Below, one piece after another: positions 1 through 64,000 of a stretch of DNA of 64,000 nucleotides. Every line of letters starts with the position of its first letter. Position 1 is the stretch's first letter. The notes beneath the pieces were generated by a model. It was not told the DNA's origin. It saw only the letters and a list, made by a program, of their open reading frames with translations, and did no database searches. This stretch comes from Rhodospirillales bacterium (GTDB lineage Bacteria > Pseudomonadota > Alphaproteobacteria > Bin95), in NCBI GenBank assembly GCA_038143065.1, contig JAYQLI010000035.1, positions 448,001 to 512,000 on the forward strand. Reading direction: 5' to 3'. The position numbers and the translations under genes were made by a program.

Positions 1-499
1 GAGCTGCGTTCTGCAGGGGGACGATAGCCAAGGTGAGTTCTATTCGGTTGCAATCGCGAACAACATGCAACAGGCCGATACTGGAACTAAAATGATCCAT
101 ATGGGCAAACGTACGCGCTCTCGCATTATCTCCAAGGGGATTTCTGCTGGTCGCGCTCAGAATAGTTATCGTGGGCTGGTGAAAATGTTGCCTTCTGCTG
201 ACAAAGGCAGAAATTTTACCCAGTGTGACTCACTCCTTATAGGCGATAAATGCGGCGCGCATACGTTCCCATACATTGAGAGTCAGAACCGGTCTGCGCG
301 AGTTGAGCACGAGGCAACTACGTCAAAAATTAGTGAAGACCAGTTATTTTATTGTCGGCAGCGTGGCATTGGTGAGGAAGAAGCCGTTGCGCTAGTCGTT
401 AATGGTTTTTGTCGAGAAGTATTGCAGCAACTTCCAATGGAGTTTGCGGTTGAGGCGCAAAAGCTTGTTGGAATTAGTCTTGAAGGTTCGGTGGGTTAA
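1..499 (+). CDS. sufB: Fe-S cluster assembly protein SufB (5'-truncated by window edge)
   Basis: C-terminal SufB motifs [42 protein letters not shown]; first gene of suf operon. Confidence 0.96.
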
Positions 500-503
500 A
501 ACA

Positions 504-1256
504 ATGCTTGAGATCAATGATCTACGGGTAAGCGTAGAGGGTAAACAAATTCTGAAGGGCTTGAACCTATCGGTGCCAGCTGGTGAGGTCCATGCAATTA
601 TGGGCCCGAATGGAGCGGGAAAATCAACTCTAGCTTACGCTTTAGCAGGGCGAGACGGTTACGAGCATGAAGGTGGTTCAGCAAAGCTGCTTGGGAATAG
701 CATTATCGGATTAGATCCAGAGGATAGGGCCGCTTTGGGCCTCTTCCTTGCATTCCAGTATCCGGTTGAAATTCCAGGCGTTGCAGGAATGACATTCTTA
801 AAAACTGCTCTGAACTCTATGCGAGTTGCGAGAGGCCAAGAAGAATTGTCAGCCCTCGACTTTTTGAAGCTTGTTAGAGAAAGGTTGAAGAGCCTTGGAA
901 TAGACGAGGCTATGCTAAAGCGTCCGGTGAATGTTGGATTTTCTGGCGGTGAAAAAAAACGCAACGAAGTTTTACAGATGGCAATGCTTGAGCCAAAATT
1001 CTGTGTTCTCGATGAAACAGATAGTGGTCTTGATATCGATGCTCTCAAAGTTGTGGCGGATGGTGTCAATGCTCTCAGGTCTCCAGAACGTGGCATGCTA
1101 GTCATCACCCATTATCAGCGATTATTGGATTACATTAAGCCTAATCGAGTGCATGTCCTTGCTTCTGGCCAAATAGTAAAGTCTGGTGGTCCGGAACTAG
1201 CGCTGCAGCTTGAAGCAGAGGGTTATGGAGAGCTGTTAAAAGAGACTGCAGCATGA
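504..1256 (+). CDS. sufC: Fe-S cluster assembly ATPase SufC
   Basis: GPNGAGKST Walker A, FLAFQYPVEIPGV, GFSGGEKKRNE, LDETDSGLDIDAL; ATG at 504 (MLEIND) preferred over 402. Confidence 0.97.
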   Translation: MLEINDLRVSVEGKQILKGLNLSVPAGEVHAIMGPNGAGKSTLAYALAGRDGYEHEGGSAKLLGNSIIGLDPEDRAALGLFLAFQYPVEIPGVAGMTFLKTALNSMRVARGQEELSALDFLKLVRERLKSLGIDEAMLKRPVNVGFSGGEKKRNEVLQMAMLEPKFCVLDETDSGLDIDALKVVADGVNALRSPERGMLVITHYQRLLDYIKPNRVHVLASGQIVKSGGPELALQLEAEGYGELLKETAA

Positions 1257-2542
1257 GTGCTGGTTTACAGACTTCAGGCCCAGGGGTGGATGCATTTCGC
1301 ACTGCTTTTCGCCAGCCCTCTGAGGAACCTCTATGGCTATCCCAATTTAGGCTTTCTCAAACAGAACAATTTTCACACTCAGGTTTGCCAACTACGAAGG
1401 ATGAAGGTTGGAAATACACTAGTTTGAGACCTCTGGCTCGAGCAAAATATCAGATCGTTGAAGCCTGTGAGGGAGGTTCTGTATCGCCTGTCTTGGAAGG
1501 GGCTGCGCAAGCGGTCTTCGTCAACGGTTATTTTAGAGCAGAGGCGTCAGATATCTCTGGTCTTGAGCAGTTTCTTGGGCCGTTCAATGGTTTCTTAAAA
1601 GAGCCGTGGTTGGAAGCCTTAATCACAGACACGTCCTTTAAATATCAAACGATGTACTCCTTAAACGCCGCCGCTTTTAACGATGGGTTTGCGTTGAAAC
1701 TGGGGGCGGAGCAACAGCTTCCAAGGCCTCTTGAGCTTGTTTTTCTCTCAGTTCCTGGTGATGTGCCAGGGATGTGGCATCCGCGCGTTGCTATTGAGCT
1801 TGGTGCGAACGCTTCGGCGACTGTCATTGAGCGCCATCTATCAATTGGGGAGGGGGCTTATTTAGCAAATCATGCTGCCGACATACGGGTAGGTAAAAAT
1901 GCTCGGTTAGTGCATGTTAAGATACAAGACGAAGGATCTGATGGGCGACATCTTTCGATGACGCGGGTAAAAGTTGGAGAGAAATCTTTATATGATGGTT
2001 TTACCCTAACTTTAGGCGGGGCTTTAAGTCGTAGCGAGACGGAGGCACGCATTGAGGGAGTGGGAGCTGAAGTTCGCTTAAACGGCGCATACTCTATTAC
2101 CGGTAAACAGCATGCTGATCACACCAGTCGTATTAACCATTTAGCTCAAGGTACTAGATCACGCCAAGTTTATGCAGGCGCGATAGATGGAAATGGCCGC
2201 GGCGTTTTTCAAGGCCATATTGTTGTTGAACAGGCAGCGCAGCAAACTGATGGCTACCAGATGAATAGAGCTCTGCTTTTATCTGATACCGCAGAAATTG
2301 ATTCTAAGCCCACTCTCGAGATTTATGCTGACGATGTAAAATGTAGTCATGGCGCAACAGCGGGCGATATTGATGAAGACCACCTGTTTTACTTAAGGGC
2401 GCGGGGTATTCCAGCACCAGCTGCTCGAAGTCTTGTTGTGCGCGGGTTTTTAGCCGATCCCGTTGAAAATATTTCTGACGATGATGCGAGGGCAACTGTT
2501 CTCGATGTACTCGATGCTCATCTCGGATTGGAACGCTTATGA
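1253..2542 (+). CDS. sufD: Fe-S cluster assembly protein SufD
   Basis: LPTTKDEGWKYT, KPTLEIYADDVKCSHGAT, FYLRARGI; ATGA overlap with sufC. Confidence 0.95.
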   Translation: MSAGLQTSGPGVDAFRTAFRQPSEEPLWLSQFRLSQTEQFSHSGLPTTKDEGWKYTSLRPLARAKYQIVEACEGGSVSPVLEGAAQAVFVNGYFRAEASDISGLEQFLGPFNGFLKEPWLEALITDTSFKYQTMYSLNAAAFNDGFALKLGAEQQLPRPLELVFLSVPGDVPGMWHPRVAIELGANASATVIERHLSIGEGAYLANHAADIRVGKNARLVHVKIQDEGSDGRHLSMTRVKVGEKSLYDGFTLTLGGALSRSETEARIEGVGAEVRLNGAYSITGKQHADHTSRINHLAQGTRSRQVYAGAIDGNGRGVFQGHIVVEQAAQQTDGYQMNRALLLSDTAEIDSKPTLEIYADDVKCSHGATAGDIDEDHLFYLRARGIPAPAARSLVVRGFLADPVENISDDDARATVLDVLDAHLGLERL

Positions 2543-3783
2543 TTAATCCTGAAAAGATTTCAAAAACTAATTTTAACGTTGACGCTATTCGCGCTGATTT
2601 TCCAATTTTGCATCAACAGATGAATGGTCATGACCTCGTATTTTTAGATACAGGGGCAAGCGCTCAGAAGCCAAAACAGGTTATTGAGGCCATGGTGAGC
2701 GTGATGCAGAAAGATTACGCTAATGTTCATAGGGGGGTTTATTCACTATCTCAGCGGTCCACAGACCTTTTCGAAGCTTCGCGAGAGAAGGTTGCGCGCT
2801 TCATAAATGCGCCGAATGAGGATTCTGTGGTATTTACCCGAGGGGCTACCGAGGCGATAAATCTGGTAGCTTTCTCGTATGGGCAAAGAATAGGCCCCGG
2901 TGACGAAATCTTAACAACCGAAATTGAGCATCATTCCAATATTGTCCCTTGGCAAATGATTGCTGAACGCCAAGGAGCCAAGGTTGTTTTCGCGCCAATT
3001 ACAGATGATGGCGAATTAGATATGGAGGCGGTAAGAGCCCTTATTACAAATCGGACCAAGATTGTTGCCGCGGCCCATGTTTCCAACACAATGGGTACTG
3101 TTTTAGCGATAAAGGAACTAGCAGAACTAGCTCATAGGGTAGGGGCAGTAATGATTGCGGATGGATGTCAGGCAGCTCCGCACTTACCCGTCGATGTACA
3201 AGATCTCAACGTCGATTTCTATGCTTTTTCTAGTCATAAAGTTTATGGCCCGACTGGAATTGGAGTTTTGTATGGGCGTCCTGAGATCTTGAAAGATATG
3301 CCTCCATACCAAGGAGGTGGCGAAATGATCGAAACAGTCGAAAAGACTGGTTCTACCTTTAAGTTGCCGCCACATCGCTTTGAGGCTGGTACCCCTGCAA
3401 TTGTAGAGGCCGTTGGATTTGGAGCGGCAATTGACTATGTTACGTCGGTTGGCATTGAGGCAGCTGGAGCGCATGAAACGGAAGTTTGTGCTCATGCTGA
3501 AAAACTTCTTCGTTCAATGCCAGAAGTTGAAATTTTAGGGCGGCCAAATTCTAAAACATCGGTTTTATCCTTCAATGTTAAAGGTGCACACGCTCACGAT
3601 GTTGGGACGATCTTGGATCAACAGGGTGTTGCTATTCGTGCTGGTCAACATTGCGCTCAAACTGTAATGGATCGATTTGGTCTACATGCGACAGCAAGGG
3701 CAAGTTTTGGGATGTACAATACCTTGGCTGAAGCTGAAGCATTAGCGAGAGCTGTCTCCAAAACAATTGAAATTTTTGGGTGA
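2539..3783 (+). CDS. sufS: Cysteine desulfurase SufS
   Basis: LDTGASAQKP, ANVHRG, SSHKVYGPTGIG (PLP Lys), RAGQHCAQ (catalytic Cys). Confidence 0.96.
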   Translation: MINPEKISKTNFNVDAIRADFPILHQQMNGHDLVFLDTGASAQKPKQVIEAMVSVMQKDYANVHRGVYSLSQRSTDLFEASREKVARFINAPNEDSVVFTRGATEAINLVAFSYGQRIGPGDEILTTEIEHHSNIVPWQMIAERQGAKVVFAPITDDGELDMEAVRALITNRTKIVAAAHVSNTMGTVLAIKELAELAHRVGAVMIADGCQAAPHLPVDVQDLNVDFYAFSSHKVYGPTGIGVLYGRPEILKDMPPYQGGGEMIETVEKTGSTFKLPPHRFEAGTPAIVEAVGFGAAIDYVTSVGIEAAGAHETEVCAHAEKLLRSMPEVEILGRPNSKTSVLSFNVKGAHAHDVGTILDQQGVAIRAGQHCAQTVMDRFGLHATARASFGMYNTLAEAEALARAVSKTIEIFG

Positions 3784-3793
3784 GTTCAAACCA

Positions 3794-4219
3794 ATGAGTG
3801 ACCGTATGGATAGACCGTTTCCCATGTTTCATGACATGGATATCCCAGGCGTCGGAAGCGATCCTTCGGAGTTTAGAGCTAACCGAGGGGCACCTCTGCC
3901 AGAGGGACGGCCCGTTGGCAGCAGAGATGACGCTATTGCAGCCTTAAAAACAGTTTATGATCCTGAAATTCCTGTCGATATATGGGAATTAGGGCTCATT
4001 TATGAGATCGATATTGATGAAGCTACTGGTGGGGTAAATATTGAGATGACTCTCACTGCTCCTGGGTGTCCAGTGGCTGGTGAAATGCCAGGTATGGTAG
4101 CAGACGCACTTGTAGCTGTTCCGGGTTTCGGTGAAATCGAAGTTACTTTAACATTCGACCCGCCATGGACAGCAGAACTTATGTCCGATGAAGCTCGGGT
4201 TGCCCTTGATTGGTTCTAA
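3794..4219 (+). CDS. sufT: SUF system Fe-S assembly protein, DUF59/SufT (MIP18) family
   Basis: VYDPEIPVDIWELGLIY, MTLTAPGCPVA, FDPPW motifs; follows sufS. Confidence 0.88.
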   Translation: MSDRMDRPFPMFHDMDIPGVGSDPSEFRANRGAPLPEGRPVGSRDDAIAALKTVYDPEIPVDIWELGLIYEIDIDEATGGVNIEMTLTAPGCPVAGEMPGMVADALVAVPGFGEIEVTLTFDPPWTAELMSDEARVALDWF

Positions 4220-4233
4220 AAGGTTATAGTCGT

Positions 4234-4611
4234 ATGAACGAACGTCCCCCAATGATTTCTCTTACCGAGACTGCTGTAGCGCGTGTAAAGGAGCTTGTGT
4301 CCCAAAGTTCAGAACCGGTTCTTGGGCTCCGAATTGGGGTTTCAGCCCGCGGATGCTCGGGACTATCGTACTCTGTTGAGTATGCCTCTGAGGCAAAGCG
4401 CTTTGAAGAAATAATAGAGCAGGATGGAGTTAAAGTATTAATCGATCCCGCTGCAGTAATGTTCTTAATTGGGTCTGTTGTTGACTATGAGGAGAGTAAA
4501 TTCACTTCTGGCTTTACATTTAATAACCCAAACGCTGTGGGTGCCTGCGGATGTGGCGAAAGTTTTTACGTTGAAAAAGAGCAACTATCGAGTCAGACTA
4601 GCAAATCTTAA
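4234..4611 (+). CDS. sufA: A-type Fe-S carrier (SufA/IscA, HesB family)
   Basis: GCSGLSY and FNNPNA..CGCGESF motifs; end of suf operon. Confidence 0.9.
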   Translation: MNERPPMISLTETAVARVKELVSQSSEPVLGLRIGVSARGCSGLSYSVEYASEAKRFEEIIEQDGVKVLIDPAAVMFLIGSVVDYEESKFTSGFTFNNPNAVGACGCGESFYVEKEQLSSQTSKS

Positions 4612-4630
4612 AACATAAAGTGTTTAATTA

Positions 4631-5836
4631 TTATACTGTTCCTCGGGCCAGCGCTTCCGCTTCCTCAGGTGTGTATCCAAGTTCACCGAATATCTCTGTT
4701 TGATCTGCCGCAAGGGATGGAGCAGGTTCCGCTCTGGGTTTGTTATCGGGCTGACGAACTCCAGTGCCGATCGATTTTATGCTAAGACCGTTCGAAGTTT
4801 TGTATTGGATTATCTGACCAGTTGTATTCAAAAATTCACTGTCAAGCGCCTGAGCAACATTATTGACAGGTGCTGCGGGAACTGTTCCTGCAAATATTTT
4901 CATCCATTTGGCAGTTGTTTTGGTCGATAATACCTCATCTAACAATTCTGTGATGAGGTCACGGTTACTCAGTCGGTCTGAAAAAGACGCAAATCTTGGG
5001 TCGTTACCCCATTCTGGATGTTCAATGCAGTTGCAGAGAACGGGCCAGAATTTTTCCTTGTTGCACATCAGAAAGATCCAACCATCCTGTGTCTTATATA
5101 GTTGGCTGGGCACTAAATTGGGGTGGGCGGACCGTTTCTCACGTCCAATCATTTCATCGAGATTTAAATACCAAGAACCGGCGTAGCAAAGGTTGGTCAT
5201 AGCTACGTCGTACAAGGAAACATCGAAGTCTCCTCCTTGACCACTCGCTCTTGCCCCTAAAACTCCAGATACCAGTGCTAGGGCTGCCTGAAGGCCGGTC
5301 GAGAGATCAACAATAGATAGCCCCATCCGAGATGGAGGACCACCTTTTTCTCCAGTTACGGAAAGGTATCCACATTCTGCCTGCATTAGAAAATCGTACC
5401 CAGGCCAATCTGCCCTAGGCCCTTCACGTCCATAAGCAGATAGATGCACGCATACGAGGCGAGGATTTACTTTTTTTAGACTCTCGTAAGTAAGTCCCAA
5501 CTTGGCTGGTATGTCTCCCCGAAGATTATTGAAGACAGCATCTGCTGTGGCGGCTAAGCGACGGAGTGCTTCCTGGCCAGATTCAGTTTTTAAATTAAGG
5601 CATGTAGACCGCTTGCCTCGGTTGAAGGATTGAAAAAAGAGACTGTCGCCACTTGGAAGGACTTCATTAGCATGTCTTACATGTCGTCCTACGTCACCTC
5701 CATCAACAGCATTTTCAACTTTGATAACCTCCGCTCCAAGGTCAGCAAGCTGCATGGTACTATGGGGTCCGGCACCATATTGCTCTACTGCAATAATGCG
5801 AATGCCTTTCAATGGTCCACTGGACGGTTTGCTCAT
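4631..5836 (-). CDS. CaiB/BaiF family (class III) CoA transferase
   Basis: PLKGIRII, LADLGAEVIKVE, NRGKRS, PGYDFLMQAECG. Confidence 0.92.
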   Translation of the reverse strand: MSKPSSGPLKGIRIIAVEQYGAGPHSTMQLADLGAEVIKVENAVDGGDVGRHVRHANEVLPSGDSLFFQSFNRGKRSTCLNLKTESGQEALRRLAATADAVFNNLRGDIPAKLGLTYESLKKVNPRLVCVHLSAYGREGPRADWPGYDFLMQAECGYLSVTGEKGGPPSRMGLSIVDLSTGLQAALALVSGVLGARASGQGGDFDVSLYDVAMTNLCYAGSWYLNLDEMIGREKRSAHPNLVPSQLYKTQDGWIFLMCNKEKFWPVLCNCIEHPEWGNDPRFASFSDRLSNRDLITELLDEVLSTKTTAKWMKIFAGTVPAAPVNNVAQALDSEFLNTTGQIIQYKTSNGLSIKSIGTGVRQPDNKPRAEPAPSLAADQTEIFGELGYTPEEAEALARGTV

Positions 5837-7005
5837 ATTGGGTTTCTCTCAATGAGCTGGCGAGCAATTAGAATTTTTTGTAGCTCATTTGTTCCCTCTC
5901 CAATGGTGAGGAGAGGAGCATCACGATAAAAACGTTCAACTGGGAATTCTTTGGAATACCCATAACCGCCATGAACGCGCATTGACTCCATGGAATTGGT
6001 GAGTGCGGCTTCGGTCGCAAAGAGCTTTGCCATTCCAGCTTCCATATCGCAGCGTTCGCCTCGATCAAATGCTTCCGCTGCTGCACGGGTTAGGTGTCTT
6101 GCGGCTTCTACATTGGTAGCCATGTCTGCAAGTTTTATTTGGATTGCTTGATGCTGGGAAATGGGTTTACCAAAGGTCTCACGCTGTTGGCTGTACTTTA
6201 CGGCTTCTTTCATAGCAGCTGATGCCACGCCTACACCGCGAGCAGCAATGTTTATGCGTCCAAGTTCAAGTCCGCCAAGCGCGTGCCGAAGGCCTAGTCC
6301 TTCCTGGCCGCCAATTAACCTATCTGCATGGATCTTGAAGTCTTCGAATACTAATTCAGCGGAATCAATGCCTTTATAACCAAGCTTTTCTAATTTTCGA
6401 GATACGCTAAATCCTTCACCTTTTTCAGCTAAAAATAAGCTTGTGCCTGCGTGTCTAGGCTGTTTCTCTGGGTCAGTTTTTACGAGAAGTGCAAAAACCG
6501 TTCCATGTATACCGTTAGAAATCCAAGTTTTTGTTCCATTAACTACGTAATGATCTCCATCTCTTTTAGCAACTGTTCGAATTGCTTGGAGATCGGTTCC
6601 ACAATTAGGTTCGGTGAGGGCTAGACCTCCACGAATTTCTCCAGTGGCAAACTTAGGCAACCACTCGCGTTTTTGTTCCTCAGTTCCGTGACGAATAACT
6701 GCTGAAGCCATGATTAAGTGAGAATTAAAAATGCCAGACAAGGACATCCAAACTTCAGATACAGTCTCAACAATCTTGGCATAAGTTGTTGTTGGTAAAC
6801 CAAGACCACCATACTCTTGGGGTATAATTGCTCCAAAAAGGCCAAGCGCCTTCATGCCTTCAACCATGTCAACGGGGTATTCATCGGCATGTTCTAAAGC
6901 CATGGCATAAGGACGAACGTCTCTATCTAGAAACTTATTAATGGCTTCTAAAATTTGTCGCTCATCTTCTGCTGTAATTCCATTGTGGGCCGGTGTGGAG
7001 CTCAT
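5833..7005 (-). CDS. Acyl-CoA dehydrogenase
   Basis: LALTEPNCGTD, NGTKTWISNG, RETFGKPI, HGGYGYSKEFPVERFYRDA, IGEGTNE; start 7005 or 7026. Confidence 0.93.
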   Translation of the reverse strand: MSSTPAHNGITAEDERQILEAINKFLDRDVRPYAMALEHADEYPVDMVEGMKALGLFGAIIPQEYGGLGLPTTTYAKIVETVSEVWMSLSGIFNSHLIMASAVIRHGTEEQKREWLPKFATGEIRGGLALTEPNCGTDLQAIRTVAKRDGDHYVVNGTKTWISNGIHGTVFALLVKTDPEKQPRHAGTSLFLAEKGEGFSVSRKLEKLGYKGIDSAELVFEDFKIHADRLIGGQEGLGLRHALGGLELGRINIAARGVGVASAAMKEAVKYSQQRETFGKPISQHQAIQIKLADMATNVEAARHLTRAAAEAFDRGERCDMEAGMAKLFATEAALTNSMESMRVHGGYGYSKEFPVERFYRDAPLLTIGEGTNELQKILIARQLIERNPI

Positions 7006-7098
7006 TTTTAATGTTAGCCTTTCCATTCATGCAGCTAAAAAAGGTACCAAGGTTTAGGTTCTTTTTGTGTGAATTTATACTTAAGAATCATAGGTCTA

Positions 7099-7131
7099 AA
7101 AAATTATAGAACCAGACAAAGCTTGGTTCTA
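7099..7131 (-). terminator. Probable intrinsic terminator after the aminotransferase gene
   Basis: Stem TAGAACCA(7107-7114)/TGGTTCTA(7124-7131) followed on the minus strand by TAATTTTTT. Confidence 0.45.
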
Positions 7132-7141
7132 AAATATTAAG

Positions 7142-8518
7142 CTAATGAGGAATGTCTTCTTCTTGCAAAAGAACAAGAGACTGTCGAAACGCCAAAACTG
7201 TTTCCTCTAATTCTCTGTCTGTATGCGATGCCGAAATAGTGCCTCCCGGCCAACCATTGAAATCAACACCATTTAACAACATTGCCTGTCTTAATTTTTG
7301 TACTACGCCTGGTGCGTTTCCTTTCAATTCCATAAATGGAATGGACAGAGCATTAAAAGTTCCTGGTGATACGGATCGGTTTGCAGGATTTGTAAAAATG
7401 TGAATGGTTGAGTGTTCTCCATAAGCGGCCCAATTTAGTCCGGCTTGGGCAATTTCTTGATTAAGCCTTTGGCGTAAACAAGAACCAAATAAATTAGCCT
7501 TTTCGCATATTCCATCAGTTTCAATTATTTTCAGCGCTGCGATCCCAGCAGCCGCGGCAACCGGGTTTGCGTTGTAGGTTCCTTGGTGGCCTATTTTTTC
7601 GAAACCTTTTGACGCGGCAGCCTCAAAATCTAACAATTCAAATATATCTGCTCTGCCAGCAACTGCGCCGCCTGGTAATCCACCTGCAACAATCTTAGCA
7701 AAGGTTGCTAGATCAGGTGTGACGCCAGCTTCTGCTTGCGCGCCGCCAGGAGAGACACGAAACCCAGTCACAACCTCATCAAAAATTAAAAGTGTGTCTG
7801 CAGATTTTGTTTCATCACGTAAAAAGCTCAGGAAACCTGGTGCTACAGGCACCATTCCTGTTGAAGAACCAGTTGGTTCAAGAATTACAGCAGCAATATC
7901 ATCTGATGAAAGTGCTGCGATCACCCCAGCTTTATCGTTTGGGTCAACTAGTATGACATTTTCCGCTATCCCATTTATGACGCCTGTTGTTGGTGTCCCA
8001 TCAAAATGATTGGCCTGACCTGGGGCCATATGGTCATTCCAACCGTGAAAATGCGTGCGGAAACGCAAGATTTTGGAGCGATTGGTATAAGCTCGCGCTA
8101 AGCGAACGGCCATTAATGTCGCTTCAGTTCCAGATGAAGTGAATCGTACTTTTTCAGCGCATGGAACCATGCGAATGATTTGCTCTGCCCATTCAATCTC
8201 TAACGCATGACTTGCGCCAAAATGTGTACCTTTACCGTAAGCGTTTTGAACTGCAGCTGCCACGCTGGGATGATTGTGGCCAAGGATTAACGCGCCATGG
8301 CCGCCAAAGTAATCAATGTACTCATTGCCATCTACATCCCATTTTCTTGGTCCTTCTGCATGTTCAATGTAAATGCCGTAAGGATTCATATGACGGGAAT
8401 CATGAGTTATTACGCTCGGGAATACATGCTTGGCTTTCGCAGCAAGTGCTGCCGAGCCTTGAGTCTTGCTGCGATATGCTGACTCAATTCTTGAATTAGA
8501 CAAGATTGATGTACTCAT
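7142..8518 (-). CDS. Class III PLP aminotransferase, glutamate-1-semialdehyde aminomutase-like
   Basis: WDVDGNEYID, RFTSSGTEA, LIFDEVVTGFR, FAKIVAGGLP, GTYNANP. Confidence 0.88.
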   Translation of the reverse strand: MSTSILSNSRIESAYRSKTQGSAALAAKAKHVFPSVITHDSRHMNPYGIYIEHAEGPRKWDVDGNEYIDYFGGHGALILGHNHPSVAAAVQNAYGKGTHFGASHALEIEWAEQIIRMVPCAEKVRFTSSGTEATLMAVRLARAYTNRSKILRFRTHFHGWNDHMAPGQANHFDGTPTTGVINGIAENVILVDPNDKAGVIAALSSDDIAAVILEPTGSSTGMVPVAPGFLSFLRDETKSADTLLIFDEVVTGFRVSPGGAQAEAGVTPDLATFAKIVAGGLPGGAVAGRADIFELLDFEAAASKGFEKIGHQGTYNANPVAAAAGIAALKIIETDGICEKANLFGSCLRQRLNQEIAQAGLNWAAYGEHSTIHIFTNPANRSVSPGTFNALSIPFMELKGNAPGVVQKLRQAMLLNGVDFNGWPGGTISASHTDRELEETVLAFRQSLVLLQEEDIPH

Positions 8519-8603
8519 GAAGACCTCGCTCTATTCCGTCTCAACCAGATTCAGTAATTAAAAGACATTTCCGGATCATCTTAACCGAAAAACAATCGTT
8601 TTG

Positions 8604-11600
8604 TCAGTTTGGAAATTCGGGAGGTGGCGATGGTGGTGAGGGCTCGTCTTGGGTACTCGTAGGGGCCGGTAAAACATCTCGCAAAATACCAGGGGCAAAA
8701 GTGCTTAGGGTACTGATTGTAAATTCTGGATCTTCCAATGGGCCAAATGCTCTGTAATTTGTGGCAAAAATTCCTTCTTCTCCTGTTCCTGTAACTATTT
8801 GGCGAAGAAGGGGAAGTTGATCAAAAAGAGGTAAGCTATCGATTGTTCGAGTGATTACATAGGCTGGAGATATTGCTCCCTCAATTTCAAAAGTGTCGTT
8901 GCGAATATCAATTTCACCTTTTGCAGAGATTGCTAATGCGTTTCCTTCAGCTCTTCCACTTTTAATTTCTATAAGTCCCAACTTGTATGTACCGTCGAGC
9001 TCCAGGTGGTCAAAACGTATTGCGTCTCCGCCATCAATTATTGAAAGGAGAAGGGTGCCTGTTAATCCTCCAACATTTCGAAGCTCTGATAGTAAGCTGG
9101 TGTCATCGTCTCCAATTAGTTTTCGGATTGCTGTTTTTTTAAAGTCAAATTCATCTGCTTTGAAATTTATTTTTAAATTCGCGTTTTCATTTTCCTCTAT
9201 AGTGAGGAGTGCAGTTCCCGCCTCCGCGGCCGAAGTTATTCCCATGGCATCAAGCAATCGACCAAAGTTACTTGCACTGATTAGGACTGCTGGAGGATTG
9301 CTCGGCAGTGAACTTGCTTTAATAACGCCTCCTTTATAATAGGCTTCAGCATCAAGAAATTTAGGCAGTCTAGGGTCATCCAAGAAAACTACATGCACGT
9401 CATCGATTGAAAAGTTTTCAGAGACCCTCACGCGATCAAGATCAATTTCAATCGTGTGGTCGCCTTCAAAGTTTTCAGGTTTTTTTTCTCTTGATCGATT
9501 TGTTTCTTCATAGAGATCACTGGCCGGTAATCGAAACTTTTTCCCCAAATTCTCGTGCGCTCTTTACCATCTGATGATGCTATAAAATTCATCTTAAGAT
9601 TATGGCCGAGGCCCACTAGCCGGCTAATCTCTGCAACTTTTATTGAGTTATTTTCTTTTTGAAATTCTACTCGTGCAGATAAATCGAAGTCTTGCGAAGA
9701 AAGTTGAATATCTTCCAGTTTCTCAAGTTTACCATTGTTCAGCATCAAAACAGCACGGAAATTACCAGGGACCTTGGGCTCTTTATGATAGCCAAGTTTT
9801 TCTATGGAAACTTCGGAAGGTTCGATATCCGCTTCAATTTTAATCTCCATACGATCATCTTTTGCAGCAATGACATTAAAATTTGTGGGACTTAGGCCCT
9901 TAACCATATCTTTTAAAATGGATGCTTGATCGCTAAGGGCACTCCTAACTTTTTCGTCGAGTAACCAAGTGCCATTAAAAAGACTTTTCTGATTCTTTGA
10001 GTCAAAAGGTATAAAACCGTCAAACTTGATCGGGGCTTCTAATAGTTGGCCTTTCCCCGCTAGTCGCAGGTCATCCTGATTTACTGAAATATTTAATATT
10101 TCAGCAGTTAAATCCCAACCGTTTATGCTTCTAGGAAAAAGACCATTCGATACCTCACCATCCGCAGAAATCGCGACATCACTTAAGGTAAGGTCCTTTT
10201 TTAATGGGAAAGAAATTTTAAGTTCGCCCTTTACCAAGCCATCGGTTTCTTCGGCTTTAACCCCTAACCAACTTGCATATCGAAGAGGATCCGCTTCCAG
10301 AACATGTAATAAATCTGGTATGGGCCCAGTAATATTGCCAACTATGGACAATGCGCTGTTTGCACTTCCGAGTTCAGTAAATTTTAAGTCTATTTTATTG
10401 GAGGTCTGCTCGCTACTGGTGGCCGCATTTACGTGAAGGTCTAGCGTATCACCTTCAAAATACCCGGTGCCACTTACTTCTGTAGCTACAGGCATCGGCT
10501 CCCAGTAACGTACAGTGAGGCTTTCTGCCGAAAAGCTACCTGAAACCTTCGCCGGCTGGTTGTTTGTTTTGCTGATACTGAAGTTACTGTTTGTAACTTT
10601 GCCTAAAGATAGATTTTCTTTCACCCAGAGACGGCCGCCACTTGCTAGGTTCTGAGGCCATATTTTGGATAATTTTTCTACAGGAAAACTTCCGGTTTGA
10701 ATATTTCCCAAGAAACCAAAAAGATTTCCATTTTTTCCAAGTTTTAGATTGGCTTCACCCTGAGCATCTATGCCAGAAATAATTGATTTTACGTCGTAAA
10801 CTAAAATTGAATTAGAATTTGCGTCGAATTGGAGCTTGGCTTCAGTTTCGGTGAATTCGATTTTTTCACTAAATTCTTTTGAATTCGTATATTGGCCATA
10901 TGCTTGAATACGGCTACGTGCAGTCGTCAATTTGTTTTCTGAGATACCGAAATTGAAGTCAGCTTTGATATTTCCACCCAGACCACTTAACTGTTGATTG
11001 TCGACGTCTAGAATGTTGAGAAAATATTGAATATTGCCGCTTTTGACTTGGCCAATAATATCGTAGGTACCTGATTTTTGGGCACTGTTGTTTTGGATGA
11101 TATTAGCTTCCAGAACAACATCAGAAAGTTCTTTGCCCAATTTGAGGCTTTTTACAACTATCTGCCCGGCTCCAAAATCAGCTGATATTTCAGCTGAAGC
11201 ATCACCAACTGCTATTTTTTCTTCCCTCAGGCAGGAATAGATGAGTACTTAGTGTTGAGATGGATGCATTGGCGGTTGAGCCGTTCAAATCCTGGTCAAA
11301 GTCAAATCGCACATCACCTGAGATTTTTCCCGTGAATTCTCCAAGTTTATAATCGAGGAGACGACCTACTTGTGAAACAGAACCTAAGTCATTGTTGTTT
11401 AGACTAACGGTAAAAAAGCCGCCTTTTCCTTTGGATAGAGACACAGTGGCTTTCAGAGGACCTGAAGGAATATCTAGATTTGGGACAATATCTGTCCAAA
11501 ACACTATGTGTTCGGGTGTTAGCGTGAGTCCTAAATTTGTTTTTGCAGAGAATAATTCATCGTTTGTAGTCTCATCAACGACTGTTAACGATGCTTCTTC

Positions 11601-12089
11601 TAAAAGGATTTCTAGCGGGTCGTTTATTTGGATTTTATCGGCAATCCATTCTTTTGCGATGCTAAACAAGTCATAGGATGTTTGCTTTTGTCTAAAGTCA
11701 TTTTTTGATTTCAGAAGGTTTAGCGTTACAGCATTATCTTTGTTCTTGGTAAAAAGTAGTGACGCCTTTTCGATATCTAGTCTTGAAGGTTTGATATCTC
11801 CCTGAAGGAGGGCGGCTAAATCAAGGCGTATTTCGACGCTATCTGCTGATGCAATTGTAAGGCCATTTTCGTTGGCAAAATTTGCTCCAAAACCAACAAG
11901 TGCAGGTCTGTCGCCATAGACTCCCAACCTAAGGCTATTAAAAGACGCCTTGAGTCCGGTACTTGAGTTTATCGACTTTTCTAACTTTGGCTTTAAGAAG
12001 GAGACATCGACTGGACCGCTGCCAATACGCACGGCAATGCCTATCGCCAATACCGCAGCAATAGCTAATGTTCCAACTATTATACGCAA
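8604..12089 (-). CDS. AsmA-like/YhdP (DUF3971) envelope protein, split into three ORFs by apparent frameshifts
   Basis: N-terminal TM plus GPVDVSFL; middle LSKIWPQNLA..GRLWVKENL..G; C-terminal EGAISPAY..GEEGIFATNYRAFGPLEDP..LSTFAPGILR; divergent from glnE as recalled for alphaproteobacteria. Confidence 0.78.
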
Positions 12090-12175
12090 AGCGCTAAAGA
12101 TAATATTGTCTCCTTAACGAAACATACCCAATTCGACTCTTCGTTAATCTTACATGATCTATTATCCTGCAGACG

Positions 12176-15070
12176 ATGCAGTTCATAGACCTAATCAAAA
12201 AGTCTCCACTTGTTTTCGAAATGTTACAAGCGAGAGAAGCGCTCGAGAGTGTAATGGATCTCAATGAAGGTACCATTTCTTCTTTTGCACGTGTTCCACT
12301 TGGAAATGATTTTTTATTGGGGGTCTTTGGGGGCAGTCCATTTCTTACGCAAGCCTCAAGAGTAAGGCCAAGCACTCTGGCCCATGTATTAAATGAGGGT
12401 CCTGAAGCCTCGCTTAACGATTGCTTAAACTTATTCAGTGAATCAGTGCATATTATGGACCAGCGACAGTTTATGTCTGCTTTGAGAAAGGCGCGCACAT
12501 CGACGGCTTTAACTGTAGGTTTGGCCGACCTTGGTGGAGTTTGGGACACTTTAAGGGCTACCCGCTACCTTTCTGAGGCTGCCGACGCAGCAATTTCTGC
12601 GGCGGTTAATTGGCTTTTTATCGATGGCTTTCGTCGAAAAATTTTTACTAGTGCTGATCCATCAGGATTAATCGTACTGGGTATGGGAAAGCTTGGTGCC
12701 TGGGAATTAAATTATTCCAGCGATATCGATCTTATTCTGTTGTATGACCCGGATAAAATTCCGATATCTAATCTAGATAACATCCAGAATGAGATGACTA
12801 GATTTGCTCGTGGTTTGGCGCAGCTTCTAGAAGAACGAACCTCAGATGGATACGTGCATCGCACAGATCTGCGTTTAAGACCTGACCCTGCCTCTACACC
12901 TCCCGCTATCAGCGTTGAGACAGCGGCTGTTTATTACGAAAGTATCGGCCAAAATTGGGAACGTGCAGCGATGATTAAAGCGCGGCCAGTTGCTGGCGAT
13001 ATAGAAGCGGGTCAATCGTTTATTGCTTCTCTACGCCCTTTTATTTGGCGCAGGACACTCGACTTTCATGCGATAAAGGACATCCAGTCGATCAAACGGC
13101 AAATTGATCGCCGAGGTGGGTACAAACCATTAAGTGTAGAAGGTCATGATGTAAAACTCGGCAGGGGTGGTATTAGGGAAGTAGAATTTTTTGCCCAAAC
13201 TCAACAGTTAATATGGGGTGGTAGAAATCCCTCATTGCGCTCATCTAGCACAGTTGATGCCCTCAAATCATTGAATGCAGTAGGTTTGATTACACCTTCG
13301 ACATGCAAGGAAATGTCAGACTGCTACTTGAAGTTGCGCGACATAGAGCATCGTCTTCAGATGGTTGATGATCGACAAACTCATACGATCCCGGGATTAT
13401 CTGGCATTGAGAAATTTTCCCGGTTTGCTGGCTATCAAGATGTCAATGATTTTTGCACAGAACTCCTCAACACACTGCAAACCGTTGAGCGCAACTTTGC
13501 AGAGTTATTTCCTGATCAAGAAGGACTTGGGGGTATTGCTGGTGGTGCATTAGTCTTCACAGGAAACGAAGATCATCCAGAGACAATTAATACTCTTTTA
13601 GAGATGGGCTTTGCCTCACCCTCCAGAGTGATTGGCATTATCCGCTCATGGCATCACGGCCGAGTACGTGCTTCTCGAGCCCCCCGTGCAAGAGAAATCT
13701 TAACAGAATTAACTCCAGTTCTTTTAATGGAGTTTTCAAAAGCACCTAATCCTGATGTAGCTTTTCTAGCTCTAGATGGGTTTGTGCAAAAGTTACCCGA
13801 GGGCGTGCAATTCTTCTCTCTACTTCAAAGTAACCCTCATTTGATGGCGTTTTTGGCAAGAGTGCTTGGTCAGTCGCCGTATCTCGCAAATCTGATTAGC
13901 CATAGGCCGAATGTGCTTGATGTGGTTCTTACGGAAGAATTTGAAAAGGCTCCAGGAAATAAGAAAGCTTTAGAAGCCCAAATAGAGCAAGAAATATCGG
14001 ATGTGGACGACTTTCAAGATTTATTGGATAGCTGCCGTAGGTGGTTGAATGATCTACGGCTCAGGCTTGGTGTTCAGACTTTAGAAGGTCATTTAGAGCC
14101 GAGAAACTCGAGTATCGCTTTATCTGACGCGGCCGACATAATTTGTTCAAAATTATTGAGCTCCATAATGAACGAGTTTAGCGATCAGCACGGAGATCCT
14201 CCTGGAACGTTTGCGATCATAGCTTATGGTAAATGGGGCAGTCAGGAGTTAAGCATTGGTTCGGATTTAGATCTTGTTGCAGTTTATGATGCTCCAATGG
14301 ATGCCATATCACTCGGAAGAAGACCTCTATCAGCGCCTGTTTATTTCATGCGGCTTACTCAACGACTTGTTAGTGCATTAAATGTACCGACGGCTGAGGG
14401 CAGGTTATTTGAGGTTGATCTGCGCTTAAGGCCATTAGGGTCGGATGGGCCATTAGCTACCCAGATAGAAAGTTTTGAGAAGTATTTGATGGGGTCAGCA
14501 TGGACTTGGGAGTGGATGGCATTAAGCCGCGCAAGGCCGGCTATTGGCGATCAAAAGCTTCTTCAAAAGTTTGAGGAGCTTCGTGCCCGAACATTGAGAG
14601 CCGCTTCAACAAAGCCCTGTTTAATCTCCGATGTAATTGAAATGCGTACACGAATTTTATCGGAGAAAGGCCGCGGTGGAGTATGGGATATAAAGCAGAG
14701 ATCTGGAGGGTTGATTGATCTTGAATTCCTTACTCAGGCGTTAGTCTTAGTACACGGAGAAAATAACCATGTATTGGCTTCTAGGTCCCCGTGGGAACAA
14801 GCAAGAGCATTGCGCTCCTTAGATGACTATTTAAATACTGAGGAATTACTAAAAGCGGCCGAATTTTGGCAAAAACTTCAATGGTTACTGCAACTTGTTG
14901 GTCACAATGAAGTTGTTGGAGACGAAATTTTACATAAGGAAACCCAACAAGTTCTTGTTAAAGCATTAGGCCTGGAAGACTATGAAGAGCTTACCCATAT
15001 TAGGGAGGAAATAAGCGCAGCAGTAGCTGCTTCTTTTGAAACGCATATTGTTGGCCGAGAGGCCTCGTAA
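12176..15070 (+). CDS. glnE: Bifunctional glutamine synthetase adenylyltransferase/deadenyltransferase
   Basis: GMGKLGAWELNYSSDIDLI, RTDLRLRPDP, GQNWERAAMIKAR, second NT domain GKWGSQELSIGSDLDL, EVDLRLRP; start may be 12221. Confidence 0.96.
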   Translation: MQFIDLIKKSPLVFEMLQAREALESVMDLNEGTISSFARVPLGNDFLLGVFGGSPFLTQASRVRPSTLAHVLNEGPEASLNDCLNLFSESVHIMDQRQFMSALRKARTSTALTVGLADLGGVWDTLRATRYLSEAADAAISAAVNWLFIDGFRRKIFTSADPSGLIVLGMGKLGAWELNYSSDIDLILLYDPDKIPISNLDNIQNEMTRFARGLAQLLEERTSDGYVHRTDLRLRPDPASTPPAISVETAAVYYESIGQNWERAAMIKARPVAGDIEAGQSFIASLRPFIWRRTLDFHAIKDIQSIKRQIDRRGGYKPLSVEGHDVKLGRGGIREVEFFAQTQQLIWGGRNPSLRSSSTVDALKSLNAVGLITPSTCKEMSDCYLKLRDIEHRLQMVDDRQTHTIPGLSGIEKFSRFAGYQDVNDFCTELLNTLQTVERNFAELFPDQEGLGGIAGGALVFTGNEDHPETINTLLEMGFASPSRVIGIIRSWHHGRVRASRAPRAREILTELTPVLLMEFSKAPNPDVAFLALDGFVQKLPEGVQFFSLLQSNPHLMAFLARVLGQSPYLANLISHRPNVLDVVLTEEFEKAPGNKKALEAQIEQEISDVDDFQDLLDSCRRWLNDLRLRLGVQTLEGHLEPRNSSIALSDAADIICSKLLSSIMNEFSDQHGDPPGTFAIIAYGKWGSQELSIGSDLDLVAVYDAPMDAISLGRRPLSAPVYFMRLTQRLVSALNVPTAEGRLFEVDLRLRPLGSDGPLATQIESFEKYLMGSAWTWEWMALSRARPAIGDQKLLQKFEELRARTLRAASTKPCLISDVIEMRTRILSEKGRGGVWDIKQRSGGLIDLEFLTQALVLVHGENNHVLASRSPWEQARALRSLDDYLNTEELLKAAEFWQKLQWLLQLVGHNEVVGDEILHKETQQVLVKALGLEDYEELTHIREEISAAVAASFETHIVGREAS

Positions 15071-15086
15071 AATTAAGGATTTTGCA

Positions 15087-15545
15087 ATGCTTGATGTCGG
15101 TGATGTTGCTCCGGACTTTACCCTTCCAACCGATGGTGGAGGGGAGATAACGCTGTCCAGTATGCGTGGAAAGAAGGTTGTTCTGTACTTCTATCCAAAA
15201 GATGATACCTCAGGTTGTACCAAGGAGGCCTGCGATTTTAGGGAAAAAATATCAGAATTCGAGAAGGCTGGAGTAGTGGTTCTAGGTATGTCACCTGATG
15301 GTGTTAAAAAGCATGACAAATTTAAAGCAAAATATGACCTTCCATTTTCTTTGGTCGCAGATGAAGAAAAGACAGCCTTGGCAGCTTACGGTGTTTGGGT
15401 CGAAAAAAGTATGTATGGACGAAAGTATATGGGCGTAGAGCGTTCAACATTTTTGATTGATGTGGATGGTTCAATCCAGGCTACTTGGCGCAAGGTAAAA
15501 GTACCAGGTCATGTTGATGCTGTACTGGATGCAGTTCAGGCCTGA
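15087..15545 (+). CDS. bcp: Peroxiredoxin Bcp/PrxQ
   Basis: YFYPKDDTSGCTKEACDF; SMYGRKYMGVERSTFLID; SD AAGGA upstream. Confidence 0.95.
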   Translation: MLDVGDVAPDFTLPTDGGGEITLSSMRGKKVVLYFYPKDDTSGCTKEACDFREKISEFEKAGVVVLGMSPDGVKKHDKFKAKYDLPFSLVADEEKTALAAYGVWVEKSMYGRKYMGVERSTFLIDVDGSIQATWRKVKVPGHVDAVLDAVQA

Positions 15546-15697
15546 TCAGGTTTTCTAATGGTTTTAGTTTAGAAGGTGCATAAAAATACAATCTTCGCGT
15601 GAAAATTAGGTTAGACAAAGATTGGCCATATAAGGTCGATCGAGTTCATAATAGAGAAAAATACATTTCTGTGCGCGAGGTAATGGGAGAATGGATC

Positions 15698-16676
15698 ATG
15701 CAATTAAAGACTTCGCATATGAACGGTGATTTCGGCATTGTAATCCATGATGTAACTCGAGCAGATCTTAATGATGCAGATTTTCAATCTGGGGCTTTCG
15801 ACTTGTGGACTAGGCACGGTGGGTTATTGGCGGTGCGTGGTAACGACCTGGTTAACACATCACCACAAGAGTTGATGGCGTGGTCTGAGGTTTTTGGGTC
15901 CATTGAGTATGGGAATTTTGTTGCTCGAGAAGACAAGATGGTGGAAGGATTGCCAATTTTGCGGATTGGTAATGTCCGTGACGAGGGGGAAGTTAAAGTC
16001 TTCTCTTGCCCGCGTGCCGCAACTTAAAACCGACGCGGACATTCGGTACAATCCAGAGACACGTCGTCCGGTTTGGCATACTGATTCCACCTTTCGCCAA
16101 AGTCCGCCAATTGGATCAATTTTTCACTGCAAAATTGCTCCTGGATCTGGTGGTGAAACATTATTCGCCAACATGCGCGCAGCGTACAACGACCTCGACG
16201 ATGCAACTCGCGTGAAGCTAGACGGTTTAGAGGCAGTATGTTCGTTGGCGCACCATGACAAGAAAATCAACAAATATTCGCCGGATTATCCAATTCTGAC
16301 ACCTGAGCAGCGGGCTGCTAATCCGCCAAATAGGGTGCCGCTGGTTCTTAGGCATCCTGTAAGCGGGGAAAAAGCTCTATATGGCCTAAATAGCTCTACT
16401 TGCGCCATTCTTCCAAAGGATGAAGAAATTACTGCAGAAACCCTTGATATCTGCGACCTTGAGGGCGATGAGCATGAATCTGTTCAGATCTTGCGCGGGT
16501 TACTTCCTACAATAACTGGTCCAGAATACACGGTGAAATGGTCCTGGCAGCCTGGAGATATCGTTGCTTGGGACAACCGGTGTACTATCCATTCAGCCAC
16601 TGGATATGACTATGAAAACCAAAGCCGAGAAATGTGGCGCCTTACGCTGCTAGATCGCGCACAGGCTGAGAGCTAA
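15698..16676 (+). CDS. TauD/TfdA family Fe(II)/2-oxoglutarate dioxygenase (apparent frameshift near G-run ~15985-15990)
   Basis: [49 protein letters not shown]; N-terminal part in ORF 15599..16027. Confidence 0.85.
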
Positions 16677-17780
16677 CGATCCATTCCAGCTTTCTCAGCA
16701 AGTGAAGCTGCAAGAAAATCTCCAAGATCACCATTCAGGACGGCATCTGGGTTACCGGTTTCTACCCCCGTTCTAAGATCTTTTACCATCTGGTATGGTT
16801 GTAAAACATAAGAGCGAATCTGATGTCCCCACCCAATCTCTGATTTCTGTGCTTGTTCCTCCGCAGCGGCTTCCTCACGTTTCTGCAACTCATATTCGTA
16901 TAGACGTGACTTAAGCATATCCATCGCTGTAGCTCGGTTGCGGTGCTGTGAGCGATCATTCTGGCATTGCACCACTATTCCAGTAGGGGCATGCGTTATC
17001 CGGACTGCCGAGTCGGTTCTATTAACATGCTGTCCGCCGGCGCCAGACGCGCGATAGGTATCAATGCGCAGGTCTTTTTCTTCAATTTCTACTTGGATTG
17101 AGTCATCAACCACAGGATAAATCCAAGCAGAAGCGAAACTGGTATGCCTTCTAGCTTGGCTATCATATGGAGAAATCCGAACAAGTCGGTGTACTCCGGA
17201 CTCTGTTTTTAACCAGCCGTAAGCATTATTGCCTGAAACCCTAATAGTCGCTGATTTTAAGCCTGCTTCTTCGCCTGGGCTTTCTTCAAGAAATTCTAAT
17301 TTATATCCTTCCTTTTCAGCCCAGCGGGTATACATTCGAAGCAACATTTCGGCCCAATCTTGTGCCTCGGTCCCTCCAGCACCAGCGTGCACTTCGAGAT
17401 AACAATCGTTACCATCAGCCTCGCCAGATAAAAGACTTTGTAATCTAGCTCTTCTAGCATCAGATAGAAGTAAATTTAGTGAAGCTAATGCTTCTTCAAT
17501 AATTTCTTCGTCATCCTCAGCCTCGCCCATCTCAATAAGCTCAGCATTATCTGTTGCTCCATTTTCAAGTGCCTTGCAGGCTTCAATAGAGTCTGCAAGT
17601 TGTGTGCGTTCCCGCATTACTTTTTGAGCGGCTACAGGATCATTCCAGAGATCAGGGTTTTCTGCTTCTGCATTCAGTTCATCAAGTCGGAGAAGAGCAT
17701 TTTCCCAGTCAAAGATGCCTCCGTAATAAGGCAACAACTTCCTGAATTTCATCAATAAGAGTTTGGGCTTCAGCGCGCAT
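16673..17780 (-). CDS. prfB: Peptide chain release factor 2, with programmed +1 frameshift
   Basis: Start ATG 17780 ([23 protein letters not shown]), then CTT TGA C shift site; [35 protein letters not shown]. Confidence 0.97.
17708..17722 (-). promoter_or_regulatory. prfB +1 frameshift signal (internal SD GGAGG, spacer CAT, CTT-TGA-C)
   Basis: Minus strand reads GGAGG CAT CTT TGA C, the canonical RF2 autoregulatory cassette. Confidence 0.95.
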
Positions 17781-17941
17781 CTTTAAGTCTCCGATTGAAC
17801 TGGTAAAGAATGTATTAGCCTGAGATTGAATTGCTGCCAAACCTAGCATTGCGACGCATCATGACCAAATAAAATGTTGCGCTCTAAGGACTGTCAGGAG
17901 CATGCTAGGCTTATTGCGTTAGGAATTGTCACGAGGTTGCT

Positions 17942-18725
17942 ATGTATGCGGTAAGTAGCCATGAAGCTAGAGAAGTAAAAACAGAAACGCCAGAAGGCAC
18001 AAACCGGCGAATTGATTATATCGGTAGCGGGCGTAATAGATGCGCACCCACAGGCCTTTTATGTTGACCGTTTATATAAAAATGCGCGAATTGATCCCCA
18101 TTTTCATGACATAGACCAATACCAAGTTGTGGTCGATGGTTCATGTAAGATGGGTAAACAAGCTGCAGACCCAATTACTTTTCAATACGCAGATGCCTAC
18201 ACACCTTACGGTCCAATCATAGAGACTAGTGGAGAGGGTTTCGCATTCTTTACGCTTCGCCCGATCGCTAGTGGCGGCTTTTTTGCGATGCCTGGAAATA
18301 AACATAATATGCCTGGTAGAGCGGGGCGTAATATCGCTGGGCGATTCGATACGACGAGACCTTTGCCTAAAGAGGGGCAAGCGGTTTTGGAAAAATTAAT
18401 GGACGATCAACTTGACGGTGTAGCTGCATTTGGTCTTCGCCTTGGGCAGGATGCTTCCCTTGCGGGGCCTCCATCAAATGCTGGCGGGCAATATTATCTG
18501 GTATGTGAGGGAGATGTTTTAATTGGTGATAAAAATTTAGACCGACGCAGTCTTGTTCATATGATGCCCGGCGATGCAGCTCCTGTTTTTCAAGCTGGAA
18601 AACATGGGGCAGACATTTTGTGTCTGCAATTTGCGACACCATCGGATCGTCCAGGATCTGATCCCGTAGAGCGAGCTAACCGAGATCCAAATGCATATAT
18701 GCGTCGGCCTGATGAACAAGGCTAA
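17942..18725 (+). CDS. Hypothetical cupin-like protein (probable frameshift near 18025)
   Basis: PHFHDIDQYQVVVDG..YADAYTPYGPI..FFTLR suggests a metal-binding cupin fold; ATG 17942 has SD GAGG and joins ORF 18012..18725 via one indel. Confidence 0.6.
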
Positions 18726-18730
18726 TCAGA

Positions 18731-19656
18731 ATGCAGCAAGTTCGATTGCATGAAAGTCTAAGAGCTGTTTTTTATACGCCGTATTATGCGGCACTGGAGC
18801 GGGGAGGGCATCAGAGAGAGGGTTTAGACGTAGTTTTAACTCAGCCGAGTGGACCAAATAGGGCCGCAAGCGATTTGTTTGACGGTTATGCCGATGTTAC
18901 TTGGGGCGGCCCGATGCGGATGCTCCAATGTATGAGTCAAAATCCAAGTATAGAAAATCGCCTAGTAGCATTTGGTGAGGCTGTAGCTAAAGACCCTTTT
19001 TTATTGATTGGAAATCGCCCGTTTCCTGATTTCCACTTTAGTGACTTGAGAGATTGTCGCTTGGCAACAGTTTCCGAGGTACCAACTCCTTGGCTTTGTC
19101 TTCAGGAAGATCTGAGACGCGCTGGGATAGATCCAAGCAGCATTGATCGTGTCTCTGATAGAACTATGGCAGAAAATGCAGATGCTCTCCGTGCTGGTGA
19201 AGTTGATGTTATTCAGGTTTTTGAGCCATTTGTGCAGACCCTTGTTGCTGAAGGCGCCGGACACATTTGGTATGCAGCTGCCTCTCGGGGATTAACCAGT
19301 TACACTACGTATTATGCTCCGCTCTCCTTCTGCAAATCGGAGAGAAATATCCTTCTTAGTCTCACAAGAGCTCTTTATGACGTTCAAATTTGGCTTCATG
19401 AAGCACCCATTTCTGAGGTGGCTAAGACCGTCCATAAATATTTTCCAGAACTTTCGGACTCTATTTTAGAAGGGGCTATCCATCGGTATTTAAATCTAGG
19501 AATTTGGGGCGGGACCCCTTGTTAGATATGTCTGGATATTTGCGTCTCAAAATGGCTCTTATTTCGGGAGGCTTCATAGAGCGCGATACACCTTATGAAG
19601 AGTGCGTTGACCCGAGCATTGCAAAAACCATTATTTCCGAACGCGAGACAACTTAG
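18731..19656 (+). CDS. NMT1/THI5-like ABC substrate-binding protein (frameshift ~19510)
   Basis: RAVFYTPYYAA, WGGPMR, VFEPFV; C-terminus continues in another frame RDPLLDMSGYLRL..TPYEECVD..ETT* to TAG 19654-19656. Confidence 0.8.
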
Positions 19657-20096
19657 GGTCTTGGAGCGTCCGTGCGCACTGAAAAATCGACGATAGTGTC
19701 AGCAGTCGCAACTGCGACTGATCCATAAATAGGTCACCGTTGTTTCCATGCTTTTACAAAGTACTTTGCGGCTTCACTTGTAACACCCCAAAGCTCAAAA
19801 TTCACCCTGACAGCGTCATAGAGTGCCACCTTGCCCGAGGGTTTGTCTTTATTTCGATATAGCGAGACGTTTACTTCCAGTCCGGCAAGATCTTTGCCTT
19901 CATTTTTAGCTATCGTCTCGACCATATTCACAGCACAGGCAGATATAGAGGCGCAAAAGAGTTCGCCTGCACCAATACTTTCGCCACCAGAGTTTTCAGC
20001 CACCCAGTGATGATTTCTAGCGTTGCACACAGAGCGTCCTGGAATTCCAATACTATAGCTTCGTGCTGCGTACGCTAAATCTAATCCGTCCATCAT
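19653..20096 (-). CDS. OsmC/Ohr-like protein, predicted selenoprotein (UGA at 19734-19736 read as Sec)
   Basis: GELFCASISACAVNM (first Cys region); ..WKQR-UGA-PIYGSVAVA.. at the second conserved OsmC Cys; frame open to TAA 19653; start 20093, 20096 or 20120. Confidence 0.8.
19703..19736 (-). promoter_or_regulatory. Candidate bacterial SECIS element of the OsmC-like gene
   Basis: UGA + 13 nt + perfect 7-bp stem CAGUCGC/GCGACUG with loop AGUU. Confidence 0.7.
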
Positions 20097-20197
20097 ATTT
20101 CCCGACTGCTGGTCGTTCATGAACTCATTTATACGAAACACTACCGAAAAGAGTGCGGTGAAATAACTTTTTAATTGTCCCGGGGGGCAACATTTTA

Positions 20198-21859
20198 TTA
20201 TCGTGGAATGAAACGAGATCGGCGATCTTCCACGTTGGCAGCCACCTCTATCAAAACAGCTTTACCTGACGCATTTAGGCGCTGTGCTTCAACCAGAGCT
20301 GGTTCCAATTCTGATATTTTAGATACTTTAATGCCAACAGCCCCCATACCCTCGGCTATTTTCGCATAATCGCCATGCATTGTTGAAACCCCATAGATTT
20401 CACGGGCTTCTTTACCAATGGTACCTTGGGTTGGTCCTGAGTAGGTTGCCATTGCACTATTATTTAATAGAACAGTCGTTATTACTGCGCCCGATCGAGC
20501 GGAAGTCTCTATATCGGTGCCTGACATTCCAAAAGCCCCATCTCCCATAAGGTTCAGGCAAAACTTTTCGGGCTCTGCCATTTTCGCCCCAATCATTAAA
20601 GGAATTCCAAACCCTAAATGAGTTGTTTTACCCCATCCAATATAGCTATGAGGGGTGGTTGCTCTATAGAACGGTACAATCGTATCCCTTGGTGCCCCTG
20701 CATCATGGGTTACGATGCTTTTATCTGGATCGAGTGCATCATTTAAAGCTTGAATCACTCTATAATAGCTAATTGGTTCTTCATTTCCTTCAAGGATTGG
20801 GCTCCATTCTGCCATCCATTTTGCCTTAGCGTCAGAAACAGCGCTTTCAACTTGTGTTCGGTTACCGCAGCCCGTTCCATTAGTCTTTGTTTTTATCGTA
20901 GCGATTAGAGCTTCTATTGTAAGTTTTGTGTCGCCTACCAATCCGATGTCGGCAGCCTCATCCTTGTTTAGATCATCTGGATTATTGGTATTGTGGATTA
21001 TCGTTTTTCCCGCATGTACCTTTTGAGCATAGGGTGAGCGGGTCAGGCTTGAGCCTAAAGCCACTAAAACATCACTTTCAAGTAGCCATTCATGCGCGGG
21101 GTAGGTTGTTGTCCCACTACCTGCACCTAAGCTCAACGGATGGCGTTCATCAATCGCTGATTTTCCAGGCATTGTGCAAAATACGGGTATTGAAGTTAGT
21201 TCAGCTAATTCGCGAAGTTCATTAGTTGCTTGTGAAAAGAGAACCCCAGCTCCAGCCCATATTACTGGCCTTTTAGCGGCGATAATTGCGTCTGCTGCCG
21301 CCTCAATATCTACCAACTCCGGTACTTGACGGACTAATTTCGGGGATTTGTAAGACTGGGCAGCCTCAGGCACTTCCTGTGAGCAGACATCAGCGGTCAA
21401 CTCAACAACAACCGGACCTGGGGCTCCATTGCGTAGAGCATGAAAAGCCCTGCGCATCACATCAGCAACCTGGTTAGGAGTATAAATTGCCTCAACGTGC
21501 TTTACCCAGCCATGGTAATTACGAGCTGCACTGAAGTTTGGCTTAACAGAAATCCGATCAAGTGTATTTCCACCGACAAAAGCCAAAATTGGAATATTGT
21601 CGGCGTAAGCTTGTGCCAATCCTCCCATGGCATTCTCTGCCCCCGCTTGGCTTTGGACAGCCACGACGCCAAATTTCTGGCGATCACTAATGCGACTATA
21701 TCCATCAGCTGCCATTACAGCGCCGCGCTCATGGCGGAAGGCTATTGGTCTAATGCCTACCTTAGCCGCTGCCGTAATAAGCGGGTTGCTTGGGAAACAT
21801 GACATCCACTCAACACCTTCTTGTTTAAGAATTTGAGCGATGTAATCAATGCCATTCAT
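20198..21859 (-). CDS. Thiamine diphosphate-dependent enzyme (acetolactate synthase-like family)
   Basis: FRHERGAVMAADGY, PGPVVVEL, GDGAFGM...LLNN ThDP-binding motif. Confidence 0.9.
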   Translation of the reverse strand: MNGIDYIAQILKQEGVEWMSCFPSNPLITAAAKVGIRPIAFRHERGAVMAADGYSRISDRQKFGVVAVQSQAGAENAMGGLAQAYADNIPILAFVGGNTLDRISVKPNFSAARNYHGWVKHVEAIYTPNQVADVMRRAFHALRNGAPGPVVVELTADVCSQEVPEAAQSYKSPKLVRQVPELVDIEAAADAIIAAKRPVIWAGAGVLFSQATNELRELAELTSIPVFCTMPGKSAIDERHPLSLGAGSGTTTYPAHEWLLESDVLVALGSSLTRSPYAQKVHAGKTIIHNTNNPDDLNKDEAADIGLVGDTKLTIEALIATIKTKTNGTGCGNRTQVESAVSDAKAKWMAEWSPILEGNEEPISYYRVIQALNDALDPDKSIVTHDAGAPRDTIVPFYRATTPHSYIGWGKTTHLGFGIPLMIGAKMAEPEKFCLNLMGDGAFGMSGTDIETSARSGAVITTVLLNNSAMATYSGPTQGTIGKEAREIYGVSTMHGDYAKIAEGMGAVGIKVSKISELEPALVEAQRLNASGKAVLIEVAANVEDRRSRFIPR

Positions 21860-22017
21860 GGATGTGTTCCCTTAGGTGGTTGCGGTGCAAAAAAGCAATT
21901 AAGCCTTCGTTTAATATTAAAAAGTTCTTTTTAAAATTTACTCGACGTCGATCGCATACAGTGCCAGGCTACTATAAGTTTAACGGAAAATTCATCCATA
22001 AATATACAGAGGTTTTT

Positions 22018-22785
22018 ATGCGTAAGAATAAAATTAAGGAGATGTGGCGCGATGGGAAACATGCGACGCTTGGTTGGCTATCGGTTTCTCATGGTTTTAC
22101 AGCTGAAGTGATGGCCCGACAGGGGTTTGATGCCTTGTGTGTTGATTTGCAACACGGTTTATCGGAGATGAAAGATGTCGCTCCAATGTTGCAAGCGATT
22201 TCTCAAACAGAAACGGTTCCTGTGGTACGAGTCGCTTGGAACGATCCCGCTGCAATAATGAAAGCGCTCGATCTTGGCGCATATGGAATCATTGTGCCGC
22301 TTGTAAATAATGCTGAAGAGGCAGCAGCTGCCGTGTCAGCCTGCAGGTATCCCCCAATAGGAATGCGGTCTTCTGGGCCGGTGAGGGCTCTGCACTATGG
22401 AGGGTCAGATTATTTTGATCATGCTAACGACGAAATAGTCGTAATGGCAATGATTGAAACAAAGCAGGGCATCGAAAATTTGGATGAAATTTGTGCGACC
22501 CCTGGGCTTGACGCGGTGTACATCGGGCCAGCGGACTTATCGTTCGCTTTGGGAATGCCTCCACGAGCAGATAACCCAGATGAGCTTCATTTAGAAACCT
22601 GTGACAGGATTTTGGCTGCAGCTCATAAACATGGGATTAAAGCTGTAATGCATTGCGCTAGTGGAGAATTTGCTGCGGGTGCTGTCAAACGTGGTTTTGA
22701 CATGGTTATGCTCACATCTGATATCGCTAGTATGGCTGCAGGTGCAAAAAACCAACTTGATACTTTTAAGACCAAAACAGCCTAA
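22018..22785 (+). CDS. HpcH/HpaI aldolase family protein
   Basis: VDLQHG, PVVRV, ALDLGAYGIIVP, RYPPIGMRS, MIET, YIGPADL; ATG 22018 has SD GAGG. Confidence 0.92.
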   Translation: MRKNKIKEMWRDGKHATLGWLSVSHGFTAEVMARQGFDALCVDLQHGLSEMKDVAPMLQAISQTETVPVVRVAWNDPAAIMKALDLGAYGIIVPLVNNAEEAAAAVSACRYPPIGMRSSGPVRALHYGGSDYFDHANDEIVVMAMIETKQGIENLDEICATPGLDAVYIGPADLSFALGMPPRADNPDELHLETCDRILAAAHKHGIKAVMHCASGEFAAGAVKRGFDMVMLTSDIASMAAGAKNQLDTFKTKTA

Positions 22786-22837
22786 CTTTGCTTTGAGTAC
22801 AAAAGTACGATGACACCACATAGTATGGTGGCCAAGT

Positions 22838-22867
22838 TATCCGGGTGGCAGCGTCGTCATCCGGATA
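22838..22867. terminator. Hairpin between convergent genes
   Basis: TATCCGGGTGGC..GTCATCCGGATA stem (with G-U pairs) between stops at 22785 and 22869. Confidence 0.4.
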
Positions 22868-22868
22868 C

Positions 22869-23660
22869 TTATTGTGTTAAATGATCTTTTAACAACTTAT
22901 TGAATGCGTCGACATGTTCGAGAGACGCTAAATGATGCGCAGGATCAAGCCATTCAAGCTTTGAATTCTTTATTTTTGTGGCGAGTAAGTTACTTGTTTC
23001 AATGGGCACGCCAGGATCATTTTGCGATGCGCATACAAGCGTTGGGATTCTAAAATTTGGAAGATATTCCAAGGTGTTCAATTCGCACATGGCATCGGTG
23101 ATTGATGCAAAACTTTTTGGGTGCATATCATCAAGTTTTGAAGACATGTAAGAGTAACCATCGATCTTCTTTTCGATAGCTTCATCAGTAAACCAACGTT
23201 TCAAAAGGTCCTGCTTTATAGATTTCATTCCTTGTTTCATTACTAAAGCTGAGCGTGTCTTCCACAGTTGTTTTTGATCCTCAGAATAGATTGGGGTTGT
23301 ATTCAGCAAACATAATGATTGAACGCGTTTAGGATGATGAGCGGTAAGCATTTGGCTTATCATTCCACCCATTGATACTCCTACAATGTGCGCTTGAGAA
23401 ATATTGAGGTAGTCCATTAGTCCTACCAAATCAGAACATAATAAATTCAGAGAATAGGGGCCTTCTGTTCTTGTGCTAGCACCATGGCCTCTCACATCAA
23501 TGCAGATGGTATGAAAGCCCTCTGTAGCAGGTATATGAGGGCGCCAATATTTATGGTCTGCACAAAAGCAATGCAGCATAATAACGGTTGGGGAGCCTTG
23601 TGATCCGTGTTGTGAATAGGCGAGTTCTATCCCATTCGTGGTGGCATATTTGATGGACAT
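22869..23660 (-). CDS. Alpha/beta hydrolase, 3-oxoadipate enol-lactonase (PcaD)-like
   Basis: DVRGHGAS, GPYSL, GVSMGGM nucleophile elbow, RWFT, HLASLE. Confidence 0.85.
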   Translation of the reverse strand: MSIKYATTNGIELAYSQHGSQGSPTVIMLHCFCADHKYWRPHIPATEGFHTICIDVRGHGASTRTEGPYSLNLLCSDLVGLMDYLNISQAHIVGVSMGGMISQMLTAHHPKRVQSLCLLNTTPIYSEDQKQLWKTRSALVMKQGMKSIKQDLLKRWFTDEAIEKKIDGYSYMSSKLDDMHPKSFASITDAMCELNTLEYLPNFRIPTLVCASQNDPGVPIETSNLLATKIKNSKLEWLDPAHHLASLEHVDAFNKLLKDHLTQ

Positions 23661-23686
23661 CGAGTTTATCTGCTTAGTTTTAAGAC

Positions 23687-24501
23687 TTAGGTGCTACTTA
23701 TTCGATCAATATGTTTTTTGAGGAGTGAGTTGAATTCTCTTGGTCTCTCAACGTTCGAGAAATGCTTCTGGCCATCGATAACATGAATGCTGGAGTTATT
23801 TATTTCTCTGTGCATCAGTTCTGATAAGGCCGGAGGAGTTACTTCATCATCTCCTGCTGCAATTATAGTAGTTGGGCATTTAATTTCCCGCAGTTTCGGT
23901 AGATAGTTTAGATCGCAAACTGCTGAAGTCCCACCAAGATAACCAACAGGGTTTGTGGATACAAAAATTTCGCGAATTTTTTCATACTCTTTTGAAGCTT
24001 TGTTTATGAAGTCATCCGTAAACCAAAGTCTTTTGGTCATTTCCCAGACTGGTGCCATTCCCTCTTTTCTTACTACCACTTGACGATCTGCAACCCATTG
24101 TCTGTACCCATCGGAGGCTTGGGGGTCGTATTACACAAACATAAACTATTAACCCTATTCGGAAATTTTATGGCTAATCCTTGTCCAATCATTCCACCCG
24201 TAGAGATACCAACCCAATTTATGGTTTTTATATTTAAGGCATCCAAAACGGCGACAGCATCATCAACAAATTCTGATAATGTGTAAGGGCCAGGTGGGGC
24301 TGACGAGTGACCATGTCCTCGCCAGTCATATGCAATTACCCTGAAATTTTCGGATAGCACAGCAATTTGTTGATCCCAAATGCGTAAACTTGTTCCCATT
24401 GCGTGCGCGAGTAAAATTGGTGGCGCTGAGATAGGTCCATGCTCTTCATAGTGAAATCTCAGATCGCCATTTGAAATAATTTTTCTATTTTGATCATCCA
24501 C
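23687..24501 (-). CDS. Alpha/beta hydrolase, PcaD-like (frameshift ~24115)
   Basis: HAMGTSLRIWDQQ, YDWRGHGHS, GISTGGMIG; C-terminal GDDEVTP, HFSNVERP in ORF 23687..24079. Confidence 0.82.
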
Positions 24502-25526
24502 TATATAGCCTCCTCACCATCAAAATATTTGACAATTACTTTGCCCTGATGGGAGCCGGAAAGCATTCCATTTAATGCATCTACAGTGTTGCGAAGACCA
24601 GAAATTACCTGGTGATGACTTGTAATTAGTTTTTGTTCACAAAGAAGTTTCATCTGCTTTTGGGCAAATTTCCAACGCTCTGGATATGAATATCGCGAAA
24701 ATCCATAGACCGTTGCTTCTTTCGCCCATAGTTGCCGCATATTTACCATATCAATTTCAGGGTTCTCAGAAATATTTGAAATAGTTCTGCCAACTACAAG
24801 TACGCGGGCGTGTTTTGCGAGGTATTCAAAGATCGTGTCTGTAACTGGGCCCCCTGTTGTATCAAAGACCTGATGGATCCCGTTAGTGCAAATATCGCTA
24901 AGGTGGTTCACAAAAGATGGGTTGTTATAATTCAAACAAAAATCTGCCTTTAAATTTTGTTCAACAAATTTGCACTTTGAATCAGATCCGCAAACACCGA
25001 TAACGTTCATGTTTGCCAACTTGCCGAGTTGGACTGCATACATTCCAACTGCGGCAGCTGCCGACGTTACGACCATAGTTTGACCAGGTGTATTTCTGCC
25101 AAAAAGGTCAAGGCAAGTATAGGCTGTTAGCCCCGGGGAACTAAGTGCAGTTAGTGATAAAAGTGGGTCATTTAGTTCTGGAATTGGTGAGATTTCAGCG
25201 GGGGAAACATCGGCATATCTCTGCCATCCAAGTCGGCCAACTACATGCTGACCAATTTTTAACTTACCTGTATATGAGGAATGTATTTGAATAATCTCAC
25301 CAAGAACATCACAATCGATCAACTCACCAATTTCGAATGGTGTTGTATAGTTCTTGAAGTCCTTCATTCGTTGCAATTGCCATGGAGAAAGCGCAACGTA
25401 ATTTATCCGTATTCTGATAGCGCTATCTCTTAATTCTCCCATAACTATCTGAGAAATTTCAAAATCATCTGGTGCCGGCAAGCCTACTGGCCGTTTTTTG
25501 AGGATGATTTGTTCATTTAACAACAT
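24501..25526 (-). CDS. NADP-dependent oxidoreductase (prostaglandin reductase/CurA-like MDR family)
   Basis: KRPVGLP..DF, LGWQRYA, PGLTAY, SAAAAVG, GSDSKC, GKVIV. Confidence 0.85.
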   Translation of the reverse strand: MLLNEQIILKKRPVGLPAPDDFEISQIVMGELRDSAIRIRINYVALSPWQLQRMKDFKNYTTPFEIGELIDCDVLGEIIQIHSSYTGKLKIGQHVVGRLGWQRYADVSPAEISPIPELNDPLLSLTALSSPGLTAYTCLDLFGRNTPGQTMVVTSAAAAVGMYAVQLGKLANMNVIGVCGSDSKCKFVEQNLKADFCLNYNNPSFVNHLSDICTNGIHQVFDTTGGPVTDTIFEYLAKHARVLVVGRTISNISENPEIDMVNMRQLWAKEATVYGFSRYSYPERWKFAQKQMKLLCEQKLITSHHQVISGLRNTVDALNGMLSGSHQGKVIVKYFDGEEAI

Positions 25527-25697
25527 GAGTTTGAAGCACCTTTTAATTTTGGAATTCTTAAATAACTCATAGAGCGCCGCAAGTGTCAGACGAGGAATTT
25601 TTGTTTGGGCTCAATGGTTTGGGAACTTTGAGAGTGGCCCTTTTAGTTTATGAAGCGTCAAGCTGACTTAAAAGTTTGAGTATATATGCACACCCTT

Positions 25698-26630
25698 TTA
25701 TGAGCTCAGACGGCGGTCCTTGGCCTGCTGATAATAGGTGAGATCAAGATATTTGGATGGATCATTAAGCTGGCGTCCACCATATTGGCTTCGAAGCTCG
25801 AGAACGGTGTTAAACCCGTTTTGATCTATGCTAGCGAATGGGGTTAATCCGGTATCCGGAGAAAGTAGTTTGTCCATTACTTTATCGATAGCTTTAGCGT
25901 TGATGTTAGGCATATTGCGGAGAAGAATTTCAGTCGCAGTCTGTCTGTTTTCAGAGTCCAATGTCCATTCCAGACTATTCAGATACCCTGTGATAAAACC
26001 AAGAAGCGCTTCACTATTTCCTTTTGCCCAATTCTTTCGCGCTGCAAAGCTACCACCCTGATAGGCTTTTACTGTTTGTAGGCTCGATTCCAGAATTTTG
26101 AACCCGGCAGCCTTGGCCATGGCAGTGAAGGGTTCAATGGTTAGGGTCCCTATATGTTCACCAGTTTTTACAGATTCCCATCTCTCAGGTGTTGCCCCAA
26201 CGGCAACCATAGTTATGTCGTTTAGATCGACACCAGCATTTTCCAGCATCCGATATAAAATAAAGGCAAAGCCCGTGGACAAAGCATCCAAGGCAATAGT
26301 TTTGCCTCTTAAGTCAGCGAAGCTTTGAATATCTGGCGAGACAACGAAAGACAGTTCCAACTGTGTTGCGCCCATAAAGGCAAAAATATCCGATTTCTCG
26401 CTTAAAGTAATAGCTCCCTGATTTTCTGTGTAGGCTACAACGTTATCGATGGCCGTGCCTGCGATTTGATACTTTCCCTTCATGAGGTGCTCAATCTGAT
26501 AGACCGAACTAGGCGTTGTATTCAAATTTGCTCTAACCCCTGCGGCTTCAAAAAATCCCAATTCTTGGCCGACAAAAATTGGTAAATTTGGTGCGCCTGG
26601 AAAATTGATTAATTGCAAATCAATAGTCAT
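25698..26630 (-). CDS. NMT1/THI5-like ABC substrate-binding protein
   Basis: FPGAPNLP..GFF, TAIDNVVAY, DLRGKTIALDALSTGFAF, GATPER. Confidence 0.82.
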   Translation of the reverse strand: MTIDLQLINFPGAPNLPIFVGQELGFFEAAGVRANLNTTPSSVYQIEHLMKGKYQIAGTAIDNVVAYTENQGAITLSEKSDIFAFMGATQLELSFVVSPDIQSFADLRGKTIALDALSTGFAFILYRMLENAGVDLNDITMVAVGATPERWESVKTGEHIGTLTIEPFTAMAKAAGFKILESSLQTVKAYQGGSFAARKNWAKGNSEALLGFITGYLNSLEWTLDSENRQTATEILLRNMPNINAKAIDKVMDKLLSPDTGLTPFASIDQNGFNTVLELRSQYGGRQLNDPSKYLDLTYYQQAKDRRLSS

Positions 26631-26643
26631 CGAAAAATCCTTT

Positions 26644-29033
26644 TTAATGGTCTTCTGGTCGATGGATTGCTTGCCAGACTTTTAATGGGGTAATTGGCAT
26701 CTTTAGATCGCGCACCCCATAAGGCCGGAGCGCATCTACTAAAGCATTAACGACTGCGGCTAGTGCGCCCGTTGTACCGCCTTCGCCGCCAGCCTTGACC
26801 CCAAGCGGGTTAGTGGGTGAGGGGACCTCGTTAAGTGCAGTAATAAACATGGGGAAGTGGTCGGCTCGTGGCATGCCGTAGTCCATAAAACTTCCACACA
26901 TTGGCTGACCAGTTTTTGGATCAATGGCACATTGCTCGAAAAGAGCCTGACCAATTCCTTGTACCGCGCCTCCGTGGGTCTGACCTTCAACGATTAGAGG
27001 GTTGATTGCACGGCCTACATCATCGATGGCTACATACTTGGTAATAGTCATGCAGCATGTTTCGGGATCTACCTCTATCTCACAGACTTGGGCGCCGTTA
27101 GGAAATACTTGGGTATGCATCTCGTTACTGAGGCGCACTTGCAAAGGACCTTTTAAATTGTCTGGTAGTCTGGCCTGAAATGCTGGATCAGTCAGAGCAG
27201 ATGCTATTTCAAACAGGTCGAGTGTTTTGTTTCCATTAATTGTTGAGAAAATGCCGTCAGAAAACTCGATTTTGTCTCTGTCCACATTCATTAAAAAAGC
27301 AGCAATTCTTTTGCTGCGGTCAATCAATTCATCGGCGGCTTTTACAATCACTGTTCCAGCCATCCGCATGGACCGTCCGGAATGAGATCCTCCGCCATGT
27401 TTCACAATTTCTGTATCGCCTAGAATAATGTTTATCCTGTCCACGGGAATGCTTAGCCAGTCTGCTGCAACTTGAGCAAAGCTAGTTTCATGTCCCTGAC
27501 CGCTAGGCTGAGTACCAATGATGACTTCAGCATAACCGGGAGAGTTGGAGTTCGGCGCTTTGATATTAATAACGGCCTCTTCAACTGGCGATCCGGTTGA
27601 TGACTCAACGTAGTTGCAAAATCCCCGTCCCAATAGTTTGCCGCGTGCTTCTGCTTTTGCCCTGCGGTCGTCAAAATTATCCCAATCAGCCAGCTGTATG
27701 GCGATTTCCATATTACGTTTGTAGTCTCCAGAGTCATACTGTGCGCCAATTGGATTGCGATATGGCATCTGGCAAGACTGGATCAAATTGCGCTGCCGAA
27801 GTTCGATAGGATCGAAGCCAAAATCATGAGCTGCTGTATCGATTAGACGTTCAATTGCAAAGGTTACCTCTGGCCGACCTGATGAACGATAAGCCTGAGT
27901 TGGAACAGTATTTGAGAAAACTGCGCGGGCACGGACCGTTGCCGCCGGAATGTGGTAATTTCCAGAAACCAGTGCGGAGCCTTTGCCTAAGGGTGAGAGA
28001 GAAACGATGCGTGCACCAACGTTAGAAATGTTGTCTGCACGCATTGCCAGAAACCTCCCGGTATCATCCATGGCAAGTTCAACTTTGGTCACCAGGTCAC
28101 GCCCTTGATAATCAGATAGAAAAGCTTCCGATCGATCACAGGTAAATTTTACCGGTTTGCCGAGAACTAAGGCTGCATGAACAACTAATGGGAAACTCCA
28201 CGTAAACACGATTGCGGGTTCCAAAATTTCCGCCGACATCTTTGGAGATAACCCGAAGTTTATCGGCCTCTAATCCAAGAGTTTTTATAATCTCATTTTT
28301 TTGGCGTACGGCACCGCCGCTACCGGCGTAGAGAGTAATTGTTCCTGTTGCCAGATTAGGAACCGCCAAGAGCACTTCTTGGTTCTAAGGGTACTCCGGT
28401 CACGCGATCAACATGAAAGTCCATTTGTATTATGTGTGCAGCATTGGCAAATGCCCTGTCGGTAGCTGCTGGATCACCGAAAATCTTATCGACGGGAGTA
28501 TTTCCTGGCACTTCCTCCCAGATTGCTGGCTTATTAACTTCCGCTGCTGAGATTGTGTTTGTCACCCAAGGCAGTTGCTCGTATTCGATCTCTAATGCTT
28601 CTGCTGCGTCTTTGGCTTGGTGGCGTGTATTTGCAACAACCATTGCAACGGCCTCTCCCACGTGCCGCGCCTTATCATAAGGGAGAGGAATATGTGGACC
28701 GATAAATATATCGCTATCATTAGGGCCGCGAAGTTTTAGATCATTGTCAGTCTTGGGAATAGGATTGTGCGGAATTCCCTCCATGTCCGCTGATTGACAG
28801 TCGGCGCCCGTGATGACTAAGCGCACACCATCCATCGCCATAACAGCATCTTTTTTAATCGAAACGATGCGCGCATGCGGATAGGGTGACCGAACCATGA
28901 CGGCATAGAGCTGTCCCGACAACGAAAAATCATCACTGAACGAGCCTCTGCCCGTGACCAGCCGAAAATCCTCTTTCCGCTTGTTTGGCCGCCCAATTTC
29001 CCGAAACTTGGCTACCAAGGGCTCATTGGGCAT
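26644..29033 (-). CDS. Xanthine dehydrogenase family molybdopterin-binding large subunit (two apparent frameshifts ~28360 and ~28190)
   Basis: RKEDFRLVTGRG, VRSPYPHARI, DVGGNFG, AYRSSGRPE, GQGHETSFAQ, GGSHSGRS, NPLIVEGQTHGG, GVKAGGEGG. Confidence 0.9.
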
Positions 29034-29059
29034 TTATTCTACTCACCAGATTGATGGTC

Positions 29060-30027
29060 TCAAACAGAGAAGACTGTTGAGCCTGTTGTCTCTCTAGCTT
29101 CAAGCGCTCGGTGGGCCTCTTTAACCTCACTCAGAGCGTATGTTTGATTTATTTCAATCTTTACGCCATCACGCACAGCTGTGAACAAAGCGTTAGCGAT
29201 TTCGAGGGTTAGTTCGCGCGTGGCTGTGTGTGGTGCCAGTCCAGGGCGTGTGAAATACAAGGCCTTGCTGGCAAGTGATGCTCCCGACACTGGTGCTATA
29301 GCTCCAGATGCCGCACCGAAGTTCACATAAGTGCCAAAGCGCCCTAGGCAGTCTAGGGAACCTTCTTGGACTGCTGCCCCAACGCCATCATATACGACTG
29401 GTAGGCCATCGCCGCTGGTCAACTCCAAAACTTGTTTTGTAAAATCCTCACGAGTGTAAACAATTGGGTGATCACAGCCATAGGCTTTGGCTAGTTCTGC
29501 CTTTTCGTCGCTGCCAACCGTACCAATTACCCTAACGCCTCTTTGCTTGAGCCACTGACAGGCAATCAAGCCAACACCGCCAGCTGCTGCGTGTACTAGA
29601 GCAGTCTCGCCAGCTTGAACTTTATAGGTTCGATTAATCAGGTAGGAGACCGTCAATCCTTTCAGCAGCATACCTGCGGCTTGCGTGTCACTAACGTCGT
29701 CTGGCAGTGGGATAAGTCGCTCCGCAGGGTATACGCGTTCTTCGGCATAGGAACCTGGGGGCCCATGACATATCCGACCCTACTACCCACCTTAACGTGG
29801 TCTACTCCTTCACCAATCGCTTCGACAACGCCAACGCCCTCCATGCCAATGCGAGCAGGTAGGTCTAATTTGTATCCTCCAGAGCGTTGATAGACATCAA
29901 TATAGTTTAAGCCTACAGCTGTTTGTCTGATTAAGGCCTCACCGGGCTTAGGGTTTACCTCGGCTACTTTTTCCCAGCGCATCACCTCAGGACCGCCTTG
30001 TTCATAGACTTGTATTGCATAAGGCAT
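29060..30027 (-). CDS. qor: NADPH:quinone oxidoreductase (zeta-crystallin family; frameshift ~29760)
   Basis: GGPEVM, GLNYIDVYQRSG, HAAAGGVG, VYDGVG, NFGAASG, LEARETTGS. Confidence 0.88.
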
Positions 30028-30228
30028 CGAAATTAACCCTCCAGAGAATAAGACAGATAGTTTTTGCAACTAAGCCGCTATGAATACCAAGTAATTTTTG
30101 TCATCCGCAAAAATCATAGCAATCTTATTATGCAAAGAAGATTTACCTGCTGAGCGCTTTTTGGATAGGAGAATGTGATAAAAAATCTGTTGATAGGCGT
30201 TCTTCAGTGACATGGCGGCAGTTGAGGC

Positions 30229-31404
30229 TCATTTCTGTAGCGTTAGACGTATAAGCTGCCCGTCAGGCGAGTCCGTCAGGATATATAAATAGCCGTCTGG
30301 TCCTTGGCGAACATCACGAATGCGTTCCTCTAGATCCGTCAGAATCCTCTCTTCACCGACGACTTTTTCTCCACGAAGGGTAAGGCGCACTAACATCTGG
30401 TCCTTCAAAGCACCGATAAAGAGATTGTCTTTCCAAGCTGGAAAGACAGCCCCTGTATAGAACGCCATCCCCGATGGCGCGATGGACGGGTCCCAATAGT
30501 AGATGGGTTGTTCCATGCCGTCTTTGTGCGTGCCCTCACCGATCTTCAGTCCGGAATAATGACGCCCATAGGATATAATGGGCCAGCCATAATTCCGCCC
30601 GGCGCGTGGTATGTTGATTTCGTCGCCGCCGCGTGCGCCATGTTCGACTGTCCATAATTCGCCTGTGGTTGGATGTAGTGCGGCGCCTTGTGGATTGCGG
30701 TGTCCCATGGACCAGACTTCGGGGCGGTGACTCGGCCTACCGAAAAATGGATTATTCTTTGGAACAGTACCGTCCGGTTTGATCCGGTTGATTTGGCCGC
30801 GATTGATTTTTGGATTTTGAACCTGGTCTCGTTGTCCCCGGTCACCGGTCGTGATGAACAAATTTCCGTCGCGCGCGATCACGATACGAGAGCCGAAATG
30901 CCGCCCGTCGTCTGATTTCGGGTGTTGGGAAAACAGAACACGCACGTCCCTCAAAGACATGGTCGGCAGGTCTAATACAGCGCGTGCCAAAGCCGTGCCG
31001 CTGCCATCGGGGCCTGGCTCAGAATATGTAAAATAGATGAGGCCGCTCTCAGAGAAGTTAGGGCTGAGTGCGATGTCCAACAGCCCACCTTGTCCTTCGG
31101 CTATAATCTTGGGCAATCCGGAAATTGGATCAGATAAGGTGCCATTGGCAGAAACGATGCGAAGCAGCCCGGACCGCTCGGTTACCAAAAATCTGTTGTC
31201 AGGCAAAAACGCAAGGCCCCAGGGGTGATCCAAGTCGCTGGTGATTGCCTGAAGCCTTACGGTGTAATGTTTTGTTGGAATTAGCGTTTTGGCGGAAAGA
31301 GATGCGCCATTCCAAAGAGAGCAGGTTAACAGGGAAATAAAAAACACAAGCATGTAGCGTTGATCGTCTAAAGTCCTGCGCTTCATTGCCTTTCTCTCCG
31401 CCAT
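30229..31404 (-). CDS. PQQ-dependent sugar dehydrogenase (soluble aldose sugar dehydrogenase, YliI-like)
   Basis: HPWGLAFLPD, GQGGLLDI, HFGSRI, GHRNPQG, EHGARGGDEIN, NYGWP, SIAPSGM, RIRDVRQGPDG; signal peptide; true start may be 31386 or 31353. Confidence 0.92.
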   Translation of the reverse strand: MAERKAMKRRTLDDQRYMLVFFISLLTCSLWNGASLSAKTLIPTKHYTVRLQAITSDLDHPWGLAFLPDNRFLVTERSGLLRIVSANGTLSDPISGLPKIIAEGQGGLLDIALSPNFSESGLIYFTYSEPGPDGSGTALARAVLDLPTMSLRDVRVLFSQHPKSDDGRHFGSRIVIARDGNLFITTGDRGQRDQVQNPKINRGQINRIKPDGTVPKNNPFFGRPSHRPEVWSMGHRNPQGAALHPTTGELWTVEHGARGGDEINIPRAGRNYGWPIISYGRHYSGLKIGEGTHKDGMEQPIYYWDPSIAPSGMAFYTGAVFPAWKDNLFIGALKDQMLVRLTLRGEKVVGEERILTDLEERIRDVRQGPDGYLYILTDSPDGQLIRLTLQK

Positions 31405-31422
31405 AAATTGGCGATAACCATC
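31393..31422 (+). repeat. Left arm of 30-bp inverted repeat (copy of tRNA-Ser 3' end plus trailer)
   Basis: TCTCTCCGCCATAAATTGGCGATAACCATC is the exact reverse complement of 32049-32078. Confidence 0.93.
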
Positions 31423-31439
31423 TGATTAATGCAAAGAGT

Positions 31440-31467
31440 GTGAACCAGATGGATTGCGCTGGTTCAC
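31440..31467 (-). terminator. Hairpin downstream of the lipoprotein gene
   Basis: 9-bp perfect stem GTGAACCAG/CTGGTTCAC with 10-nt loop, followed by ACTCTTT on the minus strand. Confidence 0.5.
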
Positions 31468-31508
31468 GCCTAAGCTTGTACTGGTAATTAAATCCGAACC
31501 ACGCGGAC

Positions 31509-31904
31509 TTATTTTTTAGGTGTCAAAGTAATGTTTACCGGTGAGGTGTATTTGTTATCAGCACCGGTTGCAGAGTCTATTCCCCAACCAACTACACCTC
31601 CGAGAAGAATGTTTCCTAAAGTTGCTTTAGCGTTTCCGGATTTGTTTATGTAGGTGGTTTCGTCATAACCATCTTTGTTACATCTAATCGTAATATCTTC
31701 TTTCGTTTTAGAAACTAATGCTGCTCCGGGTGTTGGATTGACACGAGCAATGTTTGTTCCCTTTCGTTCTACTCCACAATCAGCACCTGAAGGATTTGTA
31801 TTGATTACAATTTCCTGACTGGTGCCATCCACAATTGTTGAACACGCTCCTAAAGATAGAGACGAGACAACTAGAGCGAGAGACAAACCCTTCTTGAGAT
31901 CCAT
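31509..31904 (-). CDS. Small predicted lipoprotein of unknown function
   Basis: Signal peptide with lipobox LGAC; GTSQEIVINTNPSGADC, GNILLGGVVGWGIDSATGA..Y glycine-rich segment; visibly AT-rich. Confidence 0.8.
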   Translation of the reverse strand: MDLKKGLSLALVVSSLSLGACSTIVDGTSQEIVINTNPSGADCGVERKGTNIARVNPTPGAALVSKTKEDITIRCNKDGYDETTYINKSGNAKATLGNILLGGVVGWGIDSATGADNKYTSPVNITLTPKK

Positions 31905-31937
31905 TTTTAATTTCCATCAAACTTATCAATTTAGGAG

Positions 31938-31967
31938 ATTTCAAACCCATTTTGACCAACTGTCAAA
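31938..31967 (-). promoter_or_regulatory. Candidate sigma70 promoter with palindromic operator for the lipoprotein gene
   Basis: Minus strand TTGACA(31966-31961)-17 nt-TGAAAT(31943-31938); dyad TTTGAC-N5-GTCAAA at 31951-31967 overlaps the -35. Confidence 0.5.
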
Positions 31968-32048
31968 CCGCTATCTTCTTAATCAATTCATGCCATTGGA
32001 CCAAGGCTGCTTGATTGTTTGAAGTTTGTCATCCTCAATACAGATACT

Positions 32049-32078
32049 GATGGTTATCGCCAATTTATGGCGGAGAGA
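32049..32078 (-). repeat. Right arm of 30-bp inverted repeat (overlaps tRNA-Ser 3' end)
   Basis: GATGGTTATCGCCAATTTATGGCGGAGAGA; includes the last 11 nt of the tRNA and 19 nt of trailer. Confidence 0.93.
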
Positions 32079-32157
32079 GAGGGATTCGAACCCTCGAAGG
32101 ACTTGCGCCCTTAACGGTTTTCGAGACCGCCCCATTCAACCACTCTGGCACCTCTCC
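32068..32157 (-). tRNA. tRNA-Ser(CGA)
   Basis: GGAGAGG..; anticodon arm GCGGT-CTCGAAA-ACCGT; long variable arm; GAGGG TTCGAAT CCCTC; encoded CCA; 90 nt. Confidence 0.97.
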
Positions 32158-32260
32158 ATGGTGAGTTAGAGGTCTAACTCTCAAGGCCGCGGAAGTTAGC
32201 TGAGTAGATAGGTGCGTGCAAGCGCTTGAAACTCTTTAAAACGGAAGTTCCTTCTACACG

Positions 32261-32938
32261 TCATGCAACTGGTAAAAGTGTCGATACGTAAGTTTCCCTT
32301 CGGGTTAGATTTGCCTGGAATTCCTTTTCAAAAACATCGGCTACTGACCCTTTAACAGTCTCACATTCCATTAAGTTTAATGCCCACTTCTTTGTATTGG
32401 GATATGCATCTAATAGATGTGTTTTGAGGAACTGGTCAGCAAATAAAAAACGTTGAAAGAATGGGGCATACGCTGCGTCCACAAGACATAATTTGTCTCC
32501 ACCAAAATATAGGCCTTCGCTCTTATCGACCGATAAGGCGTATTCAACGCGGTCCAGTCTCTTTGTGGCTGTTTCGTACAAAACCTCTGAATCAGCTTTA
32601 GTTTTGGCGTAATAGACAGCAGAAAGACTTGCAGCAAAATCTGAAACAAAATCAGTCCAAGCCCTATGGCGTGCTTTTAATATTGGGTCAGATGGATGAA
32701 GTCGTGGTTCAACTGCTTCGTCTAAGTATTCGGCAATAGCGTTTGACTCAAACAATGGCACTTCATCTACAAGTAACACTGGGACCTTGCCGTGAGGCGA
32801 GATTTTTAGAAACCAGTCCGGCTTGTCACGAAGATTGATATAAGTGGTTTTAAATTTCACACCTTTTGCACGCAGGGCAATCACGGCCCTTTGAACCCAA
32901 GGTCAGGTGTATGAACTAATTAAATGTAATTTAGGCAT
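32261..32938 (-). CDS. Glutathione S-transferase family protein, predicted selenoprotein (UGA at 32903-32905 read as Sec)
   Basis: SD AAGGA, ATG 32938: MPKLHLISSYT-UGA-PWVQRAVIAL; then KPDWFLKISPHGKVPVL, LFESNAIAEYLDE, LVDAAYAPF. Confidence 0.88.
32874..32905 (-). promoter_or_regulatory. Candidate bacterial SECIS element of the GST gene
   Basis: UGA + 12 nt + stem AGGGC/GCCCU with loop CGUGAUU. Confidence 0.55.
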
Positions 32939-32966
32939 TTATTTTTTCCTTTGTAATCAATCATTC

Positions 32967-34570
32967 CTAATCAGCAGCATCTGCAAGAAGCATATCTGAA
33001 CCTTTTTCGCCTATCATAATTGCAGTGGAGTTAGTATTTGCTGTCGTAACTGCAGGCATTACTGATGCGTCAATGACACGGAGTCCTTGAACCCCACGGA
33101 CCTTTAATTGAGGATCCACTACGGCCATCTTGTCGTCTTCTGGTCCCATCTTACACACACCGACTGGGTGATAAATTGTATTGCCAGTTTGACGTGCAAA
33201 GTCAGCGATTTCATCGTCGGATTGAATCTCCCTGCCTGGTAAAGTTTCTCCTACAGAATACGGTTGGAACGCAGGTTGGGAAAAAATCTTTCGTGCTTGT
33301 CGAACTCCTTCAACTACGACGCGCACATCGTTTTCCGCGGACATGTAGTTAGGCCTAATTATTGGGTATTCTCTAGGATCTGAAGACTGCGCCATTATCG
33401 TCCCGCGGCTTTCAGGTCGGGCAATGGAACAGGCGATTGTCATTCCTGGTTCCTTTTCCAGCGCCCCAAATTTCTGGGGATCATAGCTCGCGGGTGAGAA
33501 GAGTAGTTGTATGTCAGGGCTAGCTAGGCCTTCACGACTATGGGTAAATACCTGAGCTGATGAAACACCAAAGGTAAGCGCCCCGCGTCCTTCAACGAAA
33601 AAAAGCGAACACCTTCGCGCATGAGGCGTAAGCCGCGAGACAATTGGTTTATCGAAACCGCATCTTTAGCTCTATGAGAGACACGAGCGATATAGTGGTC
33701 AGAAAGGTTTTGACCAACTCCAGGTAAATCATGGAGGGGTTCAACCCCAATAGTTTTTAAATGCTCAGCGGAGCCAACCCCTGATATTTGAAGAAGGTGC
33801 GGAGAGTTCACTGAGCCTCCAGCAAGAATTACTTCGGCGTTCGCCCTGACTTCGTTTGACTTATTGCCCTGAGAAAACGCTACTCCAATGCACTTTTTGC
33901 CCTCAAAAAGTAGTTTTGTTGCTAGCGCGTTAGTTATGATTTGAATATTTTCTTTATTCTTAACCTTCGAAAGATAAGTTTGAGCAGTTGAGCCACGCCT
34001 GCGGCCAATTTCTTGACATTTGGGAATACCCTACGCCAACACGCTCGTAGCCATTCAAGTCTTCTGCAAAAGGATGTCCAGCTTGTTGGGCAGCTTCGAC
34101 GAATTGGTGGGTTAATGGAAGAATCGTTCTGTAATCTTCTACCTGAAGAGGGCCATCCGCCCTCTGGTTTCACCAGTTCCTGATACGTAGCTTTCCGATC
34201 TTCTGAAGTAAGGTAAAACATCATCATATGACCAGCCACGGCACCCTGATTGCGCCCAGCTATCGTAGTCTGCCTGATGGCCTCTGATATAAAGCATGCC
34301 ATTGATTGAAGATGAACCACCTAAGGTTTTTCCTCTGGGCCAGTGGATTTCCCTTCCAGCAGTGCCTTTTTCGCCTTCTGAGTGATAATTCCAATTAAGC
34401 TTTGGATGATACAGCAGCTTTAGTATTCCAGCAGGAATATGTATCCATGGGTGAATGTCCTTTGGACCAGCTTCCAGAAGAACAACGTGCTTGCCTGCTT
34501 CTGCGAGACGCATTGCCACTACGCAGCCAGCAGAGCCTGCGCCTACTACAACATATTCTGCATTCATCAC
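32967..34570 (-). CDS. GMC family FAD oxidoreductase (choline dehydrogenase-like), split by several apparent frameshifts
   Basis: VVVGAGSAGC, PRGKTLGGSSSINGMLYIRG, NSPHLLQISGVG, LPGVGQNLSDH, YHPVGVCKMG, LRVIDASVMP..ANTNS. Confidence 0.88.
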
Positions 34571-34700
34571 TGGGCTCCTGGTAGCAACTCTTCACCCTGA
34601 ACAAACCATAGCTATTACATGAACTGCAACGGCAATTTTGCTTGCTCATCACTTAATGACAGATGATGATAACTAAAAAAAGCGGATAGGTGGGGGCTCG

Positions 34701-35476
34701 ATGTCTAAAACACGCAAAAAATTTGCAGATCAAGGATCCGTGATTGCTAGGGATCTAGGACTGAGCTTACCTGATGGTTCACCGGGACTTGCCGAATTTG
34801 CAGCTGAAGCTGGGTTCGCAAGTATTTGGGATAGACCCGCACTCTCCAAAGAAGATAGATTTTTCCCTGTATTGGCAACTCTCGCGGCTCTGGACAGGCA
34901 AGAAGTTCTGTCGGCTCACATCAAAGCGGCTTTGAATATTGGGTTAACGCCCAGAGCGATTCAGGAAATTATTATTCAATGTGCTCTCTATGGTGGTTTG
35001 CCTCTCGCAATTGCGGGGCTTGCGACTGCAAGCCAGGTGTTTGACGACCGCGGGCTTTCCAAACCCGAAACCCAAGCTATTGAAAACGACCAGGCTAACT
35101 GGACCTGTGATGAGCTTGCGCGAGAGGGACGGCGAATAATGAAGGAGTTGCATGGGGAACGTTCTGGTCAGGGTTATGCTGCTCCAGAAGACCCAGCTAC
35201 CTCTGCTCTTTATGAAGTAGCTATTCGTTATGGCTATGGGGTTATTTGGTCTCGGCCAGGGTTAACCTGGCGCCAGAGGATGTTAGTGGGTGTGGCAGCT
35301 TTTACCTCACTGCGTCTTTCTCAGACATTAACCAAATTTGCTGAGTCTGCACTTGGCCAAGGCCTATCCAGGAGCAGGTGGTTGAAGCCATAATGCAGAC
35401 AGCGCCTTATGGTGGGTTTCCACCTGCATTGACGGCTCTTTCTCAAGTTAAGCCAATACTGTTTCCAGATTCATGA
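34701..35476 (+). CDS. Carboxymuconolactone decarboxylase (CMD)-family protein, tandem domains (frameshift ~35370)
   Basis: IWDRPALS..EIIIQCALYGGLP and second copy IWSRPGLT..EAIMQTAPYGGFP (other frame, stop 35474-35476). Confidence 0.8.
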
Positions 35477-35682
35477 AGTGTATCTTCAAGCACGAGTACA
35501 CGAAGGGCGCTAGAGAGGTTGCCATTTCTTCTTTCATCAATTTCTGCAATCAGAGAATTCATTGAAACGCTGCGCTTAGAAGCAATAATCTTTAGCCTCT
35601 CCCAAAATGCGTTTTCTAAGCTGACGGAGGTCCGGTGCCCCTGCAGGGTAACGGAATGACGTCTTATTTCAGTGGGTTGCAT
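35443..35682 (-). CDS. Ribbon-helix-helix domain protein (RHH_4 type)
   Basis: RHSVTLQGHRTSVSLENAFW..LIAEID..NLSSALRV. Confidence 0.88.
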   Translation of the reverse strand: MQPTEIRRHSVTLQGHRTSVSLENAFWERLKIIASKRSVSMNSLIAEIDERRNGNLSSALRVLVLEDTLHESGNSIGLT

Positions 35683-35705
35683 ACGTCTGAATATCTGTAT
35701 CAGGG

Positions 35706-36314
35706 TTAAAGGGTAACGGTGTGAATGAATTTAGCTATCGCGTCTACACATTCATCTAAGTTATCGGAATGAGAGCGACCACTAGACCTACGAGGTTTTA
35801 GATCATGATCACCATCTTTTGACCAAAATATGTGAATTTTGGAGGAAATACAGTAACTCTCTACTTCATTTTTTGATCCGAACCTGTCGCGCTCACCCTG
35901 TACTATAAGGGTGGGTGTATTGAGGTTCAGTAAATGACTTGTTCGAGTATTTTCTGGCTTTCCAGGTGGATGAAAGGGGTAACCGACACAGATAAGGCCC
36001 GCCACTTTTAACCGATCTGCTATATGAGAAGCGACCCGACCTCCCATTGATTTTCCGCCAATCAGTGCGGCATTGCCATCTACTGCAGCGTAGATCTCAG
36101 AGAAGCGTTCCTCTAACCTTGGCATTCTATCCGGGGGTCTTCTTCGTCCATCAGACCTTTGTTTTTCCATGTAAGGAAACTCAAAACGGACGCAAGCGAC
36201 TGACCTCTCGGACAACTTAGTTGCGAAAGCTTCTAAAAATTGAGAATTCATTCCAGCGCCCGCACCATGCCCAAAAATCAGTATTGGAGCATTAGCGGGG
36301 CCTGTTCTAATCAT
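35706..36314 (-). CDS. Alpha/beta hydrolase (KANL3/Tex30-like)
   Basis: HGAGAGM, RFEFPYM, RRPPDR, GGKSMGGR, GYPFHPPGKP, QGERDRFG, GDHDL. Confidence 0.85.
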   Translation of the reverse strand: MIRTGPANAPILIFGHGAGAGMNSQFLEAFATKLSERSVACVRFEFPYMEKQRSDGRRRPPDRMPRLEERFSEIYAAVDGNAALIGGKSMGGRVASHIADRLKVAGLICVGYPFHPPGKPENTRTSHLLNLNTPTLIVQGERDRFGSKNEVESYCISSKIHIFWSKDGDHDLKPRRSSGRSHSDNLDECVDAIAKFIHTVTL

Positions 36315-36316
36315 AT

Positions 36317-37925
36317 CTAATTGGATGCAAAGAAGTCGTTGCCTTTATCGTCAGTGACTATAAATGCGGGAAAATCGACAACCTCTATGCGCCAGATCGC
36401 TTCCATTCCAAGTTCTGGATACTCTAATACTTCAACCTTTTTTATGTGTTGTTCTGCTAGACGTGCTGCACTGCCACCAATCGAGCCGAGGTAAAAACCA
36501 CCGTGCTTATCGCAGGCGTCGATAACTTGTTTTGACCGGTTGCCCTTAGCAAGCATTACCATACTGCCACCGGCAGCCTGAAACTGATCAACATAGGAGT
36601 CCATGCGCCCTGCGGTTGTTGGGCCAAAAGAACCGGACGCCATCCCCTCAGGGGTCTTGGCTGGCCCTGCGTAATATACAGGATGGTTTTTAAAATAATC
36701 CGGCATTGCTTCACCGGCATCAAGACGAGCTTTGATTTTGGCGTGAGCTAGGTCACGAGCCACTATTATAGGGCCGGTAAGCTTCAGGCGTGTCTTAATC
36801 GGATACTGAGAGAGGGTGTTTCTGATTTCGTCCATTGGACGATTAAGGTCAATATTTACGACCTCACCACCAAGTTGTTCCTGGTCCACCTCTGGAAGAT
36901 ACTGTGCAGGGTTAGTCTCAAGAGCCTCAAGAAAAACACCATTCTTAGTAATTTTACCTAAGGCCTGACGGTCTGCAGAGCAGGAAACGCCTATTCCGAT
37001 TGGAAGTGATGCCCCATGCCGTGGTAGACGAACAACACGTACATCGTGGCAAAAATATTTTCCGCCAAATTGGGCGCCAATGCCCATATTTTGGGTGAGT
37101 TCAAGAATAGTTTTTTCCATTTCAACGTCGCGAATTGCCTGACCGTGGACTCCACCTTTGGTGGTAAATGGTCGTAGTATTTTGTTGAGGCGAGTTTGAC
37201 TGTTTTAAGGTTCACTTCGGCGGATGTACCACCAATCACAATTGCCAAATGATATGGGGGCATGCAGCTGTACCAAGGGTTCTAATCTTTTCGTCAACAA
37301 ATTGTACTAAGCTATCCGCATTCAGAGTGGCAGGAGTGGCTTGATATAAAAAAGTCTTATTTGCTGAACCGCCACCTTTGGCAATGAACAAAAATTCATA
37401 AGCGTCACCATCGGTGGCATACAGATCAAATTGAACAGGGAGATTTGAGCCTGTATTTTTCTCTTCAAACATACTTATCGGAGAGAGTTGACTGTAGCGA
37501 AGGTTGTCCTCCTCGTACGTCTTGAATACTCCACGAGATAAGGCCTCTTCATCGCTGCTACCTGTCCAAATTTGTTGTCCCTTTTTGCCCATAATTATCG
37601 CTGTACCGGTGTCTTGACACATTGGGAGTACGCCACCGGCAGAAATATTGGCATTTTTGAGAAGGTCTACCGCAACAAATCTATCGTTTGCCGAAGCCTC
37701 CGGATCTTCCAGGATAGACGCTAATTGCTGGAGATGAGCTGGCCGAAGAAGATGCGAAATATCGTGAAATGCCTGTTTGGCCAGTAGTGTTAATGCCTCC
37801 GGTTCCACCACTACAACGTCTCTTCCATTAAAGTTTTCAACGCGTACGAAATCGCTGGTTAGTTTTCGGAATGGCGTATCTTCATGGGGAGCGTCGAACA
37901 TCGGACGATACTCGAAATCAGCCAT
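36317..37925 (-). CDS. fumA: Class I (Fe-S) fumarate hydratase, split by two apparent frameshifts
   Basis: [70 protein letters not shown]. Confidence 0.93.
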
Positions 37926-37961
37926 TAACTTATTCCTTAAGTAAAATTGAAAATTTGGATG

Positions 37962-38458
37962 TTATTTTTTGTTGCGAAATGCATCTAATGAAACAACTGT
38001 TCCGCTTTCTAAAGGTTCGCTTGCACCTTCAGGTGCCTGCGCACTTTCAATGGGAGCCTGATTTTGATCGGCTGGCGAAATTGAGTTGTCCAGCCCTTCT
38101 TCATTTTGAGGTTGAAAATGAAGTGCAAAATTTACCGCCGGATCAACAAAGGCTGTCACTGCGTCGAAAGGGATCTCAAGGCGCTCTGGGCGACGGTTAA
38201 ATCGAAGCGTCACCCCAAATCCTTCATCATCTATTTCGAGCGCATCAAATTGGTGCTGCAGAACAATGCTCATTTCTTCAGCGTATTGAGCCTTTAAATG
38301 ACTTGCGATTGATACTCGGGGTGTTCGGTTTGAAAGGTAATGTAAAAGTGATGTCGGTCTGGAAGACCTTCAGTGGCTGCAATTTCTAAAGCTGACCGCA
38401 CTACACCTTTTAGTGCAGCCTGCATGAGTTCACCGTAGTTAATTTCGGAAGCAGACAT
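37962..38458 (-). CDS. sspB: ClpXP adaptor SspB (alphaproteobacterial type; frameshift ~38318)
   Basis: INYGELMQAALKGVV..GLPDRHHFYITF; MSIVLQHQF..F.DP.V.F; C-terminal VVSLDAFRNKK ClpX-binding tail; directly downstream of ssrA. Confidence 0.9.
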
Positions 38459-38519
38459 TGGCTTTCCTGTTAAAATCGTGGTGCGGACATAACTCAGATT
38501 AGTCACGTCCATATAAAAG

Positions 38520-38815
38520 GCGAGGGGTTTTCTGTTGCCCGGTAACCCCCAAACCGCGCTTACTTAATTTACCTTACGGTAGATTACGCAGCGATTGCGA
38601 CTTCATTGTCGTTCGCAACTAGGTTTTTGAGCCGATAACGGCGGCATCGCACCGAGCAAAAACTACGTCTTTACCGCGCACGTCGAGCCTGGTTCGCCCC
38701 CATCAGAGCTAGTCGGACAATGCGCTAGCTAATTTGGTGGAGGCGCCGGGTACTGCCCCGGGTCCGTAACGCTTATTTCACGCAGCGTTTATCGCCATAG
38801 ACGGGCAAAGCCCGA
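38520..38815 (-). ncRNA. ssrA: Circularly permuted two-piece tmRNA
   Basis: Acceptor piece ending GGCAGTACCCGGCGCCTCCACCA (CCA at 38737-38735), 33-nt intervening segment, coding piece starting GGGGGCGAA..GGCTCGACG (38701), tag ORF ANDNEVAIAA* at 38616-38584; outer ends approximate. Confidence 0.95.
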
Positions 38816-38900
38816 CATCTAGGAATATACGCGTGATCACCCCATGTTAAAAGTGCATTGATCAAGTTAGATCTGGTTTTTCAGTGGAGTGGGGATAGCC

Positions 38901-39836
38901 ATGGCAGAAATTAGTGCAGAAGACAGAGATGCCTTGATGGCGGCTCAAAGCATGAGCGCTAAAACTAAACGGGCTACTGTGCCTGCGCTTGAAGAAATTT
39001 TGTATGAACCATTACCTGTTCTGGATCACGGCTTTATTCGAGTGGTTGATTATATGGGGGATGATGCTGCAATAGTGCAGGCAGCGAGAGTTTCTTATGG
39101 AAAAGGTACACGACAGGCGTCCCAAGACGAGGGGCTAATTCGCTATTTGATGCGTCACAGACACACTTCACCTTTTGAGATGTGCGAAATCAAGCTTCAT
39201 GTAAAGTTGCCGATGTTTATCGCAAGGCAATGGATACGTCATCGTACGGCCAACGTTAATGAATACTCCGCTCGTTATTCCATTTTAGATAAAGAGTTTT
39301 ACGTTCCAGCGGCTGATCAGCTTGCGGTTCAGTCGTCAATAAATAATCAAGGCCGGGGCGAAGCAATAAATCGTAATGATGCGGAAAAAATCTTAGATTT
39401 GATGAAGAGAGATGCCGCACAGGCTTTCAACTCCTATGAGCAATTAATCAATTCGGATGCAGATGGAAAGCCAGTAGACGCGGAACGCCCCGCTTTGGCT
39501 CGCGAATTAGCGCGAATTGGACTGCCACTCTCAACGTACACGCAATGGTACTGGAAAACAGACTTACATAACTTGTTTCATTTCATGGCGTTGCGTGCAG
39601 ATTCTCATGCGCAATATGAAATTCGTGTGTACGCTGACGTTATTCGAGATATCGCCAACAGGTGGGTTCCTTTGGCTTCTAAAGCATTTGAGGATTACCG
39701 TCTGCATGGAGTTGAGCTATCCAGGGATGCAATAGATGTAGTGCGTCGCCGTTTGCGTGGTGAGAATGTAGAAAGAGAAACTACGGGTTTGAGCCTTCGT
39801 GAATGGAGAGAGTTGCAAGATCTCCTGGGCGAGTAA
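38901..39836 (+). CDS. thyX: FAD-dependent thymidylate synthase
   Basis: [52 protein letters not shown]. Confidence 0.97.
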
Positions 39837-40055
39837 ATTATCAATTTAACCCAGCAGCCTATCGTTCTCTTAGGTATTTTAGTGGAGTTGAATGGATGAA
39901 GAGCAAATCTTCTGTGTTGGCTCTGCTGCTTTTTACGCAGCCAAAATAATGCTTATCGTTGATTTAAAGCATTTTTACAGTCATAAGTTTGGCATTGTAA
40001 GGAACGGATCCCGTCTGGACTAAAAAAGTTCCAAAAAAACACGTTAGGGTAGGTA

Positions 40056-40931
40056 ATGGACGAAAACCGAATTGTTGAAGCGGTAAATCTCAAGATCCAT
40101 TTTCCGCTGGAGGAAATAACGGTTAAAGCCGTTGATGGTGTGAGCTTCCACATAGACCGTGGCGAGACTCTAGCAGTAGTTGGGGAGTCAGGCTCCGGTA
40201 AGTCTGTTACCGCTATGGGGCTTATGCGTTTGAATGACTACGCTGGCGGAAAGATAGTCGGCGGGGAGGCGCGCCTGCGCAGACCCAATGGAGAAATCGT
40301 AGATTTGGTTGGTTCCGATCAAGAAGTGATGCGCTCTATCCGGGGCAATAACATTTCCATGATTTTCCAAGAGCCGATGACGAGTTTGAATCCGGTCTAC
40401 ACGGTTGGAAATCAAATTATGGAAACGATAATGCTGCATCAGCAAAAGTCGGAAGAAGAAGCCCGCGAGACTGCCTTAGAGATGCTGCAACTTGTGCGTA
40501 TTCCAGAGCCGGCTAAGCAATTGGAGCAATATCCTCATCATCTTTCGGGTGGGATGCGCCAACGCGTAATGATTGCAATGGCGTTATCATGTCGTCCGGA
40601 TCTCCTAATTGCCGACGAGCCTACTACTGCGCTAGATGTAACTATTCAGGCTCAAATTCTAGATCTTATTCGACATCTTCAAAAAGAAATTGGTATGGCT
40701 GTCATGTTCATCACTCATGACATGGGGGTCGTTGCCGAAATGGCTGATCGTGTTTTGGTCATGTACAAGGGGCATAAAATGGAAGAGGGATCAGTGGACC
40801 AAATCTTCCACGCTCCTGAGCATCCTTACACAAAAGCTCTGTTGAATGCTGTTCCCAAACTTGGGTCAATGCAGGGTAAATCACAACCTGAACCGTTCCC
40901 CGATGTCGTCATTGATGGAAATGCGGCTTGA
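40056..40931 (+). CDS. Peptide/nickel ABC transporter ATP-binding protein (OppD/DppD-like)
   Basis: [41 protein letters not shown]. Confidence 0.92.
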
Positions 40932-40950
40932 ATAAAACGGACATAATAGA

Positions 40951-41888
40951 ATGTTAGACAATTCTTCTGATCAGCAGCCAATTATCGAGGCTAAAGACCT
41001 AACTACCCGTTTTGATATCAAATCAGGGATGTTCGGTAAGGTAACAGGGCGCGTTCATGCCGTTGAAGGGGTTAACTTCCACGTTAATCCGAAGGAAACA
41101 CTTTCATTGGTTGGGAGTCAGGTTGCGGAAAGTCGACGACAGGTCGATCACTTCTTAAGCTTGTTGAGCCAACGAGAGGAAAGGTTATCTTTGAAGGAGA
41201 GGACATTACGGACTTTTCGGCGACGCAGATGCGTGCAATCCGTCCGCAACTTCAGATGATTTTCCAGGACCCCTTTGCTAGCTTAAATCCTCGCTTAACT
41301 GCCGGTGCTGCCATTGCTGAACCAATGAAAGTTCATGGTATTGCTTCAGGTTCTGAACTTAAAGATAGGGTTGCCTCTTTGTTGCGTAGGGTGGGATTGC
41401 CTCCTGAGTACGCGCAGCGTTTTCCTCATGAGTTCTCTGGTGGCCAGCGTCAGCGGATTTGTATAGCTCGTGCCCTGGGGCTTAATCCAAGAATGATTGT
41501 TGCTGACGAGGCAGTGTCGGCACTTGACGTGACTATCAAAGCTCAAGTCATTAATTTAATGATGGAATTACAAGACGAGTTTGATATTGCGTTCTTGTTT
41601 ATCTCCCATGATATGGCCGTTGTGGAAAGAATAAGCCACCGGGTTGCAGTTATGTATCTCGGTCAAATTGTTGAGCTTGGTACGCGTCAGGCAGTGTTTG
41701 AAAATCCAACACATCCTTATACAAAGAAGTTGTTGGCTGCTGTTCCCGTCGCAGACCCTAGAGAGCGCAACTTGAACCGTGCTTTGAATGCAGACGAAAT
41801 TCCCAGTCCGGTAAAGCCAGTGGGTTTTGAGCCTAACTTAGTTAAGATGGAAGAAATTGCCCCTGGGCATTTTGTATTGCCTCATTAA
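40951..41888 (+). CDS. Peptide ABC transporter ATP-binding protein (OppF/DppF-like; frameshift ~41115)
   Basis: VHAVEGV, Walker A broken at G-run (GESGCGKST in shifted frame), [29 protein letters not shown]. Confidence 0.88.
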
Positions 41889-41964
41889 TTTGGATTATAG
41901 GCTGGACCTGCAATGTTCCTGCGCGTAGAACGCGCTTAATACAAAGAACCTGGATATTAGTTCT

Positions 41965-42648
41965 ATGAACGTTATTCGCCTCGACGCGGCGGAGCCTCTG
42001 CGGCTCGCGCTGCCTAAAGGTCGTATTCTTAAAGAGTTAAGGCCAATTCTCGAGGCTGCAGATATTCATCCAGAAGCAGCGTTTGAGGACCCTGAAACAC
42101 GTAAATTACGTTTTTCAACCAATATCCCGGGGTTGGAAATTGTTCGGGTGCGCAGCTTTGATGTTGCAAGTTTTGTTGCGTTTGGAGGAGCAGATTTCGG
42201 TATTGCAGGTCGGGACGTTGTTATGGAATTCAATGATCCGGAGGTTTATGCGCCTCTTGATCTCGGGATTGGATATTGTCGGCTTGCGGTTGCCGAGCCG
42301 GCAGCAATGGCTCCAGAGGATGACCCCACACGGTGGAGCCACGTTCGCATAGCAACTAAGTATCCGAATATAACTGCCAAGCACTTTGCTGCGCGTGGAG
42401 TGCAGGCAGAGTGTATTAAGCTAAACGGTGCTATGGAATTAGCCCCAGTTCTAGGGCTCTGTTCTCGTATTGTAGATTTAGTTTCAACTGGGTCTACACT
42501 TAAGGCTAATGGACTAGTTGAAATAGAGCATATTGCTGATATTTCTTCGTTATTGATCGTTAATCGCACACAGATGAAGACCCGTTCACATCTGATGAGA
42601 GGGTGGATAGAACGATTCCGGAGTGCACTTAATGCCCAGGTGGCTTGA
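41965..42648 (+). CDS. hisG: ATP phosphoribosyltransferase, short form
   Basis: [47 protein letters not shown]; lacks the C-terminal regulatory domain. Confidence 0.96.
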
Positions 42649-43924
42649 AGCTTCAAACGAGAATTTTAACGCTGAACTATCCGCTCTATTGGAAGAGAGG
42701 CGAAAGAGCGTTTCACAGAAGGTCGATGCGCCAGTAGCTGAAATTATTAATGATGTTCGCTGTTCTGGCATCTCTGCTGTTATTTCGGCCACTGCAAAAT
42801 TTGACGAATTTCAGGCGCGGGTACCTGAGGAATTGCGCGTTCCGCCAGAAGCGTTGGTGGAAGCTCTTGAAAGCCTGCCAGGTAAGATGCGTGATGCCCT
42901 AGAACTGGCCGCCTCTCGAATTCAATCATTTCATGAGCGCCAGTTGCCGACAGGATTTGAGTACACCGATGATCTTGGAGTAAAATTAGGGATGCGGTGG
43001 ACTGCAATAAATGCCGTTGGATTATATGTTCCAGGCGGTGCCGCTGCATATCCAAGTTCAGTTTTAATGAATGCAATCCCTGCGAAAGTCGCTGGGGTTG
43101 AACGACTCGTGATTACTGCGCCAACACCCAGAGGAAAAGATAACTCTATGGTGTTAGCGGCAGCTGCTTTAGCGGGGGTAGATGAGGTTTGGCGAATAGG
43201 GGGAGCGCAAGCTATTGCCGCGTTAGCGTATGGTGCAGATCCCATTTTTCCTGTCGATAAGATTGTTGGTCCCGGTAATGCCTATGTGGCTGAAGCGAAA
43301 AGGCAAGTCTTCGGTCAAGTCGGTATAGATATGATTGCTGGTCCGTCTGAAGTTCTTGTTGTGGCTGATAAATCAGCCGATCCACGTTGGCTTGCAATAG
43401 ATCTTCTAGCACAGGCAGAACATGATACGGACGCTCAATCCATTATAATTTCGGACTCAGTTGAGCTCTTAAAGAGCGTTCAGGATGCAGTTGAGCAAGA
43501 GCTTAAAACGCTTCCGAGATCAGCTATTGCAGGTGCATCTTGGAATAATCATGGTGGTTTGATCCGCGCAAGTTTGGAAGCAACACCTCAAATCATAGAT
43601 CACATAGCACCAGAGCATCTTGAATTAGCTATAGAGAAGCCAACGGTACTTGCAGACAGGGTTCAAAATGCCGGATCTATTTTCATTGGTACTAAAACGC
43701 CGGAGGCTATAGGGGATTATATAGGGGGCCCAAATCATGTTTTACCTACATCGGGCGCAGCGCGTTTTTCTTCTGGTTTAGGCGTCATAGATTTTATGAA
43801 GCGCACAACATTGATGGGTTGTGATGATGGTAGCCTTTCGCATATTGGTCCGCCTGCAATTACCTTGGCCGATTCAGAGGGTCTTGATGCACACGCTCGG
43901 TCCATTGCCGTTCGTTTGAGCTGA
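42632..43924 (+). CDS. hisD: Histidinol dehydrogenase
   Basis: [68 protein letters not shown]. Confidence 0.97.
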
Positions 43925-44396
43925 TGGATTCAGATGATCGTATTGTTCAGATTGAGCTTGATGAAGGTTTAGGAGCTCGAGGAAAGCCTGAAATTGAGCA
44001 GGAACGAGCGATAGCATTACAAGCATTCATTGAGGAAAATAGCTTTTCAATCCGCGATGGTAAACTGGGACCATATCACCTGACTTTAGGGTTGGATGAA
44101 GACCGACTTCTGATGAAAGTGCGAGCATTAGCATCAGAAGAATATGTATTGATTGGGCTTCCACTAAGCCCATTCCGAAAAATTTTTAGAGACTATTTTT
44201 TGATTTGCGACAGCTATTTTGAAGCAATTCGTGACAAACCACTTTCGTATATTGAAGCCATAGATATGGGGCGACGGAGTTTACATAATGAGGCAGCAGA
44301 GAGTTGTGTGCAGCCTTAGATGATCGAGTTGTGATTAATAAAACAACAGCCAGGCGCTTGTTTACCTTATTATGCGTCCTCCATTCACGCCATTAA
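43924..44396 (+). CDS. UPF0262 family protein (frameshift ~44300)
   Basis: EQERAIA, GPYHL, LSPFRKIFRDYFLICDSY, IEAIDMGRRSLHNE; continues TARRLFTLLCVLH in another frame. Confidence 0.88.
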
Positions 44397-44404
44397 AGGA
44401 ATGG

Positions 44405-44850
44405 ATGATGGAGAGGCCAGTATCTAGTGTTCTATTTGCTTGTACCTCTAATTCTATTCGATCGCGGTTAGCAGAAGAGCTTGCACGATGGCGAACACGG
44501 GGGCGGGTTCATATAACCTCGTGCGGGGTAAAGCCAGGCGTTCGTGATGGTTTTGTAGCTGAGGTGCTTGATGAAATAGGCTTAGAACTATCAGATCAGG
44601 AAACTAGAGGCTTTCGAGACCTTGAAGATTCAGATTTTGATTTGATTATTACTTTGTCGCCAGACGCCCACAATGCTGCATTAAAATTTGCCAGAAACCT
44701 GGCAACAGTCGTCAGTATTGGCCGACCGTTGATCCCTCTTTGGTGGAAGGTAATAGAGAGCAAAGATTAGAGGCCTATCGTCGAACCCGTGATGAAATAC
44801 AGCAGCGCATCACAGCTAGGGTATCGGGATCTTCAGCACCCGTGGTATGA
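44405..44850 (+). CDS. Low-molecular-weight phosphatase / ArsC-like protein (frameshift ~44710)
   Basis: VLFACTSNSIRS P-loop, FDLIITLSP; continues YWPTVDPS..GNREQRLEAYRRTRD. Confidence 0.85.
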
Positions 44851-44857
44851 AAACGTT

Positions 44858-45442
44858 ATGATAAAGCCCAATTTTATTCTTGCTTCTGCATCACCTCGGC
44901 GGATCGATCTTCTATGTCAAATCGGAATTTCTGCTGACAATGTCGTTCCCGCCGATATTGATGAGACGCCATTGGCGAAAGAATTACCCAGGCAACTGGC
45001 AAAGCGCCTTTCATTATTAAAGGCAAAGACTGTCGCAACATCCCACCCAGACGCGTTTGTGCTTGCAGCTGACACCGTAGTTGCGTGTGGTCGACGTATT
45101 CTGCCAAAGGCAAACAGGGTTGAAGATGCGGAACAGTGCCTGGGAATGCTTTCAGGTCGGAGTCACCGAGTTTTTAGTGGTATCGCTTTAATTACCCCAA
45201 AATCAGAAGTTTTTGCTCGGATTGTTGAAACATCGGTTACCTTTAAGCGTCTAGATAAGAAAGATCTTTCCTCGTACTTGCGTAGTGGGGAGTGGGAGGG
45301 AAAAGCGGGTGGTTACGCAATTCAAGGTCTTGCGGCTGGCTTTATTCGTCAAATCAAAGGTTCGTACTCAAACGTGGTAGGACTTCCCCTATTTGAAACT
45401 ACTCAGCTTCTTCAGGGCGCAGGCTTCCAAGTCTTTAAGTGA
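44858..45442 (+). CDS. maf: Maf family nucleoside triphosphate pyrophosphatase
   Basis: ILASASPRR, DIDETP, LAADTVV, GKAGGYAIQG, GSYSNVVGLP. Confidence 0.95.
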   Translation: MIKPNFILASASPRRIDLLCQIGISADNVVPADIDETPLAKELPRQLAKRLSLLKAKTVATSHPDAFVLAADTVVACGRRILPKANRVEDAEQCLGMLSGRSHRVFSGIALITPKSEVFARIVETSVTFKRLDKKDLSSYLRSGEWEGKAGGYAIQGLAAGFIRQIKGSYSNVVGLPLFETTQLLQGAGFQVFK

Positions 45443-46734
45443 TGGCTGATATGATCGACCGTGTCATTTTAGAGGTGTCTCCGGGGCAAGCTAGAGCAGT
45501 GGCTTTTGTTGGAGATGAACCTTGGGAAATAGCCATTGAACGTCTTAGTAACGAACCATCGGAGGGCGATATCTTTCGGGCTCGTGCAGGAGCACCAGGG
45601 CCAGATGGAGGTCGCTTTTTTGATCTCGGTAATGGAAGAGTTGGTTTAGCTAGAAGAGCCAAGTCAGATTGGACTGAAGGTAGTTATGGGCTTGTTCAAG
45701 TCTTGCGAGGTGATGCAGGGGATAAGGGGGCTCGGGTAACAGACAGAGTATGGCTTAACCAAGGAGGTTTATCAGTTTCATTAGGCGCCGATGGTAAAAA
45801 GAGCGATCGGGTCGAGATCTCACGAGGATTACCCAAGGCAATTCGTTCCGAGCTCCGTGATCGACTTGAGTTGACTTTACCTAAAAGTGTAGCAGTCCGT
45901 GTTATGCAGGCATCACCAGGAGAGATTGAGGCTGATGTTTGGGCAATGGCCAAGTTTTGGGAAATCTTTGAAAATATTGGTGGAAGTCCAAGGCAGGTGC
46001 ACCAGGCTCCTGGAGAAATTGAGCAGCTAGCTACTAGGGCTAGGTCAGCTACATGGGTGGCAGCTGACCTTGCAAGCAATGTGTGGGCAGGAAGTTTTGG
46101 GGTTAGCTTTGGTAAACCTGATCAAAGCGTTGCTTTGGAAATTGATCGTTCGATATCCACGGGATTAGATAGTCAGGTTTACCTTCCTGGAGGCGGAAAT
46201 CTTTGGATTGAGCCTACAAGAGCGTTAACAGCTATCGACATCGACAGTGGATCCAGAGAACAGGAAAACATCAATGAAGTTGCAGCTAGAGAGATCGCAC
46301 GGCAAATTCGGCTTAGGAGGCTTGGAGGGATAATTTCGATTGATTTTATTCGGTCTAACATCAAGCCAGCATTAGAAATTCTCGAAGAATTTAGCAAAGT
46401 AGATCCCTGGGCTTGGCGTGCCCCTAAAGAAGCAGATGCTGTTGGTCTTGTGAGCTTTCAGCGAGAGCGTCGTGGGCAAAGCTTGGCTAAACTCACTTCT
46501 GGAACAACTGCAATTGCTTTGGATAGCCTAAAATTTATTTGCAGATGTGCTCGTGATGGAGCCACGGTTATTGAAGCACCTGGTGCTGTCATCGATATGT
46601 TGCTTGGAGTGCTTCATAGTGAATATTTAGAGGCCCAACAACGAATTGGGGGGCCTATTGAGTTGGTGAGAACTAAAAAGTCTGGGGAGGTTTTCATCAA
46701 GGATCGGAATGGTAAGGTTCTGCAGCAAATTTGA
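45442..46734 (+). CDS. Ribonuclease E/G family protein (divergent)
   Basis: LVQV..DKGARVT, LPGGGNLWIEPTRALTAIDIDSG, EIARQIRLRRLGGIISIDF; between maf and yacG. Confidence 0.82.
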   Translation: MADMIDRVILEVSPGQARAVAFVGDEPWEIAIERLSNEPSEGDIFRARAGAPGPDGGRFFDLGNGRVGLARRAKSDWTEGSYGLVQVLRGDAGDKGARVTDRVWLNQGGLSVSLGADGKKSDRVEISRGLPKAIRSELRDRLELTLPKSVAVRVMQASPGEIEADVWAMAKFWEIFENIGGSPRQVHQAPGEIEQLATRARSATWVAADLASNVWAGSFGVSFGKPDQSVALEIDRSISTGLDSQVYLPGGGNLWIEPTRALTAIDIDSGSREQENINEVAAREIARQIRLRRLGGIISIDFIRSNIKPALEILEEFSKVDPWAWRAPKEADAVGLVSFQRERRGQSLAKLTSGTTAIALDSLKFICRCARDGATVIEAPGAVIDMLLGVLHSEYLEAQQRIGGPIELVRTKKSGEVFIKDRNGKVLQQI

Positions 46735-46970
46735 ATGGGGCAGTCATGGTAGGTGAGAAAGTCACTCGATTTCGTGCACGAGGCAAACGCTGTCCGATTT
46801 GCAAAGAGATCGCATCTGCGGACCATCGCCCCTTTTGCTCTAAACGCTGTGCGGAAATTGATTTAGGCCGGTGGTTAGGAGAGGTTTATCGTGCTCCTGC
46901 AGAAGATGACTGGGCTGAGGCTGAATCTTGGTCTGAGAATTCACCAACAATTCTTCCGAAAGAAGATTAA
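46731..46970 (+). CDS. yacG: DNA gyrase inhibitor YacG
   Basis: CPIC..RPFCSKRCAEIDLGRW; start may be 46746. Confidence 0.93.
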   Translation: MNGAVMVGEKVTRFRARGKRCPICKEIASADHRPFCSKRCAEIDLGRWLGEVYRAPAEDDWAEAESWSENSPTILPKED

Positions 46971-46972
46971 GA

Positions 46973-48163
46973 ATGGAAACCCATATTTTATTAATTGGAG
47001 CCGGCATTGGTGGTTTAGGAGCTGCGAATGCGCTGGTAAGGGGAGGTTTTAAAGTAACAGTCATCGAACAAGCTAAATCGCTGGGTGAGGTTGGAGCGGG
47101 GGTGCAGCTCGGACCTAACGCAACCCGTGTCTTTCACAGCATGGGCTTATTAGATGATTTGTTAGCTCAATCTGTTTCGCCGAAAGCGCAAATTGCATTT
47201 TCCTTTGAAGATGGAAAGGAACTTCGTCACGTAACTTTTGCCGAAAAATTGAAGCAGACGTTTGGATTTCCTTATCTGCATGTGTATCGGCCAGATCTCC
47301 TTAATGTTTTGTCCAATGGTTGTGATATCGAACTAAAACTTGAATCCCAGGTAACGAATGTTTTTGAAGAAGATGATCGGGCAGGGGTGCGCCTATCATC
47401 AGGTGAAGAACTCTGGGCTGATGCCATTATCGGGTGTGATGGTATCCACTCAGTCGTGCGTTCATATTTGCATGGACCCATTCCTGCACGCTTTTCAGGC
47501 AATATGGCTTGGAGAGGGCTGTGTCCTGGCGATGTAGCTCGTGAGCTAGGTATTCCACGAGTTTCTGCTAATTGGTGGGGGCCTGGGCGACATTTCGTGC
47601 ACTATTATGTAGCTGGAGGCCGTTATTTAAACTGGGTTGGAATCGCGCCTCATGATGGGAGTGCAATTGAAAGTTGGAGCGCTAAGGGTGAGATCACTGA
47701 AGCCCTTCGGGATTTTTCTATGTTTGATAAACAAGTGAGAAACATAATAACTTCTACCCCTTCAACAATGAAATGGGCTTTACATGATCGCGACCCATTA
47801 CCTTTCTGGTCCAAGGGGCGGATAAGTCTTCTTGGTGATGCTGCTCATCCAATGCTGCCGTTTATGGCTCAAGGGGCAGCACAATCTATTGAGGATGGTT
47901 ATGTTTTACGTCGATGTCTTGAAGATTGTGAGCACGTCATTGAGGGGCTTAGACGATATGAACAAAATCGATTAGAGCGTACTGCTTGGGTTCAACAAGG
48001 AAGTAGAAAAAACGAAACTCTGTTCCATTTATCCGACCCAAAGGAGGTTGCGGCTAGGAATTCTCGTTTACAGGCGGAAGTTGATACCAACATTCAACAA
48101 GTTCAGCCCGATCAATCTCGTCTTTTTGGGTATGATCCGGTTAATGACCCACTAAGTAATTAG
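46973..48163 (+). CDS. FAD-dependent monooxygenase (salicylate hydroxylase-like)
   Basis: IGAGIGGL, EVGAGVQLGPNA, GCDGIHSVVR, LLGDAAHPMLPFMAQGAAQSIED. Confidence 0.9.
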   Translation: METHILLIGAGIGGLGAANALVRGGFKVTVIEQAKSLGEVGAGVQLGPNATRVFHSMGLLDDLLAQSVSPKAQIAFSFEDGKELRHVTFAEKLKQTFGFPYLHVYRPDLLNVLSNGCDIELKLESQVTNVFEEDDRAGVRLSSGEELWADAIIGCDGIHSVVRSYLHGPIPARFSGNMAWRGLCPGDVARELGIPRVSANWWGPGRHFVHYYVAGGRYLNWVGIAPHDGSAIESWSAKGEITEALRDFSMFDKQVRNIITSTPSTMKWALHDRDPLPFWSKGRISLLGDAAHPMLPFMAQGAAQSIEDGYVLRRCLEDCEHVIEGLRRYEQNRLERTAWVQQGSRKNETLFHLSDPKEVAARNSRLQAEVDTNIQQVQPDQSRLFGYDPVNDPLSN

Positions 48164-48237
48164 TAGACAAAAAATAAAAACGCCCGCGAGACATGTGGGC
48201 CTGCGAGCGCTTATTTTTAGATTATCGGCAGATAGGC

Positions 48238-48405
48238 TTATTTCATCTTTGTTTCTTTGAAGAGTACATGTTTACGAGCCTTAGGGTCATACTTCATCAG
48301 CTCGAGTTTTTCAGGCTTGGTGCGCGGATTTTTCTTTGCCACGTAGAAATAGCCAGTATCTGCGGTGCTAACCATTTTGACTTGAAGTGTTGCGGGTTTA
48401 GCCAT
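48238..48405 (-). CDS. rpmG: 50S ribosomal protein L33 (Cys-free type); absent from ORF track
   Basis: [55 protein letters not shown], 55 aa; SD AGGAG. Confidence 0.97.
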
Positions 48406-48547
48406 CTTTAGCGCTCCTAAATCACCGGCAGTTTATATGCCGGCAGCAGAAACTCAGTCAAGCTCTTCTAATATCATGACTTACCGATTGTGATTATTTT
48501 CGCCAGATTAGTTGATAGGATTGAAATTTGAGGTTTTTGTTCGTTTA

Positions 48548-50727
48548 TTAGCTGTTCATTGATCTTCGGGATCTTCGGCGATGTCTACGTTTTGGACGAT
48601 TTCTAGAATTTCGGGAAACTAGCGTCGTTTTTATTGATAAATTTACACTGCCAGTCGCTGGGTCAGCACTTTCTATGCGTACAGTGACACTGCTACCAAG
48701 TTTAAAAGCCGTCTTTGTGCTCCTAGACTCCATAGCCAATCCATTTCTACTTAATGTCCAGTAATCATCGGATAAATGAGCTGCTGGAACAAACCCATCT
48801 AAAATAGGTTCCAATATTCGGACAAAGAGACCGGCGCGATTTAACCCCACGATTTGGCCTTCAAACTCTTCACCGACATATTTAGTAGCTAATGATGCCC
48901 CATAGCGGTCCAATGTTGAGCGTTCGATCAGTGATGAACGGCGTTCGGTCCTGTTTATTTGCTCGCTTACATTTTCTAATTCGTCAACGCCATCCACAAA
49001 GCCATCTGGACCTAAGTCTAGTGCCTTAATCAGTGCTCTATGGACAACTAGATCTGAGTATCTCCGAATTGGGGAGGTAAAATGTGTATAGGCTGTCAGA
49101 GCAAGCCCAAAATGTCCCTGGCATTCAGGGGAATAACGGGCCTGAGCTTGAGCTCGAAGAATTAGTTCAGACAGGATTGTTTTGGTTTCTAAATCGTCAA
49201 TTCTTCTCAATAAGCCATTTAAATGTTGGGAGTTATCCATTCGAGCCCCAGGATGAGAAGCTCCAAGACTTTGAGCTGTTTCAATCAGTAAACCTATCTT
49301 TTCTGGGTCAGGTTTGTCGTGAACACGGTAGAGTGCAGTAACGTTATTTTGAAGTAGAGTTTCGGCTGCGGCGGCATTGGCCTGAACCATAAATTCTTCA
49401 ATGAGTTGATGGCTGGATAATGTTTCTCGAAGCTCCATGCCTGTTGCTTGACTATCTTCATTGAAAGCAACCGTGCGTTCGGGGAGATTTAGTTCTAGAG
49501 GACCACGAGCATCTCTATTTTTCTTTAAAGAGGCGTAGGCCGAATATAAGCGATGGATAGCCGTGCTTGCATTTGACTCCGGACTAGAGTTCGAAAGTTC
49601 ATGTGCTTGTTCATAGGTCAATCTGAAATGGGATCGCATCAAGCCACGCCCAAAGGTTGTTTTTACTCTCCTTCCATTGGCGTCAAAAGTCATATTGGCA
49701 AAAAGACATAAACGATCTTCATCTGGTTTCAACGAGCATAGGCCGTTAGAAAGCTCCTCTGGGAGCATTGGGATCGCTTTGTCAGGTAGGTATGTAGAAT
49801 TTCCTCTTAAGCGTGCTTCTGTATCTAATGCAGAATTTGGAAGTACGTAATTCGCGACCTCCGCTATAGCTACTATAATTCTCCAGCCTCTACCCGAAGG
49901 TTCAGCAAAAACTGCGTCGTCAAAATCACGGGCGTCGGAGCCATCAATCGTTAATAATTCAACGTTTCTTAGGTCAACCCGTGAACCCAAAGATGGTTTT
50001 TCTGCGGCTTTAGCCTCCGCAAGTACTTCTTCTGGGAAGTCTAATGGCGCCCCCATTTGCGCCATTAAAGCTAATCCAAAAGCGGATGGGTCGTCTGCTC
50101 TGCCGTGAAATGAAATGATTTGCGCACGATAATCTCTGCCATGCCGACCTAGTTTTGGAGTTTGCGGTTTCACAAGGACTAGATCGCCCTCGGTCAAATT
50201 TCTTTGAGGCTTTCCAGATATTCCCCAGGTGTGAGGTCTACCAGGCCGCGCTGCTTTTAGGTAAGCCGATTAGCGCCATCTCTTTGAACAACAGCAAGCT
50301 CAAATTCGTCTGTACGTCCAACTGCTTTATTTAAAATTCTGATTGGGCGAGCCACCCAACCATGCCCGTCAGGTTCTGTTCGTGCAATTAACCGAATACC
50401 TTTCGCAAGCTTATGCTCGTTACGTCTTACTTTTATACGGACCGAGGGTGCAGTACCTTCTCCCTGCCACTGAATTGGAGTGGCTAGTGGAGCTCCATCT
50501 GAGTCGGTGCCCGTAATTTCCAATATTGTAGTTGCAGGCATGCTTTGAGAAATTAGATTGCGTTTGTTTTCCAAAGCTTCGCGATAAAGATTTTTAAATG
50601 CGCGGCGCTCTTCAACGCCCTTGATGCCAAAATCACGAGCAGCCTGACTGGCCTTGTGTCGACCTTCGACAGTTGCAAGCCAGGCTCGAATATCGGCTGG
50701 CGTTGGGAGGCTAAATCCTCGCTTCAA
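48548..50727 (-). CDS. rnr: Ribonuclease R (frameshift ~50200-50260)
   Basis: TIDGSDARDFDDA, MLPEELSNGLCSL, LIEEFMVQAN, GHFGLA..YTHFTSPIRRYSDL, C-terminal S1; topA-rnr-rpmG order. Confidence 0.9.
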
Positions 50728-50739
50728 TTTTATTCTGCT

Positions 50740-53334
50740 TTAGCCTTTGTTTTCTTTTAGGTTTAGCTTTTGCTTTTGATGCATTTTTTTTGGACGAACC
50801 CTTCGAAGCCTTGGTTTTCGATTTTCCACCAGATTTTTGGCAATTAGTTCGACAGCTTCCTCCATCGAAAAAGCTTCTATTTCCGCACCCTTTGGGAGAG
50901 ATGCACGAACCCTTCCGAAGTTAATATATGGACCAAATCGACCTTTCTTTATAGTGATCTCCCCACCTCCTGACGGGTGAGCACCTAAGCTTCTCAGAGT
51001 AGATGAACCTCCTTTACCTTTTTCTTTTGCCTCGGCCAGTATAGTAACGGCTCTGTTAAGGCCCACAGTGAGAACATCGTCATCCTTTGGTAATGAGGTA
51101 TACCCTCCATCATGATGGAGATAAGGGCCAAATCTCCCTAAACCCGCTTTAATAATTTTCCCACTTTCAGGATGATCGCCAACCGTTCTTGGCAAAGATA
51201 GAAGCGCCAGAGCTCGTTCAAGGGTCATTTCTGAAGGGAGGTCTCCTTTGGGGAGAGAGGCACGTTTAGGTTTGGGTGATCCTTTCTCCTCACTTGCTTC
51301 ACCGAGCTGTACGTAGTGACCGTAAGGTCCGCTGCGCAGAGTTACAGGGTGACCAGTTTCCGGATCGTCACCGAGATGTTTTGGCCCATCTAGGGCTTCT
51401 GTAGCTTTCTCAGAATTGGGCGTCGCTAATGGCCTCGTGTGCTTACATTCTGGGTAACGATTACATCCAATAAATGCACCGTGGCGCCCAAGGCGAAGAC
51501 CTAAACGGCCTTCATTGCATGCAGGGCATAATCGTGGGTCACTTACAGATTCTTCTGATGGAAAAAAGTGTGGGCCAAGCTGTTCATCGATTGCATCAAT
51601 TACTTCTGTTATGGACAGATCTGACGCTTTTCCAATTCGATCATTAAAACCACCCCAGAATTCATGGAGTAGGGTACGCCATCCCAACTCGCCATTGGAG
51701 ACATCGTCAAGCCGCTGCTCTAATTCGGCTGTAAAATCGTACTCAACATAGCGTTGGAAAAAATTCTCTAAAAAAGATGTAACTAATCGACCGCGGTCCT
51801 CGGGTATAAAACGCCGGCTCTCGAGACGGACATAGTTGCGATCTTGCAAAACTTGAAGAATGGAAGCGTAAGTAGAGGGCCGGCCTATCCCAAGTTCTTC
51901 CATAGACTTAACCGAGCTAGCTTCTGTGAAACGTGGAGGCGGCTGGGTAAAGTGTTGTTCTGGTGTTATTTTGCTGGGGCTCACAACTTCTTGTTTATTA
52001 AATGGTGCAAGTGCCTGACTGTGTTCATCTTCTGACACGTCATCTCCGCTTTCTTGATACAGAGCAAGAAAACCATCAAATGCAATTACTGAACCGGTTG
52101 CGCGGAATTTAATGCGGCTATCAGATGATGAAATAACCAAAGCTGTTTGATCAATTTTAGCCGATGCCATTTGAGATGCTACAGCTCTACGCCATATCAA
52201 ATCATATAATTTTAGGTCATCGCCAGTTAATACTTTAGACATAGTTTCCGGTGTACGGTTCATGTCTGTTGGTCGAATAGCTTCGTGCGCCTCCTGAGCG
52301 TTTTTAGCTTTACTGCGGAATTGACGAGGATCTGATGGAAGGTAGTTTTGTCCATGTTTGTCAGCGATTAGAGTACGGGCGCCTCTAACTGCCTCGGCCG
52401 ATAAGGCTACTGAGTCGGTCCTCATATAAGTGATTAGGCCTGTTGTTTCGCCATCAACTTCGAAACCTTCATATAATTTCTGAGCTATACGCATTGTAAT
52501 GCTAGTCGGCAGTCGGAGCTTTCTAGAGGCCTCTTGTTGCAGAGTAGATGTAGTGAATGGGGTGAAGGGTTTCTCGTCGTTTGACGTTTTTCTATGTCTG
52601 AAATTTTGTAATCGTTGCTAAGCGCCGAATTCATCACGGCGAGGGCGCTTGCCTCGGATGTAAGGTCAAACCTATCTAATCTCTCTCCATCGAAATGAGT
52701 TAGCCGCGCAGAAGCTGATCTGCCATCTTCAGATGTAAATACACCTTCGATTGACCAGTACTCACGCGGTGTGAAGGCCTCTATTTCACTTTCCCGCTGG
52801 CAGATAAGACGAAGGGCAACTGATTGAACCCGTCCAGCTGAGCGGGACCCAGGCAATTTGCGCCATAGTACCGGGGATAGTTTAAAGCCTACGAGGTAAT
52901 CTAATGCTCGCCGCGCAAGATATGCCTCGACCAGTTCATTATTAACTTTGCGAGGGTTGGCTACAGCCTCCTGAATGGCATTGCGTGTTATTTCATGAAA
53001 TACAACTCTAGAAACATCCTTATCGCGAGTTGTTCCAGATCCTTTCTAGTAAAGATTGAACATGCCAAGAGATTGCTTCGCCTTCACGATCTGGGTCAGT
53101 TGAAAGCAGTATCGATTCTGCTTTTTTTGCAGCTTTAGCAATATCTTTGACGCGTTTTGCAGCACGGTCATCAACTTCCCAAGACATCGCGAAATCTTCT
53201 TCCGGGCGATCTGAGCCATCTTTTGGGGGCAAGGCTCTAACATGGCCGTATGATGCTAGAACCTCATAGTCGCTGCCTAGATATTTATTGATAGTCTTGG
53301 CTTTTGCTGGTGACTCTACCACTACAAGTTTCAT
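50740..53334 (-). CDS. topA: DNA topoisomerase I, split by several apparent frameshifts
   Basis: VVESPAKAKTI, TDPDREGEAI, SAGRVQS, GLITYMRTDS (catalytic Tyr), AQEAHEAIRPT, GIGRPSTY, Zn ribbon, C-terminal GRFGPY repeats. Confidence 0.95.
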
Positions 53335-53818
53335 TACTTCGCGCTCATATTCTTATCAGATCTGACCAAGGAAATATTTTGACCTCGATCTCAAATCTAT
53401 TAGATCCACATCTAATTTGGCAACTTAAAGCAAGTTAAGTCCGGTTGAGAGCTAACATGGAAAAAAATATTTTGAAGTTAGTCTCTCGAAAATATTTTGC
53501 TTGTTCGTGTGATGTCGCATCGGCGTAGCAGTTCGTCAACTCTGTGCGCAACAAATCTGAGTCTTAAATCAAAAAAGCTCTGAGACAGTAATTTTGTTGG
53601 TGTTCGCCCCAGAAGTTAAAGTTTTGTTTTTTAGCAACAGCGAATACAGTGCAAATAACGACAAAAGAATGTTTGAACCCCAAATATGTTGGCTTGGCGA
53701 ACCCAGGCGGAGCTTCTAGTTGCAAATGGGATTTCTCGATTGATATTAATTTTGAGGCTCGACTGCCATTAATACATCTCCCGCATCAGTTGATCTCTTT
53801 GGTCCCGTAGCACGTTGG

Positions 53819-55322
53819 ATGGCCACTTTTGCGGTCTTAAGCGCCTTCTTTACCTCCATCTTTACGAGCACAATGGTTAACGTCGCTATTCCAAATGTGA
53901 TGGGTGCTTTTGGAGTAGGCCAAGGGCAGGCACAATTTTTGTCATCTGCGTTCTTAGCTACGAATACAACCGGTTTGCTCGGCAGTTCTTGGTTAATTGC
54001 AAAAATTGGACAAAGAAAAGCTTTTTTTGTAATTCAATGCCTCTTTGCTAGCACCAGTGTTTTTTGTTTTTTAGCTCCAAATTTAGAGCTGCTCATTCTT
54101 GCTCGTGTCACACAGGGCTTTGCAGCCGGCTTATTGCAGCCGCTAGTGATGCTCACATTATTTCAAGTCTTTCCGGTTGAAAAACGTGGCCTTGCCATGG
54201 GTATGTTCAGTATGGGGGTGACTGTTGCTCTTGGTTTAGGTCCCTCTATCGGGGGAGTGGTGATAGATTTTTTCAATTGGCGAGCAATATTTTCGCTCCC
54301 CTGCCTGGATTAGTTTTAGCCAGTTTTCTAGGACTTTTTTCTTGCCAGCAGAAGAAAAAAGAGCCGAAGCAGGGCGTTTCGATACCATTGGGTTTGCACT
54401 CATTAATACAACGGTATTTTGCTGGTTTATGTTACTTGGAAATGGACAGAGGTGGGGTTGGGGCTCCAGTGAAATTCTCACTTTAGCTAGCATCACTGTT
54501 CTGTGCGGCTTTGGTTTTATCTGGTCCCAAATACAGCAAAGCAATGCGCTTATCGAAATAAGTATTTTTCGTAACAAGCGCTTCGTAATGGTATTGGCAA
54601 TCTCCTTCCTCTTTGGATTTGGGAATTTTGCAACTGTTTACGCTTTTCCTATTTTTGGACAGATTGTCCAAAACTTTTCCCCCACTATTGCGGGCTCGAT
54701 GCTTTTGCCAGGAAGCTTGTTTGCTGCATTAGTTTTGCCTCTTACAGGCATGTTTGCTGATAAATCATCTCCTAAGCTGGCAATGATAATCGGTGTAGTA
54801 ATCATTGCCTTCAGTGTATGGATGCTTGCGGGAGCGGACTCAAATACGGTTTTTTGGTATGTTGCCTTCTCCTTACTTCTAGGAAGAGTTGGCTCTGCTT
54901 TTGTTTCCCCATCTGTGAATACAACAGCTTTGGGAGAGCTGGCACCGGAACAGGTAAGACGCGGGGCAGGGGTGGCCAACCTCGCCCTAATGCTCGGCGG
55001 CTCAACAGGCATAAGCGTTTATGTTCTCTTGTTAGAGAGGCGAATAGAATTTCACGCGGCTAATCTGGGTAGCACCCAAACGGCTTCAAATTCCTCGACT
55101 ATAGAGATGATAAGTGCGTTGTCAGGACCGCTTGGTCTCGCCGGAGTAGAAACTCATATTCGCGATGGTATAGCATTTAGCTACCTAGATAGAGTTGTTA
55201 TCGGACAAGCTAATATGTTGGGATTTCAAGACGGATTTGTTGCTCTGACACTGATAACGTTGATGCCACTAATACCTATCCTGCTTCTAGTTTTTAGTTC
55301 TCGAAACAGTAGGCCGAATTAG
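53819..55322 (+). CDS. DHA2 (EmrB/QacA) family MFS transporter (frameshift ~54290)
   Basis: TMVNVAIP, ARVTQGFAAG, FPVEKRGLAMG, LGPSIGG, WRAIF, LGGSTGI; many TM helices. Confidence 0.87.
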
Positions 55323-55420
55323 GAAGGAGATATTCTTCAAAGGTTTTTGTTGTGGCCTTTTTGAACAATTAAGAATTGAAATCCCCTTATTGCACCGAAT
55401 GTTGTAACTGTGTGAGGGAC

Positions 55421-56078
55421 TTAGCCTGTTAACAGGATATGAAGCTGACGAGGGCCATGAGCGCCTCGAACTAATTTTGACTCGATATCCGCAGTTCCAG
55501 ATACACCTGTTACAAAATTTATATTCCTAGGCATCAATTCGTTTGTATCCCGAAATTCTCTCCAAAAAATCCTCCATATGCCCAACAACGTTGCTTTTGG
55601 GTAAGATCACAATGTGGCGGAGGGGTAGGAATGCATAAAGAGTTGGCTGGGTTGGAGATGATATAAGCACTAAAGAACCAGTCTCTGCGATACCCCAACG
55701 AGCTCGACTAACTGCTGATCCTTGATTTGGGTCTAATGCTTCATCTGTTTCAATTTTGCCCCAACCTAAAGATTGAAGAGAGGGATCTGGTGTTATGGCG
55801 AGCTGAAGTGGTGCGTTTTGGGCTTCCAAGTACTTCTGGATTGCTGAAGGGATTTCTTTCTCTGATGCGATTAACTCAACAGTTGCTGAAAGTCGTTCAG
55901 AGGTAACTTTTGACATGAACTCGGAAATAAAATCCTGAGCCTTTAAAGCTGGTTGTGTCTTACTGGATTGGCTGAGAAGTTTTTCTGCCTCTGATGCAAT
56001 TAGAGCAGGGTCTGGGTTTCCCGAGCGTCCAATCGCACTTCGAATACGGTCCAACATTTTCGTGCGCGCATCATTCAT
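55421..56078 (-). CDS. LutC/YkgG (LUD domain) protein (frameshift ~55560)
   Basis: ARTKMLDRIR, GIAETGSL, LPLRHI; continues PRNINFVTGVSGTADIE..GAHGPRQLHI to TAA 55421. Confidence 0.85.
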
Positions 56079-56097
56079 CTTTTTACTCTAGTAAAAA

Positions 56098-56947
56098 CTA
56101 CTGGTTTTGTCGGAAAGAGCTTGCAGGGTATACGCCTAAAAACCTAAATTCACGGCTAAAGAAACCAAGTTCTTCCAGTGCAAGCTTTACTGATGGATCA
56201 TCAGGATGGCCTTCGATATCAACATAAAATTGCGTCGCAAAGAAATCCCCCTCAATCATGTAACTTTCAAGTTTTGTTATATTAACTCCGTTAGTTGCAA
56301 AGCCACCCATTGCTTTATACAGCGCTGCAGGGACATTCCGAACTCGGAATATAAAAGTGCTTATACAAAGTCCGTCTGAAATAGACGGGAGTCATTGCCT
56401 CTCTCGAAAGAATTATAAATCTAGTTGTGTTATGTGCGTGATCTTCCATCTCTGGTTTTAATATTTCCAGGCCATAAATTTCAGCGGCCAGAGAGGAGGC
56501 AATAGCGCTTTCTTCAATGTCAGACGACTTTTCTAAGTCTGCAGCAGCTCCTGCGGTATCAACATGTACAATTGCTTCTAACCCTAATTCTCTAATAGCC
56601 TTCCGACATTGGCCGAGAGCATGGACATGGCTCCTGACGCGCTTGATTGTTTTTAAAGTTGAGCCTTTGGGTGCCATCAAGAAGTGTTTCACTGGCTCGA
56701 AATGCTCGCCAATTATATTCAGCCCTGTGCCAGGTAGGAGATGATGTATGTCTGCTACTCGACCTGCAATTGAATTCTCAATCGGTATCATTGCTAATCG
56801 CGCTGCACCGCTTTCCACCGCATCAAATGCACCTTCGAAAGAATTACAGGGTAACGGTGTCATGTTTGGATAAGCGGCCAAACAAGCCAAATTTGAGTAA
56901 GCACCGGGAGCACCTTGAAAAGCTATAAGATCATTAGAATCAGTCAT
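56098..56947 (-). CDS. pheA: Prephenate dehydratase (frameshift ~56375)
   Basis: IAFQGAPGAYS, PIENSIAGRV, SHVHALGQC, NTTRF, ACT domain GGFATNGVNITKLES. Confidence 0.93.
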
Positions 56948-56958
56948 TCGTTGCGCCT

Positions 56959-57684
56959 TTAAACCTTGAGTTGAACGCGGGCACGTTCCAAATCATCTAG
57001 ATCGTCTACTCCTAGAGGGATGTCATCCACAACAGCAGCTGATATCACCATTCCGTCTTCTAATGCTCTTAGCTGTTCGAGACGTTCACGTAGTTCTAAT
57101 GGACTTGGTTGAAGCTGAACAAATCTTTCAAGTGCCTTTCGACGATACCCATAAAGCCCAATGTGGTGATACACCGGACCAGAACCTGTTGGAACTAAGG
57201 CTCGAGAGAAATACAGAGCACGGCCTGAAGCAGCTAGAACTGCTTTTACGACGTTCGGATTTGATAGCTCTTCCTGGTTCTTTATTTCTGCAACTAATGT
57301 CGAGATGTCGACGGAAGGTTCTTCTAGAGGTGTTAGAGCGGCACGGATAGATAAAGGTAAAATAGTTGGGATATCGCCTTGAACATTTATAACGATGTCA
57401 TGCTTGCGATCTTTATCAAGTGAATCAAGTGCAGCTTTGATTCTATCGGAACCTGACGGCAAGTCAGGGTCAGTTAAGACAGCCTTTGCCCCATACTGTT
57501 CAGCGGCCTCGGCGATTTCATTTTCAGCGGCAGCTACCACCACAGGGCCTATATCTGCTTCTTTTGCCCTATCGATGACATGAGCAATCATTGGGCGCCC
57601 ATTTATTTCAGCTAGAGGCTTCCCAGGCAGCCGCGATGCCTGCATTCGCGCTGGGATAACTATGATTGGAGAGTGCTTTTCCAT
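56959..57684 (-). CDS. kdsB: 3-deoxy-manno-octulosonate cytidylyltransferase
   Basis: IPARMQASRLPGKPL, SGSDR, NVQGD, ALYFSR, HIGLYGY, LEQLRALE. Confidence 0.96.
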   Translation of the reverse strand: MEKHSPIIVIPARMQASRLPGKPLAEINGRPMIAHVIDRAKEADIGPVVVAAAENEIAEAAEQYGAKAVLTDPDLPSGSDRIKAALDSLDKDRKHDIVINVQGDIPTILPLSIRAALTPLEEPSVDISTLVAEIKNQEELSNPNVVKAVLAASGRALYFSRALVPTGSGPVYHHIGLYGYRRKALERFVQLQPSPLELRERLEQLRALEDGMVISAAVVDDIPLGVDDLDDLERARVQLKV

Positions 57685-57820
57685 GTGTTAATCATGAACC
57701 TCTAGATGGCGATGGATGCGACGCGACGGAAAGACGCACAACTTGTGGCGCGCCTTAGCCTTTAGATGCGAGTATATCGTATTTACTGAATATCGTTATT
57801 GATTTTGGAGCTTCTTTCTT

Positions 57821-58384
57821 ATGAATTCCATGAAGGTGAATAAACTAGCCGCAGCATGTTTGTTAGCAGGAATAATTGCGATGACCAGCGGGTTTGTGAC
57901 TCGCTTAATTCACCCTGCTGCACCTGTTGAGCACCATGGTGACTCGCATGGAGACCATAAGCGCGTTTTAGGTGCTTATGCCAAGGCATCAGCCGCTCCC
58001 GAAACAGCATCAGCAGAACCTGCTGGTCCAGAGGCTGTTGCCCCACTCCTAGCCTCAGCGGACATTGAAGCAGGAAAGAAAGTTTTCAAAAAATGTCAGT
58101 CTTGCCATAATGCTGATAAAGGTGGGGCTAATAAGACAGGACCAGCACTTTATGGTGTGGTCGGTAATGACATAGCTAGTTATGAAGGTTTTAAATATTC
58201 ATCCGCGTTAGACGGCGTTGCCGGTAATTGGACGTACGATGCCCTAAATCAATTCCTGTATACGCCGCGGGCTTACGTTAAAGGCACCAAAATGGTGTTT
58301 GCCGGCCTTAAAAAGACGGCTGATAGGGCTTCTGTAATCGCATATCTCCGCGCTCAAGACGACTCCCCGGAACCTTTGCCATAA
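57821..58384 (+). CDS. cycM: Membrane-anchored cytochrome c (CycM/c2-like)
   Basis: N-terminal TM; CQSCH haem motif; GPALYGV; GTKMVFAG (axial Met); divergent from kdsB. Confidence 0.85.
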   Translation: MNSMKVNKLAAACLLAGIIAMTSGFVTRLIHPAAPVEHHGDSHGDHKRVLGAYAKASAAPETASAEPAGPEAVAPLLASADIEAGKKVFKKCQSCHNADKGGANKTGPALYGVVGNDIASYEGFKYSSALDGVAGNWTYDALNQFLYTPRAYVKGTKMVFAGLKKTADRASVIAYLRAQDDSPEPLP

Positions 58385-58411
58385 CTAAAAAATAAAGCGG
58401 AACGACTTATC

Positions 58412-59191
58412 ATGGATCCGCGGGTACCAGCTTGGAGCCCGAGCCTAGCTTGTAGGTTAGCAGACGCCGTTCGTCCTATTCTCAGGGGATATTATCGGCA
58501 AGAACTGCTAATAGATGGGAAACCTGACCAATCTCCTGTAACAAGGGCGGATCGTGAGAGTGAGGCAGCCCTTCGTTCTATTTTGTCGAGAGAAGTTCCT
58601 GGTCACGGCATAATTGGGGAAGAACAGGGCTCAGAAAAATCTGAAGCAGATTATGTTTGGATTATAGACCCATTGGATGGCACACGTGCATTTGTGTCGG
58701 GCAAACCGCAATTTGGGTGTCTCATAGCATTAGCTCACAAAGGCCAGCCTATTGTTGGTGTTATCGATATGCCAATCTTGGAGGAACGCTGGGTAGGAGT
58801 GTTAGGTGTAGGTACAACCTTAAATGGAGCTCCTCAGCGGACCCGACATGCTGTTGAATTGAGCGAAGCCCTCATGGGGTGCACTAGCTTAGAGATGTTT
58901 TCAGAACCAGACTCTCAAGCAACTTTTGAAAAAATTCGTCAGCAAGTTCGAGACTGTAATTTTGGTGGGGATTGCTACAACTATGGCGTGCTCGCCAGTG
59001 GTTTCCTCGATATTGTCGTCGAAACATCTTTAAAGCCATGGGACTACGCTGCTCTTGTACCCATAATTCTTGCAGCAGGGGGTGCAATTACAGATTGGCA
59101 GGGCCAGCCTTTAGGTCTTGAGTCGAAGGGTGATGTTGTCGCTTCTAGTGATGCGGCATTGCATCGAAAAATTTTACCATTTCTTCAGTAA
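58412..59191 (+). CDS. hisN: Histidinol-phosphate phosphatase (inositol monophosphatase family)
   Basis: SPVTRADR, GIIGEE, WIIDPLDGTRAF, GGDCYNY, LKPWDYAALVP. Confidence 0.82.
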   Translation: MDPRVPAWSPSLACRLADAVRPILRGYYRQELLIDGKPDQSPVTRADRESEAALRSILSREVPGHGIIGEEQGSEKSEADYVWIIDPLDGTRAFVSGKPQFGCLIALAHKGQPIVGVIDMPILEERWVGVLGVGTTLNGAPQRTRHAVELSEALMGCTSLEMFSEPDSQATFEKIRQQVRDCNFGGDCYNYGVLASGFLDIVVETSLKPWDYAALVPIILAAGGAITDWQGQPLGLESKGDVVASSDAALHRKILPFLQ

Positions 59192-59246
59192 AACTTACGA
59201 CGATTGGTCTTGCCCTTACGTAGTAAGAACCCCACCATAGGTTACC

Positions 59247-61117
59247 ATGAACTGGCGAATTATCCTTAGACTTATTGTGCTGTCCCTGTGCACACAACCC
59301 GCAGTTGCTGAACTGTCTATTGAAGAGCGTGAATGCATTTCTGCGTTACGGACGAAGCCCCAAGAGACTAACGATATCTTTAAACACCATGCTCTTGCAT
59401 TGCATGGAAGTCCTAAATACCCAGAAAATTTTACACACTTTGATTATGTAAATCCGAATGCTCCAAAGGGGGGTGTTTTACGGCTCGCTTCAGAAGGGTC
59501 TTTTGACAGTTTTAACCCTTTTAACAGCAAGGGCACTCCAGTTAATCCTGGAGTTTTCGAAACACTGATGGTTTCCAGTGAAGATGAAGCCTTTTCAGAA
59601 TATGGCCTTTTAGCTGAAAATATAGAATACCCGGCCGATCGCTCCTGGGTGATTTTTAATTTACGAGCAGAGGCGAGGTGGCAAGACGGTAAGCCGGTAA
59701 GCGCTGACGACGTCATTTTTTCTTTCAATACCCTTCGAGAAAAAGGTGCCCCTTTTTATCGTTTCTATTATGGAAATGTTTCGGGGTGGAAAAGCTTAAC
59801 AATCGCAGGGTTCGCTTTAATTTTGCTAATAATAAGAACCGAGAACTTCCGCTAATTTTGGGCCAGCTTCCAATTCTACCAATGCATTGGTGGTCAGGGC
59901 GTGATTTCTCCGCGACTTTACTGGATCCACCGCTTGGCTCGGGTCCTTATAAGATTGGTAGTTATGAGCCTGGTAGATTTGTCGAACGAACCCGTCATAA
60001 AAAATATTGGGGACGGAATCTCGCGGTAAACACAGGTCAAAATAATTTTGACCGAATTCGGATAGATTACTATCGAGATAGAATTGCTATTCGCGAGGCA
60101 GTTAAGGCTGGTGCGGTTGATTATTTTTTAGAAAATCAAGCCAAAGCTTGGGCTGTAGATTGGACTACGCCTGCTATTCAGCAGAAAAAACTAATTAAGA
60201 AATTGGTAAAAGAAAGTACGCCGCAGGGGATGCAGGCTTTTGTTATGAATACGCGAAGAGAGATTTTTCAGGATTTTCGCGTAAGGAAAGCGCTTAACCT
60301 AGCCTTCGATTTTGAATGGACAAATAAAAATTTATTCTTTGGGCAGTATAAGCGGTCATACAGCTTCTTTTCCAACTCGGAGTTAGCGGCATCTGGCGAA
60401 GCAAAAGGTGAGGAGAGGGTAGCTCTAAAGTGCTTGGCAGCCTATTTTCCAGAAGAAATCCTGACAGCTCCTGCCACTCTGCCTGCTACGGACGGATCTG
60501 GATGGTCTAGAGAAAATCTACGCCAAGCTTTCCGCCTGCTTAATTCTGCGGGTTGGTCTGTAAAAGATTTGAAGTTGGTAAACGAAAAAACCAACCGACA
60601 ATTTAAGTTTGAGTTTCTATTAGTCAGCCCTGCCTTCGAGCGGATCGTTTTGCCATTTAAGCGTAATCTAGAGCGCCTTGGTATGGAGGTGTCGGTTAGG
60701 CTCGTTGATCAAAGTCAATACATTAATCGGTTACGACAATTTGATTTTGATATGATTGTGAGCGGCTGGGGGCAGTCAGAATCTCCAGGCAGTGAGCAGC
60801 GTGATTATTGGGGTTCAAATGCGGCTGACCGGGAGGGTAGTCGAAATTTTATAGGTATACGAAATACTGGAATTGATGCGCTAATAGAACTGCTAATAGA
60901 AGCACCCGACAGAGAAAGCTTAATCGCACGTACACATGCACTTGATCGCGCTCTACTTGCTGGACAATGGATTATTCCAAATTGGCATATAGCAGCTGAG
61001 CGGATTGTTTATTGGGATAAGTTTGGCCAACCAGAGGTTACGCCATATAAGGGTGTTGCTTTAAATACTTGGTGGTTTGACCAAACCAAAGCATCCAAGC
61101 TTTTGGGAGGCAATTAA
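59247..61117 (+). CDS. yejA: YejA-like ABC peptide-binding protein (frameshift at G-run ~59783)
   Basis: HFDYVNPNAPKGG, FDSFNPF, YGLLAE, PPLGSGPY, FDFEWTNKNLF, SPGSEQRDYW. Confidence 0.88.
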
Positions 61118-62233
61118 TTGCTGTCCTATATTTTTCGTCGTTTGTTGCTAATTATTCCAACCTTGTTCGGCATAATGGCAATAAACTTTTTTATAGTACA
61201 GGCGGCCCCAGGGGGACCTGTCGAACAGGTAATCGCTGAATTAACCGGAACTGGTAATGTCTCAGAGCGCATTACGCGTTCGGGCGGTGACTTCAGTGCA
61301 GGGCAGAAAAATGGAAGCGTAGATATTTCTGCAAGCGAGAGCAGTACATCATCTTATAGAGGCGCACGGGGCTTAGACCCAGATTTTATTAAAGATCTCG
61401 AAAAACGGTTTGGCTTTGACAAGCCTATCCATGAGCGCTTTTTTGAGATGGTTGCAAATTTCATTCAGTTTGATTTTGGTGAAAGTTTTTTTCGTTCAGA
61501 GAGAGTTGTTGATCTTGTAATAGACAAGCTGCCTGTATCTATCTCTCTTGGACTTTGGACGACACTTTTTGTTTATTTAATTTCAATACCTCTGGGTATA
61601 GCAAAAGCGACAAGAGATGGAGAAGCATTTGATATTTGGACTAGTGCACTTGTAATTATCGGCTATGCCATTCCCGGCTTTCTTTTTGCTGTTCTCCTGC
61701 TTGTAGTTTTTGCTGGAGGTAGTTTCCTTCAATGGTTTCCTCTACGGGGGTTAACTTCAGAAAATTTTGAGCAAATGACCACAGTGCAGCAGATCTTAGA
61801 TTACTTCTGGCACTTGGTACTTCCAGTAATCTCGATGGTTATTGGAGGATTTGCTGGCCTCACTTTGCTAACCAAAAACTCTTTTTTAGATCAAATAAAT
61901 CAGCAATATGTTCTTACGGCACGCTCAAAAGGTTTATCAGAAACACGGGTTTTATTTGGGCATGTTTTTCGCAATGCAATGTTGATTGTGATAGCAGGAT
62001 TCCCCGCGGCATTCATCGGTATTTTATTTACTGGAGCTCTTTTAGTTGAAGTGATTTTTTCTTTGGATGGTCTTGGCCTTCTGGGATATGAGGCTGCAAT
62101 AAAACGTGATTATCCAGTGATGTTTGCTAGCGTCTGGTTTTTCTCACTTCTTGGACTTTTGATGAACCTGGTTGGAGATCTTACCTATATGTGGGTGGAT
62201 CCACGCATAGATTTTGAGACCCGAAGATCGTGA
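61118..62233 (+). CDS. yejB: YejB ABC permease
   Basis: [52 protein letters not shown]. Confidence 0.92.
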
Positions 62234-63252
62234 ATATTTCTCCAATAAATAAGCGTCGTTTTGCACAGTTTAAGTCGAATAAGCGGGGTTACTGGTCTGC
62301 GATTATTTTCTGTTGCGTGTTTTTGATAAGCTTATTTGCCGAATTTATAGCCAACGATAAACCCTTTCTTCTGGTTTATGACGGTGAAATTTACATGCCT
62401 GTGATGTCGGCATATCCCGAGACAGCTTTTGGTGGAGAATTTCTAACAGAGGCAGATTACAGAGACCCTGTTGTTGCGCGAAAGATCAATGAAAATGGAT
62501 GGATGTTATGGCCTTTGATCCGCTTCAATCATGCCACTGTTGCTTGGGACCTTCCTGCACCGGCTCCCACTGGGCCAGACACAACACACATTCTAGGCAC
62601 TGACGATCAGGCGCGCGATCTGGCGGCTAGGTTGATTTACGGATTTAGAATTTCTGTGCTTTTTGGTTTCACTTTAGTTGTTTTTTCATCATTAATTGGC
62701 GTATTTGCTGGCCTGGTCCAAGGATTTTACGGTGGTTTGATAGATCTAACTGTTCAGAGATTTATTGAAGTTTGGGGCGGACTTCCCCAACTCTATATCT
62801 TGATTATTTTGGCTAGTGTGGTCGAACCAAATTTTTGGTGGCTACTTGGGCTTCTCTTACTGTTTAGCTGGGTCAGCCTAGTTGGAGTAGTTCGTGCTGA
62901 AACGCTTCGAGCGCGTAATCAAGATTTTGTGCGTGCAGCAAGGGCTCTAGGTGTGTCCAACAGCATGATTATTCTGCGACATGTACTACCAAATGCGATG
63001 GTAGCGACAATCACTTTCCTGCCTTTTATTCTTGCAGGGTCTGTCACTACTCTTACAGCTCTTGATTTTATAGGTTTTGGCCTGCCGCCAGGCTCACCTT
63101 CTCTTGGAGAAATGTTGCAACAGGGTAAAAACAATCTTCAGGCGCCTTGGCTTGGATTAACAGGTTTCTTTTCAATAGCGCTTCTGCTGACTCTTCTTGT
63201 GTTTGCAGGTGAGGCTGTGCGGGACGCATTTGATCCAAGGAAGACCACTTAA
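62230..63252 (+). CDS. yejE: YejE ABC permease
   Basis: [55 protein letters not shown]. Confidence 0.92.
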
Positions 63253-64000
63253 TGTCGGGTCCCATTTTAAAGATTGATAATCTGGGTGTAAGCTTTAGGG
63301 GGACTAGTGGAGAACCGAAACTTGTTGTTAAAGACGTCTCTCTAGAGCTTAGTAAGGAGAAACTTTAGCTTTAGTTGGTGAATCTGGTTCTGGGAAATCA
63401 GTTACCGCACTTTCAATCTTGCAACTGCTGCCATACCCAAACGCGGAGCATCCTTCGGGTTCCATTCTATTTGACGATCTAGAAATGGTAGGGGCAACTC
63501 AATTTGACTTGCGTCGGGTTCGGGGACAGCGAGTTGGAATGATTTTTCAGGAACCAATGACAAGCTTAAATCCGCTACATTCGGTTGCTCGTCAAATTAG
63601 TGAAAGCCTTATTGTCCATCGAAAGTTTTCTAAAACTTCTGCAAGAAGTAGGGCCTTAGAGCTCTTGGAACTTGTTGGAATTAAAGACGCTAAAGCAAGG
63701 CTCGATAGCTATCCCCATCAATTATCTGGAGGGCAGAGGCAACGGGTTATGATCGCGATGGCTTTGGCTAATGAGCCTGATCTGTTAATCGCGGATGAGC
63801 CTACAACTGCACTGGATGTCACTATTCAAGCACAAATTCTAGACCTGCTTCGTGAATTGCAAGCTAAGCTTGGGATGGCTATCCTCTTGATTACCCATGA
63901 CTTGAGCATAGTTCGGACAGTTTCCGATCGTGTTGCCGTAATGAGGCAGGGAAGCATCGTAGAAACAGGGTTAACACCAGATGTTTTTCGTATTCCAAAG
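63252..64000 (+). CDS. yejF: YejF-like ABC ATPase (frameshift ~63355; runs off window end); absent from ORF track
   Basis: ATG 63252 [11 protein letters not shown]..; [53 protein letters not shown]. Confidence 0.88.

Follow-up and report, generated by a model that had tools for sequence, protein, structure and literature searches.

Is a single gene enclosed by two inverted copies of a tRNA end a switch that can still be thrown, or the residue of an older integration? The question is raised by a 64,000-nucleotide stretch of a Rhodospirillales genome (the window), where a tRNA-Ser gene and an inverted copy of its 3' end lie on either side of a small lipoprotein gene. The original prediction was that the enclosed DNA could form a phase-variation switch or a cassette-exchange site driven in trans.

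The inverted repeat and its neighbours

The two arms (Table 1) were recovered by a repeat finder as a 34-nt pair, 97% complementary and 626 nt apart, in which 33 of 34 positions match and 30 are perfect. The perfect 30-mer is made up of the final 11 nt of tRNA-Ser, CCA included, and 19 nt of trailer, and the dyad CGCCA-TAAAT-TGGCG is found inside it. The original prediction had described the repeat, its make-up and its dyad in these same terms, and all three were reproduced, the tRNA boundaries agreeing with the ARAGORN and Rfam positions. The window contains exactly two copies of the 29-mer core, one per strand, and 100 dinucleotide-preserving shuffles produced no match. We infer that CGCCA and TGGCG around TAAAT represent a putative core binding site with its crossover spacer. 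In the whole 4.63-Mb source genome there are only three copies of the motif; the third has 3 mismatches in 29, whereas the window arms agree at 33 of 34 positions. The putative spacer TAAAT is common to all three, and every copy carries the motif in its TAAATTGG variant.

Table 1. Positions, strands and supporting evidence of the features at the tRNA-Ser(CGA) locus, in window coordinates
Feature	Position	Strand	Evidence or description
PQQ-type glucose/sorbosone dehydrogenase gene	30229..31386	-	Pfam GSDH, E 2.3e-142
Repeated element X	31378..31546	+	Sequence comparison; left arm is the outer end of X
Left arm	31389..31422	+	15-nt tRNA-Ser 3' fragment (one mismatch) and the identical 19 nt
Diverged block	31500..32067		Comparison with the closest related contig (L059)
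Lipoprotein gene, 131 aa	31509..31904	-	ORF between the arms; starts MDLKKGLSLALVVSSLSLGAC; co-directional with the tRNA
Unique 144-nt spacer	31905..32048	-	Upstream of the lipoprotein gene; promoter presumed
Right arm	32049..32082	-	Last 15 nt of the tRNA and 19-nt trailer, TAAATTGGCGATAACCATC
tRNA-Ser(CGA)	32068..32157	-	ARAGORN; Rfam RF00005, 53.4 bits, covering 32071-32157

The tRNA is the sole CGA isoacceptor of the genome, whose tRNA-Ser set, by whole-genome ARAGORN, comprises gga, gct, cga and tga. The trailer of the right arm equals the initial 19 nt of the element arm found behind tRNA-Ser at occupied sites (attL type), and beyond it the sequence is unique. A MITE or insertion sequence with terminal inverted repeats was rejected, there being only three genome copies and no target-site duplication; the flanks of the element are the tRNA and a start codon. 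The core was also sought as a direct repeat (attL/attR) in the window, and the 9 matches at up to 2 mismatches, against 4.4 expected, gave nothing above chance as the distal direct repeat (attR) of an island.

The left arm belongs to a longer recurring element of around 120-170 nt, which the original prediction had overlooked along with the third copy. This element, X, consists of the tRNA fragment, the 19-nt motif, an arm of about 45 nt (X') in which GTGAACCAG..CTGGTTCAC forms a hairpin, and a further 85 nt or so overlapping the lipoprotein ORF at its 3' end. A copy with 75% identity over 170 nt lies 475 kb away, at 4407-4574 of the same contig (C35). That copy is inverted, lies 3-4 kb downstream of a tRNA-Gly-integrase unit and an integrase C-terminal fragment, and adjoins the 3' end of a small co-directional gene, as X does in the window. 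Furthermore, the first 90 nt or so of X match an inverted arm that stands behind the integrase stop codon in metagenome contigs. X as a known structured RNA was rejected; matches above the Rfam gathering threshold in the window and L003 were to tRNA and tmRNA only.

One lipoprotein gene was predicted between the arms, together with a promoter/operator and a terminator. The ORF was found, and its product contains LGAC, which we take to be the lipobox; the control elements were not borne out, since a simple consensus scan of 31200-32300 for sigma-70-like promoters and intrinsic terminators returned none of either, though hairpins do lie downstream of the ORF (z = -2.45). The 144-nt spacer had no homologous match and no resemblance to an integrase. 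The protein matched no Pfam family and has 230 homologues at E<=0.001, forming a widespread, unnamed family. By their sequence relationships both neighbours of the left arm look acquired: the lipoprotein gene because it has homologues in 9 of 30 relatives and, within the same genus, in 1 of 9, and the dehydrogenase gene, which looks like an acquired copy, because its closest relative match (64%) sits in another family, compared with 46-49% in the same genus. The dehydrogenase gene starts 3 nt outside the left arm, and the reverse complement of that arm places GGAGAGAAAGG directly upstream of the likely ATG (31386), where it could act as a candidate ribosome-binding site.

The arm motif in relatives and the integrases it accompanies

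Among GTDB species genomes the motif was found in one relative (G008), plus two chance matches in unrelated bacteria. This relative, a 2.6-Mb MAG around 95% identical to the window to the right of the tRNA, has tRNA-Ser(cga) and tRNA-Ser(tga) each followed by CCATGAATAGGCGATAACCATCTGATTTG... at contig ends. Ten metagenome loci carry the motif, five of them with a complete tRNA-Ser upstream (tga twice, cga twice, gga once). In L052, L053 and L058 the ORF behind the tRNA-Ser and motif matches the domains DUF6538 (E 4.8e-17) and Phage_integrase, the latter match (E 1.8e-10) falling on the C-terminal part and the tyrosine-recombinase class being assigned by domain match; a further such locus (L054) has a decayed integrase. 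In these contigs the motif is the junction of three tRNA-Ser isoacceptors (tga, cga, gga) with an integrase gene. The opposite end is seen in L055 and L061, where a tRNA fragment, the motif and an X'-like arm meet the converging 3' end of an integrase 97% identical to the one starting at tRNA-Ser(tga) in L058. The arms had been proposed to be recombination-site sequence, and this is upheld by finding the same motif where tRNA-Ser genes join a tyrosine integrase gene; on this comparison they are the predicted attachment sites used by a family of tyrosine integrases (DUF6538 with Phage_integrase) that target tRNA-Ser.

The tRNA-Ser(cga) site carries integrase elements in G008 and L053. The tRNA-side flank of L053, where the integrase is present, is 99.8% identical to that of L057, where the lipoprotein gene is present and the motif is absent; because two such closely matching flanks border different contents, the tRNA-Ser site is, to judge from these contigs, a hotspot of variable occupancy. 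G008 lacks the counterpart of window positions 21578-32039, and it was set aside as a guide to the island border; its contig breaks off within a gene at 21577 and the genome is a 2.6-Mb MAG, so that the absence is uninformative.

No recombinase gene had been seen in the window, and this holds: PF00589 had no match near the feature on C35, the nearest family member and closest cognate-type integrase being at C35:7485-8633, 470 kb away. That gene is split in the assembly, which may be an assembly error, since frameshifts in the source genome, probable indel errors, hit genes that are intact in G008. The genome-wide search that the prediction called for returned, besides the third motif copy, 18 DUF6538 matches in all and no serine recombinase in a genome that is 97.6% complete.

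DUF6538 integrases were surveyed at 30 loci in 11 genomes. Inverted repeats of 29-150 nt, 86-97% identical, flank the integrase ORF at 8 of 11 paralogue loci in the source genome, and at six of these eight the arms as printed open with a tRNA-3'-like ...CCA. Similar pairs were found at tRNA-Sec in two other genomes, namely an 86-nt perfect pair around an intact 396-aa integrase (G001) and a 95/99 pair around an intact 392-aa integrase (G002). The arms of these two units are only 52-55% alike, as against 83% for the upstream flank, and for this reason the inverted arms appear to travel with the integrase. An empty tRNA-Sec site in the source genome was considered for delimiting the two units; its trailer is unrelated and gave no definable ends. 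Across the genus, then, integrase genes typically appear bracketed by inverted repeats of 29-150 nt whose outer ends resemble tRNA 3' ends.

Relic or working site

We consider that the window is the remnant of an integrase head module at tRNA-Ser(CGA), now with a lipoprotein gene between the arms, and put the probability of this at roughly 55%. The integrative elements concerned would use DUF6538-type tyrosine integrases to target the 3' end of tRNA-Ser genes, and sister families in the genus, with the same layout, would target tRNA-Sec, tRNA-Gly and others. In such a module the integrase gene lies directly behind the tRNA, and on either side of it stands a copy of the tRNA 3' end with its trailer arm, the two in inverted orientation; one copy is fused to the real tRNA and the other, an upside-down spare, comes just past the integrase stop codon. 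In the window the arm on the tRNA side would have been shortened to 19 nt and the integrase gene, presumably once present at this locus, deleted. What would remain is, between the arms, the small lipoprotein gene preceded by a spacer of its own and, beside the acquired dehydrogenase gene, the complete spare arm, X. The present arrangement agrees with this layout in that the outer ends of the arms are tRNA 3' ends, one of them fused to a real tRNA, and departs from it in that the integrase is absent and the lipoprotein ORF stands alone between the arms. A cognate integrase acting in trans on the identical 30-mers would invert 31423-32048 with the tRNA unharmed; the original prediction had made this same point, and a crossover inside the 30-mer does keep the tRNA sequence. 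The segment presumably no longer flips, and it is probably a static relic.

Several observations count against this explanation. No integrase remnant was found between the arms, where the spacer matches nothing, and the lipoprotein family showed no linkage to tRNAs or arms at any of nine other loci. Further, the trailers in L057 and L059 are without the motif, and the 19 nt behind the tRNA in the source genome could be a later, separate scar and not what is left of the original arm. The phrase "relic of a head module" should be read as naming an arrangement and not a proven mechanism.

Another explanation is that two independent relics lie inverted by chance and no integrase ever stood between the arms. 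X would be a solitary att-type arm of old standing that became fixed ahead of the dehydrogenase gene, common to the source genome and the lineage of L057 and L059, and the 19 nt behind the tRNA would be a younger scar from a separate integration followed by deletion. In L057 and L059 X is indeed present and the tRNA-trailer motif absent, and integration followed by decay is plausible at a tRNA-Ser(cga) site that is occupied in G008 and L053. It is also possible that a native incoming element matched X by descent and not by pairing, as the TAAATTGG variant is shared by all copies in the genome. Set against this, members of the family repeatedly show the order tRNA, arm, gene or genes and inverted X-type arm, it would be an unlikely coincidence for such an arm to lie at about 700 nt from a tRNA-Ser and in just the inverted sense expected, and the window arms are closer to one another than to the third copy. 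We regard two independent relics as unlikely, though the idea deserves to be kept in view.

The alternative closest to the original prediction is an active cassette, in which an integrase in trans recombines the 30-mers and so flips the lipoprotein cassette, alters what is read into the dehydrogenase gene, or exchanges the cassette for that of a donor bearing the same arms. The features that would serve such a cassette also count against a static state: the arms are perfect over 30 bp, contain a dyad and have the same asymmetric spacer, TAAAT, which is shared by three copies, and family integrases are plentiful, with 18 DUF6538 matches in the genome and a cognate-type gene on C35 whose split is perhaps an assembly error. 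The orientation in relatives speaks otherwise. In L057 and L059 the dehydrogenase gene, X, the lipoprotein gene and the tRNA follow in the same order and orientation as in the source genome. The right arm in both contigs is without the 19-nt trailer part, no motif following the tRNA, and because of this the 34-bp arm pair is, as far as these contigs indicate, not a conserved feature. Moreover, the flipped state was seen in none of 16 tRNA-linked integrases of the DUF6538 family and none of 7 metagenome junctions that include integrase sequence. On these grounds a phase-variation switch is unlikely. Even if a flip took place, the cassette includes its own upstream spacer, so there would be no obvious on/off effect.

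Exchange fares a little differently, since the DNA between the tRNA and X is far more diverged than its flanks. Compared with L059, the ORF in the diverged block is 70-82% identical and the spacer around 45%, whereas the flanks are 88-100% identical. The comparison of tRNA-Ser loci that had been proposed with the prediction thus found a diverged allele between the borders and no flipped cargo. Because the left border of the block lies near 31500, some 80 nt inside the inner edge of the left arm, the 30-mers are not the borders of the exchange; the part of the cassette-exchange claim that stands is a diverged allele between tRNA and X, and homologous recombination anchored in those two sequences is the better fit. 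An active invertible or exchangeable cassette is accordingly, in our estimation, distinctly unlikely.

Bolder still, and highly doubtful in our view, is the proposal that the 30-mers are live core sites and that the tRNA and its arms serve as a docking station at which integrases in trans flip or swap the enclosed gene. Were it true, the DUF6538 elements of marine Rhodospirillales would routinely carry a spare inverted att copy, and the enclosed gene would be replaceable by double crossover with donor units having the same arms, much as in recombinase-mediated cassette exchange but in nature. On this proposal the lipoprotein cassette would be a non-autonomous passenger and the diverged allele of L057 and L059 the trace of a swap.

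A run search gave 19 public runs with the locus, the good ones consisting of Logan k=31 contigs that end at the arms. In X1, record 3 stops at 31422 and record 4 covers 31433-32078; in X3, record 22 covers 31393-32078; the right flank begins at 32071. No listed piece in X1, X2, X3 or X6 bridges an arm, and orientation is unreadable from them; the assembled order reads from the dehydrogenase-side flank and arm into TGATTAATG..., and the flipped order would read into AGTATCTG.... A single X6 contig connects 31365 with 32062, one side of the joint being only 23 nt long and less than 95% alike; it was set aside as evidence on the locus, as another organism or a repeat. An assembly artefact, in which a misjoin at the repeat produced the left arm or the orientation of the 626-nt piece, is scarcely credible: short-k contigs do break exactly at the arms and the source genome has probable indel errors, but the independently assembled L057 and L059 agree on order and orientation, and the window lies inside a 2.86-Mb contig.

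Significance and comparison with known systems

The feature in the window, taken alone, is a decayed part of an integration hotspot and of little consequence. The broader point is that each tRNA-targeting integrase in this genus appears to be enclosed by two copies of its own attachment site in inverted orientation. Were the spare copy functional, it would add a step to the textbook view of island growth at tRNA genes, with possible roles in the choice of integration orientation, in the control of integrase expression or as a landing pad for further elements, and it would account for inverted tRNA fragments, which current annotation pipelines pass over. With its 30-bp site and single integrase, the system is concrete and cheap to test. 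A full-text literature search with screening of titles, together with the portion of the tycheposon preprint at hand, gave no description of inverted tRNA-end arms around an integrase, and the term DUF6538 was absent from the papers in that search.

Classical tRNA-integrating islands have direct repeats of the tRNA 3' end at both island ends. Here, by contrast, the second copy is inverted and lies right behind the integrase gene, or, in the window, behind the lipoprotein gene. The tycheposons of marine bacteria have flanking partial tRNAs and an inward-facing integrase, and in the portion of the account at hand no inverted spare site is described (10.1101/2020.12.28.424599). As far as that portion goes, the elements studied here resemble tRNA-targeting islands (P4/lambda-type, tycheposons) in having the integrase directly behind the tRNA in relatives, in bringing a copy of the tRNA 3' end with partial tRNA copies scattered, and in the variable occupancy of the same tRNA site among close relatives, with decayed remnants.

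Invertible switches offer another comparison. In the Hin H segment hin lies inside hixL/hixR, and fimS is acted on by FimB/FimE. Like these, the locus has a short segment between inverted sites, with the recombinase inside it in intact relatives, as hin is. It differs in that no second orientation was seen at the loci examined, no promoter was found inside by the consensus scan, the arms in the window are fused to a tRNA gene, and the window holds no recombinase gene.

In pdif/dif modules of Acinetobacter plasmids and in integron cassettes, recombination sites delimit gene cassettes that are mobilized in trans. Shared with these systems are a lone gene flanked by two sites, a tyrosine recombinase elsewhere and a divergent allele within conserved borders; unlike them, the sites in the window are neither Xer nor attC, this is the single such cassette found in the genome, and the border of the diverged block is off the arm. 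Finally, RIT (recombinase-in-trio) elements are tyrosine-recombinase units with long inverted repeats, and the tyrosine recombinase genes of this genus are likewise bracketed by inverted repeats of about 60-150 nt; here, however, there is one recombinase and not three, each repeat has a tRNA 3' end as its outer end, and tRNA genes anchor the units.

The inverted repeat and its contents

The inverted repeat that had been noted in the window is real; its two arms are 97% complementary and separated by 626 nt, and the 29-mer core occurs exactly twice in the window, on opposite strands, with matches in 0 of 100 shuffled sequences. The make-up given for the arms agrees with the coordinates of tRNA-Ser(cga), from which the perfect 30-mer is seen to comprise 11 nt of tRNA (CCA included) and 19 nt of trailer, hereafter the motif; with one mismatch allowed, the repeat extends 15 nt into the tRNA. 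The cassette between the arms was only partly as described: a lipoprotein gene is the sole ORF present, but a consensus scan of 31200-32300 found neither promoter nor terminator. The RNA 3' of this ORF folds somewhat more stably than shuffled versions (z -2.45).

The longest ORF of the PQQ-type dehydrogenase gene to the left opens at an ATG within the left arm (31404). A start at 31386 is likelier, and GGAGAGAAAGG, in the reverse complement of the arm, would then be its putative ribosome-binding site, so that a tRNA-derived sequence may serve as a translation signal for the dehydrogenase. Both genes look acquired by sequence comparison, since the lipoprotein (a family of 230 homologues) is present in one of nine genomes of the genus and no tRNA lies beside its homologue at nine other loci, while the dehydrogenase is 64% identical to another family's copy as against 46-49% to those of its own genus. 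In one relative (G018) a fragment homologous to lipoprotein residues 49-129 occurs in 15 places (L072-L086) at 54% identity with an internal TAA; it looks like a gene piece borne by a repeat element.

Features of the window and of the bracketed-integrase locus on contig C35, which contains the window; identities are from a sliding comparison with metagenome locus L059
Feature	Position	Strand	Identity to L059	Remarks
Left arm	31389-31422	plus		34 nt, repeat comparison
Right arm	32049-32082	minus		34 nt, repeat comparison
tRNA-Ser(cga)	32068-32157	minus	100%	
Lipoprotein ORF	31509-31904	minus	70-82%	131 aa, signal peptide ends LSLGAC; sharp fall near 31500
Element X	31380-31499		97-98%	
Spacer			~45%	
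Flanks			88-100%	
tRNA-Gly(ccc)	C35 ~8707-8780	minus		
Leader	C35, between tRNA-Gly(ccc) and integrase	minus		shares ATAACCATTTGAT...
Integrase	C35:8633-7485	minus		68% identity to that of L058; two frames in assembly
Inverted arm	C35 near 6130-6190			
Integrase C-terminal fragment	C35:6139-5968	minus		
Two small genes	C35, between integrase fragment and inverted X			one SMR-like
Inverted X copy	C35:4574-4407			
'Far end' and 299-aa ORF homologue	C35, beyond inverted X copy			

The arm sequence at tRNA-Ser and integrase junctions

A search of the whole source genome for further arm copies returned a third copy of the 29-mer (C35:4422-4450, three mismatches). Alignment of window 31378-31546 with C35:4407-4574 gave about 170 nt in common at 75% identity. 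This longer element, X, opens with a tRNA fragment and the motif, continues with an arm of some 45 nt (X') that contains a 9-bp hairpin, and ends with about 85 nt more that extend into the 3' end of the adjoining gene. The trailer of tRNA-Ser(cga) has only 19 nt in common with X and is divergent thereafter. At the C35 copy the inverted X is likewise preceded by a small co-directional gene, which has the same ~85-nt tail as in the window, and an integrase fragment is still present further inward.

When GTDB species genomes were scanned for the motif, only two contigs of G008 and two chance matches were obtained. G008 is the closest species genome (~95% identity to the window on the upstream side of the tRNA), and its tRNA-Ser locus is the only one of 18 from relatives with the motif behind the tRNA; there the motif continues as in X until the contig ends, and its tRNA-Ser(tga) has the same trailer, likewise at a contig end. 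The trailers of the tga, gga and gct tRNA-Ser genes of the source genome are unrelated to the motif.

In metagenome contigs, 10 loci with the motif were recovered. A complete tRNA-Ser lies 5' of the motif in five of these: L052 and L058 (tga), L053 and L060 (cga; L060 is seemingly the G008 record) and L054 (gga). In L052, L053 and L058 an ORF with DUF6538 (E 4.8e-17) and Phage_integrase domains starts about 50 nt past the motif; the region behind the motif in L054 is decayed. In L055, L056 and L061 a 'far end', non-coding and conserved, precedes a tRNA-Ser fragment, after which come the motif and an X'-like arm; L057 and L059 have the same arrangement as the window's left side. The presence of the motif at tRNA-Ser/integrase junctions identifies the 30-mer as att-type sequence of an element whose tyrosine integrase is specific for tRNA-Ser, which bears out the suggestion that the arms are recombination-site DNA.

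In six relatives (G001, G002, G006, G007, G009 and G010; L020, L023-L027) tRNA-Ser(cga) lies about 0.2-1.4 kb from a contig end, with trailers that differ from one another; the site poses assembly difficulties and varies within the family.

Inverted arms on both sides of integrase genes

In L055 and L061 the 3' end of an integrase gene follows directly after the X'-like arm, the gene reading toward the motif, and this integrase is 97% identical to that starting behind tRNA-Ser(tga) in L058. The simplest single structure consistent with these loci would be tRNA, motif, leader, integrase, inverted copy (X', motif and tRNA fragment), 'far end' and then cargo, which in L055 is a DinB-family gene and a 299-aa ORF. 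Compared in the direction leading away from the motif, the leader and X' show about 70% likeness. This layout is present on a single contig in the source genome, on the minus strand of C35. The 'far end' is about 430 nt long (C35:4014-4424, L055 1567-1987, and L056; 82-86% identity between loci) and always adjoins the inverted arm on the side of its tRNA fragment; the flank past the inverted arm of G002 has GATGAGCC(A/G)AACC in common with it.

Inverted repeats of 29-150 nt (86-97% identity) flank the DUF6538-type tyrosine integrase ORF at 8 of 11 paralogue loci in the source genome, including C35:5985-10133; none was found at C41, C27 and C34. The arms start with a tRNA-3'-like ...CCA in six of the eight (C5, C38, C46, C37, C3 and C36) and within the trailer at C35a and C12a. 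At tRNA-Sec, the arms of G001 (C98, L092) match perfectly over 86 nt, made up of 21 nt from the tRNA 3' end and a further 65 nt, and enclose an intact 396-aa integrase; in G002 (C107, L093) 95 of 99 positions match and the enclosed integrase has 392 aa, and in G003 the pair is decayed. The bracketed layout is thus general in the source genome and is also found in other species of the genus. Because likeness between G001 and G002 is just 52-55% for the arms and 62% for the integrases, as against 83% for the upstream flank, every integrase variant carries its own matched arm pair.

There are 18 DUF6538 matches in the source genome, compared with 0-4 per genome in 30 relatives. Most are on small contigs; this genome is therefore unusually rich in such elements, or in plasmids bearing them.

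Origin of the repeat in the window

The inverted repeat is best explained, at a probability of a little over one half (about 0.55), as what remains of an integrase head module at a hotspot of integration behind a tRNA. The site itself is a hotspot with alternative occupants because L053, with a truncated integrase behind the tRNA, and L057 are 99.8% identical in their tRNA-side flanks. A less probable reading is that the arms are two separate relics. In L057 and L059 the trailer is CCATATTAAAAACGC..., without the motif, and therefore the inverted repeat there is the 15-nt tRNA end only.

A live switch or exchange site, as originally proposed, is unlikely. In its favour, CGCCA-TAAAT-TGGCG is found in all three copies in the source genome (CGCCATGAATAGGCG in G008 and most metagenome copies), and the short dyad could be a core binding-site pair with the asymmetric TAAAT as crossover spacer; if so, the window's arms would be compatible inverted partners, and a cognate integrase acting on them would flip 31423-32048 and keep the tRNA intact. 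However, no flipped state was seen among 16 tRNA-linked DUF6538 integrases (from 30 loci), all co-directional with the tRNA and with the tRNA just 5' of the N-terminus, or at seven metagenome junctions with integrase sequence, all in the same state. The cargo does differ between the window and L059, as an exchange site would lead one to expect, but orientation is the same in L057 and L059. The diverged block has its left border some 80 nt inward of the 30-mer, which is better accounted for by homologous recombination that used two conserved sequences, the tRNA and X, as anchors and replaced the allele than by site-specific exchange between the arms.

Misassembly is very improbable: in the public runs with the locus, the k=31 contigs stop at the arms, but the window sits at C35:448001-512000, within a 2.86-Mb contig (genome 4.63 Mb, 52 contigs), and L057 and L059, independent metagenome assemblies, have dehydrogenase, X, lipoprotein and tRNA in the window's order and orientation.

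The CoxL-like (26644-29033), quinone-oxidoreductase-like (29060-30069) and GMC-oxidoreductase (32967-34570) genes are each broken across at least two frames, which reflects either many fresh pseudogenes or long-read assembly indel errors. Since the GMC gene forms at least three ORFs here but is an undivided ORF of 533 aa in G008, which is 95% identical, the frameshifts, including that splitting the cognate-type integrase, may be assembly errors. The window also holds a two-piece (permuted) alphaproteobacterial tmRNA (38521-38856, minus strand; 247.5 bits).

In the literature texts searched, no description was found of an integrase packaged between inverted copies of a tRNA end and arm. Read in the orientation of the tRNA, the window runs from tRNA-Ser(cga) through the motif, a unique 144-nt spacer, the lipoprotein gene and inverted X to the dehydrogenase gene; this is the layout of the integrase family, with the lipoprotein gene in the integrase's place and the tRNA-side arm shortened to 19 nt.
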